Virus record (IMG/VR): IMGVR_UViG_3300027771_001853
Location: 233,624 to 297,623 of that record
Strand: one strand, 5' to 3'
Length of the DNA stretch: 64,000 nt
In this document: in pieces, positions 1 to 64,000 of the stretch
How the letters are laid out: each line of letters opens with the position of its first letter
How positions within the stretch are numbered: position 1 is the stretch's first letter
The notes under the pieces: generated by a model
What the model was told of the DNA's origin: nothing
Database searches by the model: none
What the model saw: the letters and a program-made list of their open reading frames with translations, nothing else
Position numbers and translations under genes: made by a program

Positions 1-106
1 TTTCATAAATGATAATTTCTATGTCCTTTAAACCTGATGTGGACTTTAGATGTTTGACGTATTCCTCGTCTCTTTGTTTTGTACTTACTACTACTGATAA
101 TCCCAT
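1..106 (-). CDS. 5' fragment of a CDS running off the window, possible glycosyltransferase family 2-like protein
   Basis: ATG at 106; reads MGLSVVVSTKQRDEEYVKHLKSTSGLKDIEIIIYE open to window edge; SVVVST...EIIIYE resembles GT2-like N-termini; co-directional and 4 nt downstream of dut. Confidence 0.4.
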   Translation of the reverse strand, partial: MGLSVVVSTKQRDEEYVKHLKSTSGLKDIEIIIYE

Positions 107-110
107 AATT

Positions 111-725
111 TTATTTTATTCCTGTACTACCAAAACCACCTTCGTCTCTGTTAGTACTTTCTAGTTTAGATACTTTTATATATTTTGCCCAATTGGTGTT
201 AAGAATGTTATTTAAAACTGCTTGAGCTACCCTATCTCCATCATTAATAGTAAAAGGGTCTTCACCTAAATTTATTAGGATAATTTTTATTTCACCTCTA
301 TAACTTCTATCAACAGTACCAGGTGTATTAAGAACTGTTATACCGTGTTTTAAAGCTAAACCACTTCTGGGTCTTACTTGTAATTCATAATTCTCTGGTA
401 ATTCAAAGTAAAGGCCGGTAGGAATTAATTTCCTTTTACCTGGATGAATAACCATAGTATCGTTTGGTATTGATGCTCTTAAATCAAAACCACTATCGTC
501 TTTATGTGCGTATTCTGGGTCTGGATTATTAGATGTGTTGACATACTTTACCTCCATCCTTGGAATGTCTTCATCAGTTATAAAAGAAGTGTTTTCTAGT
601 TCTTCTAGGTCTATTCCTAGAATTTTTGGTAATTCCAATGGGGTTTCGTCTATTGAGTTACTGTTTGCGTACCTTTCTATTTGTGATAAAGTACTTTTCA
701 TTTTTTTATTAGTGTTATTATTCAT
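111..725 (-). CDS. dut: trimeric dUTPase
   Basis: All five motifs: SGFDL, RPRSGLA, GTVDRSYRGEI, GDRVAQ, RDEGGFGSTG. Confidence 0.97.
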   Translation of the reverse strand: MNNNTNKKMKSTLSQIERYANSNSIDETPLELPKILGIDLEELENTSFITDEDIPRMEVKYVNTSNNPDPEYAHKDDSGFDLRASIPNDTMVIHPGKRKLIPTGLYFELPENYELQVRPRSGLALKHGITVLNTPGTVDRSYRGEIKIILINLGEDPFTINDGDRVAQAVLNNILNTNWAKYIKVSKLESTNRDEGGFGSTGIK

Positions 726-731
726 AGTACC

Positions 732-1463
732 TTATTTCAATAAATTTATTTTTAACATTAACCTCATGACCTCTAAAAGATTTTTTTCACACCTTTCTTT
801 AATTTCTTTTTTTCTAAATAAATCCCCTTTTCCCCAATATAGTTTGTGTGCATCACTTCGTTCCCACTGAGAATCGTGATGGTCATCTGTTTTTATTCCC
901 ATAGCTGAACTTATAACACCTAAAGAGTACAACCCCCTACCGGAAGCAAAACCCCAAACATCTTTTGTGTCTATAGCTCTAATCTCCCAAGGTTTAGTTT
1001 CGTGATTAGGGAATATTTTTGGTGGTTTTAGACCATTGATAAGCATTCTTTTTGCTATACATGGAATAGTGAATGATTTTATCTCATGTCCACATAATTT
1101 AAAACCTAAATTATCAACTTTTTCAACTATTCCTCTGAATTTAGTAATAATTTCTTTTTCGTCTAACGGATTTTCACCTAAATCACACCAGGTCTCAACT
1201 TTTGGTGTGTTGTCAGTTTGTAGGAATGCTGCACTTACACATATAATTTTAGCAAATTCAGGTATTCCTGCAGCTCTTTTTACGAAAACTTCTTCTGACG
1301 ATAATTTGTCATCCTCCGTAAACCATTTTCTAATGTAATGTATCACATTATTTTCCCAACTATCGTGTAATAGTGGGTATTTGTTTTCAAGTTCACTTAA
1401 ACTAGAAGTTATTCCAGCTGTTTCAATGTGAAAAAATAGTAGTTTGTTTAAATTCTCTGACAT
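732..1463 (-). CDS. PolB-related 3'-5' exonuclease-family protein, catalytic residues substituted (probable pseudonuclease)
   Basis: Family scaffold recognisable (EFAKIICVS, LCGH..K.F.IP.IAKRMLING, KPWEI..IDT) but ExoI FFHIET, ExoII GHEIKSFT, ExoIII RCEKN replace FDIET, GHNxxxFD, YCxxD. Confidence 0.8.
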   Translation of the reverse strand: MSENLNKLLFFHIETAGITSSLSELENKYPLLHDSWENNVIHYIRKWFTEDDKLSSEEVFVKRAAGIPEFAKIICVSAAFLQTDNTPKVETWCDLGENPLDEKEIITKFRGIVEKVDNLGFKLCGHEIKSFTIPCIAKRMLINGLKPPKIFPNHETKPWEIRAIDTKDVWGFASGRGLYSLGVISSAMGIKTDDHHDSQWERSDAHKLYWGKGDLFRKKEIKERCEKNLLEVMRLMLKINLLK

Positions 1464-1526
1464 AGTGTTTTAGGTTTATTGGTTCTTTATAAAACTAACA
1501 AATCTTAACAGTAAAATCAAACAATA

Positions 1527-1769
1527 TTACCCTAATTTTTGATTGTAGTAGTTAGGTGTTAGTTGTGGGTGAAGAATATCTTCATATGGTGCTTTGATGA
1601 CAGATATAACTTCTGAGTCTCTAGTGTCTTCTGAAAGATAATGAGATAACCTTTTATTAGCCTCAAAAACCGATTCTGATTCCACGATATATTTAAATTT
1701 TTTAACTTTGGGTTTTCCTTCACTGTCGATTACCCCTGTCTCGAATGCTACGATTGCTTGATAGTACAT
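1527..1769 (-). CDS. small DUF4494-like protein
   Basis: GKPKVKKFKYIVESESVFEANKR resembles the DUF4494 pattern KKxxExYLVxAxSxTEAExR. Confidence 0.5.
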   Translation of the reverse strand: MYYQAIVAFETGVIDSEGKPKVKKFKYIVESESVFEANKRLSHYLSEDTRDSEVISVIKAPYEDILHPQLTPNYYNQKLG

Positions 1770-1787
1770 ATTTTTAGTTTTTAGTTT

Positions 1788-3020
1788 TTATTGTTTATTT
1801 TTTTTATCTACGAGCATTTTATAATACTCCGCTCTATTTTTAGTAACCACATCTATATGGTACTTTTGTACCGATTCGTATAGTCTTTCCCCCAAATCCT
1901 CCCTTAAAGAAGGGTTAAGTAGTAAAGTTTTTATGTGTTTATCCCACATTTTGTGGTTTTTATGTGTGTCAACTAATAAAGCGTTACCTTCATTATTAAA
2001 TCCTCCACCGTGGTTAGCGGCACTTATTAAATCTATCTGGTATGGACCATAATTCTGAGCAATTAATGCTTTCTTATGGAACCCAGCTTCAATAACTTTT
2101 AATTGGGATTTAACCCTATTAAATGTATGCTCTTTAATCGGAGCAAGACTTATATCGAATTTATTATAGTTAGAAGCGTATGTGGTAATAGGTTTAGTCC
2201 ACACCCTTCTATAAGGCATATCAACCTCATTAGCGTATTCTTCCTCAACAAATTTTAATAAGTGTTTATGGTATTCTGGTGAAACAGTACTGAACTTGTT
2301 AGTGAAAATTTCTTCATATTTGTACCATATAGATTCATGTGGTTCAATTGGTCTTTGTTTTTGTTCACCAGTTGCCTGGTCTATAAAAGTTATACTCCCT
2401 CTAGTGTCAAAACCACACAATACAAATTGTAATTTATCCATATGTGGTTGTAATTTTCCCACAACACCGGATAGTATTCTTAAATCTTCCATATGCGATG
2501 AACCACCTAACCAACCCACCCTTAACCTATCAGAATCTGGTGTGTCAATTTTGAATTGGTTTTCTTTGGGGTCAACAGCATTAGGGAAAACCTCCACTGA
2601 TGGGTTTAGTTTCCTTATTTCGTCAGCGAAGATTGGTGTTGTTGTATTAACATGTTCAGCTAATTTTAAATTTTCTACAATTAATTTATCTAAATTATTT
2701 TGTTTTACCATCATATGAGCTGGATGGTCTATTGTAGGTAACCAATAATCGTCCAAATCCATAATACTGACTATCCCTAACTTTTTTAACCTAGGAGCGA
2801 CTTTTTTAGATAAGTCGTAATTAGGTGATAATGTTCTGTGATAATGAATGATATCGTATTTTTTTAAGTATTCATCATTTTCTAATTGTGGTTCGTAGTC
2901 AATGTCAACCCAAAAATCTTCTGGATATAAATTTTGTAAGGCTAGATGTGGGTCAACACTTCTAAATTTGGAGACTCCCGTTCTATCACTTGGTATTACT
3001 AGTACTTTAATTTGGCTCAT
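1788..3020 (-). CDS. GT-B fold glycosyltransferase
   Basis: Start reassigned to MSQIKVLVIPSDRTG (ATG 3020); MDLDDYW, VFPNAVD, RVGWLGGSSH and DISLAPIKEHTFNRVKSQLKVIEAG motifs typical of phage GT4-like enzymes. Confidence 0.8.
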   Translation of the reverse strand: MSQIKVLVIPSDRTGVSKFRSVDPHLALQNLYPEDFWVDIDYEPQLENDEYLKKYDIIHYHRTLSPNYDLSKKVAPRLKKLGIVSIMDLDDYWLPTIDHPAHMMVKQNNLDKLIVENLKLAEHVNTTTPIFADEIRKLNPSVEVFPNAVDPKENQFKIDTPDSDRLRVGWLGGSSHMEDLRILSGVVGKLQPHMDKLQFVLCGFDTRGSITFIDQATGEQKQRPIEPHESIWYKYEEIFTNKFSTVSPEYHKHLLKFVEEEYANEVDMPYRRVWTKPITTYASNYNKFDISLAPIKEHTFNRVKSQLKVIEAGFHKKALIAQNYGPYQIDLISAANHGGGFNNEGNALLVDTHKNHKMWDKHIKTLLLNPSLREDLGERLYESVQKYHIDVVTKNRAEYYKMLVDKKNKQ

Positions 3021-3079
3021 ATTTCTTTTATTTGAACAAAAAGTAATGAAAATAATTGGTATGTCAAACTTGTGGGCAT

Positions 3080-3108
3080 AAAAAAAAGCCCCAGAAGGGG
3101 CTTTTTTT
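3080..3108. terminator. bidirectional intrinsic terminator downstream of major capsid gene
   Basis: A8-GCCCC-AGAA-GGGGC-T7 hairpin about 20 nt after the capsid stop codon. Confidence 0.85.
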
Positions 3109-3129
3109 ATTAATATATAAAACTTAAGA

Positions 3130-4968
3130 CTATCTAAGTTCTCTAATGTCAAACGTTCTAACACCGTCAATTGTAATAGCTCCATAGAATCTATTGTTAA
3201 CCACCTTTTTAGCGTATCTAGTCATGATACCCTTGATTGGTGCAAAGTTAAATGGATTATACATTGTTGGTGTAAGTTGTAATGGTACATAAGGAGCGTA
3301 AATATATCCTGTGTCTAATAAAGATGTTCCTTTATGTCCAATTAACACTTTGTTAGCTGGGAAGTAAGGGTCTCTATATACAGTATATCTACCTGATAAT
3401 GTTCCAATCTTCTCAATACCCATATTGTACTGGTCTTGGTCTGGAGCTGCGTTTGAAGCGTGGAAGTATTCTAAGTCATCAAATATTGCAGAACATTCAG
3501 ATGAACAAACAATCCAGTTAGCACCACCTCTCAACGTAGATTTGTGAATCTGTGCTGAAATTTGGTTAATAGCAGTAATCAGAGTTTGATTCCAGTCTTT
3601 TTGAGTATAAGGAGCTTGTCCCGCTTGGAAACGTTTCCATCCGTTGTAATCCCATCTTAATGTCCAAGATGCTGCCGCTCTTAAATCTTTAAGAATCTCA
3701 CGGTCTATCTCAGCCGCAACTTCTTCAGATAATAGAGCTGTTAATTCAGCTTCTGCATCAATGTTATGGAACGCACTAACGTCTTGTGCAAGTTCTGGAG
3801 ACCAAGTAGCTCTTAATTTTCTTTCTGTTACCGAAACAGTTACAGAGTCTAAATCAAATGAAACTTCACCTAATTCATCTTCAAATTCAAGGTCTTGGTA
3901 AATTCTGTACTCAGCAGTAAAGTTAGTAGTTGCTAGTGTTGCGTTAACATTAGCTCCAACGTAACCATCTACAGACTCACATGTAATACATGCTGGACAT
4001 GATAAGTCTAATTCAACGTAAAGGTAACCTTCACCATCACAAACGTTGTCATAAGTAGAATCTTTTCCTGGCCAGTAAGAAGTACCTTGTCCTGGAATAT
4101 TATCTACAATACCTTTTCCGTATTTCTGAGTTACTAATCTAAAAGGTACATACCCTTGAGCTGCAACTACCTGAGTAGTACTACCAGTTGGACAACAAGT
4201 TACAGGATTTGTCGCTTTGAATTTCAAAGAAGACAAGAACTCTTCAGTATCCATCTCGTTACCATTAGGTCCAACTAATTTACCTTGTCCTAAGTTATTA
4301 AATCCACCTACTCTAACAAGTAAGCTTCTAAGTCCACCATTAAGACAGTCGTAACTATTATATGTCCCACTAGTAGTTGAACCAGTAAGAGTTTCGTAGA
4401 TAGTGGATGGAGTCATTGTTCCACCAGTAGTGTTCCACGTTACAAATTGAGCTGTACGTGACACACCTGAATATCTACCTTTCGAAATATCGAATAAACC
4501 TCTACCATCTTCATAGTATTGGTCATATAAGTTTACAGTGTCGTAAGTTTGTTGATTTGCGTTAGTTGCACCTGGCATTCCTTTTGGTTCGAAATGATTC
4601 CAAGTGTTATCTGCAGCACCTCCCCAACGTCTGTCGGAGATTTTTGGTACGAAGTAGAACAATTTACCAATTGGTAAGTTCAAAGCTTGTACCGATACAA
4701 TGTCGTTAGCTAGTAATTTAGAAAATACTCTTCTAATTATTGGGAAAACAACTGTTTCAAATGAACCTGAGGCATCAGCTTGTGTTGCCTCGTTGATTAA
4801 ATGCGTCGCTTGGTTTTCATATAACTGAGCGATGTTTTCTCTTGTATGACCTTTAAGTCCATCCAAGAAACCAAGTTTGTTCCATTTTTCAATAGTGTCT
4901 TCTCTAATAACTTTAAGATGTTTCAATCCGATATTACCTACTAATCCTGATTCTAATAAAGCACCCAT
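3130..4968 (-). CDS. gp23: T4 gp23-like major capsid protein with large insertion
   Basis: IIRRVFSKLLANDIVSVQ, RKLRATWSPELAQDV, LSEEVAAEIDREIL, GYIYAPYVPL, GIMTRYA; position in head cluster. Confidence 0.96.
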   Translation of the reverse strand: MGALLESGLVGNIGLKHLKVIREDTIEKWNKLGFLDGLKGHTRENIAQLYENQATHLINEATQADASGSFETVVFPIIRRVFSKLLANDIVSVQALNLPIGKLFYFVPKISDRRWGGAADNTWNHFEPKGMPGATNANQQTYDTVNLYDQYYEDGRGLFDISKGRYSGVSRTAQFVTWNTTGGTMTPSTIYETLTGSTTSGTYNSYDCLNGGLRSLLVRVGGFNNLGQGKLVGPNGNEMDTEEFLSSLKFKATNPVTCCPTGSTTQVVAAQGYVPFRLVTQKYGKGIVDNIPGQGTSYWPGKDSTYDNVCDGEGYLYVELDLSCPACITCESVDGYVGANVNATLATTNFTAEYRIYQDLEFEDELGEVSFDLDSVTVSVTERKLRATWSPELAQDVSAFHNIDAEAELTALLSEEVAAEIDREILKDLRAAASWTLRWDYNGWKRFQAGQAPYTQKDWNQTLITAINQISAQIHKSTLRGGANWIVCSSECSAIFDDLEYFHASNAAPDQDQYNMGIEKIGTLSGRYTVYRDPYFPANKVLIGHKGTSLLDTGYIYAPYVPLQLTPTMYNPFNFAPIKGIMTRYAKKVVNNRFYGAITIDGVRTFDIRELR

Positions 4969-4996
4969 AATTTTTAATTTTTTTTATTTTTGGTTA

Positions 4997-6478
4997 TTAT
5001 TTTATTTTACTCATGATATCTAAACTTCTTGCGATTTGTGGGTCAACATACGTTCTTGATTCTCTCAATTTCGATGCTCCCGTCGCAGGAGATTTATTTA
5101 TCTTTTTTTGTACACTTTCACTAAGTTGTACAGTCTTTTTGCTATTTTTACTCTCGTAAGATTCTGTTACAACACTTTTAGTACTAGAAGAAAGTTGTTT
5201 CTTCACGTTCTTATATAGTGCTTTAGATTCTTTAAGAGATTCAACTGAGTCAAACCTTCTAAGAATGTTAATTTTCTCAGACTTGTTAGTTGTGTGTTCT
5301 GTAAACAATTTCGTAGCGTAAGCTAAGTTAGAATTGAATACAGCGACTTCATTTAACTTGTCTCTAAACATTTTAAGAGCTTTTTTATATTCTCCATTTT
5401 TGTTTTTAAGAATACCAACTTCCCCTTTTAGATTATCGATAGTTTCAGTAAGAATTTTAGTGTCGTCCATTCTTTTTCTTTCGTTTATAAAACGAGTTCT
5501 TATAGAACGTTTAGACTCATTCATATTGATTCCGGCTTTTTCTCTTGCAGCTTTATTGAACTTGTTAGTTCTATTACCTGCATGAACTTTTTGACTTAGG
5601 TTGTTTCCACGATACATTTCTTGAAAATCTGCTTCCCCTTCTTCTTTGGCTGTTTCTCTAGTCTTTCCCCCTCGGCCATAACGACCTTTCTTTTTACGGT
5701 CTCCCGTTGGGATATCACCTTTCTTACCACCATAGTTTTCTTCCATATCAGTTTCCATGTCCACTTCATCCATGTCCATGTCCATATCAACTTCATACGT
5801 TGGTTCTTGCGTTTCTTCCATATCGTCATGACGTTCAGAATCATAATGTGCATCCTTTTCTAACTTCTCAATTTGTGAGTAGTCATCTTCAGCTGCATCA
5901 CCAAAATAATTTCCATCATCTTCTTCCAAGTCTTCCGCTTCAACATCAACGTCGTCCTCGTCTTCATCTTCTTCGTTCATATCGACATCATCTTTTTTAG
6001 ATTCGTCTAACTCTATTCGGTACTCCTCTCCAGTACCCTCATCTTCTATGCTGATTACATCATCGTCCTGTTTTACGATTACGCCATCTTCAGCACCCAT
6101 AGCTTTAAAGACTTTTAGTACATCTTCATCCGATGCTTGTGTTAAGTCTAGTGGTTCAAACTCGTCATCGCCTTCAGGTGATGGGATATCGTCAACATCA
6201 ATTTCGTCCGCCATAGCTAAAACGTCCTCCATTTCTGTGTCTCCTCCCTCATCGTCCATGTCCATGACATCTTCGTCATCATCGACCATAGCTTCGAGTT
6301 CTTGTTCTTTTATTACTTTTTTTGTTTTTAAACCATTGTTGGATAATGATTCTTTTACCAGTTCTTCAATTTCTTCCTTCATGGTAGAAGCAAGTATTTC
6401 TTTTGCATTGGATTTAACAGTTTCTTCAATCTGTTGGGCTTCAATCAGAGCCGATTCAAGTAAGGATTTATTACTCAT
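4997..6478 (-). CDS. prohead core/scaffold protein (gp22-like)
   Basis: Highly acidic, low complexity, many L/I-x-E sites, C-terminal LNEVAVFNSNLAYATKLF; lies between protease and capsid genes. Confidence 0.8.
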   Translation of the reverse strand: MSNKSLLESALIEAQQIEETVKSNAKEILASTMKEEIEELVKESLSNNGLKTKKVIKEQELEAMVDDDEDVMDMDDEGGDTEMEDVLAMADEIDVDDIPSPEGDDEFEPLDLTQASDEDVLKVFKAMGAEDGVIVKQDDDVISIEDEGTGEEYRIELDESKKDDVDMNEEDEDEDDVDVEAEDLEEDDGNYFGDAAEDDYSQIEKLEKDAHYDSERHDDMEETQEPTYEVDMDMDMDEVDMETDMEENYGGKKGDIPTGDRKKKGRYGRGGKTRETAKEEGEADFQEMYRGNNLSQKVHAGNRTNKFNKAAREKAGINMNESKRSIRTRFINERKRMDDTKILTETIDNLKGEVGILKNKNGEYKKALKMFRDKLNEVAVFNSNLAYATKLFTEHTTNKSEKINILRRFDSVESLKESKALYKNVKKQLSSSTKSVVTESYESKNSKKTVQLSESVQKKINKSPATGASKLRESRTYVDPQIARSLDIMSKIK

Positions 6479-6580
6479 AAATTATCTTATATATTTTTAT
6501 TATAGTTTTATTCATACATAAATAGTGAGGGGTACGTAAAAAGTTTGTGTTTTACACCTCAAAACCCGTAAAATTTAACT

Positions 6581-7306
6581 TTATCTATCTAAAAAGTTGT
6601 TTAACTTCTTCATCATAGTTAAAGCATGTGTATTTGGACCATTAAAATCTGCTGGTATTGGTGGTGGTGTTGCCTCTTCTAAAGTCTCTTCATATTTGTC
6701 TTTGTCTTTTATGTCTTTGAATAGGTAAGCTCCTGGAGTTGATGGTGACGACACTAAATCAAAACATATCAATTCAAAATCATCTTGTACTATATTTTTT
6801 CCTCCTTCACTCTTTAGTGACCCTACACCCCTAGAAGAAATACCTAGAGTAACACCATGTCTTAATAGATTAGCTGCTATATCACCAACACATGAGATAA
6901 TACCCTTAGTGTGGTAAGCTGGTGAGGTTAGTATTTGTAGTTTCCCCATTAATGTGTCCCCGTCCCAAAAAGTCTCCACAACTCTATGGGAACTTCTTTC
7001 TAAGTCCACTAATGACGATTCTGGGTGATTTAATTCGGATAAGGCTCTACCTTGTCCTATTAGTTGTTGGTATTTGTCTACCTCTCTCTTTAATATGTCT
7101 GCTGGGTATATCCTACCATTTCTGTTTTGAACCCCACACTTCTGTAGGACAGCATAAATAAAAACACCTTCAGAATCTTTAAATCCTTTGGTTTCTGTTA
7201 TTATTTTTTTATTTAAATCGTAGTGTGGTGATATGTGTCCCGCATCAATTTCTAGTAGGACTCCTTTACCGATTTCGTTAGCTTCAAGTAATTTATATGT
7301 ACGCAT
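6581..7306 (-). CDS. gp21: prohead protease (gp21-like, peptidase S77)
   Basis: QNRNGRIYP, LSELNHP (His), GISSRGVGS (Ser), FDLVSSPSTPGA. Confidence 0.93.
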   Translation of the reverse strand: MRTYKLLEANEIGKGVLLEIDAGHISPHYDLNKKIITETKGFKDSEGVFIYAVLQKCGVQNRNGRIYPADILKREVDKYQQLIGQGRALSELNHPESSLVDLERSSHRVVETFWDGDTLMGKLQILTSPAYHTKGIISCVGDIAANLLRHGVTLGISSRGVGSLKSEGGKNIVQDDFELICFDLVSSPSTPGAYLFKDIKDKDKYEETLEEATPPPIPADFNGPNTHALTMMKKLNNFLDR

Positions 7307-7349
7307 AGATTAATATCTTTACATATAAATACAATAGAGATAATTAAAA

Positions 7350-7781
7350 TTATTTTTTATTTGAGTAGAAGTTAAAGTATTTGTTATTTTTAAAATTCTG
7401 GTTTTGAATATGACCTATTGTTTTGTGTACAGAATCTTTTATTGTTTGTGAACGGATGTTCTCTTTAACTTTAAGAAATAGGGTTATTTCACAAGAAATA
7501 TAACTTCTTTTTAATAGTTCGATACCACTTGTTCGTAAATCCAAATCTACAATATTTTTTTCTGTTTTAAATAAGTTATCGTCCAATACCTCATTTAAAC
7601 TAATTTTAATATCTCTTTTTAATAACCCAACAACCCTAACCCAATTAGGTGCTTCGTTAATTGGTTGGGCCCAAGATGAAAGATTCATATATAGCGATTT
7701 AAAATTCTTGGAGTCTACTGTCCCGTAGTTAGTTTTAAAACTAGGGTGTAGGTTAAATTTGATTTGTTTTCCTGACTTCAT
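7350..7781 (-). CDS. hypothetical protein in head cluster
   Basis: 143-aa ORF co-directional with flanking structural genes. Confidence 0.7.
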   Translation of the reverse strand: MKSGKQIKFNLHPSFKTNYGTVDSKNFKSLYMNLSSWAQPINEAPNWVRVVGLLKRDIKISLNEVLDDNLFKTEKNIVDLDLRTSGIELLKRSYISCEITLFLKVKENIRSQTIKDSVHKTIGHIQNQNFKNNKYFNFYSNKK

Positions 7782-7836
7782 GATATATTCTATTTTAGTA
7801 AAATATACTAACGAATTACTTATAAGTCAAAATAAT

Positions 7837-8568
7837 CTAAGATAGGTCCTCTTCTAATTGTTGTAACCTTAATAAGTCTTTTTTTCTATACCCACAATCA
7901 ACCACCTCATTTTCTACAACTAAAAGTTTATCTTTTAACTCTGTATTTTCAGTTTCTTTGATTAGGTTCGTTAGTAACTTATTTAGATTGTCTTTACTTG
8001 TATCCACTTTTTCTTTGAGTTCTCCCACTTCTATGGATAGGTATTCTTTTAGTTTACCTTTGTCGGATTCACTTAAAGAAGAATATTTTTCATTATATAA
8101 CCTAGTTAAACTAGAAACTAATAATGAATGTCTTACTGTTGTTGTTTCATTAATTTGTTCTGGTTGATTTAACCACGTTACTAATTCTTTTTTTATTTCA
8201 TTATGTTTTCTTGGGTTATATGAAAAGTTTTCAAAAATAAGTTTATCTAGTTTTTGATAAATTTTTTCACTATCACCCTTATAATAAGGACTTTTTTCTA
8301 TTAGTTTATTAATATTTGTGGATTCCGCTATTAGAACTTTAGATTTTGATTTTAGTTCAGTTAGGACGTTTTCTAAGAAAATCCTTGCCTCATTTTTATC
8401 AGTGAACCTTTGTTTATCTATTTCACCATACAGTGTAAAAAATTCTCTTAGTGTTTTGGTCTTTTTTAAAGACCCCATTAATACATTAAAATTTCTTTTA
8501 AATGTGCTTTTGTTAGAATATGATTCTGTTAGAATGTCGTTGATTCCCTTTTTTATTTTACCAAACAT
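7837..8568 (-). CDS. hypothetical helical protein in head cluster
   Basis: 243-aa ORF directly downstream of portal, preceded by TATTTATA motif; several L/I-x-E sites. Confidence 0.7.
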   Translation of the reverse strand: MFGKIKKGINDILTESYSNKSTFKRNFNVLMGSLKKTKTLREFFTLYGEIDKQRFTDKNEARIFLENVLTELKSKSKVLIAESTNINKLIEKSPYYKGDSEKIYQKLDKLIFENFSYNPRKHNEIKKELVTWLNQPEQINETTTVRHSLLVSSLTRLYNEKYSSLSESDKGKLKEYLSIEVGELKEKVDTSKDNLNKLLTNLIKETENTELKDKLLVVENEVVDCGYRKKDLLRLQQLEEDLS

Positions 8569-8592
8569 AGATTTATATTTTACTATAAATAT

Positions 8593-10443
8593 CTAATCTT
8601 TTAGTAAATCTTCTAGGTTCTTACTAACATCCTCTAATTCCTTAACACCCTTATTAAGTTTTATTACTCCGTTGTTTGTTCTATCCTCAAGAATTAGTGG
8701 TAAGTCCGAATCTCTGGCAAACATTTCTATCTCTAAGTCTGCACCCATATCAGCTCCTCCAGCTCCACCTTCTTCAGCTGGTGGTTCTTCTGGGGCATCA
8801 CCTCCTAGGTCACCCCCTGAAGGTGGTGGTACGTCACCAAATCCTCCAGTGTCTTCACCTTCTTCTGTACCTGATTCTGCACCTCCTGCGTCTTCTTTTG
8901 GTGTTCCGTATAAAGCATCAATTTTATCAAAAATACCAGTACTTGTTATAACTTCACCAGTTTTACCCAATTCTTCACCAACAGCTTTCTCTATTCTTTG
9001 TTGTTGTAAATCTAACTTAACTTCTTCATCACTCATACCCAACACATTCTTTTTAGCCCATGTTGATGACGTTGCTTGAATCCCATTTCCTGGGTCGGTA
9101 ACACAGTCTCTATATAACGTAACTTTTTCTTTCCAAAGTTCAATTTTTAGTAAGTCCGATTGTGTGGATGGGTTAGTTAACCCTAATGTAAAATTATCTA
9201 ACTCGTCTTCAAAACCTAATATATACAAATGTATTATTGCTATTTTATTTAGTTCTTGTATAATAGCTTTTTGGACGTGGTTTATCGTTCTTGCAAATCT
9301 AATGTCTTGTAATGATAAATTTTTACCCTCACCTACTACGTCTTCAAAACCTAAAAAAGCTTTAGGTACACGTAATGCAGCTAATAATTTTTTCTGTATG
9401 TACTCAATATCCGCAATCTCACTTAAATTCTGTGCACCGGGTAAAGTTTCTATTGGCATAGGTGCTGCCGGGTCACGAACTGGGATAAAGTAATCTTGGT
9501 CCACAGCTAATTGATTGTACCTTAAATCCACATTACCATTTTGTGGGTCAACAACTTGGTCTCTTTTAAATTTATTAGCGATTCTTTGTACATAAGCCTC
9601 AACATCTTTATCATCCATATTCCCAACATAGACCTTAAATACCCTTCTTTCTGGTGCTCTAGAAGTCCTATAAATCAACATGGCATCTTCAGCTAACAAT
9701 AATTGTTTCCATATTCTTCTAGACTTATCTAGTACCGAGGTGCCATATGGTAATCTTCTATCGTCACCCAATAACCTAAAATGAGCTACTTCCCAATTTT
9801 TAAAAACCATATCCTTATCTTTCCAACCAAACTCTATCTTCCTATCTTCAGTGTCACCGTCAAATGCTCCAGCACCATAAGCGTCTGGTTTATTTTCAAT
9901 TCTTTCAATTTCTATGTTTGGTAGTTGGTTTACACCTAAAACCCCCTTTTTAGGGTCCACTTTAAGATACACAAAATTATCACCGTATTTACAAGTATTT
10001 CTAATCCACATAGGTAAATTAGTTTCCACATCTATCACATTATTGAATAGGTCTGCTAAGATACTTTTTATTCTTTTTGATTCGGAGTATATGTTCAACA
10101 TAAACCCTTGTTCTGACATTGTTGTTGCTTCGTCAGCCATAATATCTAAAGCTGCTGAAATTTCCGGAGTAAACTCCATGGATTCATAGTCATAATAAGA
10201 AGCTAACCTTGTAGGTTCATAGTAGACCGCTTGTTGGTATAGTTGGTTTTCTACCTTACTCCATTGATTATTTATATAAGATGATTGTTGTTGTTGTAGT
10301 TTTTCTTTTTCGTACTCAGCTTTGTCGGTTGTTCTTAAAAGCACTTCCTTATCAAAATCGTATGATGGTTTTGGGGCTCTTGGGCCATTTGGTCCAAACA
10401 GGGAAGCTAGTCTCTGATATAATGTTAAGTTTTTTTCTGCCAT
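8593..10443 (-). CDS. gp20: portal protein (gp20-like)
   Basis: PEISAALDIMADE, EDAMLIYRTSRAPERRVFKVYVGN, DYFIPVR, IETLPGAQNLSEIADIEY, ALRVPKAFL. Confidence 0.95.
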   Translation of the reverse strand: MAEKNLTLYQRLASLFGPNGPRAPKPSYDFDKEVLLRTTDKAEYEKEKLQQQQSSYINNQWSKVENQLYQQAVYYEPTRLASYYDYESMEFTPEISAALDIMADEATTMSEQGFMLNIYSESKRIKSILADLFNNVIDVETNLPMWIRNTCKYGDNFVYLKVDPKKGVLGVNQLPNIEIERIENKPDAYGAGAFDGDTEDRKIEFGWKDKDMVFKNWEVAHFRLLGDDRRLPYGTSVLDKSRRIWKQLLLAEDAMLIYRTSRAPERRVFKVYVGNMDDKDVEAYVQRIANKFKRDQVVDPQNGNVDLRYNQLAVDQDYFIPVRDPAAPMPIETLPGAQNLSEIADIEYIQKKLLAALRVPKAFLGFEDVVGEGKNLSLQDIRFARTINHVQKAIIQELNKIAIIHLYILGFEDELDNFTLGLTNPSTQSDLLKIELWKEKVTLYRDCVTDPGNGIQATSSTWAKKNVLGMSDEEVKLDLQQQRIEKAVGEELGKTGEVITSTGIFDKIDALYGTPKEDAGGAESGTEEGEDTGGFGDVPPPSGGDLGGDAPEEPPAEEGGAGGADMGADLEIEMFARDSDLPLILEDRTNNGVIKLNKGVKELEDVSKNLEDLLKD

Positions 10444-10482
10444 AATTTTAAATTTACGATAATAATATCGGTTGTCAATTAT

Positions 10483-10728
10483 CTAGACCACATAATCACA
10501 AATAACATAGTCTTCTAATACATATGTTACTTCACACTCGACCTCAACGAAGGGTACTTGTGGTATAGATGATTGTACGTTTCTTTTGTTTAAATCGGGT
10601 GGGAAATATATCCATTCATAAACAGCCTGGTCTAGTGCTTGTCTTAAATTCTTTTTAATGCAACGACCAAAACTATTTCTAGTTAAACCTCTACCACATT
10701 TATTACCACCTACTTTTCTTACACCCAT
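10483..10728 (-). CDS. small hypothetical protein between terminase and portal
   Basis: 81-aa ORF, basic N-half and acidic C-half, co-directional. Confidence 0.55.
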   Translation of the reverse strand: MGVRKVGGNKCGRGLTRNSFGRCIKKNLRQALDQAVYEWIYFPPDLNKRNVQSSIPQVPFVEVECEVTYVLEDYVICDYVV

Positions 10729-10735
10729 ATTATTA

Positions 10736-12469
10736 TTATTTTAGTCCTCCGAATAACCATAAATATTCTTTAGGGTTGTTTGGGTCCATATTGACAGGTC
10801 TCCCTGAAACTGTATGTGGACTCCATACCGGTTTATTACCTCTGGTTGGTTCTTCTCTTGCTACATCGGTGGTAACCCAACTATCTAACATTGCTTTAGC
10901 CTGGTTTGTGTTCCTTTCTAGTTCAGCGAAAGAATTTTGGGCTACGTATAATGCCATAGCAATTGCCATAATTAAGTCATCGTGGTGTCCTTTCATATGG
11001 TCTGGACGACCATTTAAATAAACAAATGTTTTAAACTCATTAATTAACCTATGTGACCTAACAATAAAACCTGTCCTTAATTGTTCTTCTAGAGCTTGTA
11101 TTATTTGTGCTCTTTTACTGTTAAAGTTAATCCCGGGACATTTATCCTCTTGGTTTGGGTTGAACTTCCAAATGTCGTTAGATTTTACATTATCATAATA
11201 TAAATTTTTGTATCCTAGTTCTATTAATTTTCTAGACGTTGACACTCCCATACCACCGGTAATGTCTACCACAATAAAACACTTATATTTTATAGCCCAT
11301 TTATTTGCTAATTCAGCCGCTATATCTGGTGGGATTTTCCCTAAGTATTCTAATACTTGTTCCCTATCATCAAAATCTATAATAGTAAAAGATGTAAAAT
11401 CGTCACTATCCCCTCTGGAAACATCAATCCCCATAATGTAACGATGACCTTCTTTTGGTGGTTTCCAAACCCATAGAGTATTACCTACCCATATCTCTAG
11501 TGGGTCACACACGTCTTTCATTAAGTCAGCTATAGTGTCTGAAGGTATAACATTATCACCCGAACCTAAAAATGCACATTCTAGTTCTTGTGATATTTTT
11601 CTTCTGTCAAACTTTAATTTTTTACACATTTTTTCAAACCAATCAGTAAATGGTTTGTAACCTAACTGTAATAATTCATCAGCCCTATCTAACGAGTTTT
11701 CTAATATTTCTTCATCTTTATACTCATCTCTATTTAATAGGAAATGTGTAATATCTTTAGTTTTTACCCACCTTAATCCTTTATTAAATCTAGGGTCACG
11801 AAACCACGTTAAACTACTAATTTTAAATTGGTTTAGTCCTCTAATGGATTGGTCATATATCTCATAATAAATCCTGTCGAATCCGTTCGGTGTGGATATC
11901 ACCACAACCTTACCCCCTGTAGCTAAAGATGCCATACACGCTGCCCATAAATCATCACCGGACTCTATGTAAGCCGCCTCATCAAATATTAACATAGTGG
12001 GCGTGTAACCCCTCAACGCATCCACAGATGTTGCTACAGCTTTTACTTCTGAATCATTATTTAATTTATAATGTTTTTGAGTGTCTTTGTCTTTAGAAAA
12101 CCCAACATTTATCCAATCGGGCCACTGACGTAAAAATCCTTTTATTTTACTAGCCATCTCTACTGCCGTATCTAATTTATTAGCTAATATAAGTATTTTT
12201 TCTGGTTTTTCTTTTGATGCGAATTGTAGTGTTTTAGATATCCAAGCTGATGTAGCGGTAGACACTCCTGCCTGACGATACTTTAAAACTATATTATCAT
12301 TATAGTTTTCATAGTCATGAATCATCTCTACTTGTTCGGGAAATAATTTAAATGGGACGTACTTACTCTGAGTATTATCATAAGTTTCCAAATATGTTCT
12401 TAGAGCATAATCGGTGTCTTTATAACACTTAGCGTATTCTTTTATATATTCTTGTCTATTCATAGCCAT
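10736..12469 (-). CDS. terL: large terminase subunit (gp17-like)
   Basis: LKYRQAGVST Walker A region, LIFDEAAYI Walker B, ISTPNG, MGIDVSRG and HDDLIMA nuclease motifs; no intein evident. Confidence 0.95.
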   Translation of the reverse strand: MAMNRQEYIKEYAKCYKDTDYALRTYLETYDNTQSKYVPFKLFPEQVEMIHDYENYNDNIVLKYRQAGVSTATSAWISKTLQFASKEKPEKILILANKLDTAVEMASKIKGFLRQWPDWINVGFSKDKDTQKHYKLNNDSEVKAVATSVDALRGYTPTMLIFDEAAYIESGDDLWAACMASLATGGKVVVISTPNGFDRIYYEIYDQSIRGLNQFKISSLTWFRDPRFNKGLRWVKTKDITHFLLNRDEYKDEEILENSLDRADELLQLGYKPFTDWFEKMCKKLKFDRRKISQELECAFLGSGDNVIPSDTIADLMKDVCDPLEIWVGNTLWVWKPPKEGHRYIMGIDVSRGDSDDFTSFTIIDFDDREQVLEYLGKIPPDIAAELANKWAIKYKCFIVVDITGGMGVSTSRKLIELGYKNLYYDNVKSNDIWKFNPNQEDKCPGINFNSKRAQIIQALEEQLRTGFIVRSHRLINEFKTFVYLNGRPDHMKGHHDDLIMAIAMALYVAQNSFAELERNTNQAKAMLDSWVTTDVAREEPTRGNKPVWSPHTVSGRPVNMDPNNPKEYLWLFGGLK

Positions 12470-12509
12470 ATATAATAAATATCGACAAAATTATTCTAAG
12501 AGTACAATT

Positions 12510-14816
12510 CTATTGGCTCTGTAAGAAATTTAATTCATCTGGTGATAATGAGCCCATACCTTGATTAAATATTTTATCAAGAATGACATTCATGTCTAGG
12601 TCAGATGGTATATCCCCACTTGGTTTAGTTTGTTTTGGTTTTGCTTGTGGTCTTGGTGTTGGTGGTGTTGGTTCTTCTTGACTTACACTTTCATCATAGT
12701 CATCTTCTTGTAAATCTTTAATTATAGATTTTACAATCTTTTGAAGTTCCATTTTACCTTCATCACTCCCCGATAAAATTTGTTTTGCTAAATCAAAAAA
12801 CTCTTCTGGTTCCATCCTTGTGAATTCACTAAAAAGATAATTTTGTATCTCTGTCTTATCTTCATCCATAAGTTCTTCTGGGTAAGCTGCTCTAAATTTT
12901 GACCAAATTACTGGACCTAATCTTAAGTCCCATATTTCTGCTGGTAGGGTATCAGTTGCCTTCATAACCATTTCGGCCTTTTTAGGGTCACTAGGAAGTC
13001 CTTGTGAAGCTAATAATTCCATCACACCTTTTATTAATTCATGTACTAATACTGGGAATGTTATCCCTACTGCTCTTATTGTCGGTGGGTCTGTTTCTAT
13101 ATCTATCTCTTCTTTTCCAGCTGCAGATTCTTCACCTTGTCCCATCATTTGTGCTGTCTCGTCCGACATAATCCAATATACCAAATCATTAACTGACATC
13201 ATAACACCATATAGGTCTAATAACTCTGGGTTTATAGCGTTTATCTTTTCTGGTATCATGTGGTATAGGTAGTGACCTTTCTTAGCTGAACCTTGTATTA
13301 AAGAATTTATAAATCTTCTCTTTTCTTTTTCAGCGTCAAACATCTCAAATGTACCAAATAATTCTTCTTCACTACTCATCTCTTCTTCTGATGGTTCCTC
13401 CTCTTCTCCTTTTTGCATTCCTGACATATCCACTTCACCCATACCAACAATCTTAGCGTCAAATTGTACAGCGTCATCAGGTAGTGACATATATTCTTTT
13501 ACCAATTCTACAGCTAAAGTCTCCAATTGTTCTTTATTTTGTGATTCTATCTGTAATATTTTCATAGTGGAACTTCGTAACATCATCTGTAGTTGCATAA
13601 ACTCGTTTTGAGTTACTTGACCCAAACCAGTATATTTTTTAACATTATCCACAACCTCTTTAAATCTTTCAGAAGCTACTAACTCTTCAAAATTATCTGG
13701 AATACCATCAGCGTCTACATCTGGAAAAGCTGGATTATCCCCTAAAGGGAAATCTTGTGAACCTATTTTTTGTTCAATATCCGATGCCATCCTTTCTGGG
13801 TTATCACCATAATCAATTGGTGGTGCTTCCAATAACTGGGATTTAGTGTATTCTGGTAAAGCTTTAGGTTTTGGTTTAACCCCTGGATGTGGTTTATATG
13901 GTGTACCCCTTCTTTTAGGTGGGGATTTTGTCCCAGGTTTAGTTGGTGCTATAGTTGGTGATTCTGTCTCACTGGGAGCTTCCTGACCACCCGAGAATAT
14001 AGATTCAAAATCTAACCAATCAGGTAAACCAGTTTCTTTTTCTGTTTGTACGTCCTCTACACCAACAACTTCTGTCTCATTAATTGTTCTTATTAATTCA
14101 GATTTTGTCATAGCAGGTCTAGAATTTTTTTGTACAATTTCTTTTATCCAAGTCTCTACTAACTTAGGGTTAGTATTTTTTATATTTTCATCTTGTTCTA
14201 CTTTTTCAGGTAGAGTCCCAAAATCTTCCGTATCATCAGAAAATTCTTTAGCGTATTTTTTCCATTTTTTACCTTCTTTACCTTTTTCATTCGCTTTAGC
14301 GTAAAAATATCTTGCTTGTGCTTTTGATGCGAATTTTTCTATTAGGTGTTGTTTTGTCACCCCTTCAAACATACCCATACCGTCATCGTCATCTTTTGGG
14401 TTCCCAAACCCATCGTCAGTGTCTGGACCTACCTGGTGTGGGTCTTGTGTTACCTCACCTTTTCCTGGGTGTATAGTGTCTTCATCGTACCCCTCATCTA
14501 AGTCGTTCTCATCTATAACATCTTTTTCACCGTTAACGTCTTTCTTTAATTTTTTACCGTCTACTGAAGCATCTGGAAAATCTTCATTTACCTCTAACTC
14601 TTGTTCTTTTTTTGATATGTCACCGTATGCTTTTGATAGGTCTGCGTAATCTTTCGCTATATCAGCTGAGGTCTTATCCTCTTCTTTAACCACCATACTA
14701 TGTAACATATTCATGCCACTTTCATTAAGTTTACTTAAAAAAGGTATAGACATACCCTTACTAAGTAATTTTTTAATTTTTATTCTATTTTGTTTTGTGT
14801 TCGAGATTTTTGGCAT
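12510..14816 (-). CDS. large acidic hypothetical protein, probable virion/prohead component
   Basis: 768 aa; FASKAQARYFYAKA motif, FPVLVHELIKG, C-terminal ILDKIxxxGxxSLSxDExxFL. Confidence 0.7.
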   Translation of the reverse strand: MPKISNTKQNRIKIKKLLSKGMSIPFLSKLNESGMNMLHSMVVKEEDKTSADIAKDYADLSKAYGDISKKEQELEVNEDFPDASVDGKKLKKDVNGEKDVIDENDLDEGYDEDTIHPGKGEVTQDPHQVGPDTDDGFGNPKDDDDGMGMFEGVTKQHLIEKFASKAQARYFYAKANEKGKEGKKWKKYAKEFSDDTEDFGTLPEKVEQDENIKNTNPKLVETWIKEIVQKNSRPAMTKSELIRTINETEVVGVEDVQTEKETGLPDWLDFESIFSGGQEAPSETESPTIAPTKPGTKSPPKRRGTPYKPHPGVKPKPKALPEYTKSQLLEAPPIDYGDNPERMASDIEQKIGSQDFPLGDNPAFPDVDADGIPDNFEELVASERFKEVVDNVKKYTGLGQVTQNEFMQLQMMLRSSTMKILQIESQNKEQLETLAVELVKEYMSLPDDAVQFDAKIVGMGEVDMSGMQKGEEEEPSEEEMSSEEELFGTFEMFDAEKEKRRFINSLIQGSAKKGHYLYHMIPEKINAINPELLDLYGVMMSVNDLVYWIMSDETAQMMGQGEESAAGKEEIDIETDPPTIRAVGITFPVLVHELIKGVMELLASQGLPSDPKKAEMVMKATDTLPAEIWDLRLGPVIWSKFRAAYPEELMDEDKTEIQNYLFSEFTRMEPEEFFDLAKQILSGSDEGKMELQKIVKSIIKDLQEDDYDESVSQEEPTPPTPRPQAKPKQTKPSGDIPSDLDMNVILDKIFNQGMGSLSPDELNFLQSQ

Positions 14817-15189
14817 AATTTAAAATTAAATCTTTTGTATATAGTTTATCTTCAACCGACTTCAAGTCTTCCCCGAAGGAAAATACAGCTCTTGAGTCTG
14901 TAATATTTTCATCATCGTATATCTCCCAACATAGAGAGATAACGTTATCTACAGCGTCACACATACCAAAATAATCCGAGTTTTGGATTAATTCAAATTG
15001 TATATCACTATCATACAGTGTACCTACTTTTGTAATAACTTCTAATTGTGGGGGTGTCGGACTACCTTGTGCTGGTGTTTTGTCCCAATCTTCTCCCCAA
15101 ATATCAGCTACATCATCTGAGAAGATAAATTCGTACACATTTTGCCCTTTGTAGTTGGGTCCTAGTTCATTTACATAGACAAGGAACAT
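14785..15189 (-). CDS. hypothetical protein
   Basis: 134-aa ORF in the minus-strand late operon. Confidence 0.7.
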   Translation of the reverse strand: MFLVYVNELGPNYKGQNVYEFIFSDDVADIWGEDWDKTPAQGSPTPPQLEVITKVGTLYDSDIQFELIQNSDYFGMCDAVDNVISLCWEIYDDENITDSRAVFSFGEDLKSVEDKLYTKDLILNYAKNLEHKTK

Positions 15190-15203
15190 GATTGATTAAT
15201 TTA

Positions 15204-16553
15204 TTAAGATTTTAAACCTTTTCTACTAATCTCTGTAACCTTACCATTACTGTTAAACACTAAAGAACCTTTAGTATTTTTACCAACTACTTCAATGTTG
15301 TCATTTTCAGTTAAGAATTTTCTACTAGCTGATTCTTGTTCAATAGTTTCGGTATGTTCCAAGATAGAAGTTATCTTTCTTGCTTTGGTTAACTTAGAGT
15401 CTAAAAAGTTGTTTCTTTTTTGTTTATTATTTGCTTTTTCTTCTTTACTAACTTTAAAGTAATTGTTAATCACACTACTTACTTTATCGTAACCTTCAGC
15501 AAGTTCTTCCCCGTCTGTTGGTTGGAATATGTTAGCTAATTCATCATCACTGAAATCCATTTTAGTTCCTGATTTTTTAAAACTTCTTAGTGTTTTTTCT
15601 AAAGCTTTTTCTCCGGCCCAACCACCTATTGCTGCTCCTGCTGCACCCATCATAGCTGGGATGTTTTCGTCTAAATCCAAATCACCACCATCGTCTCCCA
15701 TATCAAAATCCATTTCCATTTCTTCGTCGTCTCCCATATCAAATTCTTCTTCACCACTAGACTCCATATCACCCATGTCATCTAAATCATCATATTCAGA
15801 ATCAGTCTCTTCAAATTTTTCTACAATCTCTTCTCTATCTTCAGAATCTAGATTATCTAAATTAACAGCGGAAATAACCGAATTTAACACATATTTTATC
15901 GTTTCAGAATCTAATGCACCTTGACCATCAGCTTTACGTAATTTTTGACCCAATTTACCAGTTAGTTTTTGGATACTTTTAACAGCGTCTTCTTCTTCAG
16001 CACCATCACCACCTTCAACATCAATGTCCATATCCATTTCCATTTCTTCATCATCACCTTCATCACCACCTTCAACATCCATATCCATATCCATCTCTTC
16101 ACCTTCAATACCCATATCGTCACTACCCATATCCATATCGAAATCCATATCTTCTTCTACTTCAGGTTCTGGTGTTGGTAAGTCTATTTTTAGTACTTTT
16201 TTTTGTTCCTCTATAACCCCGTAATTGTTAGCCTCATTAATCGACTTCATTTTGAAGTTTAGTCTTTTTAATGCTGTAGAATAAGAAGTAAAAGTTTCGT
16301 TTCTATTTGCTGACCCTAATTGCCCATCAATATGTGAAAGGTTATTTTCGTCTTTACCAGATTTTATGAAATACTGTTTATTCTCTTTTATTATAGCATA
16401 AACATTACCATCCTGCCCTTTAACACTATAATGGGTATTAGAATAATTTGTTACGTTACTAGGTTTACTACTAATTCCCGCTATTTGTTTTATTCTTTCT
16501 ATTTTTTCTTGTAATGGTAGTTTTTCACTCCCCACTGGTTTTAATGCACTCAT
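15204..16553 (-). CDS. acidic low-complexity protein, scaffold-like
   Basis: 449 aa with (D/E/M/G)-rich tracts like the 4997..6478 scaffold; LQEKIERIKQIAG N-terminus. Confidence 0.65.
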   Translation of the reverse strand: MSALKPVGSEKLPLQEKIERIKQIAGISSKPSNVTNYSNTHYSVKGQDGNVYAIIKENKQYFIKSGKDENNLSHIDGQLGSANRNETFTSYSTALKRLNFKMKSINEANNYGVIEEQKKVLKIDLPTPEPEVEEDMDFDMDMGSDDMGIEGEEMDMDMDVEGGDEGDDEEMEMDMDIDVEGGDGAEEEDAVKSIQKLTGKLGQKLRKADGQGALDSETIKYVLNSVISAVNLDNLDSEDREEIVEKFEETDSEYDDLDDMGDMESSGEEEFDMGDDEEMEMDFDMGDDGGDLDLDENIPAMMGAAGAAIGGWAGEKALEKTLRSFKKSGTKMDFSDDELANIFQPTDGEELAEGYDKVSSVINNYFKVSKEEKANNKQKRNNFLDSKLTKARKITSILEHTETIEQESASRKFLTENDNIEVVGKNTKGSLVFNSNGKVTEISRKGLKS

Positions 16554-16577
16554 TTTTAATATTTTTATTTTTTTTAT

Positions 16578-17006
16578 TTAACTAAATTGTCCTGGTCCCC
16601 CTAGACTACTACCACCTAACGTATTTGGGTAGAAAGTATATCCACTATAAATACCTGGGCCACCTAACTGTCCAGGTGGGTCTGTTGCTGTACTATTATC
16701 TGGGTTAAAAGGCCACATTTTTTCTCTCATGGTCTGTCTTTCATCCTCATAACAATCATGACAACTACATGTAAAACACGCATCAGTTAAAGTACCACCA
16801 ACATGAGTTACAATCATATCTAGTGTACTCCCTGCCGGTATCGCTACTACAGCACCATTAAGTACTAGATTAGCCACAGCACCTCTAGCGTATACTGAAG
16901 TACATGTTATCCCAGACAAACGCCCGGTAGGCATCTGCATAAACGGTTGTATGTCTGCACCGCAGTATAATTTGTCACTCGAGCTGTTATCGTATCCTAT
17001 TGCCAT
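16578..17006 (-). CDS. Gly/Cys/Thr-rich hypothetical protein
   Basis: 142-aa ORF with upstream TATTTATA motif at 17028-17035. Confidence 0.6.
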   Translation of the reverse strand: MAIGYDNSSSDKLYCGADIQPFMQMPTGRLSGITCTSVYARGAVANLVLNGAVVAIPAGSTLDMIVTHVGGTLTDACFTCSCHDCYEDERQTMREKMWPFNPDNSTATDPPGQLGGPGIYSGYTFYPNTLGGSSLGGPGQFS

Positions 17007-17056
17007 ATTGTAAGTCTATTTGTTTCTTATAAATACTTCGATTAAAAAGAAAAAAT

Positions 17057-17818
17057 TTATATAGTTAATATGTTATCTATAAGTTTATTCTTTAAATCAA
17101 TTAATTTTTTAATATACCCGTTTCTTCTTAGTACTTTGAAGACCAAATTCTCATAAGAATATTCACCACCAGACTCTAATCCACAGCTTCTGTATTTCTT
17201 TAATTTAGCTTTAATGTCTTCAATTTCTTTTAGGGTTTTTTCTGGTTTAAGATTCTTAGACCTTTCCACTAACCTGTCTATAGCGTCTACCCAGTTAGTT
17301 GCTTTCTCATCTAACTTTTTATCATCTATGGTTACGTGTTGGTAGGAGGGTTCAACTATCCATTTATTGTATAGTACCGAGTACACACCACTAGAATGGT
17401 GTACTTCTCTATAGTCTTGTGAGTATATTTCTACCTCATAACCGTCTATAGTAATATCGTGGGTACTATTCCATATGGTTTTTTTACTATTTAAGTAATT
17501 TCTGACAAGTTCACTATTTTCGTCTATTTCATTAAAATCTAAAATTATGTGTAGGTCAATGTCTGAAAATTTACTCCAATTAAAATTAGCTAAACTACCA
17601 GTCATAGTCACATCATACACATCACATTCTTGTGTGTCTATATCACAACTTAACTCTTCCATACCGGTATAGTCAAGAAATCTGTCAGAAACACTTAGTA
17701 GTGTGGACCTAACTTTAGGGTTCAAAGTGTATGTCCCGTCTTCCATTTCGTCCCATATTGATGGTGCTAAATGGTCCTTAGTTTTAAAGCTTTTTAGTAT
17801 CGATGATTTTACTCCCAT
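17057..17818 (-). CDS. Pol-beta superfamily nucleotidyltransferase
   Basis: TMTGSLANFNWSKFSDIDLHII = GS-x8-DxD motif, third acid in EVEIYSQD. Confidence 0.8.
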   Translation of the reverse strand: MGVKSSILKSFKTKDHLAPSIWDEMEDGTYTLNPKVRSTLLSVSDRFLDYTGMEELSCDIDTQECDVYDVTMTGSLANFNWSKFSDIDLHIILDFNEIDENSELVRNYLNSKKTIWNSTHDITIDGYEVEIYSQDYREVHHSSGVYSVLYNKWIVEPSYQHVTIDDKKLDEKATNWVDAIDRLVERSKNLKPEKTLKEIEDIKAKLKKYRSCGLESGGEYSYENLVFKVLRRNGYIKKLIDLKNKLIDNILTI

Positions 17819-17842
17819 AACTTATAAATATTTTATAAATAA

Positions 17843-17868
17843 AAAATGGTTGCAATTGCAACCATTTT
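17843..17868. repeat. perfect 26-bp palindrome
   Basis: AAAATGGTTGCAA-TTGCAACCATTTT, no spacer, flanked by A- and T-rich tracts. Confidence 0.9.
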
Positions 17869-18077
17869 GTTTGTTTTATTTTTAATTTGTTTACACAATA
17901 TCCCCTTCTGGGGGTTATCGATATGTTTTTTAACTATTAGTTTAGTTAATTTTTATACTCTTCCCAGTACTTAAAAGTATCTCTATCTTTTTTAGAACCG
18001 TGTATTACTGGTTTCCAAAATACAAATAAAGCTACAACTATTAATATAAATGCTATCATAATGTTTTTTTAAGTTAG

Positions 18078-18149
18078 AGCGGGTGGGTGGAACGAACCAC
18101 CGTCTACATACTGGAATGTATGTCGCTTTTATCGTTAAGCTACACCCGC
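18078..18149 (-). tRNA. tRNA-Gly-like RNA with atypical loops, no encoded CCA
   Basis: GCGGGTG/CACCCGC acceptor with U73; D stem GCTT/AAGC; anticodon arm ACATA-CATTCCAG-TATGT (8-nt loop containing TCC); T arm GGTGG-TTCGTT-CCACC (6-nt loop); host-type promoter TATATTTG at 18181-18188 (minus). Confidence 0.65.
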
Positions 18150-18216
18150 ATAAATTACTATTTACTGATTAATTCAGATACAAATATACGTAGAAAAAAT
18201 CTAATACACAAGTAAA

Positions 18217-18465
18217 TTACTTCTTAATTTCGTTATATCTATACTTTTTTGATATTTCTCTATTAAAGAACTTACCCTGACTTTCTGACATCCTAAACTT
18301 AGTAAATAAATTATGTGGTACATTATGGTATTGGTATTTTCTACCACCTTTAAATGTAACTAATAGTTCACTAGTCTTAGTATCATACTCTGTAGCGAAT
18401 ATATTACTTGACGCGTACTCATTTAAAATTCTGGTTCCTTTTATTTCTTCTTTCGTTGGTTTCAT
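18217..18465 (-). CDS. KTSC domain protein
   Basis: SSNIFATEYD..TSELLVTFKGGRKYQYHNVP..LF..F..SESQGKFFNREI. Confidence 0.88.
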   Translation of the reverse strand: MKPTKEEIKGTRILNEYASSNIFATEYDTKTSELLVTFKGGRKYQYHNVPHNLFTKFRMSESQGKFFNREISKKYRYNEIKK

Positions 18466-18496
18466 ATTTAATTTTTTAAATTCTTATATTTTATAA

Positions 18497-20374
18497 TTAT
18501 TCCTTAACCTCTTCATATTCCACATCGGTAGTACTTTCTTCTACTGGTGGTTCTTGATTTACGTCCTCTTCCCCTTCTTGGGTAGTTTCGTAAAGTTTAG
18601 TACTTATTTCGTTCCAATCACTAGTTAGTTTTTCCTTTAAGGTTGTTATAGTTTCCATATTTTTACCTTCTACGGCCTCTTTTAGTTCTTTTAAAGCACT
18701 TTCTAATTTAGTTTTATCTGAGTCGTCTAATTTATCACCAAATTCTTCAATTTGTTTTTCTGTTTGGAAGATTAGTCCATCTGCCTCATTTAAAGTATTA
18801 ACATCTTCTTTCTTTTTCTTGTCTTCTTCTGCGTTTGCTTCAGCATCTGATTTCATTTTTTGGATTTCCTCATCAGACAAACTACTACCGGACTCAATCT
18901 TAATATTATGTTCTTTACCGGTACCCTTATCTTTAGCTTTAACAGTTATTATCCCATTAGCGTCAATATCAAATGTTACCTCAACCTGTGGAATCCCTCT
19001 AGGTGCTGGTGGAATGTCTGTTAGTTGGAACCTACCTAGTGTTCTATTATCTGGTGCCATAGACCTTTCTCCTTGTAAGACATGAATGTCTACCGCTGGT
19101 TGGTTATTTACCGCTGTGGAGAAAACTTCACTTTTGGACGTTGGTATTGTTGTGTTTGATTCTATTAACGTTGTCATCACACCACCCATAGTTTCTATAC
19201 CAAGTGATAGTGGGGTCACATCTAACAATAAAACATCCTTAACATCACCAACTAACACACCACCTTGTATAGCAGCTCCCATCGCTACAACCTCATCCGG
19301 ATTAACTCCTTTAGATGGTTTCTTTTTAAATAATTTTTCTACAGCTGATTGTATGATTGGTATCCTAGTTGACCCACCAACTAAAATTATCTCATCAATC
19401 TCAGTAACTTTTAAACCAGCATCTTTAATTGCCTTTCTACAAGGTGTTAAACTTTTCTTAACTAAAAATTCAACCATAGACTCAAACTTCGCTCTAGATA
19501 ATGTACGAACTAGATGTTTTGGTCCAGTAGTGTCGGCAGTTAAATAAGGTAAGTTTAGTTCTGTAGTTGTTGAGTTAGAGAGTTCTACTTTTGCTTTTTC
19601 AGCCGCTTCTCTTAGACGTTGTAAAGCAGAAGGGTCTTCACTTATATTCATACCACTTTCTTCCTTAAACTCTTCAAGTAACCAATCAACAATCACCTCA
19701 TCAAAATTATCACCACCTAAATGTGTGTCACCATTTGTGGATTTTACTTCGAACACACCACCAGATATTTCCAATATAGAAATGTCAAAAGTACCACCAC
19801 CTAAATCATAAACAGCGATAGTTTTATCTTTTGTCTCGTTTATACCGTACGCTAATGCTGCAGCAGTTGGTTCGTTGATGATTCTTAGTACGTTTAGTCC
19901 CGCGATTTCACCAGCTTCTTTTGTAGCTTGTCTTTGTGAATCATTAAAGTATGCTGGTACCGTTATTACCGCGTCTGTTACCGTTTCTCCTAGGTATTCT
20001 TCTGCTGTTTTTTTCAGATTCTGTAATATTACAGCTGATATTTCTTGTGGAACGTATGTTTTACCATCTACAACCACATTAACATTTTCGTCACTACCTT
20101 TTTTTACTGTATAAGCCATTTTTTTAGCTTCTTTACTTACCTCATCAAACTTACTACCTATAAAACGTTTTACAGAGTAAATTGTATTTGTTGGGTTTGT
20201 TACTGCTTGTCTTTTTGCTGGGTCCCCAACAACTCTATCACCATCTTTAAACGATATAACCGAAGGTGTTGTTCTTTTACCCTCCGAATTAACAATTATT
20301 GTGGGTGACCCACCTTCTACTACTGAAACACATGAGTTTGTAGTACCTAAATCTATTCCAATTACTTTTGTCAT
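18497..20374 (-). CDS. dnaK: Hsp70 chaperone DnaK
   Basis: [62 protein letters not shown]. Confidence 0.98.
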
Positions 20375-20375
20375 A

Positions 20376-20837
20376 TTAACTTATTTTTATTTGTTTTTTA
20401 TTATTACTATTTTTTACTAATTTAGGTATAACTATACCTAAAACACCATTTTCTACCTTTGCTTTAATATTGTCGATATCAACATTATCTGGTAACCTAT
20501 AATCCAACTCTAGTTCTGTATTATAGAACTCTCTTCTTAAATAAGTTATTTTCTCCGCTTTACTGTCATATAAGTCATGATGCTCTTCAGCTACTGACGT
20601 TACCACTAAAACCCCATTTTCTACTATTACCGTGATATCGTTTTTTGTTAGTCCTGGGGCTTGCATTTCTAACATATAAGATTTGTTAGTTTCTAACAAA
20701 TTACTCCTATAACTACCTAACCCACCATAACTCGAATCTTTAGTTTTGTTAAAGTTTTCATCTTGTTGTTCATGAAGGTTATCAGTAAAGAAATCATCAA
20801 TGACTCTAGTTAAATCTGCTTTTGTTTTGTAATCCAT
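20376..20837 (-). CDS. small heat-shock protein (Hsp20, alpha-crystallin domain)
   Basis: [19 protein letters not shown] and [25 protein letters not shown]; start reassigned to MDYKTK. Confidence 0.92.
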
Positions 20838-20916
20838 AATTTTATTCTTTTTTATAAATTTATTAATTTTTATTCTTTTATTCAAGTAATTTATATTACT
20901 TTTACATTACCTTTAA

Positions 20917-20933
20917 TACAATTACTGTACCAA
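20917..20933 (-). promoter_or_regulatory. sigma54-like -24/-12 element upstream of hsp20-dnaK
   Basis: Minus strand TTGGTACAGTAATTGTA = GG-N10-GT, one change from TGGCAC-N5-TTGC. Confidence 0.4.
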
Positions 20934-20954
20934 AAGCAAATATATAAAAAAATA

Positions 20955-20969
20955 ATGACATAATGTCAT
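20955..20969. promoter_or_regulatory. operator-like inverted repeat between divergent hsp20/dnaK and clpC
   Basis: ATGACAT-A-ATGTCAT, with an extra ATGTCA half-site about 20 nt downstream. Confidence 0.5.
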
Positions 20970-21025
20970 ATTAGGAAGTAAAAATGTCACTAGGTTAATA
21001 TTTTTACATTTTATAAAACATTTTA

Positions 21026-21033
21026 TATATTTG
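21026..21033 (+). promoter_or_regulatory. Bacteroidota RpoD-type -7 element for clpC
   Basis: TATATTTG matches TAnnTTTG, 24 nt upstream of ATG. Confidence 0.65.
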
Positions 21034-21057
21034 TTTAAACAATTTAAATTATAATAT

Positions 21058-23106
21058 ATGAAAGAAATAATAAAATCGTCATTCTCGGGTATCGAAGAAG
21101 ATGGAGCTCAAAGTAAAAAACCAAAGAAAAGTAAATCAGAGAAAACATCTAGAACACCCATATTAGATAACTTTTCTAGAGATTTAATAAAATTAGCTAG
21201 TGAAGGAAAATTAGACCCTGTGGTCGGTAGACAAGCTGAAATAACTAGAGTAGCACAAATATTATGTAGGAGAAAGAAAAATAATCCTGTTTTGATAGGT
21301 GGTCCTGGTTGTGGTAAAACAGCTTTGGCTGAGGGATTGGCACTTAAAATACATAGTGGTAAATGCCCACGTAACTTATTAGATAAAAAAATAGTTGCAT
21401 TAGAACTAACTAGTTTAGTTGCTGGTACAAAATACAGGGGACAATTCGAAGAAAGAATGAAAGCTGTATTGGAGGAATTAAGGGATAATCCAGATATTAT
21501 AATTTTTATAGACGAATTACATACTGTCGTAGGTACAGGAAATTCATCTGGTTCACTAGATGCAGCTAATATCTTTAAACCAGCTTTAGCTAGAGGTGAA
21601 CTACAATGTATAGGAGCTACCACATTAGATGAGTATAGGGAGAATATAGAAAAGGATGGTGCATTAGAAAGAAGGTTCCAAAAAGTTATGGTAGAACCAA
21701 CCACTGTAGAGGAAACATTAAAGATATTAACCAACCTTAAATCGAAATACGAAGACCACCATAAAGTGGTTATTAGTAACGAAATACTAAAACTTTGTGT
21801 TCAATTAGCTGAAAGATATATAACACATAGAGAATTTCCTGATAAAGCTATCGATATAATGGATGAGGTTGGTGCTAAGGTACAAGTAGATATAGAGTTC
21901 CCAGATGAAATAGAAAATTTACGTAAGAGCATTGGTAAGTTGGGTGATGAGAAAAAATCAGTAGTTAAGTCACAACAATATGAAAAGGCAGCACACCTTA
22001 GAGATAAGGAATTAAAATTAATAACTAAGTTGGATGATTTAAAACTTGCGTGGGAAATAGAAATGGAGGAGCAAAGGACAGTTGTAAGTGTGGACGATTT
22101 ATACACTGTGGTTTCTCAGATGACAAAAATACCATTAGCTAGATTATCTGAAAATGAAATGGCTAGTTTAATAGAATTAGAATCACAGTTAAAAAACTAT
22201 GTAGTTGGTCAAGATGAAGCTATTGAAAAAGTTTGTAAAGCTATAAGAAGAAATAGAGTTGGTATTAGAGATGGTTCTAAACCTATAGGTACGTTTATGT
22301 TTTTAGGTCAAACAGGTATAGGTAAAACACATTTAGCTAAATCACTAGCAAAAGAAATATTTGGTTCTGAAGATTCTCTTATTAGGGTAGATATGTCAGA
22401 ATATCAAGAAAAATTTAACACTTCTAGGTTGATAGGTTCTCCTCCTGGTTACGTTGGGTACAACCAAGGTGGTCAATTAACTGAAGCCGTTAGAAATAAA
22501 CCCTACAGTGTTGTATTATTTGACGAGATAGAGAAAGCACATCCAGATGTTTTTAACGTACTTCTACAGGTGTTCGATGATGGGCATATGACTGATGGTA
22601 TGGGTAGAGTTATTAATTTTAAAAATACGTTAATAATTATGACATCCAATATTGGTGTTAAGAAACTACAGGAGTTTGGTAGTGGTATAGGTTTTGATAC
22701 CTCCGCTAGATTAGAGAAAAAAGAAGAAGCGATGAAAGATATTATAGCATCACAATTAAAAAAATCTTTTAGTCCAGAATTCCTAAACAGGGTAGACGAC
22801 ACTATTGTATTTAACCAGTTAGATGAAAAGAACATAGAAGGTATTGTAGAAATGGAACTTAACAACCTTAAGAAAAGATTATTAGATAAAGATTACAATA
22901 TAACGTTCAATGCTTCGGTTAAGAAATTTATAGCTAAAGAATCGTATGATGAAAAGTTTGGTGCAAGACCATTAAAAAGAATGATTCAAAATAAAATAGA
23001 GGACTTTATTTCAGAAGAAATTTTAAAAGGTAAAATAAAAGAAAAAAGCCGTTATTCTATTAGTATGGATAAAAAGACTGAGAAACCTAAATTAAAGAGT
23101 CTTTAA
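21058..23106 (+). CDS. clpC: ClpC-type AAA+ unfoldase lacking the N-terminal Clp-repeat domain
   Basis: GGPGCGKT, IFIDELH, AGTKYRGQFE, UVR-like QQYEKAAHLRDKE, GQTGIGKT, PPGYVGY, LFDEIEK, ClpP-docking GIGF; only about 30 residues before the first ATPase-proximal helix. Confidence 0.9.
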   Translation: MKEIIKSSFSGIEEDGAQSKKPKKSKSEKTSRTPILDNFSRDLIKLASEGKLDPVVGRQAEITRVAQILCRRKKNNPVLIGGPGCGKTALAEGLALKIHSGKCPRNLLDKKIVALELTSLVAGTKYRGQFEERMKAVLEELRDNPDIIIFIDELHTVVGTGNSSGSLDAANIFKPALARGELQCIGATTLDEYRENIEKDGALERRFQKVMVEPTTVEETLKILTNLKSKYEDHHKVVISNEILKLCVQLAERYITHREFPDKAIDIMDEVGAKVQVDIEFPDEIENLRKSIGKLGDEKKSVVKSQQYEKAAHLRDKELKLITKLDDLKLAWEIEMEEQRTVVSVDDLYTVVSQMTKIPLARLSENEMASLIELESQLKNYVVGQDEAIEKVCKAIRRNRVGIRDGSKPIGTFMFLGQTGIGKTHLAKSLAKEIFGSEDSLIRVDMSEYQEKFNTSRLIGSPPGYVGYNQGGQLTEAVRNKPYSVVLFDEIEKAHPDVFNVLLQVFDDGHMTDGMGRVINFKNTLIIMTSNIGVKKLQEFGSGIGFDTSARLEKKEEAMKDIIASQLKKSFSPEFLNRVDDTIVFNQLDEKNIEGIVEMELNNLKKRLLDKDYNITFNASVKKFIAKESYDEKFGARPLKRMIQNKIEDFISEEILKGKIKEKSRYSISMDKKTEKPKLKSL

Positions 23107-26100
23107 ATTGTCATCACAACAACCCTTAACTTTTCTACAGAAACAACACCAATAATCCTAATTGTGTTATAGTTCATTATAGTAATGGTCACAGACGCGT
23201 CTCCAAGTAGTTTCATATCTCCACTAGCCCCATCGGTACTACCAATTAAGGAAATTAACACATCTCTACTATTAAGGTTGTGTGTCACATAAATCGAAGA
23301 ACCCACACCTAGGATGAAAGTGTTAAAATGGTCGGTAGTATATTTTCTAGCTAGTCCCATCTCGGTACTACCTGATGAAAGTGTACTACTTGGTGATGGG
23401 ATTTTTATTGAACCTGAACCTTGTGTATTTGCTGAGTAGACTGTTGACCCTGTTATCCACCCATTTGATATACTTATCCCTCTATCATCAGGGGTATTAA
23501 GCTCGACGTTACCAATAGTAGCTTTTAATACTAGTTTAGTACCTTTTACTTCTGATATTATCTCACTGTCACCAAATTTAGTTTTACCTTCTTCCGATTC
23601 TATTGTACTTTTACCACCTAGAGTGATATATGAACTTGCGTGTACACTTGTGGCTGAAACAGTATTACCGGTTAAGAATGTAGCCGTTATACCACCAATC
23701 ACATCTAGTTTACCATCTTCACCACCACCTTTCAGTCCAGAATTTAATGTTAATACACCATCTACAGTTGTATCACCACTAATGTTAGTTGTCCCACTAA
23801 ATGTTACCGGAACTCGTCCAAAACCTACAGAGTATGGCCAAATAACAACTATATTATCATCTGCTCTAAATAAGGGAGTACCAGGGTATGTGGTAGCGGT
23901 TATTGTTAAACCACCATTAATTGTAACATTTTTATTAAATTTACTATCCTCAGAGAATGAAGTCACACCAGAAACTCTTAATGCCCCATCTAAAATAGTG
24001 TTTCCTGTTACTTCAAATTGAGTGGGGGTACTAGCGTTTCTAAATCTAGCGATAAGTAGTTCACTTCCTTTTTCATCGCCATCAGGTGACCCTTGTATCC
24101 TTAAACTATCCTTGGTGGTACCATTATTATTTATTGTTAATCTACTACTAAAGTCTTGGTTAGACTCGTACCCACCAAAACCAGACGGTGTTCCAACCAT
24201 AACACTATCACCACTAATTGTTAATGTTTGATTTGTTGAACTACCTGTGAAGATACCAAATGGTGTATAACTACCATGACCAACGGCTATCCCAGAAGGT
24301 GATAGTTTTATCTGAGCTAGATTATACAATGGGTTTATGTTTTCAGATGTGGATTTTACCACTAAACCTGCTCCCACATTACTTCTACCTAAGAAATGAG
24401 CTACCACACTATTTTTACATGCCGCACTTAACGCTGGTTGTAAATCACTAGCTTCGATAGAAAGTGCTGCTGATGGGATGAAAGACAATCGTTGAGGGGT
24501 TACAGCTAAACCACTAGTTATTTGTGTTGTACTGGCTAGAATAATATTAGTACCATCTGGTCCTTCACCGGTTGCACCACAAGCGGTGATGTTTGCTGTG
24601 ACCAAACTACAAGCACTTAACACCCCTAAGACTTGGGTATTACCCGATATCAGACCACCGGAAGTGGTTGAGGACCTGGAGGAACTTGAGGTTTTAAAGT
24701 CTTGGAAATCCTTTACCTTAATAGCTCCGAACCCACCCGGTTTATTAGGGTCTAACTCTCTAACTAGAATTTGTGTTAACGTTGTTGAGGTCATTGCTGA
24801 CTGTACGTTTAATAAATTTGTGTATGACGTATCAGCACTATAAGCGAATATATCTTGTCCCGCAAGTATACTACTGTTGACCGCACTTGGTGCTATATGA
24901 TGGTTATACCCAGCTAATACCGCTGAGTTATTTCCAGTAATATGGTTGTTTCTACCTGCAAGTACGGATGACGAATTACCGTTAATAAGATTTTTTTGCC
25001 CTCCTAATATTGTAGAATATTGTGAAAGGGTACTAGCACTATTTAAAGAACCATTAAGTATTGTGTTGTATTGTTGTATGTTGGATATTGAATTGGCGGT
25101 AATAACTATTAGGTTTTGATTACCGTTAACTATTGTATTGTATGAGTTCTGGGTGGAAGTTCTGACTGGGTCAGCACCAGGTACCATCTGTACAGTATTT
25201 GTCCTACCAATAATGTTGTTGGTATTACCATTAATTATTGAATTACTTTTTGGTTGGTACGATGTTATTGTCTGATTTTGGCCATTGAGTATCTGGTTAT
25301 TTTGACTTTCTTTCAGACCACCCTTAGTATCGATAGTATTATAGTAACCATTTAGTATGGTCCCATATGATGTGGCTCCTGACTTTATGCGGTTATTTAC
25401 TCCAGTTCCTATAAGATTAGCCGTCCATCCACTTATCGCATTACCATATCCACCGGCAATTACATTACCTACACCACCCGCACGTCCACCGGAAGCCGTA
25501 CTAAAACCAAATTGTCCTGATATTTTATTCCAAGCTCCACTAATAATAGTTGATATGGAACCACTAAGAATGTGGTTACCGGTACCACCTACAACTGTAT
25601 TACCAATATAAACTGATGCATTTGAACCTCCAGCCCAGAATTTGTCTTTAGGTCTTATTAGGTTGGTACTCCCTATGGTACCCCCACTAAGCATATCACC
25701 ACCACCAAGAATTTGTGACCACTCAGAGGTTATAACGTTTTCATTAGGTCCTCCTGGTGATGTCGGGTTCCATGAATTTATCGGTCCTGCCCATTTATAT
25801 GGTGAAAGAAAGTTATTACATGTATCTGCTGTAACTGTTGTCCCCGAATTAGTATATAAATAAAGAGTACACCCTATTGTATGTGCAGAAACAACATAAC
25901 TATCTCCACTCATAAATTGTGGCTGTACTGAACCTGGTACTGGTGCCCATCTTGCTCTACCATCTGCATTTACACCAGCTAGGAATACGTTTGGACTTCC
26001 GGAATAGGCTGGACTATTAGGGATTATTATATTATTAGCTGCACCTCCATGATAATGGAATGGTCTGTCACCATCCCCAGTGTCTGTCCACACATTTAAT

Positions 26101-28529
26101 CCGTGTGTGTATGTTGTTTGGGAGGTTCTAGCTGTTATTGCGTTACCCCCTAATATTGCTGATGATGATGCTGTGTTAAATATAGTATTTCCAGTACCAC
26201 CTAGTATGTGACCACCATCAGCTAAAACTGTACTACCTGAACTACTTAATATAGTCGCAAATTTAGCACCACCAACATAATTACGAGTACCAGAAACATG
26301 ACTAAATGTAGTAGCCGAATTTAGATTATTATGATGACCGTGAATATTATTCCAACTAGAATTGTATACAAAATTTGTAATACCAAAAATTGTATTACCA
26401 GAACTACTTATTTCTAAATTACTTAACCCTTTTAAATGTGAATGTTCTCCCGCTCCTACACCACCAATAATGTTATTACTTTGACCTAACAGACTTGAAA
26501 AATTCCCAGAGGATAATCTCAGATTACCTTGTCCCATGAAAAAACCATGTTTACCCCCAAAAGTTATGTTGCCAACTCCGAACATAAGGTTGTACCCACC
26601 ATTAGTAGAGTTAAGTGCAGCATTGGATGAACCCCCTAGTATGTTGGTGTAGGTTTCAAAGTTATTATTCATACTCCCTCCTTGTACGTTACCATACAAA
26701 CCAGTAGTTTGGTTAAGTCCTAAAACTGGCATTATTGAATTGGTTCCAATCCCAAACTTATAAGGTCCTGCATTAGAACAAGTGTCAGCGGTTAAGGTTG
26801 TACCTGAATTAGTTACACCATACCAAGTACACCCACTTGTGTAGGCAGTTAACATATACACGTCAGAACCACTAAAACTAGTTATCCCACTTGGGATTAG
26901 ATTTGCTAAATTTTTCCACTTTGCGTGACCGTCATTATCATGAGAAACTAAAACTCTACCTAATCCTTGGTCTGCGTTTATACCGTGATATTGAAGCCAG
27001 TTACCGTTTGGTGTGTTTCCAGCTACATCAGAATTAACATTTAACCCTCTTAAATATGTTGTTTGAGCCGACATAGCGGTTAATTGTGAGGCCCCTATAA
27101 TCGCGGATGATATTGCTGTTTTTTCAATAGTATTTCCACTACCACCAACAATAACAACATCACTATTTTCATGTACCCTATTAAGAGTACCACCTACTAT
27201 GACTGAACTCTCACTACCATCCAAATCATTATTATTACCACCCACTATTGCACTATAGGTAGAAGCTGAAATTTCATTCTGAGTACCCCCTAGTATAGCA
27301 CTTCTAGTACTACCACTTATAACGTTAACTCCACCACCACCTATAAAACTTGCAGTACTGTATTTAAATTTATTAGCAGTACCTCCGACTATAACCGACT
27401 GTAGGCTCCCCGACATCACACTGTTAATACCACCGACTATAGCTCCGTATGCACTACCGTGTAAAAAATGGTTACTACCACCAACAATAGCACTGTAATA
27501 TGAAGGGACTCTAACAGTAGCTATTATCTTAGAACTAGTGGAACCAAGAATACTACTATATGATTCACCGGATATGGTATTTAATATACCACCAGCTATA
27601 ACATTATGTTGGTCATTTGAACCGGCTACTATTTTATTTTGTTTTCCAGCAAAAATACCTGATGAAGTGAACCCACCTTGTATAATATTACTATTACCAG
27701 CAGCGATTACATTGTCTTCTGAATTTATGCCCGACATAACTATATTATGTCTACCACCACCAATAACACTATATTTAGCGTTGGCTTGGTTTGCTCCTAG
27801 TTTTGGTTCTATAGATTGTAGTGCTTTTCCATAACGATATGGTCCAAAATCTTCACACGTATTAGCACTAAACGTTTGGTGTCCTGTATTAGAGGAATAA
27901 ACTAAGAATGTCGTACATCCTGTCGTATACCCACTTACTAAGAATGTTGCACCAGTTAAATTAACAGGTATAATATCATTCCCTCTTTTTACGCTATTAG
28001 TGGTACTATCCCAAATTAAATTGTAATCACCACCAACAGCAACATCCCTAACCATTAAATCACCAGCAATATCTAAAGTCGCTAATGGAGCTAACTTTCT
28101 AATACCTACAGTACCACCACTAGTTATTACTAATTGATGGTCTTGGGCAAAAGTAGTTCCAGTGGCGATAGTATATGTGTTGTAACTTCCCGTACCATTA
28201 CTAAAATCTACACCTGCTGCCCATATCGCGTTACCGACACCTATATCGCCTTTCCTATGTACTATGTAGGAATCTGTTTCATTTCTTGTTTGGAAGTTAA
28301 GTATAGCGTCACCCCCATCAGATACTATGGCTGCTTCTGAAGAGGCACCATCTCTAAATAATTCTAAATCCCAATCTGGTAAACTAGTACCCATACCAAT
28401 TTTCCCACCACTTCTAACGATAAAGTCAGCTATCCCAGTTCCTGAGTGTACAACACTAAATCCAGTGTATGAATCATTATCACCTTGACCCCAAACCCTT
28501 AAAGAGCCATATAAATCATTAATTCCCAT
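23103..28529 (-). CDS. giant fibre/adhesin-like protein (1808 aa) with Hep/Hag-like SxIxGGxxNxI repeats
   Basis: Dozens of about 14-15 aa repeats (e.g. SAILGGTQNEI, SVIVGGTLNRV), G(I/M)GT..P...L repeats near the N-terminus, C-terminal THNLNSRDVLISL domain. Confidence 0.8.
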   Translation of the reverse strand: MGINDLYGSLRVWGQGDNDSYTGFSVVHSGTGIADFIVRSGGKIGMGTSLPDWDLELFRDGASSEAAIVSDGGDAILNFQTRNETDSYIVHRKGDIGVGNAIWAAGVDFSNGTGSYNTYTIATGTTFAQDHQLVITSGGTVGIRKLAPLATLDIAGDLMVRDVAVGGDYNLIWDSTTNSVKRGNDIIPVNLTGATFLVSGYTTGCTTFLVYSSNTGHQTFSANTCEDFGPYRYGKALQSIEPKLGANQANAKYSVIGGGRHNIVMSGINSEDNVIAAGNSNIIQGGFTSSGIFAGKQNKIVAGSNDQHNVIAGGILNTISGESYSSILGSTSSKIIATVRVPSYYSAIVGGSNHFLHGSAYGAIVGGINSVMSGSLQSVIVGGTANKFKYSTASFIGGGGVNVISGSTRSAILGGTQNEISASTYSAIVGGNNNDLDGSESSVIVGGTLNRVHENSDVVIVGGSGNTIEKTAISSAIIGASQLTAMSAQTTYLRGLNVNSDVAGNTPNGNWLQYHGINADQGLGRVLVSHDNDGHAKWKNLANLIPSGITSFSGSDVYMLTAYTSGCTWYGVTNSGTTLTADTCSNAGPYKFGIGTNSIMPVLGLNQTTGLYGNVQGGSMNNNFETYTNILGGSSNAALNSTNGGYNLMFGVGNITFGGKHGFFMGQGNLRLSSGNFSSLLGQSNNIIGGVGAGEHSHLKGLSNLEISSSGNTIFGITNFVYNSSWNNIHGHHNNLNSATTFSHVSGTRNYVGGAKFATILSSSGSTVLADGGHILGGTGNTIFNTASSSAILGGNAITARTSQTTYTHGLNVWTDTGDGDRPFHYHGGAANNIIIPNSPAYSGSPNVFLAGVNADGRARWAPVPGSVQPQFMSGDSYVVSAHTIGCTLYLYTNSGTTVTADTCNNFLSPYKWAGPINSWNPTSPGGPNENVITSEWSQILGGGDMLSGGTIGSTNLIRPKDKFWAGGSNASVYIGNTVVGGTGNHILSGSISTIISGAWNKISGQFGFSTASGGRAGGVGNVIAGGYGNAISGWTANLIGTGVNNRIKSGATSYGTILNGYYNTIDTKGGLKESQNNQILNGQNQTITSYQPKSNSIINGNTNNIIGRTNTVQMVPGADPVRTSTQNSYNTIVNGNQNLIVITANSISNIQQYNTILNGSLNSASTLSQYSTILGGQKNLINGNSSSVLAGRNNHITGNNSAVLAGYNHHIAPSAVNSSILAGQDIFAYSADTSYTNLLNVQSAMTSTTLTQILVRELDPNKPGGFGAIKVKDFQDFKTSSSSRSSTTSGGLISGNTQVLGVLSACSLVTANITACGATGEGPDGTNIILASTTQITSGLAVTPQRLSFIPSAALSIEASDLQPALSAACKNSVVAHFLGRSNVGAGLVVKSTSENINPLYNLAQIKLSPSGIAVGHGSYTPFGIFTGSSTNQTLTISGDSVMVGTPSGFGGYESNQDFSSRLTINNNGTTKDSLRIQGSPDGDEKGSELLIARFRNASTPTQFEVTGNTILDGALRVSGVTSFSEDSKFNKNVTINGGLTITATTYPGTPLFRADDNIVVIWPYSVGFGRVPVTFSGTTNISGDTTVDGVLTLNSGLKGGGEDGKLDVIGGITATFLTGNTVSATSVHASSYITLGGKSTIESEEGKTKFGDSEIISEVKGTKLVLKATIGNVELNTPDDRGISISNGWITGSTVYSANTQGSGSIKIPSPSSTLSSGSTEMGLARKYTTDHFNTFILGVGSSIYVTHNLNSRDVLISLIGSTDGASGDMKLLGDASVTITIMNYNTIRIIGVVSVEKLRVVVMTI

Positions 28530-28530
28530 A

Positions 28531-31500
28531 TTATCCTATTATTACAGTTTTTATATTATCTTTATTCATAGTAAGCTCTACAGTTATAGTATTTAATGTT
28601 ACATATACAATCGTTGCATCGATTCTCTGACCTGCTTCTTTCCAAAGATTCACTACCACATCTAGTGTATCTAAATTATGTGTTATTGTTTCAGCTACAT
28701 TCGCTGTATAATTTCTTGTGTCCACAAATTTCTGTGGTACATTCCACGCGTATAATGTAGTTGCTGATATTGTTCCAGCTGTTAAACCACACATATATGT
28801 GGTATTAGGTTGTGTAGCTGTTAAATTGTTACACCCTATAATCGCTGACGATACAGCAGTATATTCAATCGTGTTTCCAGTACCACCAACAATATGACCA
28901 AAGTTGCCATCTACTGTATTACCGGAACCACCTAATATTGTCCCATACCCACCGGAAGGTCCAATACTATTACTTCTACCATTAAGGATTGTAGCGTAGT
29001 CTCGCATGATAGAATTATTAGTACCATTACCAATCATACTAAAATATCCTCCGTTCAAATGGCCGATTGTATTACCGGAACCACCTAAAATAACATCATA
29101 CCCTAGACCGGTTGCCCGATTACCAAGTCCACCCAATATGGATTTATGTCCAGAATTAACCACATTTCCCCAAGCTCCTGATGTATAGTCGTCAGTTATA
29201 ACATTACTATCACCACCAACAATACTACTATTAGAGATTCTTCTTATATCGTTTTGTTTACCTGCACCAATAAAATTATAGTGACCACCACCAACTATTA
29301 GATTACTCATTCCACCTACTATAGCACTAACCTTTGTTCTTCCTGTGTAATCTGTTTTTTGTGTTATAAAATTAAGTTCACCACCACCTATAAATGAACT
29401 GGTACTACCTGTAATGGTATTTCTATACCCACCAACTACTACTGAGGTGTCTGCTGATTGGATGATATTGTTATATCCGGCACCTATAAACACACCGGAC
29501 GTAGAATTGTTACTTCTAGAACCAGAGTAAGGACTATTAATTAAATTATGTTGTCCAGCAACAATTACTGAACTATTAGATTCACCACTTATTGAGTTAT
29601 TTCTTCCACCTAAAATAGCAACTGTATTTGCTGATATAATCTGGTGGTGGTGCCCATTTAAAATCGTACTGTAACTTGACCCTGATGTTATCCTATGTAG
29701 TGAACCGTTACCAATTAAATTATAACCACCCTCTTTACCTGGTCTTAATTGTGCTTTATTACCAGTTATTCTATTTTGTTTACCGTTTATAATTGTACTC
29801 CATTGTGCACCATCTTCTAAATAATTGGCGTCACCATTTAAAATAGTACCACCACGAACTGAAGCGTTATACCCACTATAACCATTTAAAATGGTTCTAT
29901 GGTTGTAAGGTTTCATAGAATCAGTATAGGTATTCCAGAAGGTGGTGTTTACAATTTTATTTTCTTGTCCATTACCTATGAAGTCATGTATTCCTTCGAT
30001 ATCATTACTGATACCATTAACAACTGAACCAAACGTACCCGGAGCTCTATTAAATAACCCCCCTTGTACTGTAGAGAAATTCCCCACTGTGGTATTTGTA
30101 CCTAAAACTGGTTTTATTGAGTTTGTGCCCGCTCCATATTGGTAAGGTCCTAGATTAGAACATGTATTTGCGGTTAATACCGCTCCTTGACATAAGGTTC
30201 CACCTGTTAGTGTCATATAAACCGTACACCCACTTGTGTAAGCGGAGGCCATATAACACCCACCAGACACGTTAGTTATGCCACTAGGTATAAATGGTAA
30301 ACTTATCCATTTTGCGTGACCATCATCAGTATTAGACATTAAGAATTTACCATTCCCTGGTGAAGCATAATTACCATGGTACCTAAATGGTCTGTGTTCT
30401 GTATTAGATACCCCACCTAGTGCTTGGGTTATGTCAGTATGAGCATCCAAACCTCTTGTATATGTTGTTTCGGAAGAATAAGCGATTAATCCCACACCGG
30501 CTGAGATGGTTGACGCACTAGCTGTAGATGATATTGTGTTTGCACTCGAGTTTAATATAACACCGTACACAGCATTAACCTTATTAAGTTTACCCGCCAA
30601 AATACTACCGTGTTCTCTAAATACTTTATTTTTAGTACCACCAACAATTGAAGCTGTTGATGCACTTATTTCATTCTGGTAACCACCTAATATAGAAGAG
30701 TAACCCCTACCCCCTTCTTTTACCAAAAAGCCATCTGTTAGACCACTTGTAATAACGTTTTTATAACCACCACCTACAAACCCCCAACCAATATCTCTTA
30801 TTACGTTCGATTGACCACCCGCTATAGTTGATTTAGTAGCTCCACTTATTAAATTTGTTTGTCCACCAGCAATCGTATTCCCAAACCTATCATTAACAGT
30901 AGGGTTACCACTCGACCCAACGTAAGGGTTTAATATTTTATTAGATACCCCACCTAGTATGGCAGATGTAGACGCTGAAGATATTAAGTTATCTTTTCCA
31001 TTTACGATAACACTATTACTACTAGCTACATTGAGTCCTACCCCAAGAATACCACTACCAGCTATAGTATTACCAGAACCACCACCTATAGAAGCGTTTG
31101 TATTATCTGGGCTAATTACATTAAGGTACCCACCAGCGATATTAGAATACTGACCTCTGGCGATATTCTCCCCTAAACGTGGTCTAATTCCGGTGTAGTC
31201 CGGTGCAGTCTCATTAAAGACGTAAGGTGTCTCACCCGATAATTGTAAATTCCATTGTACACCGTCACTTCTATGAATATTAATAATACTTGGATGTCCA
31301 CCTAGGTTGGTACCCCATGATGTGTCGTCCACATATAAATCAGTAAATACTGTAGCTGAAGACGATACTGTACCCCACATTAGTTGGTTACTACATCCAC
31401 CTGTTTGTGATGCTGGTGGAGCTAAAACTAAAGTTTGTCCAGTGGTTGCTGGACCATACATTGGGAATGTATACCCTGAAGTGGCTTTTTCAAATTTTAT

Positions 31501-31866
31501 ACCACAGTCCCCACATGGTGTTATTGTACCCGCAGTTAAAGCTGAATCACAAAATTCAGGAAACACACTAAGAGTTAGAGTACCATCACCAAATGAATCA
31601 GTAATTGTAATACCAGAACCACCAATTAAACTATAAAAATTTAATGTACCGTTATCTGCAGCATAAGTTTTGCTATGGTAAACCCCGAAAGTACCTGCAG
31701 GACCAACATTAAGACCAATGGTGTCGTTAATCTTTTGATTTAACATCAAAAGACTCGTATCTAATTCGGCCCAACTTAGGACAGAACCTTTTGGTATTGC
31801 TTGTCCAGCTATGGGGGACGCATTTGAACGAGTAAAAAATTGACTCGGATATGGGGTTAAAGGCAT
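28531..31866 (-). CDS. fibre/adhesin-like protein (1111 aa), paralog of 23103..28529
   Basis: Same repeats and hinge (IPSGIT..SG...AYTSGCT...TANTCSN.GPY..G.GTNSI.PVLG); N-terminal KGSVLSWAELD; C-terminal THNLDTLDVVVNL. Confidence 0.8.
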   Translation of the reverse strand: MPLTPYPSQFFTRSNASPIAGQAIPKGSVLSWAELDTSLLMLNQKINDTIGLNVGPAGTFGVYHSKTYAADNGTLNFYSLIGGSGITITDSFGDGTLTLSVFPEFCDSALTAGTITPCGDCGIKFEKATSGYTFPMYGPATTGQTLVLAPPASQTGGCSNQLMWGTVSSSATVFTDLYVDDTSWGTNLGGHPSIINIHRSDGVQWNLQLSGETPYVFNETAPDYTGIRPRLGENIARGQYSNIAGGYLNVISPDNTNASIGGGSGNTIAGSGILGVGLNVASSNSVIVNGKDNLISSASTSAILGGVSNKILNPYVGSSGNPTVNDRFGNTIAGGQTNLISGATKSTIAGGQSNVIRDIGWGFVGGGYKNVITSGLTDGFLVKEGGRGYSSILGGYQNEISASTASIVGGTKNKVFREHGSILAGKLNKVNAVYGVILNSSANTISSTASASTISAGVGLIAYSSETTYTRGLDAHTDITQALGGVSNTEHRPFRYHGNYASPGNGKFLMSNTDDGHAKWISLPFIPSGITNVSGGCYMASAYTSGCTVYMTLTGGTLCQGAVLTANTCSNLGPYQYGAGTNSIKPVLGTNTTVGNFSTVQGGLFNRAPGTFGSVVNGISNDIEGIHDFIGNGQENKIVNTTFWNTYTDSMKPYNHRTILNGYSGYNASVRGGTILNGDANYLEDGAQWSTIINGKQNRITGNKAQLRPGKEGGYNLIGNGSLHRITSGSSYSTILNGHHHQIISANTVAILGGRNNSISGESNSSVIVAGQHNLINSPYSGSRSNNSTSGVFIGAGYNNIIQSADTSVVVGGYRNTITGSTSSFIGGGELNFITQKTDYTGRTKVSAIVGGMSNLIVGGGHYNFIGAGKQNDIRRISNSSIVGGDSNVITDDYTSGAWGNVVNSGHKSILGGLGNRATGLGYDVILGGSGNTIGHLNGGYFSMIGNGTNNSIMRDYATILNGRSNSIGPSGGYGTILGGSGNTVDGNFGHIVGGTGNTIEYTAVSSAIIGCNNLTATQPNTTYMCGLTAGTISATTLYAWNVPQKFVDTRNYTANVAETITHNLDTLDVVVNLWKEAGQRIDATIVYVTLNTITVELTMNKDNIKTVIIG

Positions 31867-31899
31867 AATATATCTTTTAATGATAAATATGCACGATGT

Positions 31900-32793
31900 T
31901 TAGAATAAATTAAAGTGGTTTGTGGGTTTTGATTTGTATTTGTATTTGTTTTCCCCTAGTATGTTGGTTACTTTTTTACCTAGAGTAAGAGCGTTAAATA
32001 CGTCCTCTACCACCACATACTCATTTTTGGTATGGTAATTGTAGTATCCAGCCGCAAAATTTAAACAACTAAAATCAAATTTCTTTTTTAACATCATAGT
32101 ATCGGTGTATGGGTGATTTAACCATTCTGTTATACCATGTTCTAAAATTACGTCTTTAGTTTTATTAATAAACTCACTATTTTCTTCAAATAATTTTACA
32201 CCCATTAATGAAATACTCATAGTATCGTTTTCTGTAGAATCAAATTGTAAGGCATAACCAACGTCTTTAAAAAAGTCTTCGTCAGCTTCTTTAGAACCGT
32301 GACACCCAGTTTCTTCAGCAACAGGTAGGAATATTTTACAAACATCCAATTCTTTTAATAGTTCCAAACATATAAAAACACCAGCTTTATCGTCACCACC
32401 TATACCAGTGGGTTCACCACTTATTTTTTCATAAGCTTTTAAAGCTAATTTTAATTCACCCTGTGCGTTAGGTAACATTTCTTCTTCTACTACCATATCT
32501 ACCTTTTCATGTACACTATCTAAATGAGCAACAAAACATGGGTAATATTCAGCTTTACCTTTGGTTATGTAGATGTTACCTAAACTGTCTATGTCCATAT
32601 CATCGAAACCTTTAGTGTTGGTTACTATGTATTCGATTAACTCGTCTTCTTCCCAAGTTTTAGTTGGGACAGATAAAATATTTTTTAACCTTGCCAGTTT
32701 TTCTTTGTGTTCATTAGAGTGATATTCGTCGTCAATATAATCATTTACCATATTAGTTTGATTTTTAAGGATGTGTTCTGTTGTTTTACTCAT
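31900..32793 (-). CDS. zinc peptidase, M28/M42-like
   Basis: VAHLDSVH, GIGGDDKAG, AEETGCHGS, FAAGYYNYHT; TATCTTTG promoter at 32809-32816 (minus). Confidence 0.85.
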   Translation of the reverse strand: MSKTTEHILKNQTNMVNDYIDDEYHSNEHKEKLARLKNILSVPTKTWEEDELIEYIVTNTKGFDDMDIDSLGNIYITKGKAEYYPCFVAHLDSVHEKVDMVVEEEMLPNAQGELKLALKAYEKISGEPTGIGGDDKAGVFICLELLKELDVCKIFLPVAEETGCHGSKEADEDFFKDVGYALQFDSTENDTMSISLMGVKLFEENSEFINKTKDVILEHGITEWLNHPYTDTMMLKKKFDFSCLNFAAGYYNYHTKNEYVVVEDVFNALTLGKKVTNILGENKYKYKSKPTNHFNLF

Positions 32794-32888
32794 AATATAT
32801 ATTTTAAGCAAAGATACACTTTATTTCTTTTAAACACCAATATAATTAAAATAATCCATAATTGTTTTGTCATTTTATAAAGTTTGTA

Positions 32889-32896
32889 TATATTTG
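32889..32896 (+). promoter_or_regulatory. Bacteroidota RpoD-type -7 element for tmRNA
   Basis: TATATTTG 6 nt upstream of the tmRNA 5' end. Confidence 0.75.
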
Positions 32897-32902
32897 TCTT
32901 AT

Positions 32903-33312
32903 GGGGGTGACTGGAATTGATTGGCATTATTTGGTTAATATCAGCACGTCAAGCCTGAATTAAGCTTGTAAAACTGATTCACACTTTCTAAACGGTGACG
33001 TATTAGATACTATGGCTACTCTTGGACTTGTCCGTGAAGAGTCATTAGCGACAGCGTAGTTAGACTACGAGGTTGTTACATCCCATCTAAAGAATTTAAG
33101 ATTTGTGTCTTTAGTTTTTGGGGTGTCGAATAGACAAATCGAACCCGGGAATATTACCCCACCGGTTTATGTTGGGCGGGTAGTTGAGACTGACTTGAAG
33201 GTTGTTTATTCTATAGGGTTAAGTCTGACAACAAATGAATGAACTAAACGTGTAGGATAGATATTTTTTGAAGATGAACAAGACGGGGGTTCGATACCCC
33301 CCACCTCCACCA
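32903..33312 (+). ncRNA. ssrA: transfer-messenger RNA
   Basis: 5' GGGGGTGACTGGAATTGA; 3' GACGGGGGTTCGATACCCCCCACCTCCACCA; acceptor GGGGGTG/CACCTCC with G3:U70 and A73, encoded CCA; internal tag ORF. Confidence 0.95.
32994..33059 (+). other. tmRNA tag reading frame (A)GDVLDTMATLGLVREESLATA-stop
   Basis: Open frame after CTAAAC ending in hydrophobic SLATA then TAG; resume codon inferred from Gly-start tags of Bacteroidota tmRNAs. Confidence 0.7.
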
Positions 33313-33339
33313 AATTAAATTTAAATAAAAACCTAGAAA

Positions 33340-33612
33340 ATGGCAAAAGTAAGAAAGAACGGACCAACCAGTAGAAACGAAAGAAGACGAGAGGCTGAGG
33401 TAAGACAAGAATCCTATAGTGCTTTAACACCACAAGAAAAATTAAATAAACTACCACCTACTGGGTCGAAGAAACAAAGAGCAAAATTAGAACACCTAGT
33501 AAAGTTTGGTAGGAAATTAAATGAATCGGTTACTCCGTCTAAGACTAAAAAAATGAAAGACGCTAAACCATCAAGAAGAGAAAGGTGGGAAGAAAAATCA
33601 AAACAGGAGTAA
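33340..33612 (+). CDS. small basic hypothetical protein
   Basis: 90 aa, K/R-rich, immediately after tmRNA; no SmpB motifs. Confidence 0.65.
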   Translation: MAKVRKNGPTSRNERRREAEVRQESYSALTPQEKLNKLPPTGSKKQRAKLEHLVKFGRKLNESVTPSKTKKMKDAKPSRRERWEEKSKQE

Positions 33613-33614
33613 TG

Positions 33615-34403
33615 TTAGGCTGTTGTGGATGCTTGTTTACCAAATAGATTACTAATAAACCCAGTAAGTCCAGTACCAGCATCTTTCATATTAAAGCCTT
33701 CTGATTCTTTTCCTGGTGTTTCTCCAGCACCTGAAACTTTTTGTGTTGTAGCGTCACCCATTCTTCCTTTTAAGTCTTTTAAATTATCACATAAAACTGG
33801 GATAGCTTTTTTCTTAATATCTTCAAGGAAAGCGTCATCAATTAATTCATTCATACTTTCACCAACCCAACTACTAAACATTCCACCACCAGGTAAAGTA
33901 CCGGTCATTTTCCTGAAATAGTATTCAAGGACACCTTTTAACACTTTATCTAATAAAAATTCACAACTACTAAATAATTTAGGGAATTGTGTAAATGGGA
34001 CATTACCTAAAGAAATCGCGATAGCGTCTCTTAGACCACTTTCTTTTACACCGAACACACTTAAAACCCATGTAATTAAATACGTACGAATCCCTTCTAC
34101 AGCACCTGTTGATGAAGCACCGAATATAAGACTCATAATACCCTCATTAATTATTTTTGGGTTAACACCTTTTTCACCTAAACGTATACTTTTACTAGCA
34201 ACAACACTAAAGATATCACTAGAATTAGATTCATTTATGACTTTATACTTTTTGGATATCTTTTGGAATGTTTTATTAACTAAAACTTTGTGTTCCCTTA
34301 GTAGTTGTTTTTCATTGATTGTAGTTTTTTTATTTCTACTTTCTCTGATAACTTTTCTAACTACGTTTTTTAGGTTTTTTTCGTTTAATTTTATAACTGT
34401 CAT
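33615..34403 (-). CDS. KLxE-leader protein with hydrophobic helical cargo
   Basis: MTVIKLNEKNLKNVVRKVIRES leader; repeated INE sites. Confidence 0.7.
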   Translation of the reverse strand: MTVIKLNEKNLKNVVRKVIRESRNKKTTINEKQLLREHKVLVNKTFQKISKKYKVINESNSSDIFSVVASKSIRLGEKGVNPKIINEGIMSLIFGASSTGAVEGIRTYLITWVLSVFGVKESGLRDAIAISLGNVPFTQFPKLFSSCEFLLDKVLKGVLEYYFRKMTGTLPGGGMFSSWVGESMNELIDDAFLEDIKKKAIPVLCDNLKDLKGRMGDATTQKVSGAGETPGKESEGFNMKDAGTGLTGFISNLFGKQASTTA

Positions 34404-34405
34404 AT

Positions 34406-36724
34406 CTAAAATTTCTCTGTTTTTTTAATGTTTCTACGTGTTTTTAAATCATAAGCTTTTCTTACTTTTCTAGAACCATCACCTAAAGCTGGGAAATTAT
34501 GATTATCGTAACATGTTTTAAGTGGTCTTAAATTAGTTGCCTTTTTCATACCACTTTTTAACATACCAGCTTCAAACCTAATTAAAATCTGACAATACTT
34601 TTTTTGTTGTTTACCAGAAGAATTCATAACATCTTTTTGTAACTTACCTCTTTTACCTGGTACACTTTCACTTTGTGTTTCTTCTTTTTCAGGTTTTACT
34701 GGACTAGGTTTTACTGTTGTTGTGTCTGTGGTAACTGTTTCTTCTTCAGGTTTTACTGTTTCACCAGCAGTCTCATTCTTATATTTTAAAGTTTCCAAAG
34801 CTATTAAATCATCACAATCTATAACCCCTCTTTGTGATTGGTCACTCTTACCTAAAAAGGCATTAACAGCTGTTTTAGTTTCTGCACCGAAGTCACCGTC
34901 TGCTCCATGTTCAGGTAATTTATAACCATTTCTTATCAATTCTTTCTGTAGTTGTTTAACACCACTTCCACTATCACCTAATTTAAACACATTAGTACAT
35001 TCTTTTACTGAGTCATATGATTTTGTTTCTTTTTTCTTTTTTGGTTTGTTTTCTTCACCAGCAGTGTTGTCAACTTTTCCTCTAACTCTACGGATTCTAT
35101 GTTTTCCCTCAATCTCACTTCTACTATATTTTTGTTCACCTAGAAAATGGTTTTCTTTTATTAACCTTTCCAAACCTTTATAAGCTTCTTGTAATACCTC
35201 AAAATCAGCCGCATCCATCACATATGCGATTGCTGCACCTTGTAATACATGATTTTGTCTTTTTGCTGTTCTAGGGTTATCTTGTACCATCTCATCATAA
35301 ATGACATCAGCATAACCACCAGGACCAGCAATAGTACCTAAATCTTCACCTTTTTCATAAAGTTCTCCGGCTACCTCAATATCCCTACCTAATTCGTAAT
35401 CACCACCAGTAGAGTCACCCTTTCCAAATATTTTTAATATAGCTGCTCTATCATCTGCGTCCGCTATTGCTCCTACTTTTTTATTAGGTAACAATAAATA
35501 AACTTTATCTTCAGAATTTTCTATATATTCAAACTGTCCTAAATATTCTTTTCCTGCGGCTACAAATACTGGAGCTACATTACCATCAACAAACACATCA
35601 ACAGTATCACCATCAAATAATAGTTTAAATTTAACTCTTGTGGCTGGTAAACCTTCTGGTCTATTAACCATATCATTCGCTAAATTTTCTATTTTATCGT
35701 TTAAGTCCTCTGGACTATATATTTTTTCACCATCAATAATACAAATAGGTTTATCTCTTAATATATCAGCAATCGGTTGGAAGTCACCCTCATCCAATTC
35801 ATCTAATAATTCTTCTAACAAAGGTGTCCCAAATTTTAATTGGTAGATACCTGATAAGTGTGAACAATCGTAAAGTGAATTTATTTGTCTAAAAGCTGAG
35901 TAGATATCATCTTCTTCTGTACCAGCACCTTTTGTAGCTCCAAAAGACAACACATCAACAACCCCTTTACCAAAATATTTTTCACCACCTTCAGTAGCAT
36001 CATTAATTACATCAGCTAATTGGGATAATGCTCCTTCATCTTGAAAATTAAAAGGTATTTCCTGTATTAGACCTTGTTGTTCTACTTGGTCGTAAACTTC
36101 CGGTGTAAAAGCGATAGATAAGTAATCGTCTTCACTTAACTCACCACCACCAGACCAATCCTCCATAGCTGAGGCTGCGTTTCCTGGTACTTTCGCACCA
36201 CTACTACCTATATTACCTATAAGATACGCTCCCGTACCCCAAGTTAATAACCTGTTTAATCCAGAAGCGGCTTGTTTATTAATAATTGCTTTACTTACAT
36301 TAAGTGGTACAAGTCCTTTGCCTAATTTTTGACCAGTAGCTATTTTTGACGCGATAGACGCTGGTACACCCTTTAACCCAGTTGTACTTACTCTACCAAA
36401 CCCACCTATCCATTTTAAACCATTAGGTAAACTTTTCATTATACCACGACTACCTATCGATGCTCCACCTCTACCTATATTAGCTAAACCTCTAACAGCT
36501 GTAGGAAGAATTCTTGCTAGTCCAGCAATTAATGGTGCCCACTCAGTTAAAAGAGCGTACGGTTTTTCACTATTATTTTTTTTAGTATTTTTTGGTGTTA
36601 ACTTATCTAAGTTATTATATTCTAATAAGTCTTTTTGTTCTGTATGTGGTTGTGCTCTGTCGAACCCAATTAAATACTGTAAAGAGCCTAATTCCTCTTT
36701 AAGATTTTGTTTGTCTTTTTGCAT
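34406..36724 (-). CDS. multidomain protein: Gly-rich amphipathic segment, annexin-like repeat, peptidoglycan-binding domain
   Basis: ATKGAGTEEDDIYSAF...YQLKFGTPLLEELLDELDEGDF; FKLGDSGSGVKQLQKELIRNGY...GADGDFGAETKTAV (PG_binding_1 pattern); start reassigned to MQKDKQ. Confidence 0.75.
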   Translation of the reverse strand: MQKDKQNLKEELGSLQYLIGFDRAQPHTEQKDLLEYNNLDKLTPKNTKKNNSEKPYALLTEWAPLIAGLARILPTAVRGLANIGRGGASIGSRGIMKSLPNGLKWIGGFGRVSTTGLKGVPASIASKIATGQKLGKGLVPLNVSKAIINKQAASGLNRLLTWGTGAYLIGNIGSSGAKVPGNAASAMEDWSGGGELSEDDYLSIAFTPEVYDQVEQQGLIQEIPFNFQDEGALSQLADVINDATEGGEKYFGKGVVDVLSFGATKGAGTEEDDIYSAFRQINSLYDCSHLSGIYQLKFGTPLLEELLDELDEGDFQPIADILRDKPICIIDGEKIYSPEDLNDKIENLANDMVNRPEGLPATRVKFKLLFDGDTVDVFVDGNVAPVFVAAGKEYLGQFEYIENSEDKVYLLLPNKKVGAIADADDRAAILKIFGKGDSTGGDYELGRDIEVAGELYEKGEDLGTIAGPGGYADVIYDEMVQDNPRTAKRQNHVLQGAAIAYVMDAADFEVLQEAYKGLERLIKENHFLGEQKYSRSEIEGKHRIRRVRGKVDNTAGEENKPKKKKETKSYDSVKECTNVFKLGDSGSGVKQLQKELIRNGYKLPEHGADGDFGAETKTAVNAFLGKSDQSQRGVIDCDDLIALETLKYKNETAGETVKPEEETVTTDTTTVKPSPVKPEKEETQSESVPGKRGKLQKDVMNSSGKQQKKYCQILIRFEAGMLKSGMKKATNLRPLKTCYDNHNFPALGDGSRKVRKAYDLKTRRNIKKTEKF

Positions 36725-36770
36725 AATAATTATTTTTCTCCTATAAATATGTTTATAACGGTAAAAAAAG

Positions 36771-37364
36771 TTACATATAAGTAGGATTCCCCTTACCTCT
36801 TGTAACTTTACTTTCCCATGGTGCTCCACTTTGTAGTGGATTAGCGTTTGCTCGTGTTAAACCAGTGTCGTGTGGTCCTCCACTTTGTAGTGGGTTCCCT
36901 TTCCCTCTTGTGACCCCTGTTTCCCATTCTGGTGCTCCTGTCCCACCCCCACCACTTGGTGTTGAGGTGTCACTACTCGTTGTATCTAGTCCTCCGTCTA
37001 GGTCTTGTTCAGATAAATCATCTTCATTACTACCCAACCATTCATCCAATAAATCTCCAGCTATTCCATTAACTCTGCCATTTATTTGAATTAGTGTTGG
37101 TTCTTCCTCTTCTATGGTTATTTCCTCCATAGCTTGACTTATAAGGTCTTCCCTAAACTCTTCAATAACTGTATTAATGTTAATTTCTTCACCTAACTTA
37201 GTTTCTAAATCTAGAAAATTGAAAACATCTACACTTATGTCGTCCCCAACAATAGGTGCTTCATCTTCGTATTCAGTACCATCGTATTCGGTATCGTATT
37301 CTTTTAATACTTTCCTTACTAAATTTTCTATGTCGGATTCTGTTAGTTTTACCACCTTTCTCAT
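36771..37364 (-). CDS. KLTE-leader protein with three C-terminal W(E)xxVTRGxxNP repeats
   Basis: MRKVVKLTESDIENLVRKVLKE; WETGVTRGKGNPLQSG / HDTGLTRANANPLQSG / WESKVTRGKGNP. Confidence 0.75.
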   Translation of the reverse strand: MRKVVKLTESDIENLVRKVLKEYDTEYDGTEYEDEAPIVGDDISVDVFNFLDLETKLGEEININTVIEEFREDLISQAMEEITIEEEEPTLIQINGRVNGIAGDLLDEWLGSNEDDLSEQDLDGGLDTTSSDTSTPSGGGGTGAPEWETGVTRGKGNPLQSGGPHDTGLTRANANPLQSGAPWESKVTRGKGNPTYM

Positions 37365-37379
37365 TGTTCTATGTTTATC

Positions 37380-37459
37380 TATAAATACTTTGTAACATAT
37401 TATAAATATTTTCGTATACCCTATTAGTTAATTAAAAAAAACATTATCTTTGTATTATG
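37380..37459. repeat. copy A of an 80-bp bidirectional promoter cassette
   Basis: First 37 nt identical and 68/80 identical without gaps to 47191..47270. Confidence 0.92.
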
Positions 37460-37627
37460 ATTAAAAAAAGTGGGTATAAATTAGTGAGTGTGGGGTTCAG
37501 TGACCCCAGAGGTATAGAAATTGGTCGATTACTCGTTAAAAAACAAGCTATATTATCACACTTTTCTATGAATAAATTCTACTACTGGATAAAAAACGGA
37601 ATAAAATTGTCTAACCTTAAAAAATAA
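37457..37627 (+). CDS. 56-aa hypothetical protein (not in ORF track)
   Basis: MIKKSGYKLVSVGFSDPRGIEIGRLLVKKQAILSHFSMNKFYYWIKNGIKLSNLKK; ATG 4 nt after TATCTTTG. Confidence 0.55.
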   Translation: MIKKSGYKLVSVGFSDPRGIEIGRLLVKKQAILSHFSMNKFYYWIKNGIKLSNLKK

Positions 37628-37632
37628 AAAAA

Positions 37633-38181
37633 ATGAAATATCCTAAACTTGTACTTTTACTTTCACTATTAATAACTTTTACTTCTTGTGAAAAAAATGA
37701 ATTCGATGATTACCCACAACCACCAACCACAGTAGATGTTGATTCTGACAATACTAGTGTCGTAACGGACGATTACCCAAACCTTAGTGGTAAATGGTTA
37801 TTATATGAGGGTATAAGATATACACACACTGAGGGTATGGCCTCTACTGATACCTACGATGTAACAGAATACGATGTAAACGGATACGAAAATGTTTATA
37901 ACTCACCACAAACACCATTAGATAGCGTGTCTGTTAATAACACTGTTTGGGAACTCACTTATAACGATTTGTTAGTTAATTACCAATATAATTTTGTATA
38001 CGTTATAGGTAACTTTAATAATACCGTAGAAATAAACACTGGAGGCACAAAAAGAATATTCACAATCCTAGAGTACGAAAACTTAGGAACTGAGTTAAGA
38101 ATTAAAACTGCTAACCAAGAATGGTTAGATAATGGTGTACCTAAGTACCAGTTTAGTATCTTGAAATTTTATAAGATTTAG
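37633..38181 (+). CDS. lipoprotein, lipocalin-like
   Basis: Signal MKYPKLVLLLSLLITFTS-C followed by EKNEFDD; LSGKWLL motif. Confidence 0.75.
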   Translation: MKYPKLVLLLSLLITFTSCEKNEFDDYPQPPTTVDVDSDNTSVVTDDYPNLSGKWLLYEGIRYTHTEGMASTDTYDVTEYDVNGYENVYNSPQTPLDSVSVNNTVWELTYNDLLVNYQYNFVYVIGNFNNTVEINTGGTKRIFTILEYENLGTELRIKTANQEWLDNGVPKYQFSILKFYKI

Positions 38182-38327
38182 GTATCGTCTCTTTCGAAGT
38201 AGAAATCTTTTCGGTCTTCATCTTCTTCTAAAGTTTCTAATACCCCTAAACATCTTTCTACTAATGCCCAATCTTCTTCTTGTATGGCTGTTTTAAGGTC
38301 GTCTATTAAGTCTGTAATATAATTCAT
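38178..38327 (-). CDS. 49-aa acidic hypothetical protein (not in ORF track)
   Basis: MNYITDLIDDLKTAIQEEDWALVERCLGVLETLEEDEDRKDFYFERDDT. Confidence 0.5.
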   Translation of the reverse strand: MNYITDLIDDLKTAIQEEDWALVERCLGVLETLEEDEDRKDFYFERDDT

Positions 38328-38374
38328 ATTTATTTTTCTCAATATTAAATATAGATTATATTTAAAAAAGTACT

Positions 38375-39442
38375 TTAAATAAGCATACTATTTTTAAAAA
38401 CGTAATATTCTATGAGTGGTTTGAGTATTTTCTTGTCTTCATTTATTGTGGTTCTAATGAAAGATGATTTTGGAAATATGTAAGATTTACGGTCACTACC
38501 GGATTTAACATCCACGTCGTTTTTAAATACTAGTTTTTCACCGTCATACTGTCCACCGTTACCAACAAACACATAAAAATCTGGTCCGTTAGGTGGTTGG
38601 AGGTATGGTTTAGAGTTACCCACTTGTGTTACCACATAGTCCCCATTAACGGCATTATTTACATCACGAAATGGTTTTACTTGAAATCCTTGTGGTACAC
38701 CATCTAATATTTGTGTAATATCTATTCCCTTCTTAACGTCATCCTTATCTCCGTGACACGCACCTATCCATTCTCCACCTCTTGTAGAAATATCCTGTAA
38801 ATATGTTAAAGCTTCGCCCTCTCTAATGTCCCCGTCTACCGTAGTATGTTGTATCATACATAAAATATCAGAGTAGTATTTTCCATCCTCACTAAAAAAG
38901 TCTTTATATGTTGGTGTCTTTATAGTTTTACTTTCTCTTTCTATTTGTTGACTTACCACCCTATCCCCAGGTCTCATATATTGTCCACTAGCTTCCATTT
39001 CTTCCGGACTTAGATTTGGTATGTCAGAAACCACCTCTTCTTCTGTGGTTACTTGGCCAGTAGTTAATGTTTCTCTTAATAAATCTATATCTACCTTATT
39101 GTTATATACCACATTTAAACCTAATGAGTCTAACACATTAAGAATGTAAGCAAAAACATAGAAATGATTATCCACTCTATTTAATATTGACCATGACCTA
39201 TCTTTATTAACCACCCCAAACCTATAGGCTTTATTACCTTTAGCTTCAAGACAAGGAGTAGTGTTGGTCCATCTATCCAATGGTTTATAAATGTTTTCTG
39301 TGAAACCCAGTAAAAGTTTTCCAAAAGCCCTTAGGTTGCCTAAGTTTTTGGCTTTTGTATAATTCCACTTACTACCAGCATTTCTAACAATAGTTCCAGC
39401 GGGACTACAATTTTCTATTCTTTGTTCGTTAATTATCTTCAT
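38375..39442 (-). CDS. protein with C-terminal PD-(D/E)xK-like nuclease motif
   Basis: DDVKKGIDIT...GFQVKPF; short MKIINEQ leader. Confidence 0.55.
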   Translation of the reverse strand: MKIINEQRIENCSPAGTIVRNAGSKWNYTKAKNLGNLRAFGKLLLGFTENIYKPLDRWTNTTPCLEAKGNKAYRFGVVNKDRSWSILNRVDNHFYVFAYILNVLDSLGLNVVYNNKVDIDLLRETLTTGQVTTEEEVVSDIPNLSPEEMEASGQYMRPGDRVVSQQIERESKTIKTPTYKDFFSEDGKYYSDILCMIQHTTVDGDIREGEALTYLQDISTRGGEWIGACHGDKDDVKKGIDITQILDGVPQGFQVKPFRDVNNAVNGDYVVTQVGNSKPYLQPPNGPDFYVFVGNGGQYDGEKLVFKNDVDVKSGSDRKSYIFPKSSFIRTTINEDKKILKPLIEYYVFKNSMLI

Positions 39443-39446
39443 ACGT

Positions 39447-39716
39447 TTAATTACTCAATTTAATCCAAACATCAGCCTCGTCCATAATATCTAAAGTCCT
39501 ACCATTATCCCATTTCACCACATATTGTTCTCCCCAAGGTGTTTTTTGTATGCCAATAACTTTCCCTTCACTATTAGCTGGGACAGCTGTTGGGTCATCC
39601 ATATACAATAACCTAACTCTATCATTTATACTCAATTTTTGATTAACTTCCATCTTGGCAGTTCTTTCACCAATCTCATTTATTAATGTTTGTGTTAGAC
39701 CAAATTTATTCTTCAT
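39447..39716 (-). CDS. DUF4314-like protein
   Basis: DRVRLLYMDDP.AVPANSEGKV.G.......YVVKWDNGRTL. Confidence 0.7.
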   Translation of the reverse strand: MKNKFGLTQTLINEIGERTAKMEVNQKLSINDRVRLLYMDDPTAVPANSEGKVIGIQKTPWGEQYVVKWDNGRTLDIMDEADVWIKLSN

Positions 39717-39775
39717 AGAGCGTTTTACACATAAATAGTTTGATAAGTTGTTTAATATTATTTATCATTGATAAT

Positions 39776-40120
39776 ATGAATAGATATATCTTAATTTCCA
39801 TACTGCTTTTCTTTTTAGCACAAACTATGGTTTGGTTACAATTAAACGGCCAATTCGTGTGGACTTCTTTTCGTAAATACGAATGGGTTTTAATTCTTTT
39901 TGGGTTACCTATTAGTTGGTTGTTTCTAGAAGCTACTAGACATGGTGTAGCTGCTTTTGATGGGTTACTTTGGCCACAAAGATTTATTGCGTTCGCTTGT
40001 GGTATTGTTATTTTTACTTTTTTTACTTGGGTATTTAAGGGTGAAGGTATTAATACTAAAACCCTAATTTCTTTGTGTTTGGCAAGTTGCTTAGCGTTAA
40101 TTCAGATTTTTTGGAAGTAA
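39776..40120 (+). CDS. small multi-pass membrane protein (SMR/EamA-like size)
   Basis: Four hydrophobic segments; start reassigned to MNRYIL. Confidence 0.7.
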   Translation: MNRYILISILLFFLAQTMVWLQLNGQFVWTSFRKYEWVLILFGLPISWLFLEATRHGVAAFDGLLWPQRFIAFACGIVIFTFFTWVFKGEGINTKTLISLCLASCLALIQIFWK

Positions 40121-40122
40121 TT

Positions 40123-40503
40123 CTATCTTAATCGACCCGAAAATCCTCCAGCTGAACCAGCTGATGTAGCTTCCTTAGTCTCAACCTCATCCTCATCGTC
40201 TCTTGTTATAGAAACTTCACCATTTTCAGATTCAAAGGCTGCTTTACTATTATTAACTTGATGGTTTTTATATTCAGTAACATCTAACTCATTGTTAAGG
40301 GTAATACCTCCACCATCCACAGCAAGACCATGGTTATCTTTATATTGTTTTAACATCTCAGTAACTTTTTCAGCGGAGTTAATTCTTTGGTTTTCGTGAA
40401 TATGCAATTCTCTAATTCTATCTTCTTCAGATTTATTATTAGTAAAATTATTAGAGTTTTCTTTATATGTATTGAACTTAGGTCCTGGTATTATTGCTGT
40501 CAT
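40123..40503 (-). CDS. hypothetical protein
   Basis: 126 aa, ends KEATSAGSAGGFSGRLR; upstream TATTTAT. Confidence 0.65.
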   Translation of the reverse strand: MTAIIPGPKFNTYKENSNNFTNNKSEEDRIRELHIHENQRINSAEKVTEMLKQYKDNHGLAVDGGGITLNNELDVTEYKNHQVNNSKAAFESENGEVSITRDDEDEVETKEATSAGSAGGFSGRLR

Positions 40504-40601
40504 AGTATATTCTTTTTAAATAAATATACGTGAAGTATAATATAGTCTTTATTGTCTTTTCAAATTGTTGACTTAGATTACAATATAGAGTATAACATAT
40601 A

Positions 40602-40760
40602 ATGTATAAACAAGTTGTGGTTAAAGGTTATTTTAGAAAAAACGGTACCTGGGTTGGGGAACATACCCGTAGAATAAAAGCATCATCTAAAATTGTGTTT
40701 GTTACCCTTAAAGACATTAAAACTGAAAATCCAAATCAACTAAGTATTAATTTTGAATAG
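40602..40760 (+). CDS. 52-aa basic protein with VxGYxRKNGTxVxxHxR motif (not in ORF track)
   Basis: MYKQVVVKGYFRKNGTWVGEHTRRIKASSKIVFVTLKDIKTENPNQLSINFE. Confidence 0.6.
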   Translation: MYKQVVVKGYFRKNGTWVGEHTRRIKASSKIVFVTLKDIKTENPNQLSINFE

Positions 40761-40786
40761 TTAAAAAAATTCACTACCCTTACACT

Positions 40787-41110
40787 ATGATACCACACGT
40801 AGACGAAAAATATCTATCGACAGGAAAATTAATATCAACCCCATGGAGGTATGTGGATACTGAATACTCAAAACCGTACAATGTAATGTTTTTGGTACAG
40901 GAAAGAAGGAATGTACACGACATGGGTAAAACAGATGTTAGTTATTGTGAATTATTAGGTTACAAAAATTTTAATAAATTCAAAAAGGTAATACACGAAC
41001 AAATGAAATGGTACGAACCTAAATTGTGTGAATTACATAAGAAACATTACCCGACTATAAATAAAATAAACGACATCATATATAAATTAAGTCCTTGGAG
41101 ATGGCAATAG
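40787..41110 (+). CDS. hypothetical protein
   Basis: 107-aa ORF. Confidence 0.6.
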   Translation: MIPHVDEKYLSTGKLISTPWRYVDTEYSKPYNVMFLVQERRNVHDMGKTDVSYCELLGYKNFNKFKKVIHEQMKWYEPKLCELHKKHYPTINKINDIIYKLSPWRWQ

Positions 41111-41171
41111 TTAAGTTTTTAACAGTCCTATTGTTTTTATATTTTTTGTATATTTGTTTAACTAAAGAAGA

Positions 41172-41426
41172 TTAGTCCCAGAATATTATCTTACCCAATA
41201 TACCTATAAGGACAATCCAAATAGACCATAATGTTTTTTGACTAAACTTTCTAAACGCTGTATTCTTATTGACTCTTGCTATCGCACCATCGTCAGGGTT
41301 AAGTAATTGTTTCTTAATCATAGTTAAATCGTCTTGCATTTTGGACTGTCCGTCCCTTAGATGTTGTACATCTTTTTTTACAAGTTTTATCTCACTAGCT
41401 AGATTTTCGTTTGTTAATCCGGGCAT
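41172..41426 (-). CDS. coiled-coil plus C-terminal TM protein, XhlA/holin-like
   Basis: Heptad N-half and LWSIWIVLIGILGKIIF tail. Confidence 0.5.
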   Translation of the reverse strand: MPGLTNENLASEIKLVKKDVQHLRDGQSKMQDDLTMIKKQLLNPDDGAIARVNKNTAFRKFSQKTLWSIWIVLIGILGKIIFWD

Positions 41427-41450
41427 TAATTTTTTTTTAATAAATACTCC

Positions 41451-42146
41451 TTACCTTGGTCTTTGGTTAGATTTATTACGAGTATTTGTCTTATTTATCC
41501 TATTTGTGTTTGTTTTTTTAACATTAGTACGAGTATTGGTTTTAATAACCTTTGTATTGTTGGACCGATTACTGTTAGTTTTTACTCTAATAGGTATTAT
41601 TTTATTATCAATATTTCTAATCGTTGTTCTATTGGGGGTAAAAGTTACCTTAGTTCTGTTTGTTTTAACTCTAACATTGCCTCTCCATTTGGTAGGTACA
41701 TTTGAGTTACTTATAACTTTTACTCCTGTGGTATGAACATTGTTGTGGTTATATGTTAAGTTTGTTTTATTGTTGTGTCTCCAATTACCTCTTGGTCTGT
41801 AGACATACCCACTATTACCTAAGTGACAATGTACGTGTGTGGTAATGTTGTAATAATAAGAAGGTGTGTGGTTGTAGTAATACCACCAAGGGTAGATATG
41901 TCTATACCCGTAGTAGTAATAGTACCCACTGTGGTATCCCCAATATGGTGAATCGTTATAATAATAAAGTCCAGCTATAGGTGCGTAATTAACGTTAAAA
42001 TAGTCTAGTTCATCCTCACCATGGTAAGAGGTACCACCATAACTTCCTCCATAGACAAGACAACCAGATAATAAAGTCACTAAACATGTTGTTATAAAGA
42101 ATACCACTAATACTCTCGATATTGTTATTTCATCCCAATTTTTCAT
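41451..42146 (-). CDS. putative lipoprotein with Tyr-rich core and N/T/R-rich tail
   Basis: LLSG-C lipobox, YYYYGYRHIYPWWYYY, low-complexity basic C-terminus. Confidence 0.65.
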   Translation of the reverse strand: MKNWDEITISRVLVVFFITTCLVTLLSGCLVYGGSYGGTSYHGEDELDYFNVNYAPIAGLYYYNDSPYWGYHSGYYYYYGYRHIYPWWYYYNHTPSYYYNITTHVHCHLGNSGYVYRPRGNWRHNNKTNLTYNHNNVHTTGVKVISNSNVPTKWRGNVRVKTNRTKVTFTPNRTTIRNIDNKIIPIRVKTNSNRSNNTKVIKTNTRTNVKKTNTNRINKTNTRNKSNQRPR

Positions 42147-42151
42147 TTTAT

Positions 42152-42415
42152 TTATATTTTAATTAATTTTATTAATTGTTCTGGAGTGTCGAAATCCCTG
42201 TCTACCGCTAAGAATTTAAGTTCCTTGGTGTTACGATTTACCTCAACTATGGTTGGGGTGTACTTAATTTTTTCTTGTTCCCTTACGGATTCCCACTCCA
42301 TCCTATTTAAAGATACGTCTTTTACGGTGTAAGGTACATTATTACTGTCTAAAACCTTTTTTAGTTCATCACAGAATTCGCACCCTTCTTGACTATATAA
42401 GAAATATTTAATCAT
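42152..42415 (-). CDS. glutaredoxin-like protein
   Basis: LYSQEGCEFCDELK (CxxC), KYTPTIV. Confidence 0.85.
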   Translation of the reverse strand: MIKYFLYSQEGCEFCDELKKVLDSNNVPYTVKDVSLNRMEWESVREQEKIKYTPTIVEVNRNTKELKFLAVDRDFDTPEQLIKLIKI

Positions 42416-42496
42416 TGTTGGTCTTTCTAGTTTTATTTGTTACATTTAATTAATAAATAGATTCTATTAATATAATATTAATTAAAAAAGTTTAAA

Positions 42497-42703
42497 ATGC
42501 AAAATAAAAACACAAAGAAGGATAAATTTGTTAGGGATTTAACTCACGGTAATATAGGTGGTGTTTGTGCTGGAATAGCTAATTACTTCGGTAGTAATGT
42601 TACCTTAGTAAGGGTATTATTCATTATGTCATTTTTCATACCTTCCATACCAATAATATTAATATACCTAATTTTATGTATTGTAACACCTGAAAAATAC
42701 TAA
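42497..42703 (+). CDS. pspC: PspC domain protein
   Basis: RDLTHGNIGGVCAGIANYFG....LVRVLF......PIILIYLILCIVTP. Confidence 0.88.
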   Translation: MQNKNTKKDKFVRDLTHGNIGGVCAGIANYFGSNVTLVRVLFIMSFFIPSIPIILIYLILCIVTPEKY

Positions 42704-42704
42704 T

Positions 42705-42929
42705 ATGGGGTTCAATAAAAAACACCTACTCAATGAAAGTGTACTAAAGTTATTAAAGACCGGTGGTTTGGATAGTGTTAGGGAGTGGTTAAAAAAAGCT
42801 GACTCTGTAATCGCTGAAAGTGGGGTATCATCTGAAGTGCTAGACTTGTTAGAGGGTGAAAATTTAACACCAGAAAAAATACAAGATAAAGTAAAAAAAA
42901 TTATAGATAAGGGTAGGGACTTAAACTAA
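42705..42929 (+). CDS. hypothetical protein
   Basis: 74-aa ORF 1 nt after pspC-like gene. Confidence 0.65.
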   Translation: MGFNKKHLLNESVLKLLKTGGLDSVREWLKKADSVIAESGVSSEVLDLLEGENLTPEKIQDKVKKIIDKGRDLN

Positions 42930-44036
42930 AACAACCTCCACTTTACAGAATGTAGATGTGAACTCTATCGTCTCGGAATAAAACTCCCACATCATTTCTA
43001 TAACCTCTAACTGTTCCTCACTATAATTTCTAAATGAAGTTAATTTATTTCTTGCACTTTCTGGAAACAATTCTTGTATAAATGGTTTAACCTCATCTAG
43101 GTTGTAGATAACTTCCATGTTAACTGGTAACCCCAAGTCACCATCTTTATCTATAAGAACCCTAATATCCCAACAAGCATAACCATGTTCACCAAAGTTT
43201 TCGGACTCATCATATAGGTAATCATAATCAACTGGTTCTATTTTAAATTTTAATCTTTCAAAACCCATTTCACTAGTGTCTAACCAATTCATATTCGCGA
43301 ACTTAGTATTCTTAATACCACCAATCCATTCAAGATAGAGGAGAGGGTAAACTACATCCCCAATATTACGAAAATCAGTAAATTCTTCATCAACTCCCTC
43401 ATCACTTATATTAAATAATTTTAAAACACCGAAATCGGCTTTACCAAGTTTATCCCACTGTTTAAAAATTTGTTTTTTATATTCTGGTTTAACAAACTCG
43501 TTAAAATACGCGTCGTCCCCTCCTCCTTCAGCAAATTTGTTTGGGTATTCACCACTATCCTGTTGTTCATTAATACCCACCTTATTCACCTCTTGTTCGA
43601 AGTACGGGGAACGCATAATGGTTGTGTAAGCTTTACGAGTTAAATATTCAAAAAAGTGATTTACATTACCGGTGGACATTTCTTCACCGTTTTCTTGCAT
43701 ATACAACATAGTGAATCTAGTCATAATGTCTCTCATTTTTTGTGAATTATCATGAATATATTTCACTTCTGGGTACCTTTCTTCTAAAAACATCTCGTAG
43801 TCAAAATCTTCACCCTCTTCATCCATAGCATTTAAAATTTCCGCCGCTAGTTCTCGTCTAAGGACATTTTTTCCGTCTGTAAAGAAAGGTGTTAAATTTG
43901 TGGTAATTGTATTATATTTCCCCCAAGTTCTAAGTATGTTAAACCATTTAGCTATTTCTTTTTTATCGGAACCAGTTAAATGTTTTAAAATTTCTCGGTT
44001 GGACCACAGTATTTCTATTTCTTGAGGTAATGCCAT
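42921..44036 (-). CDS. acidic hypothetical protein
   Basis: Start reassigned to MALPQEIE; upstream TATTTATA at 44048-44055; internal INEQQ site. Confidence 0.7.
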   Translation of the reverse strand: MALPQEIEILWSNREILKHLTGSDKKEIAKWFNILRTWGKYNTITTNLTPFFTDGKNVLRRELAAEILNAMDEEGEDFDYEMFLEERYPEVKYIHDNSQKMRDIMTRFTMLYMQENGEEMSTGNVNHFFEYLTRKAYTTIMRSPYFEQEVNKVGINEQQDSGEYPNKFAEGGGDDAYFNEFVKPEYKKQIFKQWDKLGKADFGVLKLFNISDEGVDEEFTDFRNIGDVVYPLLYLEWIGGIKNTKFANMNWLDTSEMGFERLKFKIEPVDYDYLYDESENFGEHGYACWDIRVLIDKDGDLGLPVNMEVIYNLDEVKPFIQELFPESARNKLTSFRNYSEEQLEVIEMMWEFYSETIEFTSTFCKVEVVLV

Positions 44037-44058
44037 ATATTTGTTTATATAAATATAC

Positions 44059-44081
44059 AAAAAAAAGGGACAGAAGTCCCT
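44059..44081 (-). terminator. intrinsic terminator
   Basis: Minus strand AGGGAC-TTCT-GTCCCT followed by T7. Confidence 0.75.
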
Positions 44082-44138
44082 AATTTATTTTATGTTTGGG
44101 TATAACCCTGTACTAAGTATTTTAGCTGTTAGAATTAA

Positions 44139-44384
44139 CTAGCTAATTTCTAGTATGTCTGAGTACGGACCTTTTCTTGTGTCTAGTAAAAATTTGTCAC
44201 CGTTTTGTGTCTGACCTGTCAAATAGTAAGTGAATGCAAATTTACTGGCTCTTATGTTATTTTCATTAATTGCCCCTTCTGACATGTTCCAAACTGAACC
44301 TCTTGTGTTGTAGTCATGACCGTCAGTATTTCCAGCTGGTGCCGCTTGTGGTGGAAATTGTCCGTAGTTGTTATTTAATCCCAT
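44139..44384 (-). CDS. hypothetical protein
   Basis: Start reassigned to MGLNNNYG; upstream TATTTAT. Confidence 0.6.
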   Translation of the reverse strand: MGLNNNYGQFPPQAAPAGNTDGHDYNTRGSVWNMSEGAINENNIRASKFAFTYYLTGQTQNGDKFLLDTRKGPYSDILEIS

Positions 44385-44454
44385 AGTATTTGTTTTTTCT
44401 TTTATAATAAATATCTCCAACTATTAAAAAGTTTGTGGTTGTTATTTACTTTTT

Positions 44455-44751
44455 TTATATTTCTTCCTCTTCTTCGTAATCATACTCATGAGTTACTGTG
44501 GTGTGTGTTGGGTTTTGGTCCTCCTCAGTTGGTTCTTCACCACCTTTAGGTGAGAAGTTTTCTGCTGCGGTAAACCCAAGTCCTGCCATTACTATCCACT
44601 GTAACGATTGAAATAGGTCACTTTCAATTGTAAAATCCCAAAATAAATTTGCTGTGTAACCAATTAACATAAATAATAGACATATAAATGTCACAAATCT
44701 CTTACTAGAGACTTTACCCTCACTACTTAACATATTTTTAAAGAAATTCAT
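44455..44751 (-). CDS. two-TM membrane protein, holin-like
   Basis: MNFFKNMLSSEGKVSSKRFVTFICLLFMLIG...LQWIVMAGLGFTAAE, acidic tail. Confidence 0.55.
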   Translation of the reverse strand: MNFFKNMLSSEGKVSSKRFVTFICLLFMLIGYTANLFWDFTIESDLFQSLQWIVMAGLGFTAAENFSPKGGEEPTEEDQNPTHTTVTHEYDYEEEEEI

Positions 44752-44821
44752 AGTATTTGTTTTTATTATAAATAGCCGTATACTTAAGAAAATAACATTA
44801 TTATAACAAAAAATTAAAAAA

Positions 44822-45001
44822 ATGGCAGTAGAAATTAACATTATGGAAAATGGACCAATTTTGGTCAAAGGAGAAACCATTGTAACAAAAGGTGGTGAAA
44901 AAATAACAGTGGGTGAAAATTATGCGTTGTGTAGGTGTGGACAATCTAAGAAACAACCAATGTGCGACGGAGCTCATAAGGCTTGTGGTTTTAAAGGATA
45001 A
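44822..45001 (+). CDS. CDGSH iron-sulfur (2Fe-2S) domain protein (not in ORF track)
   Basis: MAVEINIMENGPILVKGETIVTKGGEKITVGENYALCRCGQSKKQPMCDGAHKACGFKG; C-x-C-x2-S-x3-P-x-C-D-G-A-H motif complete. Confidence 0.92.
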   Translation: MAVEINIMENGPILVKGETIVTKGGEKITVGENYALCRCGQSKKQPMCDGAHKACGFKG

Positions 45002-45006
45002 AACAA

Positions 45007-45369
45007 ATGAAAACGATTATCTGTGATATAGACGGTACTTTAGTTTCATACAAAAAAGACACTAAGGGTATTGTTACAACACCTCACGACATATTACCGG
45101 GGGTTTCAAAACACCTTAATAAGTGGGAAAATCAAGGTTGTAAAATAATTCTTATTACCGGTAGGAGGGAAAACTTAAGAAAAGTAACTGAGGAAGAATT
45201 AACTAATCTAGGTCTTCCTTTTGATTTACTAATCATGGGTTGTGCTGATTCTGGTAGGGTATTAATAAATGATGAAGGTGGTAAAGTAAAAGCTCACGCG
45301 GTATCTTTAAAACGTGATGAAGGATTTAATGACTATGATTGGTCTGAAGTTGGTTTAAGTAAGGTATGA
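45007..45369 (+). CDS. HAD-superfamily phosphatase (PseT phosphatase-like)
   Basis: IICDIDGTL (DxDGT), ILITGRRE, RVLINDE. Confidence 0.85.
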   Translation: MKTIICDIDGTLVSYKKDTKGIVTTPHDILPGVSKHLNKWENQGCKIILITGRRENLRKVTEEELTNLGLPFDLLIMGCADSGRVLINDEGGKVKAHAVSLKRDEGFNDYDWSEVGLSKV

Positions 45370-45635
45370 AAAAAGAAACAGTGAGAAATATAGAGTTGTT
45401 GGTAAAGGATATCGTGGGTGTTGTGACATTCAAAGAAATCAAAACCCGCATAAATGACGGTAGAATATCGTCACATTTAGAATTACGGTTATGGGGGTTA
45501 TCGAGTATATACACCGACCCAACCTACCTAAAGATTATTTACGAGGCCTTTAAAATTAAAAAATATACTTGGTTAAAGTACCTTAACCCCAGATATTGGG
45601 TACTGTTGTTGGGTTGTTTCTTTGTATTGGTCTAG
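45366..45635 (+). CDS. hypothetical protein
   Basis: 89 aa, start overlaps HAD stop. Confidence 0.55.
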   Translation: MKKETVRNIELLVKDIVGVVTFKEIKTRINDGRISSHLELRLWGLSSIYTDPTYLKIIYEAFKIKKYTWLKYLNPRYWVLLLGCFFVLV

Positions 45636-45786
45636 CTGGTTCTACTAAGATGTTAGTCCCTCTTGTCGTATCTTCTTTAACACTACCCATTCTAGATTTT
45701 AATAAATCTAAATCTTGGGGGGACAATCCTCCTTGTTTTGAGTCTATAAAACCTTTTAACCAATTGTAAAAATCTCTGTGATTCAT
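45583..45786 (-). CDS. hypothetical protein
   Basis: 67 aa MNHRDFYNWLKGFID; follows 45793..46095. Confidence 0.6.
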   Translation of the reverse strand: MNHRDFYNWLKGFIDSKQGGLSPQDLDLLKSRMGSVKEDTTRGTNILVEPARPIQRNNPTTVPNIWG

Positions 45787-45792
45787 ATATTA

Positions 45793-46095
45793 TTATTTAG
45801 TAATCTTCTTTCTGTTCCCATTGTTAGATTTTTCGAAAACTTTCCTAGCTTTACGACTTTCTCTAATTCTTTTAAAATCCTCCTTTTTAACCACATTAAC
45901 AGTATTTTCCTTTTTTGACTCTGTAACTTTCGGTTTTTGTGTTTTATTTTCTGCGGTAACTTTATCAACTATTTTATATAAATCATTCTCATTTAATTTA
46001 ATGGTATCGGACTGTCTTTCTTTTTTTATCCGTTTAACTGTTTGTTCTATAAAGTCTATTAATTCTGTTTCTGTAAGTTGTAATTTCTTTTTCAT
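45793..46095 (-). CDS. protein made of two KLxE leader-like motifs
   Basis: KLQLTETELIDFIEQTV and IKLNENDLYKIVDKVTAE. Confidence 0.7.
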   Translation of the reverse strand: MKKKLQLTETELIDFIEQTVKRIKKERQSDTIKLNENDLYKIVDKVTAENKTQKPKVTESKKENTVNVVKKEDFKRIRESRKARKVFEKSNNGNRKKITK

Positions 46096-46138
46096 ATTTA
46101 AGTTTTTTGATTATTTTAGTTGTTAATACCTAATTCCA

Positions 46139-46741
46139 CTAAGCACCAGCATTTTTAATTTTTCTACGTATATCACTATAGTATGGTTTCACACCTACTG
46201 GTCTTAAAGTTCCATCAGCTGATTCACCCAATCCACCTTTTAAACCTTTGGTTACCATTGTATTTAATTTATCCGTACCCGATTCTAATGCCCACGCATA
46301 TGTTGGGGTATGACCCTGACCATTGTGACATTCAATCTCACCACCACAACATTGTAACATACCGTTATCCATATAAGTGTCATTTAATAATGCCCATTGA
46401 CCTGGACCTTGTTCATCTTCACAGAATTGTATTCTTTCCGTTACTGGTGTATTAGCACCCGCCCCGAATAACGCTCCTTCATCCGATTTACGTTCAAAAA
46501 TTGGTTGTCCGTTTAATGTCTGACTTATTTTCATAAATGTTAAACCACTGACCAATAACCCCATTACCTGACTAGGTATGTTTAAAGCTGTGGATGTTGT
46601 TGCTGTAGAGTAGTCTACATTTTTTGCTATTGGTTCTGCCTGTAGTCCACCCGCCATTGATGGTGCTACACCACCTGGTATAACTGGTGATGTAAACATA
46701 CCATATGTGTGTGTTCCTCCCGGATTGTTAATATTTCCCAT
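46139..46741 (-). CDS. hypothetical Gly-rich protein
   Basis: 200 aa; upstream TATTTATA at 46755-46762. Confidence 0.7.
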   Translation of the reverse strand: MGNINNPGGTHTYGMFTSPVIPGGVAPSMAGGLQAEPIAKNVDYSTATTSTALNIPSQVMGLLVSGLTFMKISQTLNGQPIFERKSDEGALFGAGANTPVTERIQFCEDEQGPGQWALLNDTYMDNGMLQCCGGEIECHNGQGHTPTYAWALESGTDKLNTMVTKGLKGGLGESADGTLRPVGVKPYYSDIRRKIKNAGA

Positions 46742-46772
46742 AATTTTGTTTAATTATAAATATCTTTATTTT

Positions 46773-47186
46773 CTATTTATTCCCACCGACCTTAAAGCCT
46801 ATAGGTCCTTCTTCTTTGTCTGGTAAACCATCAAGAATATCAATCAATTCCTGTACTAGTGAATGTAGTTCACCACCTTCAGCTAACAGTTGGTACATTC
46901 TTTGTACTAACACATCGTCCTCGTATAGTGATTTTTTATTTACTTGGTCTTTTATATGTCCAGATACCACATCTATAAAAGAATCTATATCATCTTTTAA
47001 TTCACCACTATAACTTTTGGTGAACCCCATAGCTTCTTCCACGTCTTCTTTTTTTTCTGATTCTGGTTTACATGCCTTACTTTTACCACACCAGTACATC
47101 CCTTTAGGACACTTATTTTTCCCCCCTTCTGAGACAACTTTTTCTATAAGTTTTACTAATTCTGTTTCTGTTAATTTAAATTTCAT
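46773..47186 (-). CDS. KLTE-leader protein with small Cys motif
   Basis: MKFKLTETELVKLIEKVVSEG then KCPKGMYWCGKSKACKP; C-terminal PIGFK. Confidence 0.72.
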   Translation of the reverse strand: MKFKLTETELVKLIEKVVSEGGKNKCPKGMYWCGKSKACKPESEKKEDVEEAMGFTKSYSGELKDDIDSFIDVVSGHIKDQVNKKSLYEDDVLVQRMYQLLAEGGELHSLVQELIDILDGLPDKEEGPIGFKVGGNK

Positions 47187-47190
47187 ACTT

Positions 47191-47270
47191 TATAAATACT
47201 TTGTAACATATTATAAATATTTTCGTACACCATATTAGTAACCAATAAAAATTAATATCTTCGTAATATG
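47191..47270. repeat. copy B of the 80-bp bidirectional promoter cassette
   Basis: See 37380..37459; ends at the ATG of the first CAP gene. Confidence 0.92.
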
Positions 47271-47867
47271 AAAAAAATAACACTAACATTCATCCTAATC
47301 CTACTTTCAGTACTTGGGTTTTCCCAGTATAGTGACTTTGAGTTGGCGGTGGCTGATGGGGTGAACGAATATAGAAACTCACAGGGTTTGTCAGACTTAG
47401 AATTTTTACCTTCATTAAGTGACAAACTGGATTTCTTACTGGAGAGGGTTGTTGATGCTAATTCGTTGTGGGGACCTGATGGGGGACACTCTTCAAATTT
47501 TAAATATTCTGGTAAACTAATTTCTGAACAGATTAAAGAAAATACCGTACCCAATAAAGAAATAGAAACGTTATACAAAAGTATAAAATTTAAATATGAG
47601 TCAGTAAAAATGATACGAGGTGAAGGAGAGACAACGTTTAACTCTATTTCACATTTAGCTGGTGAAAATTTATTTCGTACAAATTATGATATGGACCCAA
47701 AAAGGTTTGTGGTTAACTGGATAAACTCACCAACACACGAACATATAATGACTTTAGATAAACATAGAGAAAACGTAGTCCCTATTGGTGTTGTTAATGT
47801 GATTTACGATGGTCAATGGTGTTACGTTACATTCATAATAATATTATTAGAAAAAGAAGACCTTTAA
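47268..47867 (+). CDS. secreted CAP (SCP) domain protein
   Basis: Signal peptide MKKITLTFILILLSVLGFSQ; VNEYRNSQGL, HS, AGENL, WINSPTH. Confidence 0.8.
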   Translation: MKKITLTFILILLSVLGFSQYSDFELAVADGVNEYRNSQGLSDLEFLPSLSDKLDFLLERVVDANSLWGPDGGHSSNFKYSGKLISEQIKENTVPNKEIETLYKSIKFKYESVKMIRGEGETTFNSISHLAGENLFRTNYDMDPKRFVVNWINSPTHEHIMTLDKHRENVVPIGVVNVIYDGQWCYVTFIIILLEKEDL

Positions 47868-47902
47868 AGAAACAAAACACAACCTACAACGTATACTATA
47901 AT

Positions 47903-48382
47903 ATGAAGAAACTAATCACATTATTATCCCTAATCTTAACACTAAACTCTTACGGTCAAACCGTTTTAGATTCACTTGTTTTTAAAAGACTTAACGAGTA
48001 CCGTATAGAGAACGGTAAAGTAGCCTTAACTTTAGATACCTTAGTATATAAAGCGGCTTACCACCATTCTAAATACTTACACGACAATGGTTGGGATTGG
48101 GGGCACAGAGAAGATTCTTTGGTTAAACCTTGGGATAGATTAAAAGCACAGGGATTATTTTTTTGGTCGGCTGGTGAGAACATAGCTACGTTTACCGTAA
48201 ATTTAGTTTCACAAGATGGGTGGGTGGATATGGAAGCTTTATCAACACAAGTTTTAACTCAGTGGATTGGTTCACCTTCACATCATTGGTTAATGTTAAA
48301 CGAAAAGATTAACCAGGGAGCTATAGCTGTATACATTGGTTCTGGAAAGGTATTTGTAACACTAAACGCGATAAAGCAATAA
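47903..48382 (+). CDS. secreted CAP (SCP) domain protein, second copy
   Basis: Signal MKKLITLLSLILTLNSYGQ; LNEYRIENG, AAYHHSKYL, GHRE, AGENIA, WIGSPSH. Confidence 0.85.
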   Translation: MKKLITLLSLILTLNSYGQTVLDSLVFKRLNEYRIENGKVALTLDTLVYKAAYHHSKYLHDNGWDWGHREDSLVKPWDRLKAQGLFFWSAGENIATFTVNLVSQDGWVDMEALSTQVLTQWIGSPSHHWLMLNEKINQGAIAVYIGSGKVFVTLNAIKQ

Positions 48383-48389
48383 AAAACTC

Positions 48390-49661
48390 CTAAGTGGTAG
48401 CGACTGGTTCACAAGGATTAAACGGTCCAAATAATGCACACTTTTGTTTATAACTTCTACATCCCTTGTAACTTTTTACCTTACTAGCTTCTGCATCTAA
48501 TAAGGTTTCCCCTTTACCGTTTACCATAGTTATAAAAGGTACTTCAGAATGTGGGTCCGAGGATAATCCTTTAATTTGTAATGTTAATTCACCTGGTTCC
48601 CACTTCGACCCTTCACCAGTGTTAGCCACTATTTTTTGTAGTTGTTCTTGTGTTACAGCAAATGTACCCTTTCTACTTAAACCATCTTCAAGATTATTTA
48701 AGTTTACTTTACCTACTGGTACGTCATTTAGGAAAAATGCAAATTTTGCTCTATCACATTTATGATACGCTGTACTCGCACGACCATTATTAAAACTAGA
48801 CACAGCTTGTTTTACGTGATAACCACTTAGTGGTCGTCCTTTTGCTAACGCAGCCGTTACATAATAACCACACGTTATTTGGAGATTATTTGTACATTCT
48901 TCAAAGTCACCAAATTCAGATTTTTCAGATGTATAAGCAAAATCTAACGTAGTATCAACAAACTGTCCTGGGTTTTTGAAGCTCTTACTACAGTTTGGGT
49001 CTCTTTTACATTTTTCATCCGTTAAACCACCGGTACTAACTATACTAGAGGTTACTGTTTCTTTTATTGCTGGGAATATTTTTACACCTTTTGCTATTAA
49101 GGCCGTTTTAAGTGCAGCTAAAAATTTTGTACTTCTTCTTTGAGCTAGAGCTTTATTAGCTTTCCAGTTATCTGTCGTGTTATCACTTAAAGAACCATAA
49201 CCGTCAGGGAATACGTTAGGATTAGTGTAGTAATTTAAATTAGGATTACTCTTGTAGTCATTATCCACTTCAGGTTGTAAAGGTGTTTTATACCAGTTAC
49301 TAGCACCACTTCTAATATTTGCTGTAGCTAGTTGGAGTTCCCCTTTTTCTAGTGCTAATTTCATATCAGCGTCGGAATCAATAGTTGCTACAATACCATC
49401 AACAAACTGTTTTAAGAATTTACTTGGGTCGTCCTTGTTAACCGCGTACATACCTATTTCGTTATAATTTTTTTTAAGGTTCTTAGTTTTCATACCCATA
49501 AAGACCTTTCCATCAACAACATCACCAATCTCTAAACCTTCACTATCTTGTTCCGTAATCAAACTAGGGTTACATAATTTAGTCCCCCAACCAGATATGT
49601 TTTTAGACTGTCTTTTTCTTATATGAGCTTTCTCAGCTTCTGTTAATTTTAATCTTGGCAT
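48390..49661 (-). CDS. KLTE-leader protein with large unknown cargo
   Basis: MPRLKLTEAEKAHIRK...LITEQ; ALAQRRS segment faintly OmpA-C-like; upstream TATTTATA. Confidence 0.72.
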   Translation of the reverse strand: MPRLKLTEAEKAHIRKRQSKNISGWGTKLCNPSLITEQDSEGLEIGDVVDGKVFMGMKTKNLKKNYNEIGMYAVNKDDPSKFLKQFVDGIVATIDSDADMKLALEKGELQLATANIRSGASNWYKTPLQPEVDNDYKSNPNLNYYTNPNVFPDGYGSLSDNTTDNWKANKALAQRRSTKFLAALKTALIAKGVKIFPAIKETVTSSIVSTGGLTDEKCKRDPNCSKSFKNPGQFVDTTLDFAYTSEKSEFGDFEECTNNLQITCGYYVTAALAKGRPLSGYHVKQAVSSFNNGRASTAYHKCDRAKFAFFLNDVPVGKVNLNNLEDGLSRKGTFAVTQEQLQKIVANTGEGSKWEPGELTLQIKGLSSDPHSEVPFITMVNGKGETLLDAEASKVKSYKGCRSYKQKCALFGPFNPCEPVATT

Positions 49662-49754
49662 AATAATTTCTATTTTATTATAAATACCACGAAATAAATT
49701 AAAACCTAGGGTATTGTTATGGTCATTTTTTTTTAATATACTTTAAATAAAGTA

Positions 49755-49979
49755 ATGAGTAAAAAAAGAACATTAAACGAGTTAAGACAGGTAAAAACAT
49801 TCGGATATCGACCACCTAACAGTAATCAGGACAGTAATGAGTGTAAACCACTTACTGAAATAGAAAAAATGGTTAAAAACACACCTAACGACATGGAACT
49901 TGGTGCAAAAATTAGATATTATATGAAATGTAATGAAACTGGGGTAGAATTTATCTGGGACGATTTTTTTTCTGCTTAA
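49755..49979 (+). CDS. hypothetical protein
   Basis: 74 aa; TPNDMELGAKIR. Confidence 0.6.
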   Translation: MSKKRTLNELRQVKTFGYRPPNSNQDSNECKPLTEIEKMVKNTPNDMELGAKIRYYMKCNETGVEFIWDDFFSA

Positions 49980-50054
49980 TATAGCAGCTTAAAGCTCTTA
50001 AAGCTTTAAAGCAAATAAGCAAATAAGCTGCATATAGCATATATGCATTAAAGC
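49972..50054. repeat. dense intergenic array of short direct and inverted repeats
   Basis: TTAAAGC x4, AAATAAGC x2 tandem, inverted repeats CTGCT-N6-AGCAG, GCTTTAAAGC, TGCATATA-N3-TATATGCA. Confidence 0.85.
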
Positions 50055-50112
50055 AGGAAAAATCTCTCTTTTACGGAAGTTTTTTTGAACATTTTAAATA
50101 AAAAATTAAACA

Positions 50113-50820
50113 ATGAAAAAATACATTTATACTGGTGAGTATTTTCACCAAACAAACGAACATTATCCTAGTAATGATGTAAAGATTGGTCTTACTAAGG
50201 ATGTCTTACAGAGAGAACGTGAACTTACTGGGACCAACGGCCCAATTAAGTACGAAATGACCAGTGTGTGGGAAATTTCTATAGAAAATATAGAAAACCC
50301 CGCTTTTATTGTGGAAAGTATATGTCATTCTTTCTTTCACTTATTCAGATACGATGGGAATGAGTGGTTCAATACGGAATTATTGGGTAAATCAGCGTTT
50401 TACACGTGTTTAAGTCGGGGGTTAGCTTCTTTAAATAGAATTCCTGGTGTAAAGATAACTAAGGTTAATGACATAATAGATAGTGAGACGGATGAGACGG
50501 TAGAAAAGCGTAGGAGATTGATTACGAAACTAGGAAATTCCGAAGGTGACCCAAGAATCGTCGAGTTGTGTGAGAAGTTAGGTGAATCTGAGGTGGAATT
50601 AAGAAGATACTATAAGGGTAGTGAGGTTTCGGTAACTGTAACCGCGGATGGGAGGTATAAGTTCATGGGTATAGATTATAACACACATAATAAAATGTAT
50701 AATAATGGTATTGTTCTAGAACATAGGGGTGTTAAGGGTGGTAGTGGTAATAGTTCTCTTAAACCGTACACTATATATAAAACAGGTGATAAAGTTAGTG
50801 ATATAATAGAATTAAAATGA
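50113..50820 (+). CDS. T5orf172/GIY-YIG family protein
   Basis: KYIY...VKIGLTKDVLQRERELTGTNGP...VESICHSFF...GNEWFN. Confidence 0.8.
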   Translation: MKKYIYTGEYFHQTNEHYPSNDVKIGLTKDVLQRERELTGTNGPIKYEMTSVWEISIENIENPAFIVESICHSFFHLFRYDGNEWFNTELLGKSAFYTCLSRGLASLNRIPGVKITKVNDIIDSETDETVEKRRRLITKLGNSEGDPRIVELCEKLGESEVELRRYYKGSEVSVTVTADGRYKFMGIDYNTHNKMYNNGIVLEHRGVKGGSGNSSLKPYTIYKTGDKVSDIIELK

Positions 50821-51020
50821 CATACAACATATTAAAAATAATGACAGATGGTAAGGGTAAAACGTTAAATGTTCTTATGTTAGATGGTTTGGCTAGTATT
50901 CTTGAAATTGAGACTAAAACTAGGGCTGTAAAGTTCGCTAAGATGTTAAACGAGAATTCTGATAGTAATTGGACTTACGAAGTTAGGAGTGGGGGAAAAA
51001 CTATTCCTCTGACTGATTGA
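50817..51020 (+). CDS. hypothetical protein
   Basis: 67 aa, ATGA overlap with upstream gene. Confidence 0.6.
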   Translation: MTYNILKIMTDGKGKTLNVLMLDGLASILEIETKTRAVKFAKMLNENSDSNWTYEVRSGGKTIPLTD

Positions 51021-51369
51021 GTAGTTTAAGTATCCTAGTTATATCATCATCCTCCTCATCCTCTTCATGTTCTTCACCATCCATAATAGTTCCGTCTGGC
51101 ATTACATGGGTAGGTTCTTCCTCATAATCCACTTGTATATCCATTTCAGGTTTTTTAGTGATGTCCACCTCTGGAGGTAGTTCAGTGTGAACTTCCACAC
51201 CCACAAGTTCTCCGGGTTCTCTTTCCATCCCCAATTGGTCAAATTCAGCGTCGGCATTCCACGCTCTTTTCGAAATGTAACTTAACGGGTGGTTGTGTTG
51301 TCCTGACGAAGAGGCTGTAGTAGCTTCTTTAATCATCAAATCTTTTAGTATTTCGGTAATCTTAAACAT
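51001..51369 (-). CDS. acidic hypothetical protein with leader-like N-terminus
   Basis: MFKITEILKDLMIKEATTASSSG; HVMPDGTIMDG; C-terminal ITRILKLL; upstream TATTTAT. Confidence 0.68.
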   Translation of the reverse strand: MFKITEILKDLMIKEATTASSSGQHNHPLSYISKRAWNADAEFDQLGMEREPGELVGVEVHTELPPEVDITKKPEMDIQVDYEEEPTHVMPDGTIMDGEEHEEDEEDDDITRILKLLNQSEE

Positions 51370-51590
51370 ATACTAATAAATATAACCTTTCTTTGGTTTA
51401 TACGTATAAAGAGTTACTTGGCCTCTTATGTTTTTATTCTGATTTTAATTTTTTTGGTTTCAACACTAACTTCAGATACCTCGGCCTTAATAATTGTAGA
51501 TATAAAATGTTTTATTTCTTTTAATCCCATGAACTAATAATAACTAACAATCTACTTTCGTAAATGAAATTAATTCCTTATCTTTGTACT

Positions 51591-51971
51591 ATGAACAACT
51601 ACTCAAAAACAAACCTAAACTATAACAATGGTAACACCATTAAATTAATTAAATCTTTAGTTAAAAAAGGTGATATCCTAAATTGGCATCAACCTATTTC
51701 GGGTAATATATTTAAAGATAATAAGGGTAAATTCAAAATAACTTCAGTGAAGCTTAACTCCTGGGGTTCCATTTATGTTAATGTACGTCTAATAAAAGCT
51801 AGATACTTTAATGAGGATTTAATGACGGTACTGACTCGGTCAACAAGACATGAAAATCAGAAACAAAGAGAAGAGTTTAAATACCTTACTTTAAAAAAAC
51901 TAATACATAAACAATTAAAATTAGTAGGTTACGAACCACACACAATATTCATCAAAAAACTTTATATATAA
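51591..51971 (+). CDS. hypothetical protein
   Basis: Start reassigned to ATG 4 nt after TATCTTTG (51579-51586). Confidence 0.65.
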   Translation: MNNYSKTNLNYNNGNTIKLIKSLVKKGDILNWHQPISGNIFKDNKGKFKITSVKLNSWGSIYVNVRLIKARYFNEDLMTVLTRSTRHENQKQREEFKYLTLKKLIHKQLKLVGYEPHTIFIKKLYI

Positions 51972-51972
51972 T

Positions 51973-52131
51973 ATGAAAGAAATAGACCAAATGTTAGAAC
52001 AATGGATACCAGTAAATACCATTATTAGGAAACAACTAAGAGATTTAATAGTTAAAGAAATAGAAAAAGAAAGAACCAGGGAAAGGATAAAACTATTAAC
52101 CTGGGATAACCAATTAAAAAATAAAAGATGA
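51973..52131 (+). CDS. 52-aa hypothetical protein (not in ORF track)
   Basis: MKEIDQMLEQWIPVNTIIRKQLRDLIVKEIEKERTRERIKLLTWDNQLKNKR; stop overlaps ligase ATG. Confidence 0.55.
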   Translation: MKEIDQMLEQWIPVNTIIRKQLRDLIVKEIEKERTRERIKLLTWDNQLKNKR

Positions 52132-53432
52132 ATGAAAATTTAAAAAAAATACAAGGTATGGTGGACGAACTAAAATCCACCAACGCGACAAATGAAAAAA
52201 TTACAATCCTTAAAAAATATAAAGACGATGAATATCTTTGTGCTATACTAGAAACTGTATATTCCCCATTTAAACAATTCTATGTGACCAGTAAGACCTG
52301 TAAAAAAAATAAGAAATTAGTTAACGAACATTACCTTGGTAGTGTTGATATGTTGTTATATAATCTAAGTGGTAGGGTTTGGACCGGTCATGACGCAATC
52401 TCATACATTAATGGACTAGTCTCCAACTACCCAGAATATGAAGAACTAATATATTCACTTATAGATAAAAACTTAAAGACAAGAACGGGAGCGGACCTAA
52501 TAAACAAAGCAATACCAGGATGTGTCCCAACTTTTAAGGTAGCGTTAGCTAACTCTTATGATAAACAAAAGGGTAAGGTTAATTTTGACACACAAAAATG
52601 GTTTGCCTCACATAAGTTAGATGGGGTTAGATGTTTAGCTATAATAGATGAAAATGGAAATTGTAATTTCTTCTCAAGACAAGGTAAGACATTCGATACT
52701 TTAGATGTACTTAAAAATGAAATAGAGAGTTTAGATTTGTGTAATATGGTACTTGATGGTGAAGTGTGTATTGTCGATGAAAATGGAGCAGAAGACTTTC
52801 AAGGTATTATGAAAGAGATTAAAAGAAAAGACCACACAATCCAAAATCCTAAGTACAAAGTATTTGATTACTTAATGTCAGATGAGTTTGACAGCCAAAA
52901 AAGTAAACGTACATTGAGTGATAGGTTAGGTAAGTTTAACATGATATATAATACATTTGGAAAAGAGTTAAAATGTATTGACGTGTTAGGTCAGTGGGAA
53001 GTAGAGTCAGAAGACCACTTTCAGGAACTCGCAGAACTTGCAACAAAAAATAATTGGGAAGGTTTAATCTTACGTAAAGATTGTGAGTATAAAGGTAAAA
53101 GAAGTAATGACCTACTTAAGGTTAAAAAATTCTTTGACGAAGAATATGTGGTTACTGGTGTCGAGAACTCAATACATAGAATAATTGTAGATGGCTTAGA
53201 GGTGGAAGAAGAAATGCTTAGTAATGTAATTATTGAACATAGGGGTTGTGATGTTGGTGTCGGTTCTGGGTTTAGTCAAGAAGAAAGAAAACTGTACTTT
53301 AAAAGACCGGAACTTATTATTGGTAAAACAATAACTGTTCAATATTTTGAAGAGACTTTAAACCAGGATGGTTGTCATTCTTTACGATTTCCTGTGGTTA
53401 AACATGTGTTTGAAAATGGTAGAAATGTATAA
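52128..53432 (+). CDS. lig: ATP-dependent DNA ligase
   Basis: SHKLDGVRC (KxDG), LDGEVC, KVFDYL, WEGLILRK, LLKVK, VGSGF, SLRFP. Confidence 0.96.
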   Translation: MNENLKKIQGMVDELKSTNATNEKITILKKYKDDEYLCAILETVYSPFKQFYVTSKTCKKNKKLVNEHYLGSVDMLLYNLSGRVWTGHDAISYINGLVSNYPEYEELIYSLIDKNLKTRTGADLINKAIPGCVPTFKVALANSYDKQKGKVNFDTQKWFASHKLDGVRCLAIIDENGNCNFFSRQGKTFDTLDVLKNEIESLDLCNMVLDGEVCIVDENGAEDFQGIMKEIKRKDHTIQNPKYKVFDYLMSDEFDSQKSKRTLSDRLGKFNMIYNTFGKELKCIDVLGQWEVESEDHFQELAELATKNNWEGLILRKDCEYKGKRSNDLLKVKKFFDEEYVVTGVENSIHRIIVDGLEVEEEMLSNVIIEHRGCDVGVGSGFSQEERKLYFKRPELIIGKTITVQYFEETLNQDGCHSLRFPVVKHVFENGRNV

Positions 53433-53555
53433 TAAAATAAATTTAGATAAACAGAATCGTATGTTACGGTTTGGTTTTGGAAAACATAACGGAACCTGGT
53501 TCATAAGAATAGACCTTTGGTACTTCGGAATAAGGATATACAAAATATAATAAAT

Positions 53556-56030
53556 ATGAAATTTACAATAGATTTAAAGGAGGTCTGTCTTGACGACATA
53601 CCATTAGTAGGTGGTAAAAACGCGTCACTAGGTGAGATGATTCAAAATTTAACTAAAGTAGGTATAAAAGTACCAGGTGGTTTTGCTGTCACTTCTGATG
53701 GTTATTGGGAGTTTTTACGTTATAATGGTTTAAAAACTATAATTAGGAAATTAGTGGAATCCATCAAGGAAGACGATGTGGTGTCATTAAGAAAGGTCGG
53801 TAATGAAGTTAGACAAATTATAAGAAATGGAAAATGGCCACAAGAACTAAAAGATGAGATTAGAGAAAAGTATAATCAGATGTGTGAAGAGTACGGACAC
53901 GACATGACTGATGTAGCTGTTCGTTCATCAGCTACAGCTGAAGATTTACCTGACGCGTCTTTTGCCGGTCAACAAGAAACCTATTTAAATGTTAGGGGTC
54001 CAGAAACATTATTAGAGTCCGTTAGGAATTGTTTTGCTTCCCTTTTTACTGATAGAGCAATTTCATACAGGGGTACTTTTGGTTTCGACCACTTCAACGT
54101 AGCTCTTTCGGTATGTGTACAAAAAATGGTTAGAACCGACTTAGGTTCTTCCGGTGTAGCGTTTTCTATAGATACGGATAGTGGTTTTAAAGATACTGTA
54201 TTGATTAACTCGTCTTATGGTTTAGGTGAAATGGTTGTACAAGGTTCTGTATCTCCTGATGAGTTCCTAGTATTTAAACCAACACTAGAAAAGGGGTTTA
54301 GTTCTATTATAGAAAAAAAGATGGGTATAAAAGACAATAAAATGATTTACGGTAGTGACCCAGGTAAATTAACGAAAATAGTACAAATACAAGAATCACA
54401 ACAAAAAGAATTTTCTATAAGTGATAAACAAGTATTAAAAATTGCTGAATGGGTTACTTTTATAGAAAGGTATTATTCGGAACGTAAGGGGTCGTGGTGC
54501 CCTATGGATATAGAATGGGGTATAGATGGTATGACTAACGAATTACACATACTACAGGCTAGACCAGAAACAATACATTCTCGTAAGACTAATGATACTT
54601 TGGTTGAGTATAAACTACAAAAGAATGACGACAATAAAGTAAAATTAAAAGGTATAGCTGTTGGTGACAGGATAGGTTGTGGTGAAGTAAGGATACTCCA
54701 TTCAATAGATGGTAGAGATGGTAGTCTTGATGGTGCTGATTTTAAGGCTGGTGATGTGTTAGTAACTGATATGACCGACCCAGACTGGGAACCTTTAATG
54801 AAAAAAGCTAGTGCTATAGTAACAAATAAGGGTGGTAGAACTTGTCACGCTGCAATTGTAGCTAGGGAATTGGGTGTCCCAGCGTTAGTGGGTTGTGTAA
54901 ATGCTACAGAAAAACTTGTAGATAATGAAGTGGTTACTGTAAGTTGTACAGAAGGTGATGTGGGGTTTGTTTATGAGGGGGAAGTTAAATACGATAAAAT
55001 AGAAACATCACTTAAAGACCTACCAGAAGTTAAAACACCAATAATGTTAAATGTGGCTTCACCAGATTTAGCTTTTAAATTCTCGAGTCTACCACATAGT
55101 GGTGTTGGTTTGGCTAGAGAAGAATTCATAATAAACAATTATATAAAAGCTCACCCACTTGCTTTATTGAGACATAAGGGTTTGGGTGACGAAAAATTAA
55201 GTAAATCTATAGAACAACTAACACAAGGGTATAAGGATGAGGAAACTTTTTTCGTTAAAAGATTGTCTTATGGTGTAGCAAAAATAGCTTCAGCTTTTTA
55301 CCCACAAAAAGTTATTGTTAGGTTATCTGATTTTAAAACTAATGAATATAGAAATTTATTAGGAGGAGAGTACTTCGAACCAGTAGAGGAAAACCCAATG
55401 ATTGGTTGGCGTGGAGCTTCAAGATATTACTCAGAAGAATATAAAGAGGCTTTCGGAATGGAGTGTAAAGCGATTAAAAGAGTTAGGGAAAAAATGGGAT
55501 TAAGTAATGTAACTATTATGATTCCTTTTTGTAGGACAGTAGAAGAATTACATAAGGTTTATGGTGTAATGAAAGAATATGGTTTAGAACGAGGTAAAGA
55601 TGGGTTAGAGGTTTATTTAATGGCCGAGTTACCCTCAAACATTATACTAGCTGAAAGTTTTGCAAAACATATAGACGGGTTTTCAATTGGTTCTAACGAC
55701 CTAACACAATTAACCTTAGGTTTAGATAGAGACTCTTCTTTAGTTGCTCACTTATACGACGAAAGAAACGAATCGGTTAAAGAATCAATTAGGACACTTA
55801 TAAAGGTGGCTAAAAAAACTAAAACAAAGGTGGGTATATGTGGACAAGGACCTTCAGACTTCCCTGATTTTGCTTCGTTTTTAGTTGAGGAAGGGATAGA
55901 TAGTATATCGGTTACCCCCGATTCCCTACTTAAAACTTTAAAGACACTTAGTCGTCTTGAACGGGATTCAGATATTAGGTATTCTGCCTCTATAGATGGA
56001 CCAGGTCAACCAGTTAAAGAAATTTATTAA
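53556..56030 (+). CDS. ppsA: phosphoenolpyruvate synthase (pyruvate, water dikinase)
   Basis: VGGKNASLGEM, VAVRSSATAEDLPDASFAGQQETYLN, GGRTCHAAIVARELG (phospho-His), EENPMIGWRGASRY, FSIGSNDLTQL, GICGQ. Confidence 0.97.
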   Translation: MKFTIDLKEVCLDDIPLVGGKNASLGEMIQNLTKVGIKVPGGFAVTSDGYWEFLRYNGLKTIIRKLVESIKEDDVVSLRKVGNEVRQIIRNGKWPQELKDEIREKYNQMCEEYGHDMTDVAVRSSATAEDLPDASFAGQQETYLNVRGPETLLESVRNCFASLFTDRAISYRGTFGFDHFNVALSVCVQKMVRTDLGSSGVAFSIDTDSGFKDTVLINSSYGLGEMVVQGSVSPDEFLVFKPTLEKGFSSIIEKKMGIKDNKMIYGSDPGKLTKIVQIQESQQKEFSISDKQVLKIAEWVTFIERYYSERKGSWCPMDIEWGIDGMTNELHILQARPETIHSRKTNDTLVEYKLQKNDDNKVKLKGIAVGDRIGCGEVRILHSIDGRDGSLDGADFKAGDVLVTDMTDPDWEPLMKKASAIVTNKGGRTCHAAIVARELGVPALVGCVNATEKLVDNEVVTVSCTEGDVGFVYEGEVKYDKIETSLKDLPEVKTPIMLNVASPDLAFKFSSLPHSGVGLAREEFIINNYIKAHPLALLRHKGLGDEKLSKSIEQLTQGYKDEETFFVKRLSYGVAKIASAFYPQKVIVRLSDFKTNEYRNLLGGEYFEPVEENPMIGWRGASRYYSEEYKEAFGMECKAIKRVREKMGLSNVTIMIPFCRTVEELHKVYGVMKEYGLERGKDGLEVYLMAELPSNIILAESFAKHIDGFSIGSNDLTQLTLGLDRDSSLVAHLYDERNESVKESIRTLIKVAKKTKTKVGICGQGPSDFPDFASFLVEEGIDSISVTPDSLLKTLKTLSRLERDSDIRYSASIDGPGQPVKEIY

Positions 56031-56068
56031 AATTAGTTTATGTCAATTAATTTCATTATCTTTGTATT

Positions 56069-56428
56069 ATGAAGTTAACAAAACAACAATTAAATAAAAA
56101 ACTAAGGTCAAAAATACTAACACTACAAGCACGGAAAAAAAATCTAAAGGATTTACGAATTATGGTGGTTAGGGCAAGAAACGTAGATGTAACAAATGTT
56201 TTGTACCGTCACACTTCTGTAACTGTAAAAATATCAGGAGAGGTTAAATCCAGTAACGACAAATGGCTTCCTTTACAACTTTATAGACCAAACCAAATTA
56301 GAAAATTTTTACGTAGGAAGGATGTCGGTATAGTTGAATCTGTAAGTAAGTGGGTTAGATTGTGGGGTTTTGATAGTGATGTGTCCCTAGAGACGATAGA
56401 CATTGTTAATAAGGTTTTACCTAATTAA
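56069..56428 (+). CDS. basic hypothetical protein
   Basis: ATG 4 nt after TATCTTTG (56057-56064). Confidence 0.65.
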   Translation: MKLTKQQLNKKLRSKILTLQARKKNLKDLRIMVVRARNVDVTNVLYRHTSVTVKISGEVKSSNDKWLPLQLYRPNQIRKFLRRKDVGIVESVSKWVRLWGFDSDVSLETIDIVNKVLPN

Positions 56429-56947
56429 ACTAACTTGTCCTGTATAGTGTTGGTTGTGGGTCCTAATTGAATACCCGTATACACCTATTTGACAACCCTT
56501 ACCATCCCAGGGGCTATTATTTGTAGTCTCATATATTTTCTCACCCCACCTATTAAAAATTATCATCAATTCTATATCACCCTTGTCAGCACCATGCACA
56601 TAAAAAGTCTCATTGGAGTTATCTTCGTTTGGTGTAAAAGAGTTAGGTACGAATATTTGTAGGTAGGGACAGTCCTCTATTATTACTTCGTGGTACGAAG
56701 TATCACCTTCACACCCAAACCTTGTAGTATAAACAGATATTATGTACGTACCTATAGAGTCAGGCCATTGTACTGTAATTGAATTCCCTTGGTCGTATAT
56801 GATTTGACCTTGTGAAATATCCCAGTAATATAATTTATCCACATCATAACTTACTTGGTATTCTTGTGGTACTATGTCACCACAATTCGTATAAGTTTCT
56901 TGTGCGAATAATTGCAGTGGTAGTAATATGTATACTAACCACTTCAT
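56417..56947 (-). CDS. secreted protein: PKD-like domain plus type IX secretion type B C-terminal domain (gliding-motility-associated CTD)
   Basis: Signal MKWLVYILLPLQLFAQ; IFVPNSFTPNEDNSNETF, IFNRWGEKIYET, WDG, GVYGYSI, TGQVSLIR-stop. Confidence 0.88.
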   Translation of the reverse strand: MKWLVYILLPLQLFAQETYTNCGDIVPQEYQVSYDVDKLYYWDISQGQIIYDQGNSITVQWPDSIGTYIISVYTTRFGCEGDTSYHEVIIEDCPYLQIFVPNSFTPNEDNSNETFYVHGADKGDIELMIIFNRWGEKIYETTNNSPWDGKGCQIGVYGYSIRTHNQHYTGQVSLIR

Positions 56948-56948
56948 A

Positions 56949-57491
56949 TTAAAAGTGTTGTATTGGTCCTGTTACCGGTCCGTTATTTACTATAACATTG
57001 ATGGTTGTATTACAACCTGCCATTGAGTAAGTTAGTACGTAGTTTCCTACACCTGCTGTTGATGGTTGGAATGTATTAGCTACTACACCTGTTCCTGTCC
57101 ATGTACCACCTAACGGGGTACCTACTAATGGTGTTGTTGGGTCACCAGGACAAAAAGGTCCTATGACATTCCCAGATAAATCTAACACAAACACGTCTAA
57201 TAGTACCGGCGTTCCAGGACAGTTGGCAGCGTTTGATTCTATTACCTCAATTGCGTTTGGGTAAAGTCCTGAACCAACTCCCGTGTAATCCACGGTAATT
57301 GAATTCGTTCCTTGTCCTGTACTTAATGTTCCACCACCTGTAACTACCCAATTATATGTTGACGTTGGTGTGTTTGTTACAAAGTATTGTTCCCCAGTTG
57401 CGTTTACACACACTGTGTCTGGGTTGATTGTTGTTTGTCCGTATGTTGCTAACCCGAAGCAAACTAATAGAACTGTAAGTAATTTTTTCAT
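56949..57491 (-). CDS. secreted protein with two PKD/Ig-like domains
   Basis: Signal MKKLLTVLLVCFGLATYGQ; TYNWVVTGGG...GQGTNSITVDY; GGTWTGTGV....F.PSTAGVGNYVLTYS; ends GPVTGPIQHF. Confidence 0.8.
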   Translation of the reverse strand: MKKLLTVLLVCFGLATYGQTTINPDTVCVNATGEQYFVTNTPTSTYNWVVTGGGTLSTGQGTNSITVDYTGVGSGLYPNAIEVIESNAANCPGTPVLLDVFVLDLSGNVIGPFCPGDPTTPLVGTPLGGTWTGTGVVANTFQPSTAGVGNYVLTYSMAGCNTTINVIVNNGPVTGPIQHF

Positions 57492-57557
57492 AGTTTTTGT
57501 TTTTTTTTGTTTATGTTTTGTCTTGTTTTCTCGTGAATAAACAAGACAAAGTTATTA

Positions 57558-58121
57558 TTAATAATGATTTATGTTCGACGTAATGGGTGTTACTACTTGA
57601 ACGTTTCCGTTGTATATGTTAAAGGCTGGGTCAGTACAACACGCCCCATTGTTCCAACCACCAGTAAGACAATCTCCTATTACGTTTATACCAATAGACA
57701 AATCATCAGGAGTACATGTTGGTCCTACAGTTACTCTAAATCTCATTGTGAATGGTCCTGTTGAACTACTTCCCCAGTCTGGATTAAAACCTGTGTTAAT
57801 AAATCTCCATCCAGGTCCAAAATTTAATCCACTTGGGTACGTATTTTGTACATCCCACGTCCAGGTTCCAGGTTGTGTTCCTCCACCTACTGGAGTTATT
57901 AATGGTATTAAGTTAGTCCATCCTGTCCCTAAGTTAATTTGAAATGCGATTATCCAATTTATGTTTAGTTGTGTGAATGTCCCTAATGTATAATCCACAG
58001 CGACAACATCTCCTGGTTGATATGGTCCAACTGGTGTCATAGTAAACGACTGATTTGAGACACACTGTGAATGAACGGTTAAGTTAATAAATAAAAATAA
58101 TACAAATAATAGTCTTTTCAT
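57558..58121 (-). CDS. secreted beta-rich protein
   Basis: Signal MKRLLFVLFLFINLTVHSQ; ends TPITSNINHY; upstream TATTTATA 58139-58146. Confidence 0.75.
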   Translation of the reverse strand: MKRLLFVLFLFINLTVHSQCVSNQSFTMTPVGPYQPGDVVAVDYTLGTFTQLNINWIIAFQINLGTGWTNLIPLITPVGGGTQPGTWTWDVQNTYPSGLNFGPGWRFINTGFNPDWGSSSTGPFTMRFRVTVGPTCTPDDLSIGINVIGDCLTGGWNNGACCTDPAFNIYNGNVQVVTPITSNINHY

Positions 58122-58176
58122 TAGATTAGTCCTTTATATATAAATAGTAGTTAAAGGGTGACCATTTGTCAAACCA

Positions 58177-58689
58177 TTATGTAATACCTTGTTCTTTTAA
58201 TATTCTTTTAATTAATTTTTTGCTTTCTGAAAGATTACGTAATTTAATTAAGTCTCTTTTTATTCTAGCTACATTAATCCTTAATAAATCTACATTGTCC
58301 CTATCTCTCCTACTTTTATATCCTTTTTTGGACATTAATTCATCTAAGTATTCCTGACTAACCTCTAACTCTTTAATTTTTTGTAATATCTGTGGGGACT
58401 CTAATTCTTTCTCTGGTTTTACTGGTGGTGGTGGTGGTTCTGGTACCTCATCTATAGTTAATGATTTTATATAGTCTTCTGGTGAGTCTATATATTTTTC
58501 TAGTTCGGAAACCCCTCTTTTCAATACGTTTTCCATAGCTTGTCTAGTTAACCTTAAATTAAGTGAGTCTGTAATATCAGGAATATCCATAGATAGGATT
58601 TCAGATTTGTCAGCTTGTTTAATTACGTCTAACAAACTAATCTCATTAATTATTTTATTATACTGATTCTTATTAACTAGTATTTTCAT
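58177..58689 (-). CDS. leader-bearing hypothetical protein
   Basis: MKILVNKNQYNKIINE; PPPPP linker; C-terminal LSESKKLIKRILKE. Confidence 0.68.
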   Translation of the reverse strand: MKILVNKNQYNKIINEISLLDVIKQADKSEILSMDIPDITDSLNLRLTRQAMENVLKRGVSELEKYIDSPEDYIKSLTIDEVPEPPPPPVKPEKELESPQILQKIKELEVSQEYLDELMSKKGYKSRRDRDNVDLLRINVARIKRDLIKLRNLSESKKLIKRILKEQGIT

Positions 58690-58721
58690 ACCAATAAATA
58701 TTCCTATAGAGTCAATTAAAA

Positions 58722-59273
58722 CTAAACTCTTTTAGACGTACCAATTAACTGATAATAATCTTTTTTACCCTCTAGGTATTCTTTACATAATTTTAACATT
58801 CCTTTAAACATGAAAGCACCTGTGGTTTGTTTTTCACACTTACAAAATAATTCAACAAGTGTGGCTATTAGGTCTATTGGTAAGGCACCAATATCATCTA
58901 ATTCCTGGTAGGTTTTCGACAACCCTTTGGTATATCTTAGTTTATAACCGTCTCTTTCCTCTACAGTTGTAAATGGTTCTATATTATCATAAACAATACT
59001 TAAAGCGTTAACCAAAGATAATGTAGCTCTCTTGTTTAGTTCTCCTTTAATTACCAAATCAACAATCCAGTGTGTATGTGATGGTGTTCGTAATCTTTTA
59101 TTTGGTTCTTTATATTTTACGATAAAATCTAGGTCTGGGTTTTCCCCACGAAATCCTTGGTATATCGCTACTATGGTACCGTCTTTCATTTCCCATTGGT
59201 TTAACGGGTAACTACGTCTATCTTCGTTTTTTATTTTATAGGATAAATCTACTATTTTACTTTGCTGGGTCAT
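58722..59273 (-). CDS. hypothetical protein
   Basis: 183 aa globular ORF; RTPSHTHWIVDL. Confidence 0.7.
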   Translation of the reverse strand: MTQQSKIVDLSYKIKNEDRRSYPLNQWEMKDGTIVAIYQGFRGENPDLDFIVKYKEPNKRLRTPSHTHWIVDLVIKGELNKRATLSLVNALSIVYDNIEPFTTVEERDGYKLRYTKGLSKTYQELDDIGALPIDLIATLVELFCKCEKQTTGAFMFKGMLKLCKEYLEGKKDYYQLIGTSKRV

Positions 59274-59556
59274 ACCATTTATATTTTAAAGTTAGTTCTT
59301 CACCACGTTGTATGGTTTTTTTAGTTTTAATCTGAATTAAACCATCATCCTCAACTCGTTCACAGTTAGGTTTTTCCGAATGGTTTATAAAACCACCTAG
59401 TGGTGTTCTAACGTAACTATCTTCGAATCTAATGTCTTTTACGTGACTTATGCCCATAAATAAATCTTTATCTAAATCATCTATAGCGAATAGACCTAGT
59501 CCTTGTACTTCAGATTCTTTAATTGTTAGGTAGTGTGGTAGAGGTTTGTAATTCAT
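59257..59556 (-). CDS. SET-domain protein-lysine methyltransferase-like
   Basis: GLGLFA, GGFINHSEKPNC, GEELTLKY; start reassigned to MNYKPL. Confidence 0.88.
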   Translation of the reverse strand: MNYKPLPHYLTIKESEVQGLGLFAIDDLDKDLFMGISHVKDIRFEDSYVRTPLGGFINHSEKPNCERVEDDGLIQIKTKKTIQRGEELTLKYKWYDPAK

Positions 59557-59604
59557 ATAATTAAATGTAACGAATAAAAACATAAATTTCCAATATTTAT
59601 TGAT

Positions 59605-59811
59605 ATGAGAGTTACAAAATCAAGAAGTATATTGAAAGCTGTGAGTTGGAGAGTTATAGGAACGTTAGATACTATGGCTCTAGGGTGGTTAGTAACCGGA
59701 AGTCCGTTACTAGGTTTAAAAATAGGGGCACTAGAATTAGTGACTAAATTTGCCCTATATTATATGCACGAAAGAATATGGTTAAAATGTAAGTTTGGTA
59801 CTAAGGATTAA
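59605..59811 (+). CDS. DUF2061 membrane protein
   Basis: SILKAVSWRVIGTLDT...KFALYYMHERIW. Confidence 0.85.
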   Translation: MRVTKSRSILKAVSWRVIGTLDTMALGWLVTGSPLLGLKIGALELVTKFALYYMHERIWLKCKFGTKD

Positions 59812-60266
59812 TTAGAAATACCTGTACCTAAAACCTTGAGTGCGTCTCCTAGTCCACTTGCTAATGCTGATACACTTTTTACACCTAGACAAGTAAGAAC
59901 ACCAGTTAAATTAACAGCTTTCTCAAAACTCATTTGACAATTAGGGTTTTGCATTATGTTCATCATTTCACATTCTGAATTTTCCGTCATCCAAGTTTTA
60001 AGTGAATCATCATCACACTCCTTCAACATTTGTTGAAGTTTTGTTTTGTTCTCATTACCCAACTCAGTCCAAAACATTTTCCAATCCTGAGGTGATGATT
60101 GTGTATTTTCCCCCATATCTTGTTCTGGTTCATCTTGTTTAAATCCGTGACCAAATGCAGCTCCTGTAGGGGTTTCTTTTATTAAAGTTCCGTGTTGATT
60201 TTTGTGAGAATTGTGAAGTCCTCTAATCCTATCTTTTTCTGACTCTGTTAAGTTAATTTTTTTCAT
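59808..60266 (-). CDS. LTESEK-leader protein
   Basis: MKKINLTESEKDRIRGLH...LIKE. Confidence 0.72.
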   Translation of the reverse strand: MKKINLTESEKDRIRGLHNSHKNQHGTLIKETPTGAAFGHGFKQDEPEQDMGENTQSSPQDWKMFWTELGNENKTKLQQMLKECDDDSLKTWMTENSECEMMNIMQNPNCQMSFEKAVNLTGVLTCLGVKSVSALASGLGDALKVLGTGISN

Positions 60267-60284
60267 TGTGTTTTTTTTTTTGAT

Positions 60285-60566
60285 TTAGTTTATGTTACCA
60301 CTTGTGTTTATATAATCATCCGCTTTATTTAAATAATCCGCGGCTAATGTAATTTTATCCATCCACCAAGTAGGTAATTCACCACCAACCTGTTGTAATT
60401 CAGCTAATTTCTCTAATATATCGTCAGCGTTATCTAAAATTAGTTTACATTTTCTAATAGCTGAAGGAATATCTGTATGACCATCCTCATTTAAAGTTAT
60501 TTTTTTACCCTTAATAACTTTTTCTATAAGATTTACTAGTTCTGATTCTTTAATTTCAACTTTCAT
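60285..60566 (-). CDS. KESEL-leader protein
   Basis: MKVEIKESELVNLIEKVIKG..ITLNE; LPTWWMDKITLAADYL. Confidence 0.72.
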   Translation of the reverse strand: MKVEIKESELVNLIEKVIKGKKITLNEDGHTDIPSAIRKCKLILDNADDILEKLAELQQVGGELPTWWMDKITLAADYLNKADDYINTSGNIN

Positions 60567-60576
60567 GGTATATTAC

Positions 60577-60978
60577 TTATATTCTTTGTCCGTCTGTTCC
60601 CTTACCTGATTGACACCAACTATGTAAAGCTTTTAATACTGGTTTATCAGTTCCACAAGCTCTAGGACATCCACCCCTGTGTGAATGTTTACAATATTCC
60701 ATTAAAATTTCTTCAGTAAGGTTATTGGTTAGGTCTCCCATGTTCTTCAACCACTCCAACGGATTCCATTCGGTTTCTGAGTCTGGTGAAGTTTCACTAG
60801 ACGTAGATTTTACTGCATCAGTATTACGTGATTGTTCACCAACGTCTTGTCTACTATTAAACTTATCCAACCTATCCGAACCTTCTTGTTTGGTTACGAA
60901 CCCAGATTGTTCATTGATGTGGTGTAGACCTTTGATTCTGTTCTTTTCTTCCTCACTAACTTTAAACTTATTATTCAT
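60577..60978 (-). CDS. VSEEEK-leader protein with C-terminal Cys motif
   Basis: MNNKFKVSEEEKNRIKGLHHINEQ; YCKH....CPRAC.......HSWC; upstream TATTTATA. Confidence 0.72.
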   Translation of the reverse strand: MNNKFKVSEEEKNRIKGLHHINEQSGFVTKQEGSDRLDKFNSRQDVGEQSRNTDAVKSTSSETSPDSETEWNPLEWLKNMGDLTNNLTEEILMEYCKHSHRGGCPRACGTDKPVLKALHSWCQSGKGTDGQRI

Positions 60979-61016
60979 GATATTATTTTACTATAAATAG
61001 TTTATGTTTTGCAAAT

Positions 61017-61043
61017 AAAAAAAAGGGTCCTAAAAAAGGACCC
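61017..61043 (-). terminator. intrinsic terminator
   Basis: Minus strand GGGTCCT-T5-AGGACCC followed by T8, just after 61052..61351. Confidence 0.75.
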
Positions 61044-61051
61044 CTTAATGA

Positions 61052-61351
61052 TTAAGTTAGTAAATCCTTGTTAGGATTCAAGATTTTCTCCAACTTATGT
61101 ACTTCATTCCATACGTTGTCAAACCTTCTATCTAGATTACTCTCGTGTCTATCCCTATATGATTCAATATTAGAATTAATACCTTCTAATTCATTATACA
61201 AATCTCGTCTAGTACTACCAAGTTCATCTATAAAATCCAACCTGTTAAGCTCCAAGTCATTGACCCTTCGCTTCAACCTTACCACACTCCAAACAGAAGC
61301 TACTAAAGCCACTACCCCAAGTGTAATTAAAACTGTTAAAATTGTTTCCAT
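61052..61351 (-). CDS. N-terminal TM plus coiled-coil protein
   Basis: ILTVLITLGVVALVASVWSVV then heptads. Confidence 0.65.
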   Translation of the reverse strand: METILTVLITLGVVALVASVWSVVRLKRRVNDLELNRLDFIDELGSTRRDLYNELEGINSNIESYRDRHESNLDRRFDNVWNEVHKLEKILNPNKDLLT

Positions 61352-61656
61352 GATATTTTTTTTATATATTTGTTTATGTCTCTAGGACATAGTAAAAATA
61401 AAACATTTAATAACAAAGTCCATTTAATTTAATGGACAATTTAGTAAAATTACAGGATGAGTGGAGCAAAGAAGAAAAAACCAAGTAAAATATCAACACA
61501 TAAAAGAAAGAAACAAAGTAGGAAAAATAGGCATAAAACTAAAAAATAATATGGAAACAATAACAATAGTAGCATTCTTTGGGATGGGTGTAGCAGTAGG
61601 TCTATACATATCAAGTCAAATTGATAACAATATAGATAAAAACATTAAAAAATAAC

Positions 61657-62043
61657 ATGGAAATAATTAAAACACGTAAATTCGATAGAAGACGAGCTTT
61701 AGACTGTAAACTAATTAAAAAGTCTGAAACTTACACTGGTTACTACAAATACGAAGTAACCATAGGGGAGAAAGATGGGACGATACATAAACAACCAGCA
61801 TATGGTAAAGACATGCAAGGTGCTTTAAGTAGACTATTAAAAAAAGAATTGACCGTTAAGGTTGAAAGAAAACTGGAGACCAATACTGGATTCATATTTT
61901 TAGCATGGTTAGTAACTATGGGGACACCAGCTTTATTTGCTGATAGAAGTTCTCCGTGGTTCCTAGCGTACATATTTGGTGTGGTGTTAGTTTTGGTTTG
62001 TATGACTGTTTGGTGGTATAACTACGTAAATAAAGGAGAATAA
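61657..62043 (+). CDS. hypothetical protein with two C-terminal TM segments
   Basis: 128 aa; AYGKDMQGAL. Confidence 0.65.
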   Translation: MEIIKTRKFDRRRALDCKLIKKSETYTGYYKYEVTIGEKDGTIHKQPAYGKDMQGALSRLLKKELTVKVERKLETNTGFIFLAWLVTMGTPALFADRSSPWFLAYIFGVVLVLVCMTVWWYNYVNKGE

Positions 62044-62049
62044 TAGATT

Positions 62050-62301
62050 ATGGTGGAAACAATTTTAGATACAATATCAGAGATAAACCCAAAAGCATTA
62101 AAAGCAGATGGGTTTAATGATGCGATTTTAGGTATAACAAGTAGATGTGGTGACGATTCTCTTATTGCTTATGACTATGACGAATGTGTAAAAATTCTAC
62201 AGAAAGACATGTCCTACGAAGATTCTGTAGAATATATGGAATTTAATGTGGTGGGTTCTTATGTAGGAGAGGGGACACCTATTTTTATAAAAAAATTATA
62301 A
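62050..62301 (+). CDS. hypothetical phage protein
   Basis: ADGFNDAILG...EYMEFNVVGSYVGEGTPIFI. Confidence 0.7.
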   Translation: MVETILDTISEINPKALKADGFNDAILGITSRCGDDSLIAYDYDECVKILQKDMSYEDSVEYMEFNVVGSYVGEGTPIFIKKL

Positions 62302-62480
62302 TGGAAATAATAGAAACGGTATTAGGTATGGTTTGGGTGTTGGTATGTGTAGGTGTTTTAGGTTTCGGTGTATCGTCTTACCTACATTTACTGACTAGAG
62401 GTGACAATAATAAGATAATGGATAATATCGATAAAATGGAAAGAGATGAAAAGAAACGTAAGGAAGGTAAGACTAATTAA
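62301..62480 (+). CDS. 59-aa N-terminal TM protein (not in ORF track)
   Basis: MEIIETVLGMVWVLVCVGVLGFGVSSYL; start overlaps upstream stop. Confidence 0.5.
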   Translation: MEIIETVLGMVWVLVCVGVLGFGVSSYLHLLTRGDNNKIMDNIDKMERDEKKRKEGKTN

Positions 62481-62769
62481 TCTTAGTTCTTAAGAATCTC
62501 TTAACCGGGTTTATATAGTAATGTTTAATGAACGTTCTAATCTCCGGCATCTTTAGTTTCCTTCGTAACCTATTTTCCCATATTGTGGCTGGACAAACAA
62601 GAACTGGTGAAAAGATTAAATGCATGACCCAGACATTCACGGGTACCCATATCCAGAAAGGTTCGTTAATCATAACAAACACGGGGGTTATTATTAGTAA
62701 CACTATAAAGATGTGGTGTATGAGTACTAACAGTAATAATATAAACTTATCATCAATCAATTCTTTCAT
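62473..62769 (-). CDS. DUF2784-like membrane protein
   Basis: Two TM segments followed by CPATIWENRLRRK. Confidence 0.6.
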   Translation of the reverse strand: MKELIDDKFILLLLVLIHHIFIVLLIITPVFVMINEPFWIWVPVNVWVMHLIFSPVLVCPATIWENRLRRKLKMPEIRTFIKHYYINPVKRFLRTKIN

Positions 62770-62846
62770 ACATTATAAATAACACACTATACCCGTTTTA
62801 TACAGGAACCTGAAATAAACCCGAAAGTTTTCGGAAAAATTTTTTT

Positions 62847-63290
62847 TTATTCTCCATAACCCTTATTAGGGGTAATAAGTCCAACTTTAACAATATAATC
62901 GTCACCATATATCTCTTTTAATAAAATAGCCCTATGATTACCGTCAAGTATACGATGGTTATCAAAATCCTCCCAACCTTCATGCTTCTTTATAAAGATA
63001 CCATCAGTATAACCGTTACTTAGTAATGACTCCTTTAAGGTATCCCAATCATAATAATGTCCACAAGGACACCATTTCTCCGTTGGGTCATCTGGATTCT
63101 CCTGAACACATGGACCTTCGTTGAGGATACCAAGTTCAATACACATAGGACAATCGGAACATTCAGGGGTATTACCTTCCAAATAATACTTACGTTGAAT
63201 TATTAGACTCTTACGAGTTATCAGTTTACCCAGGGGTATATTAATAAATTCACTACTTAATTCTTCTTTCACACTTTTCCCACTTACCAT
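62847..63290 (-). CDS. ParB/Srx-like domain protein with Cys-rich insertion
   Basis: RILDGNHRAILL; CSDCPMC and WCPC. Confidence 0.6.
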   Translation of the reverse strand: MVSGKSVKEELSSEFINIPLGKLITRKSLIIQRKYYLEGNTPECSDCPMCIELGILNEGPCVQENPDDPTEKWCPCGHYYDWDTLKESLLSNGYTDGIFIKKHEGWEDFDNHRILDGNHRAILLKEIYGDDYIVKVGLITPNKGYGE

Positions 63291-63777
63291 TTGTTAATAA
63301 TTTAAAAGTTCCTACATATATCTTATCCCATTGAGATGGTTCAATTAAACTTAAGAATAAGTTACCTTTCTCATAATGATGGTATAGGTGGTAAGATTCA
63401 CCTACTATGGGTTGGAAGGAGTATTCAGAACCATACACTAAAGAAGTCCACTCATACTCATCTACCAATTTATCGTATTCACCCTTTAACTCCGTGAACC
63501 TGGTCTCAAAGTATCGATTAACTTTAACAGAGTCACTCTTGTCAACCACTATAGGTTTAAAGTTCTGAGACCCTACTGTAGTAGGAAAAGATTTTATATT
63601 AGAGTCGAATTTTTCAGTATCGTCATTATAGACTACATTGTCAGGTTTCTTCTTCTTCGTCTTCTCCCTACCTATAATATCTTTATATTCATACCATGCT
63701 GGATTAGGTAACTCCGAATAGTGGTCCCACAATCCTTTCTCTACTATCTCTGATTCTTTCTTATCTTTTTTACCCAT
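63253..63777 (-). CDS. DUF2452-like protein
   Basis: YSFQPIVGESYHLY....G.LFLSLIEPSQW. Confidence 0.7.
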   Translation of the reverse strand: MGKKDKKESEIVEKGLWDHYSELPNPAWYEYKDIIGREKTKKKKPDNVVYNDDTEKFDSNIKSFPTTVGSQNFKPIVVDKSDSVKVNRYFETRFTELKGEYDKLVDEYEWTSLVYGSEYSFQPIVGESYHLYHHYEKGNLFLSLIEPSQWDKIYVGTFKLLTNGKWEKCERRIK

Positions 63778-64000
63778 GTATAATAATACCTAACTTTCCC
63801 ATAAAAATCTATAGAAATAATTTTTTACTCTATACGGCTTTCTCTCAGAACTGCTTCGCTTTTAGGGGTACTCTCTCTTTCCAACTTTTATAAAAAAAAA
63901 TAGTATAAATATTTTTTAACCTTACATGCTTTGTTTACGGCACCGTCCCCCTTATATGAGCCGCTAAAAGCTGCTGGTTACAGGGGATACGGCGGGGGGC

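What the first reader, a model, noticed from the sequence alone, without database searches (positions are those of the whole stretch)
37380..47270. Duplicated 80-bp bidirectional promoter cassette bracketing a 10-kb accessory block
Seen: 37380..37459 and 47191..47270 align without gaps (first 37 nt identical, 68/80 overall). Each has two leftward TATTTATA motifs 21 nt apart and, at the same offset, a rightward TATCTT(T/C)G followed 4 nt later by ATG. Each drives a KLTE-leader gene leftward and exported-protein genes rightward (small ORF plus lipoprotein; two CAP proteins). Established: repeated promoter elements mediate gene-cassette shuffling in some T4-like phages. Inference: a portable late/early switch unit and recombination point; recombination between the copies would excise or amplify the 9.8-kb block between them.
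Basis: partly seen in the sequence, partly recalled or inferred. Interest (0 to 1): 0.75.

Follow-up and report, generated by a model that had tools for sequence, protein, structure and literature searches.

The report
Duplicated two-way promoter region in phage
Two old copies of an 80-base, two-way gene-control region sit 9.8 kb apart in a giant marine phage; they are real and conserved in related phages, but nothing shows them acting as a mobile cassette that cuts out or amplifies the genes between them.

Summary
The repeat is real: 68 of 80 bases match without gaps, the first 37 are identical, and there are only two copies in the 297.6-kb genome.

The genome is an uncultured marine jumbo myophage, distantly T4-like. 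Its promoter and translation signals point to a Bacteroidota host.

- **Leftward boxes.** Each copy has two TATTTATA boxes pointing left. This is the phage's main promoter-like motif: TATTTAT lies upstream of 75 of 296 genes (14.8-fold enriched), and sense outnumbers antisense 25 to 4.
- **Rightward box.** Each copy has a host sigma-A-type -7 box exactly 4 nt before the ATG. That geometry predicts a leaderless mRNA, and the module recurs at three more genes.
- **Flanking genes.** They are unrelated between copies, except for the short "KLTE" start of the two left-hand proteins.
- **Relatives.** About six related metagenomic phages (~80% identity) carry A-type and B-type copies at the same two sites. 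Of the 24 genes between them, 23 are kept in order. None of 13 cassette instances has a recombinant junction.
- **Concerted change.** The few variable bases of the 40-nt core tend to change together in both copies of a genome. This suggests gene conversion or co-evolution with a shared factor.

The divergent-promoter reading is supported by motif statistics, not by mapped transcript starts. The reading as a portable recombination unit is not supported. Interest is modest.

The parts
37365..37456 (.). Copy A: 92-nt divergent intergenic control region between the left KLTE-leader gene and the right 56-aa ORF
   Evidence: It is 38/40 invariant across four genomes, against a 59% mean for the block.
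37380..37416 (-). Copy A core: 37 nt identical to copy B. It holds two leftward TATTTATA boxes (37380-37387, 37401-37408) and is itself an imperfect 21-nt tandem.
37445..37459 (+). Copy A rightward host-type -7 box TATCTTTG, then 4 nt, then ATG. This is the leaderless geometry. The conserved ATTAGT lies at 37423-37428, and there is no canonical TTTG at -33.
   Evidence: box position -12 to -5 in Flavobacterium from PMC9723704
47187..47267 (.). Copy B: 81-nt divergent intergenic control region
47191..47227 (-). Copy B core with leftward TATTTATA boxes at 47191-47198 and 47212-47219. The proximal box is only 4 nt from the ATG of the left gene.
47256..47270 (+). Copy B rightward box TATCTTCG, then 4 nt, then ATG. 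It has one mismatch to TAnnTTTG. Relatives carry TATCTTTG or TATATTTG here, and one relative (L007) has a clean 12-nt deletion of the box.
36771..37364 (-). Left gene of copy A: 197-aa acidic protein with the KLTE leader (MRKVVKLTESDIENLV...). Its C-terminus has three TRGKGNPLQSG-like repeats.
   Evidence: no Pfam or PHROG match
46773..47186 (-). Left gene of copy B: 137-aa protein with the KLTE leader (MKFKLTETELVKLIEKV...)
   Evidence: homologues only in related marine phage contigs
37457..38181 (+). Right genes of copy A: conserved 56-aa ORF (37457-37627) and a 182-aa lipoprotein (37633-38181; signal peptide ending ...TFTSC)
   Evidence: 81-89% amino-acid identity in relatives
47268..48382 (+). 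Right genes of copy B: two secreted CAP/SCP-domain proteins (47268-47867; about 47903-48382)
37457..47186 (.). The 9.7-kb block between the copies. It has 24 small genes on both strands, including glutaredoxin-like, PspC, CDGSH, HAD phosphatase and DUF4314 genes and one more KLTE-leader gene at 45793-46095.
56054..56071 (+). Third site with the same rightward module (TATCTTTGTATTATG, preceded by ATTAGTT). A fourth lies at 51576-51593.
6581..7306 (-). T4 gp21-family prohead protease (Peptidase_S77). It is the candidate enzyme that would cut the KLTE leader after Glu.

Best explanation
The two 80-90-nt segments are ancient paralogous copies of a back-to-back (divergent) promoter region in an uncultured marine jumbo myophage. 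The phage is distantly T4-like and very probably infects Bacteroidota.

Left half: two copies of the phage's own promoter box, TATTTATA, 21 nt apart. They are inferred to be read by host RNA polymerase carrying a phage-encoded sigma factor. They drive a gene whose product begins with the short KLTE leader. That leader is probably a head-targeting and processing signal cut after Glu by the phage's gp21-type protease.

Right half: a host sigma-A-type -7 box (TAnnTTTG) placed exactly 4 nt before the ATG. Transcription should then start on the A of the start codon and give a leaderless mRNA for exported proteins (small ORF plus lipoprotein; two CAP proteins). These are presumably made from the start of infection.

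Evolution: the module was copied once, long before the known relatives diverged, and both copies have stayed in place under purifying selection. Their 40-nt left core is kept nearly identical within each genome, by short gene-conversion tracts or by co-evolution with one binding factor. It is not an active mobile element, and the 9.8-kb block between the copies is stable.

Shown: the repeat, the motif statistics and orientation, conservation and synteny, and the presence of the sigma and protease genes. Inferred: which polymerase form reads which box, transcript starts and timing, leader function, and gene conversion.
For: - **Repeat.** It is real and there are only two copies.
- **TATTTAT(A) box.** It is the top enriched upstream 7-mer, found before 75 of 296 genes (14.8-fold), mostly 12-30 nt before the ATG. 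In 105 co-directional intergenic regions sense outnumbers antisense 25 to 4. It precedes the tail sheath, baseplate wedge, adaptor, protease and scaffold-like genes. Intergenic boxes are invariant in four genomes, while coding occurrences are not.
- **Polymerase.** The phage encodes a 264-aa sigma-70-family protein with regions 2 and 4, plus a weaker region-2-only candidate. No RNA polymerase beta subunit was found. The sigma gene lies behind a host-type TTTG-N19-TACTTTTG promoter.
- **Host-type boxes.** Of 48 TAnnTTTGTA sites, 15 lie in the 4.4% of the genome that is intergenic, most with TTTG or TTG 19-20 nt upstream.
- **Leaderless module.** TATCTT(T/C)GTAnnATG starts five genes. In Flavobacterium the sigma-A box occupies -12 to -5 (PMC9723704), which puts +1 on the A of the ATG.
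- **Host phylum.** Only 23 of 296 genes have a Shine-Dalgarno-like motif, and upstream regions are A-rich at -3 and at -11 to -14.
- **Flanking proteins.** They show no similarity between the copies.
- **Relatives.** A-type and B-type copies sit at syntenic sites in rel/L010, L039, L043 and L050/L053, and in the partial contigs L007, L009, L011, L013 and L014. 23 of 24 block genes are collinear.
- **Core variants change together.** The two bases after TATAAATAC read, as copy A/copy B: window TT/TT; TARA824 CT/CT (if its two contigs are one genome); L043 CT/TT; rel, L039 and L050 AC/AT. L043 alone has A to C at 37397 and at the matching base 47208, in both copies.
- **Leader.** It is N-terminus-specific: 7 N-termini score at least 10 bits against 0 of 2,617 internal windows. 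The major capsid protein, the scaffold-like protein and the protease begin with a similar ...LLE(S/A).
Against: - No transcript start, timing or polymerase specificity has been measured, and no RNA run was listed.
- The cassette lacks a canonical TTTG at -33. It has TATT/TTAG instead.
- The window's own copy B box (TATCTTCG) departs from the consensus, and one relative (L007) has deleted the box entirely. The rightward promoter may therefore be weak or dispensable at copy B.
- The TATTTATA box also precedes a DnaB-type helicase gene, so it is not a purely 'late' signal.
- The cassette is no more conserved than several other intergenic stretches in the block.
- The concerted-change argument rests on three variable sites. 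For one genome it also assumes that two contigs from one sample belong together.
- The + strand of the core also carries TAnnTT(C)G-like strings (TATTTTCGTA at 37407-37416). A second rightward start cannot be excluded.
Confidence: 0.6

Rival explanations
1. One reading: the cassette is a portable regulatory unit and an active recombination site, like the PeSL cassettes of T4-type phages. Crossovers between the two direct copies would excise or amplify the 9.8-kb block and shuffle accessory genes.
For: The same 80 nt lies between two unrelated gene pairs, so it moved or was copied at least once. The 37 identical bases are near the homology length that T4-type recombination needs (less than 50 bp, quoted in PMC2839356). 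Coordinated core changes fit exchange between the copies. The phage is distantly T4-like.
Against: There are only two copies in 297.6 kb. Both are fixed at the same sites with type-specific right halves in all relatives. 23 of 24 genes between them are conserved in order. The one presence/absence gene (glutaredoxin-like, 42152-42415) is not next to a cassette. 0 of 13 cassette instances have recombinant flanks. There is no stem-loop or terminator. Rare recombinants could not be looked for, because only assembled unitigs were available and they break at the repeat.
Confidence: 0.12
2. The identical 37-40-nt core is mainly an operator. A dedicated DNA-binding regulator (or a special activator of the phage sigma) would bind both sites and co-regulate the two loci. 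The coordinated base changes would then reflect co-evolution of sites and protein rather than gene conversion.
For: The spacer between the boxes is invariant, whereas TATTTATA boxes elsewhere in the genome have no conserved flanks. Changes appear in both copies of a genome. The spacer is an imperfect palindrome (read directly).
Against: No regulator has been identified. A two-site regulon is unusual. In AT-rich DNA imperfect palindromes are common. The A-copy base that differs from B in three genomes became B-like in the three derived genomes, which is what conversion predicts.
Confidence: 0.2
3. The boxes are T4-style late promoters (TATAAATA) read on the + strand. They would drive the rightward exported-protein genes through a 50-70-nt leader, and the leftward genes would be served from elsewhere.
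For: TATAAATA is the T4 late promoter consensus (general knowledge). The phage has a T4-like head module and sheath.
Against: Genome-wide, the motif faces its gene as TATTTATA: 25 to 4 in co-directional spacers for the 8-mer, and 50 to 8 for the 7-mer. It lies 12-30 nt from the ATG of the gene it faces.
Confidence: 0.04
4. The match is chance similarity of AT-rich low-complexity spacers.
For: The genome is 34.7% G+C and its spacers are A/T-rich.
Against: There were 0 matches in 100 shuffles for the 37-mer. Both copies are conserved in about six related genomes.
Confidence: 0.01

Closest known systems
PeSL cassettes (promoter-early stem-loop) of T4-type phages RB49 and phi1 (Arbiol et al. 2010, PMC2839356; Comeau et al. 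2014, PMC4122927)
   Same: Both are roughly 100-bp conserved intergenic regulatory repeats that carry a host-type promoter, lie in the accessory part of a T4-like genome, and are direct repeats able in principle to recombine.
   Different: PeSLs are many per genome, one-directional, include a G+C-rich stem-loop terminator and a Shine-Dalgarno site, and coincide with insertions, deletions and replacements between near-identical phages. They also give detectable mini-circles. Here there are two copies, the region is bidirectional, it has no stem-loop, it is not linked to gene-content differences, and circles were not testable.
Internal-protein (ip) genes of T-even phages with their shared capsid targeting sequence (PMC12373910, PMC9026906, PMC3012670)
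   Same: Otherwise unrelated small proteins share only a roughly 10-20-residue N-terminal leader. The leader contains hydrophobic-x-Glu, as gp21-type proteases require. The phage encodes a gp21-family protease. The genes cluster in a variable genome region behind the phage's own promoter box.
   Different: No sequence similarity to the T4 leader was tested or is claimed. Packaging and cleavage are not shown. The conserved part of the KLTE leader continues about 12 residues past the Glu. The host phylum and the promoter motifs are different.
Bacteroidota sigma-A promoters (-33 TTTG / -7 TAnnTTTG), as mapped in Flavobacterium psychrophilum (PMC9723704) and Bacteroides thetaiotaomicron (PMC7366714)
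   Same: The right half carries TATCTTTG. The same genome has about a dozen intergenic TAnnTTTGTA boxes with TTTG or TTG 19-20 nt upstream.
   Different: The cassette copies lack the canonical -33 element. The box sits so that the mRNA would be leaderless, a class that makes up only 5.5% of F. psychrophilum mRNAs.
T5 llp-oad arrangement: an early lipoprotein gene divergent from a late virion gene (recalled from memory, not tested here)
   Same: An early exported lipoprotein gene lies back-to-back with a phage-promoter-driven virion-type gene.
   Different: There is no homology, and any function in superinfection exclusion is pure conjecture here.

Membership tests
PeSL (promoter-early stem-loop) cassette | Host sigma-70-type early promoter inside the conserved element | tested here: inconclusive
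   A host-type (Bacteroidota sigma-A) -7 box is present and conserved. There is no canonical -33 element, and activity was not measured.
PeSL (promoter-early stem-loop) cassette | Adjacent stem-loop acting as terminator or attenuator | tested here: not met
   Neither strand of either copy folds better than shuffled sequence (z from +0.1 to +1.8). No terminator-like site lies in either cassette.
PeSL (promoter-early stem-loop) cassette | Many copies clustered in hyperplastic regions | tested here: not met
   There are two copies in 297,623 bp. Only the short rightward promoter-plus-ATG module recurs, at three more genes.
PeSL (promoter-early stem-loop) cassette | Coincides with insertions, deletions or replacements between relatives | tested here: not met
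   23 of 24 genes between the copies are collinear in four genomes, and the single indel gene is not next to a cassette. The caveat is that these relatives are about 80% identical, not the 95% or more of the RB49/phi1 pair.
PeSL (promoter-early stem-loop) cassette | Mini-circles or recombinant junctions formed between copies | not testable with these tools
   Only assembled unitigs were served, and they end at the 37-nt repeat. 0 of 13 assembled instances are recombinant.
T4-type capsid-targeting leader (Ip-like cargo proteins) | Short N-terminal leader shared by otherwise unrelated proteins | tested here: met
   The leader profile scores at least 10 bits on 7 N-termini and on 0 of 2,617 internal windows, though six of the seven are seed sequences. 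BLASTP finds nothing else in common between the two left-gene proteins.
T4-type capsid-targeting leader (Ip-like cargo proteins) | Leader carries the prohead-protease motif (hydrophobic-x-Glu), and the phage encodes a gp21-family protease | tested here: met
   L-T-E, I-K-E or V-T-E lies at residues 5-10 in all members. Peptidase_S77 scores 90 bits at window 6581-7306. The major capsid protein, the scaffold-like protein and the protease start with ...LLE(S/A). The cleavage logo is taken from PMC9026906 and PMC5694885.
T4-type capsid-targeting leader (Ip-like cargo proteins) | Protein is packaged in the head and the leader is removed | not testable with these tools
   This needs virion mass spectrometry, and the phage is uncultured.
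Bacteroidota sigma-A promoter | -7 box TAnnTTTG | tested here: met
   Copy A has TATCTTTG in all six A-type sequences. Copy B has TATCTTTG or TATATTTG in relatives and TATCTTCG in the window.
Bacteroidota sigma-A promoter | -33 TTTG about 19 nt upstream | tested here: not met
   At 19 nt upstream the sequence is TATT, and TTAG lies at 17 nt (read). Other host-type promoters in this genome do have TTTG or TTG at 19-20 nt.
Bacteroidota sigma-A promoter | Transcript start 4-5 nt after the box | not testable with these tools
   No RNA run was listed.
T4 late promoter (TATAAATA facing the gene) | Motif reads TATAAATA in the direction of transcription | tested here: not met
   Genome-wide the motif faces genes as TATTTATA, 25 to 4.

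The most novel reading that the evidence does not exclude
The left half of the cassette plus the KLTE leader may be a 'plug-in' module: phage promoter plus head-targeting and cleavage leader. It would load a diversified set of about 8-10 cargo proteins into the capsid of a Bacteroidota jumbo phage for injection. This would be the functional counterpart of the T-even Ip/CTS system in a very distant lineage. At two loci the module is paired back-to-back with leaderless, host-polymerase-driven genes for exported proteins, and the two control regions are kept in step by gene conversion.
Probability: 0.3. Interest if true: 0.55.

Novelty: new variant of a known kind. Interest (0 to 1): 0.35.

Why it matters
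Taken as proposed, a mobile promoter cassette bracketing an excisable 10-kb block, it would have extended PeSL-type modular shuffling to phages of marine Bacteroidota. The evidence does not support that.

What remains is useful but modest.
- **Promoter grammar.** It gives a first sequence-level promoter grammar for an uncultured jumbo-phage clade: a phage box TATTTATA, host-type TAnnTTTG boxes, and a recurrent leaderless arrangement.
- **Concerted evolution.** It is a clean small example of two regulatory repeats 9.8 kb apart evolving in concert.
- **Candidate cargo proteins.** It gives a candidate head-targeting leader that marks likely injected proteins, which in T-even phages are anti-defence factors.

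Each of these can be tested with a reporter assay, a metatranscriptome or virion proteomics.

Tried and rejected
- **Phage collection.** Megablast of 36000-48500 against 50,697 phage records found no match.
- **Viral-contig pattern scans.** Three exact-pattern scans were run. The first was too strict and found nothing. The other two found only one relative.
- **RNA runs.** None was listed, so transcript starts are untested.
- **Laying reads.** Contigs of four DNA runs were laid on 34500-40300. Logan unitigs end at the 37-nt repeat. The 'loose ends' at 37380 and 37428 are simply the flanks of copy B. The single 501-nt 'joint' at 36130-36632 has only 21 nt on one side, in one run. This says nothing either way about recombinants. 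The 37-nt shared unitig did not show doubled depth (60 against 45-54 in X1; 31 against 31-33 in X2). I leave that unexplained, because the tool warns that depth is not copy number.
- **E. coli-type promoter scan.** It found 51 sites against 53 expected, so it is uninformative for this host.
- **Folding.** Neither strand of either cassette has structure beyond shuffled sequence.
- **Pfam and PHROGs on flanking genes.** Nothing was found for the KLTE proteins, the 56-aa ORF or the lipoprotein.
- **Paralogy of flanking genes.** I asked whether the flanking genes are diverged paralogues, which would mean a duplicated gene pair. BLASTP gives no support beyond the leader.
- **Exceptional conservation.** I asked whether the cassette is unusually conserved. 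It is in the top class but shares that class with other intergenic stretches.
- **Not attempted.** No complex prediction of protease with leader was run, because I do not claim a demonstrated interaction.

Full report
**1.

- Positions 37380-37459 and 47191-47270 match at 68 of 80 without gaps, and the first 37 nt are identical. Similarity runs to about 90 nt (83%).
- The 37-mer never occurs in shuffled sequence.
- A search of the whole record finds exactly two copies.

**2. What the genome is**

- The window is the last 64 kb of a 297,623-bp IMG/VR viral record, 93% complete and 34.7% G+C.
- It is a myophage with T4-family parts:
  - a gp18-type tail sheath and baseplate wedge proteins;
  - a gp23-family major capsid protein;
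  - a gp21-family prohead protease;
  - a B-family DNA polymerase.
- No cultured phage is close. The best sheath hits are 28-34% identical and include Flavobacterium phages.
- Only 23 of 296 genes have a Shine-Dalgarno-like motif, and upstream regions are A-rich at -3 and at -11 to -14. About a dozen intergenic TAnnTTTGTA boxes have TTTG or TTG 19-20 nt upstream. This is the promoter and translation grammar of Bacteroidota (PMC9723704, PMC6847099).
- Near-identical DNA is present in 20 or more marine, sediment and sponge metagenome runs.

**3. The left half**

- TATTTAT is the most enriched upstream 7-mer. It lies before 75 of 296 genes (14.8-fold), mostly 12-30 nt before the ATG.
- In spacers between co-directional genes the motif faces the downstream gene as TATTTATA 25 times and as its complement 4 times.
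- Box-bearing genes include the tail sheath, a baseplate wedge subunit, a head-tail adaptor, the protease and the scaffold-like protein. They also include a DnaB-type helicase, so I call it the phage's own (middle/late) promoter box rather than strictly late.
- The phage encodes a sigma-70-family protein with regions 2 and 4 and a second, region-2-only candidate. It has no RNA polymerase beta subunit.
- The sigma gene sits behind a host-type promoter. That fits a cascade of host sigma-A, then phage sigma, then TATTTATA. This last step is inference.
- In copy B the proximal box is 4 nt from the ATG. In copy A it is 15 nt away. The distal boxes lie 21 nt further upstream.

**4. The right half**

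- TATCTTTG (copy A) and TATCTTCG (copy B), then 4 nt, then ATG.
- In Flavobacterium psychrophilum the sigma-A box lies at -12 to -5, and leaderless mRNAs make up 5.5% of the total. With that geometry +1 falls on the A of the ATG.
- The 15-nt module TATCTT(T/C)GTAnnATG starts five genes in this genome: window 37457, 47268, 51591 and 56069, and genome 46802 on the minus strand. By base composition about 0.04 would be expected (my calculation).
- The module is conserved in relatives.
- Weak points:
  - the cassettes have no canonical -33 TTTG;
  - the window's copy B has one mismatch in the box;
  - one relative (L007) has a clean 12-nt deletion of the box.

**5. What was duplicated**

- The proteins on the two left sides share only their first 20 or so residues. 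The proteins on the right sides share nothing.
- So the unit is the control region plus the leader, not a gene pair.

**6. Relatives**

- Protein-guided and pattern searches recovered collinear relatives at about 75-87% nucleotide identity:
  - rel/L010 (128 kb);
  - L039 (262-kb TARA scaffold, whose cassette sequences match the partial contigs L011 and L009);
  - L043 (302 kb);
  - L050/L053 (28.5 kb);
  - the partial contigs L007, L013 and L014.
- Every genome that spans the region has an A-type and a B-type copy 9.7-10.1 kb apart.
- The right halves are type-specific in all genomes (A...TTAATTAAAAAAAA...; B...AAYCAATAAAAA...). The duplication therefore predates the clade.
- Of the 24 block genes, 23 are present in the same order in rel, L039 and L043. 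Only the glutaredoxin-like gene is missing, in L039 and L043.
- All 13 cassette instances have parental flanks.
- Across four genomes the cassette is 38/40 invariant against a block mean of 59%. Several other intergenic stretches are equally conserved.

**7. Concerted change in the core**

The 40-nt core varies at only three positions. s1 and s2 are the two bases after TATAAATAC. s3 is 37397 in copy A and the matching base 47208 in copy B.

| Genome | Copy A (s1 s2) | Copy B (s1 s2) | s3 (both copies) |
|---|---|---|---|
| rel, L039, L050 | AC | AT | A |
| window | TT | TT | A |
| TARA_R110000824 (L014 + L007) | CT | CT | A |
| L043 | CT | TT | C |

- rel and L039 lie on opposite sides of the block tree ((rel,L043),(win,L039)). 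AC/AT is therefore the likely ancestral state.
- The three derived genomes each changed both copies in parallel. Each time, the A-specific C at s2 became the B-type T.
- Independent evolution needs about 11 substitutions confined to three sites. Short B-to-A conversion tracts, or co-evolution with one binding factor, need far fewer.
- This is suggestive, not proven. It rests on three sites, and for one genome it assumes that two contigs from one sample belong together.

**8. The KLTE leader**

- A profile of the leader scores at least 10 bits on 7 N-termini and on none of 2,617 internal 30-residue windows. Six of the seven are the seed sequences, so this count is partly circular.
- The clear members are window 36771-37364, 45793-46095, 46773-47186, 48390-49661 and 60288-60566, and genome 45228-45650.
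- Weaker members are window 33615-34403, 59808-60266 and 60577-60978.
- All carry (L/I/V)-x-E at residues 5-10.
- The major capsid protein (MGALLES...), the scaffold-like acidic protein (MSNKSLLES...) and the protease (MRTYKLLEA...) begin in a similar way.
- gp21-type proteases cut after Glu in a short motif. The T-even internal proteins share only an N-terminal leader that directs packaging (PMC9026906, PMC5694885, PMC12373910, PMC3012670).
- I therefore think the KLTE proteins are head-packaged cargo. This is inference only.
- In L050 the homologue of the 100-aa KLTE protein is 376 aa long and has an annexin domain. The cargo part behind the leader does vary.

**9. Comparison with PeSLs**

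- PeSLs combine a strong host-type promoter with a stem-loop terminator. They are numerous, coincide with gene gain and loss between close relatives, and form mini-circles (PMC2839356).
- Here the stem-loop, the copy number and the link to indels were all tested and not met. Circles could not be tested.
- The region may resemble a PeSL in carrying its own promoter, but it is not one.

**10. Verdict**

This is a real, conserved, duplicated divergent control region. It is a regulatory paralogue pair rather than a mobile cassette. The interesting side results are the promoter grammar, the leaderless module, the concerted core evolution and a candidate capsid-targeting leader. None of the promoter or leader functions has been measured.

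Noticed in passing
window 32903-33312 (+): A phage-encoded tmRNA gene: Rfam RF00023, 89.6 bits against a gathering score of 47, full-length model match. ARAGORN reported nothing in the window.
   Followed up: partly
window 37457, 47268, 51591, 56069; genome G000 46802 (-): A recurrent 15-nt module, TATCTT(T/C)GTAnnATG, puts a host-type -7 box exactly 4 nt before the start codon of five genes. It is conserved in relatives and predicts leaderless mRNAs. My first ORF call for 51564-51971 probably starts 27 nt too early; 51591 fits the module.
   Followed up: partly
window 3130-7306 (-): A T4-order head module: gp21-family protease (6581-7306), an acidic repeat-rich scaffold-like protein (4997-6478) and a gp23-family major capsid protein (3130-4968). 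All three begin with ...LLE(S/A), resembling the KLTE leader.
   Followed up: partly
G000 85993-86787 (-) and about 212380-213078 (-), outside the window: A phage sigma-70-family gene (264 aa, regions 2 and 4) is apparently co-transcribed with a 195-aa gene behind a host-type TTTG-N19-TACTTTTG promoter. A second 232-aa protein has only a weak region-2 match and may be a gp55-like factor.
   Followed up: partly
window 33615-34403, 36771-37364, 45793-46095, 46773-47186, 48390-49661, 59808-60266, 60288-60566, 60577-60978 (all -); G000 45228-45650 (-): A family of otherwise unrelated small proteins shares an N-terminal leader, M-x(1-6)-(K/Q)-(L/I/V)-(T/K/S)-E-x-(E/D)-L-x-x-(L/I)-(I/V). They are concentrated in the last 30 kb of the genome.
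   Followed up: partly
L050 11149-12279 versus window 45793-46095: In one relative the 100-aa KLTE-leader protein is replaced by a 376-aa version with the same first 50 or so residues and an added annexin-domain C-terminus.
   Followed up: no
L007 about 1290-1300 (copy B of a TARA relative): A clean 12-nt deletion removes the -7 box (TATCTTTGTAAT) but keeps the ATG of the CAP gene. In that lineage the CAP genes must be expressed in another way or not at all.
   Followed up: no
window 42152-42415 (-): The glutaredoxin-like gene is present in the window and in rel but absent from L039 and L043. It is the only presence/absence difference among the 24 block genes. L039 has an extra gene of about 430 nt between the homologues of 44760 and 44822.
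   Followed up: partly
window 36771-37364 (-), C-terminal third: The copy-A left protein ends in three tandem TRGKGNPLQSG(G/A)P-like repeats after a very acidic middle part. No family match was found.
   Followed up: no
window 41451-42146 (-): A 231-aa membrane-anchored protein has an extreme Tyr/Gly-rich stretch (YYYYYGY...) followed by an Asn/Thr/Lys/Arg-rich tail. It is the least conserved block gene, at 51-55% identity.
   Followed up: no
window 25300-31900 (-): Two very large proteins (1,808 and 1,111 aa) contain many internal degenerate repeats (families D2, D4, D5, D9, D11 and D13). They may be fibre or adhesin proteins. The 1,111-aa gene has a TATTTATA box.
   Followed up: no
window 37380-37416 in runs X1 and X2: The 37-nt unitig shared by both copies did not show the doubled k-mer depth expected for a two-copy repeat: 60 against 45-54 in X1, and 31 against 31-33 in X2. 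This is unexplained and may be coverage bias in very A/T-rich sequence.
   Followed up: no

Follow-up and report, generated by a model that had tools for sequence, protein, structure and literature searches.

We analysed a 64,000-nt stretch of DNA (the window; positions 233,624 to 297,623 of the IMG/VR record IMGVR_UViG_3300027771_001853). It carries three co-directional genes on the minus strand, here g1, g2 and g3, downstream of a single promoter-like motif. The features of the locus are as follows.

58139..58146, minus strand: TATTTATA, promoter-like motif, 18 nt upstream of the g1 start codon
57558..58121, minus strand: g1, 187-aa predicted secreted head subunit, with a signal peptide (residues 1-18, then Gln19), a predicted beta-sandwich domain without Pfam match, and a C-terminal tail
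57561..57590, minus strand: g1 C-terminal tail, TPITSNINHY followed by the stop codon
56949..57491, minus strand: g2, 180-aa predicted secreted adaptor subunit, with a signal peptide (residues 1-18, then Gln19), a PKD_6 domain, a second Ig-like domain and a tail
56952..56981, minus strand: g2 C-terminal tail, GPVTGPIQHF followed by the stop codon
56417..56947, minus strand: g3, 176-aa putative carrier or anchor subunit, with a signal peptide (residues 1-15, then Gln16), a PKD_6-like domain and a type B T9SS C-terminal domain (CTD)
56654..56899, minus strand: g3 N-terminal PKD_6-like domain (residues 17-98), homologous to the first domain of g2 and the proposed docking site for a tail
56420..56653, minus strand: g3 type B T9SS sorting domain (residues 99-176)

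Signals, domains and tails of the three proteins

The observation made in the initial annotation, namely three co-directional genes with Sec signals ending at Gln, a type B CTD in the third and a shared tail in the other two, was confirmed. The g2 stop and the g3 start are 1 nt apart (TAATATG), while a 66-nt spacer separates g1 from g2. The motif TATTTATA is a recurrent phage promoter-like element: the window has 23 copies against 13.7 expected, of which 21 lie on the minus strand, and about 17 sit 12-44 nt upstream of a start codon, including those of genes in the structural region. The copy upstream of g1 is the only one in the module, so the three genes probably form one transcription unit; it is kept upstream of g1 in two related contigs (L001 and L005).

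Each N-terminus looks like a Sec signal followed by Gln (g1 ...VHS|QC, g2 ...TYG|QT, g3 ...LFA|QE), with cleavage sites read by eye. In g3, the N-terminus MKWLVYILLPLQLFA|QE has a basic start and a hydrophobic core, as judged by eye and with a simple script. Q19, Q19 and Q16 are invariant in alignments of 35-40 homologs each, matching the Bacteroidetes Q-rule for signal peptidase I substrates (PMC5837995).

We searched the three proteins against domain models. The C-terminal domain of g3 (residues 99-176) scored above the curated cut-offs of both type B models, PF13585 CHU_C (49.5 bits, cut-off 27) and TIGR04131 (40.3 bits, cut-off 35). In contrast, neither g1 nor g2 matched CHU_C, Por_Secre_tail or TIGR04131/TIGR04183, even at E up to 1. 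The g2 protein matched PF19408 PKD_6 over residues 21-88 (35.2 bits, cut-off 25; E=1.6e-8). The N-terminal domain of g3 falls below the Pfam threshold for PKD_6, but it is homologous to that of g2 by profile comparison (hhalign probability 82%, E=1e-5) and also by BLASTP (E=0.001). Beyond the signal peptide, g1 and g2 are not detectably related. None of the three proteins contains SprB repeats (PF13573), although larger relatives of gene 1 do, nor hits a Pfam pilin family, and PHROGs gave no useful hit for any of them.

The AlphaFold2 model of g1 (mean pLDDT 87.7) is a beta-sandwich, with the tail as coil lying outside the fold. A fold search of the PDB gave only generic beta-sandwich or pilin-like matches (TM at most 0.43), and a profile search of PDB sequences for g1 found nothing. 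The g2 model was poor (pLDDT 48), and was not used for fold search.

Despite their lack of relationship, g1 and g2 both end in I-x-H-[YF]-stop, the I and H being invariant or nearly so across hundreds of homologs. They are the only 2 of 83 window ORFs of at least 80 aa that end in I.H[FYWND], for which the chance expectation is about 9e-5 per protein. The tails are kept in at least 120 homologs of each gene. In g1, T181, I184 and H186 are invariant in 40 homologs; in g2, G171, P172 and T174-Q178 are invariant and H179 is kept in at least 90% of 35 homologs. The pattern initially proposed, PxTxxIxH[FY], is however too narrow. Distant relatives of g1 end ...ISHN, ...INHN, ...ILHN or ...IWHN, and host and other phage versions of g2 end ...GPIFHN, ...GPINHW, ...LPIQHN, ...GTITHD or ...PGPIIFN. 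Across distant relatives the constants are Ile at -4, usually Pro at -5 and His at -2, and a terminal N, D, Y, F or W. The tail is not in Pfam, NCBIfam or PHROGs, and the papers we searched do not describe it.

Several readings of the tail were considered and dropped. An outer-membrane beta-signal was dropped because the alternating hydrophobic pattern is absent; g1 is modelled as a beta-sandwich and g2 contains PKD_6. A lipoprotein or type V pilin was dropped because there is no lipobox: Gln precedes Cys20 of g1, and g2 and g3 have no Cys at +1. A sortase-type or CTERM sorting signal was dropped because no transmembrane segment follows the motif. For an Asx-His-Val type ligase site, g2 and most relatives lack Asx at that position, and a remnant of a type B CTD is not supported since the tail shows no similarity to the start of CHU_C. 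The echo THNQH[YF] inside the g3 CTD is not invariant, and a His-to-His pairing between the tail and the first strand of host gene 3 does not hold for gene 2 or for the phage versions.

Phage and chromosomal versions of the module

The window belongs to a roughly 298-kb marine phage: it encodes a major head protein, a portal and a large terminase, and the trio is 100% identical on a 297,623-bp IMG/VR contig. A megablast of 14 kb of the window against INPHARED gave no match, and tblastn against the same database matched only two unannotated huge-phage records. The trio is a linked unit. It is kept together in related phage contigs while flanking genes differ, and also when the gene order is permuted to g2-g3-g1 (loci L015, L016 and L018). 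Miniature trios occur in at least two other phage-type contexts, a 642,751-bp contig (L040) and contigs with a phage lysozyme gene next door (L038 and L039). In one of these (L038), g2 is only a signal peptide, one PKD_6 domain and a tail, 113 aa in all. As exception to the linkage, one tail-bearing g1-like gene (P0388; L008, L009) sits on a 2-kb contig with no g2 or g3 next to it. All three genes are under purifying selection (dN/dS 0.06-0.22).

The module is not a phage invention, in contrast to what the initial annotation implied. The same three-part arrangement, in larger form and in the same gene order, lies in chromosomal contigs of marine Flavobacteriales MAGs, between guaA and lolA/ftsK. 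These contigs reach 382 kb, 392 kb and 1.06 Mb, and the flanking genes are bshC, guaA, lolA and ftsK. Host gene 1 shares 50-68% identity with g1 over the head, and host gene 3 proteins give weak PKD_6 hits at the same position as the g3 N-terminal domain. The host gene 3 is only 350-430 aa; type B CTDs are not restricted to very large proteins, at whose end the initial annotation considered them normal. A LysM plus periplasmic-binding-protein-like gene precedes gene 1 in many host loci, but it is missing from all phage versions and from several host loci. No beta-barrel or PorP/SprF-like carrier gene was found beside the trio in the window, in related phage loci or in the host operons; two barrel-like proteins in loci L014 and L018 matched no Pfam family.

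Genes 1 and 2 of all split versions end in the tail, and gene 3 never does. The host tails end I-x-H-N or P-I-x-x-[ND]; a subclade of host operons lacks the His, so that the motif is looser than in the phage. Both tails of an operon fall in the same class, either both with His at -2 or both without, although this co-variation rests on only one or two independent lineage splits.

We also identified relatives that carry head, repeats, PKD and type B CTD in a single chain (proteins P0365 and P0369, and the protein of locus L037). The g3 protein is 36% identical (E=4e-15) to the C-terminal PKD plus CTD of P0369, and the second domain of g2 aligns weakly to a middle domain of the same protein (E=0.05). 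More generally, the g1 domain forms the N-terminal head of many single-chain type B and type A CTD proteins. The head therefore normally travels with a CTD.

A proposed split adhesin and its alternatives

The interpretation in the initial annotation, a phage-encoded split adhesin or filament whose CTD-less subunits would complement the Ig fold of the next subunit or hitch-hike on the CTD carrier, was partly supported. The split-adhesin idea gains Rosetta-stone support from the single-chain relatives. Our preferred explanation, held tentatively and at somewhat less than even confidence, is that the three genes are a phage-borne, miniaturised copy of a conserved three-gene operon of marine Flavobacteriales encoding a split, T9SS-dependent cell-surface adhesin. 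In this view, all three products are exported by Sec and cut by signal peptidase I to expose Gln, and only g3 carries a T9SS signal. Its CTD would take g3 through the host translocon onto a host PorP/SprF-like carrier, which would keep it on the cell surface. The absence of an adjacent carrier gene has a precedent, since orphan type B substrates in F. johnsoniae use a SprF-like carrier encoded elsewhere (PMC12618676), and type B cargo stays bound to PorP-like proteins at the surface (PMC9143113, PMC10994853). The distal head would be g1 and the adaptor g2. Each ends in a free C-terminal peptide of the form P-I-x-H-x-COOH, which we propose docks onto the N-terminal PKD_6 domain of the next subunit, g1 onto g2 and g2 onto g3, so that the head would be carried out and displayed through g3. 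The counts match, with two tail donors (g1, g2) and two homologous N-terminal PKD_6 domains (g2, g3).

The analysis establishes the domains, signals and tails, the gene linkage, the host operon, the fused single-chain relatives and the purifying selection. The docking of tails onto PKD_6, strand complementation, the T9SS- and carrier-dependent secretion of g3 and the co-export of its partners are inferred from sequence alone. The same applies to the view that the phage probably remodels the surface of the infected cell, either to add adhesion or to mask or replace a receptor; the benefit to the phage is guesswork. Some observations weigh against the docking model. The PKD_6 domains of g2 and g3 appear complete, each with its own first strand, and there is no obvious vacant groove for a donated strand. 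We could find no precedent for co-export of a CTD-less partner through the T9SS, and both the g1-like gene without neighbouring partners and the host operons without His fit less well.

The fixed length of the tail at the extreme C-terminus, with Ile always at -4, suits recognition of a free carboxyl end by one common reader. It may thus suggest that the tail is itself a new, minimal secretion or sorting signal, recognised directly by a host component such as a PorP/SprF-like carrier, the translocon or another outer-membrane factor. Each CTD-less subunit would then be exported or anchored on its own, and the three proteins would meet only at the surface, if at all. The shared class of the two tails of an operon and the isolated g1-like gene are consistent with this, and some F. 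johnsoniae T9SS cargo reportedly have atypical C-terminal signals (Kulkarni et al. 2017, cited in PMC10994853). We consider this unlikely, however. Known T9SS signals are folded domains of about 80-100 residues, not pentapeptides (PMC10994853, PMC12618676), and this reading explains neither the tight three-gene linkage, nor the matching count of tails and PKD_6 domains, nor why gene 3 always keeps a full CTD.

At least three phage lineages kept only the interface parts (head, tails, PKD_6, CTD) and lost all stalk repeats. This could reflect a dominant-negative or blocking device, the alternative offered in the initial annotation, in which the short g3 with its partners would occupy the host type B carrier or the translocon. 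It would displace the long adhesin of the host, which may be the phage receptor, resulting in superinfection exclusion, less adsorption to debris or altered gliding. Phage resistance in Flavobacterium often maps to gliding and T9SS genes (PMC9804748, bioRxiv 10.1101/2020.10.02.323337), and the g1 head is close in sequence to the host head. Nevertheless, g3 alone would be enough to jam a carrier, yet g1 and g2 are always retained and are under purifying selection, with which this alternative fits poorly. Nothing identifies the host operon product as a receptor. The alternative is neither supported nor excluded by our data, and we consider it unlikely; it concerns the benefit to the phage and can coexist with the docking model.

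Least likely, in our view, is that g1 and g2 stay in the periplasm or are simply released, with the tail having a local role in each protein. It could cap the last beta-sandwich, or serve as a C-terminal tag read by a periplasmic PDZ protease or by the LysM/PBP-like protein that often precedes the host operon. The modelled coil conformation of the g1 tail and the position of the LysM gene are consistent with this, and aromatic C-termini are classic PDZ ligands in other bacteria. However, the last domains of g1 and g2 are unrelated, so a shared local structural role is not parsimonious, and the head at the N-terminus of many single-chain CTD cargo proteins points to a surface destination. The LysM gene is also not consistently present.

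A further-reaching possibility, which we regard as less likely than not, is that the P-I-x-H-x-COOH tail is a new kind of trans-acting assembly and export tag for the T9SS. It would be a free C-terminal docking peptide that lets proteins without a CTD bind the N-terminal PKD_6 domain of a type B CTD carrier, to be co-exported and displayed as a multi-subunit adhesin. Abundant marine Flavobacteriales would use this system, and several lineages of large phages would have captured it in minimal form. T9SS cargo are thought to need their own folded CTD; a conserved operon in which two of three exported subunits lack a CTD but share a short C-terminal peptide would show how multi-subunit surface structures are built and exported by Bacteroidota. 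The phage versions are natural minimal constructs (g2 as small as 113 aa, g3 of 176-193 aa), convenient for structural and secretion assays. The proteins are abundant in Tara and other ocean metagenomes, tie a jumbo-phage lineage to uncultured marine Flavobacteriales hosts, and suggest that phages remodel the surface of infected cells, which bears on adhesion to particles and on phage receptor dynamics in the sea.

Comparison with known systems

Phage surface-remodelling and superinfection-exclusion proteins such as T5 Llp and Cor are likewise small secreted or envelope proteins made by a phage that change the surface of the infected cell, but there is no sequence or structural relation, and that function is only a hypothesis here. 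In the donor-strand assembly of type V pili (FimA, Mfa1) of Bacteroidota and of chaperone-usher pili, a terminal peptide of one Ig-like subunit binds the Ig-like domain of the next, as in the logic proposed here. Type V pilins, however, are lipoproteins processed by a protease and have the FimA fold, whereas the subunits here are predicted signal peptidase I substrates with PKD_6 domains, the g1 fold did not match pilins convincingly, and strand exchange remains hypothetical.

The grappling hook protein GhpA of Aureispira (PDB 9flp) is the only solved protein whose sequence matches the g3 CTD (E=1.2e-8). It is a large protein of a Bacteroidota bacterium ending in the same kind of domain, but it is a single 5898-aa chain and shows no relation outside the CTD. 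Phage-encoded T9SS cargo have been described in "Cryophage", a phage of a Bacteroidota host whose proteins with T9SS sorting domains are presumed to use the host system (Bellas et al. 2020, PMC7468147). Those are single enzymes or PA14 proteins with type A domains; they are not a multi-subunit set, have no shared tail, and no matching host operon was described.

The single-chain SprB-like adhesins of Bacteroidota and of huge phages, for example the 1670-aa protein in LR756502.1 (locus L007, 379-5391), share the head domain (31% identical to g1), Ig, PKD or SprB repeats, a type B CTD, and a signal peptide followed by Gln. In these proteins all parts are in one polypeptide, without a tail motif at a free C-terminus. 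Finally, type B CTD cargo with PorP/SprF-like carriers (SprB/SprF, Fjoh_3952/Fjoh_3951, PG1035/PorP) end, like g3, in a type B sorting domain after a Sec signal. The carrier gene is usually adjacent, in 9 of 12 cases in F. johnsoniae; g3 has none beside it, like the three orphan substrates of this species, which share the carrier Fjoh_1677 (PMC12618676, PMC9143113). The module described here differs from these systems in that the passenger is split over three genes, two CTD-less partners carry a conserved C-terminal pentapeptide, g3 itself is minimal at 176 aa, and the module is also carried by phages.

The three-gene module and its phage context

The initial annotation placed three minus-strand ORFs in this region, and all three lie exactly where it put them; its observation holds. 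The genes are:

57558-58121 (-), g1, 187 aa
56949-57491 (-), g2, 180 aa
56417-56947 (-), g3, 176 aa

The g2 stop and g3 start are one base apart, while 66 nt separate g1 from g2. A single TATTTATA lies 18 nt before the g1 start codon. This motif is not a chance hit, since the window holds 23 copies (for example at 7324, 8584, 17028, 37380, 46755, 49679, 58139 and 60992) against 13.7 expected. Of these, 21 are on the minus strand, and about 17 sit 12-44 nt upstream of start codons, including those of genes in the structural region; the motif is sometimes duplicated, 11 or 21 nt apart. It is also kept upstream of g1 in two related contigs (L001 and L005). It is a likely phage promoter element, and the trio therefore looks like one transcription unit driven by a phage-type promoter.

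The window is a phage: it encodes a major head protein, a portal and a large terminase, as well as a PEP synthase and an ATP-dependent ligase. The trio is 100% identical on IMG/VR contig IMGVR_UViG_3300027771_001853 (297,623 bp), and the window therefore comes from a jumbo phage. A megablast search with 14 kb of the window found no near DNA match in the INPHARED phage collection. Other genes of the window are:

21058-23106 (+), a 682-aa ATP-dependent (Lon-like) protease with a very strong match to phrog_4871
23103-28529 (-) and 28531-31866 (-), two back-to-back giant ORFs (1808 and 1111 aa) with no Pfam match; the next large ORF (34406-36829) has a peptidoglycan-binding domain
47268-47867 (+) and 37633-38181 (+), two more candidate exported proteins, one of 199 aa with a signal ending ...GFS|Q and a weak CAP-domain hit, the other of 182 aa with a lipoprotein-like signal (...TFTS|C)
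50113-50820 (+), a T5orf172/MUG113 (GIY-YIG-like) protein, a possible homing endonuclease, next to an ATP-dependent DNA ligase (52128-53432)
53517-56030 (+), an 837-aa phosphoenolpyruvate synthase / pyruvate phosphate dikinase-type enzyme (PPDK_N, mobile domain and PEP-utilizers_C all strong), which is convergent with the trio and looks like an auxiliary metabolic gene
59257-59583 (-), a 108-aa minimal SET-domain protein (PF00856, E=1.1e-9) just upstream of the module, a very small SET methyltransferase-like gene in a phage

We found that g3 matches the type B T9SS sorting domain above both curated thresholds (PF13585, 49.5 bits against 27; TIGR04131, 40.3 against 35), and that g2 matches PKD_6 with 35.2 bits against 25. 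The first domains of g2 and g3 are homologous (hhalign probability 82%, E=1e-5; BLASTP E=0.001). In contrast, g1 matched no family in the Pfam, NCBIfam and PHROGs searches, and is not detectably related to g2 apart from the signal peptide. With a 68-sequence alignment, AlphaFold2 models g1 as a beta-sandwich with mean pLDDT 87.7, the last ten residues being modelled as coil; no solved structure resembles it convincingly (TM at most 0.43). All three proteins start with a Sec-type signal, read by eye, followed by Gln, and that Gln is invariant in each family. This is the Bacteroidetes Q-rule for signal peptidase I substrates (PMC5837995), which phages of Porphyromonas have been noted to follow too (PMC10367356), and it points to a Bacteroidota host.

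The C-termini of g1 and g2 read ...TSNINHY and ...TGPIQHF, respectively. Only these two of the 83 window ORFs of at least 80 aa end in I.H[FYWND], the chance expectation being about 9e-5 per protein. Each gene has hundreds of marine-metagenome homologues (292, 397 and 217 hits), and in the 120 listed for each of g1 and g2 the tails are kept. T181, I184 and H186 of g1 are invariant in its 40-sequence alignment, as are G171, P172 and T174-Q178 of g2 in its 35-sequence alignment. The last hairpin of the g3 CTD (56420-56450, residues 163-168) reads THNQH[YF] in most homologues, which echoes the -Q/N-H-[YF] of the g1 and g2 tails; however, it is not invariant, so it may be coincidence. All three genes are under purifying selection, with dN/dS of 0.06-0.22.

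Across related phage contigs, the trio stays together while its neighbours change, these including DUF2828, RimK, AhpC and PEP synthase. In contigs L015, L016 and L018 the order is g2-g3-g1, but all three genes are still present. Related phage contigs also encode a 1028-aa protein with a type A T9SS tail (Por_Secre_tail), followed by a 355-388-aa secreted protein ending in a beta-barrel-like ...GINYI[IL][LF], which has no Pfam match and could be a phage-borne outer-membrane partner (L018:3027-6113 and 6110-7177; L014:10305-11471).

Host operons and other phage versions

The main new result concerns a host operon. An exhaustive phmmer search with g1 showed that its domain is a common N-terminal head of long Bacteroidota-type proteins, which end in type B or type A sorting domains. 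Some relatives with 55-57% identity (proteins P0365, of 1109 aa, and P0369, of 712 aa) carry head, SprB-type repeats, PKD and type B CTD in one chain, and g3 aligns to the C-terminal 138 residues of P0369 at 36% identity (E=4e-15). Other relatives of very different lengths (194-745 aa) have no CTD and end in the same kind of tail (...ISHN, ...IWHN, ...ILHN or ...INHY). One g1 homologue (P0100, NCBI MBC8303260.1) is deposited as a protein of a "Pelagibacterales bacterium" MAG on a 4.9-kb contig, which is probably a phage contig binned by mistake.

A scan of one genome per species found 19 loci in marine Flavobacteriales and Cryomorphaceae MAGs. Wherever the region is complete and split, the architecture is the same:

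gene 1, the head plus repeats, ending ...PISHN, ...PINHN, ...PIWHN or ...PPPILSD
gene 2, a signal peptide, PKD_6 and Ig_7 domains, ending ...GPIFHN or ...PGPIIFN
gene 3, a signal peptide, PKD_6, PKD and CHU_C

Several of these loci are on contigs of 105 kb to 1.06 Mb, flanked by a radical-SAM gene, bshC and guaA on one side and by lolA and ftsK on the other, and are therefore genuine chromosomal operons. Databases call the proteins "hypothetical", "PKD domain-containing" or "gliding motility-associated-like". In many host loci, gene 1 is preceded by a 430-480-aa secreted protein with a LysM domain and a weak periplasmic-binding-protein-like region (L022:4524-5933, L021:4662-5963, L029:4512-5939), which all phage versions and some host loci lack. 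In the 1.06-Mb MAG contig (L033:7124-7986), gene 2 appears broken into two overlapping fragments (150 and 143-163 aa) while genes 1 and 3 are intact, which could reflect a pseudogene or an assembly error. The two tails of an operon belong to the same class, in that either both have His at -2 or neither does, although this covariation rests on only one or two lineage splits.

Miniature trios also occur in other phages. On a 642,751-bp contig (L040), g1 is 220 aa and ends ...LINHN, g2 is 188 aa and ends ...LPIQHN, and g3 is 193 aa with a CTD. Another set lies on contigs with a phage lysozyme gene next door (L038, L039), in which g1 is 203 aa and ends ...QILHN, g3 is 191 aa with a CTD, and g2 is only 113 aa, a single PKD_6 domain plus the tail ...GTITHD. 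The head of a GEVED-domain protein of Virus NIOZ-UU157 is 62% identical to g1. The huge-phage records LR756502.1 (642 kb) and LR745206.1 (635 kb), which have no annotation, carry several single-chain type B T9SS cargo proteins of 1670, 898 and 732 aa (L007:379-5391; L041:275-2971; L042:707-2905), the 1670-aa protein having 13 SprB repeats.

A proposed docking model and comparison with known T9SS cargo

The module has a head, an adaptor and an anchor. Since the head domain normally travels in the same chain as a CTD, its inferred destination is the cell surface; in the split versions it has no CTD, yet it is always encoded with a small type B CTD protein. There are two tail-bearing subunits and two subunits that begin with a homologous PKD_6 domain, and the smallest adaptor is just PKD_6 plus a tail. 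The simplest model is that each tail docks on the PKD_6 domain of the next subunit, so that the head would be carried and displayed through g3. In this view, g3 itself would be handled by a host PorP/SprF-like carrier encoded elsewhere, as shown for orphan type B substrates of F. johnsoniae (PMC12618676), and would stay anchored to that carrier (PMC9143113, PMC10994853).

The tails resemble the linker and first strand that precede the next Ig-like domain in multi-domain relatives: for example, ...SSNINDVSC... follows the head in the relative P0370, and ...APSAIDEVAC... lies between repeats of gene 2 at locus L011. This fits an origin by gene fission at a domain boundary, and it would also suit edge-strand pairing. 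While the domains, tails, gene linkage, host operon, single-chain relatives and selection are results of our analysis, the binding of tails to PKD_6, the co-export and the surface display are all inferred. The AlphaFold2 monomer model of g2 was poor, the PKD_6 domains appear to have their own first strand, and our literature search found no report of co-export of CTD-less partners through the T9SS. The interpretation in the initial annotation, a split adhesin or filament whose CTD-less subunits polymerise or hitch-hike on the CTD carrier, is only partly supported.

Any benefit to the phage can only be proposed. At least three phage lineages kept all the interface parts and the head but lost the stalk repeats, and all three genes are constrained, which favours a working mini-adhesin or a surface-remodelling complex over a simple plug. 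The blocking of the host machinery suggested in the initial annotation is neither supported nor excluded. A competitor role remains possible: the trio could displace a long host adhesin, which might be the receptor, from its carrier. That role is compatible with the docking model.

To our knowledge from this search, phage-encoded T9SS cargo has been reported once, as type A single proteins in "Cryophage" (PMC7468147). Large aquatic phages predicted to infect Flavobacteriia have been described as moraphages, at 200-307 kbp (PMC12619734). The split three-gene architecture, its host operon and the C-terminal tail are not in Pfam, NCBIfam or PHROGs, and we did not find them in the papers searched. 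We regard the module as belonging with T9SS type B surface cargo, from whose described forms it differs in this split architecture and tail; if tail-mediated docking and co-export are confirmed, the mechanism itself would be new.
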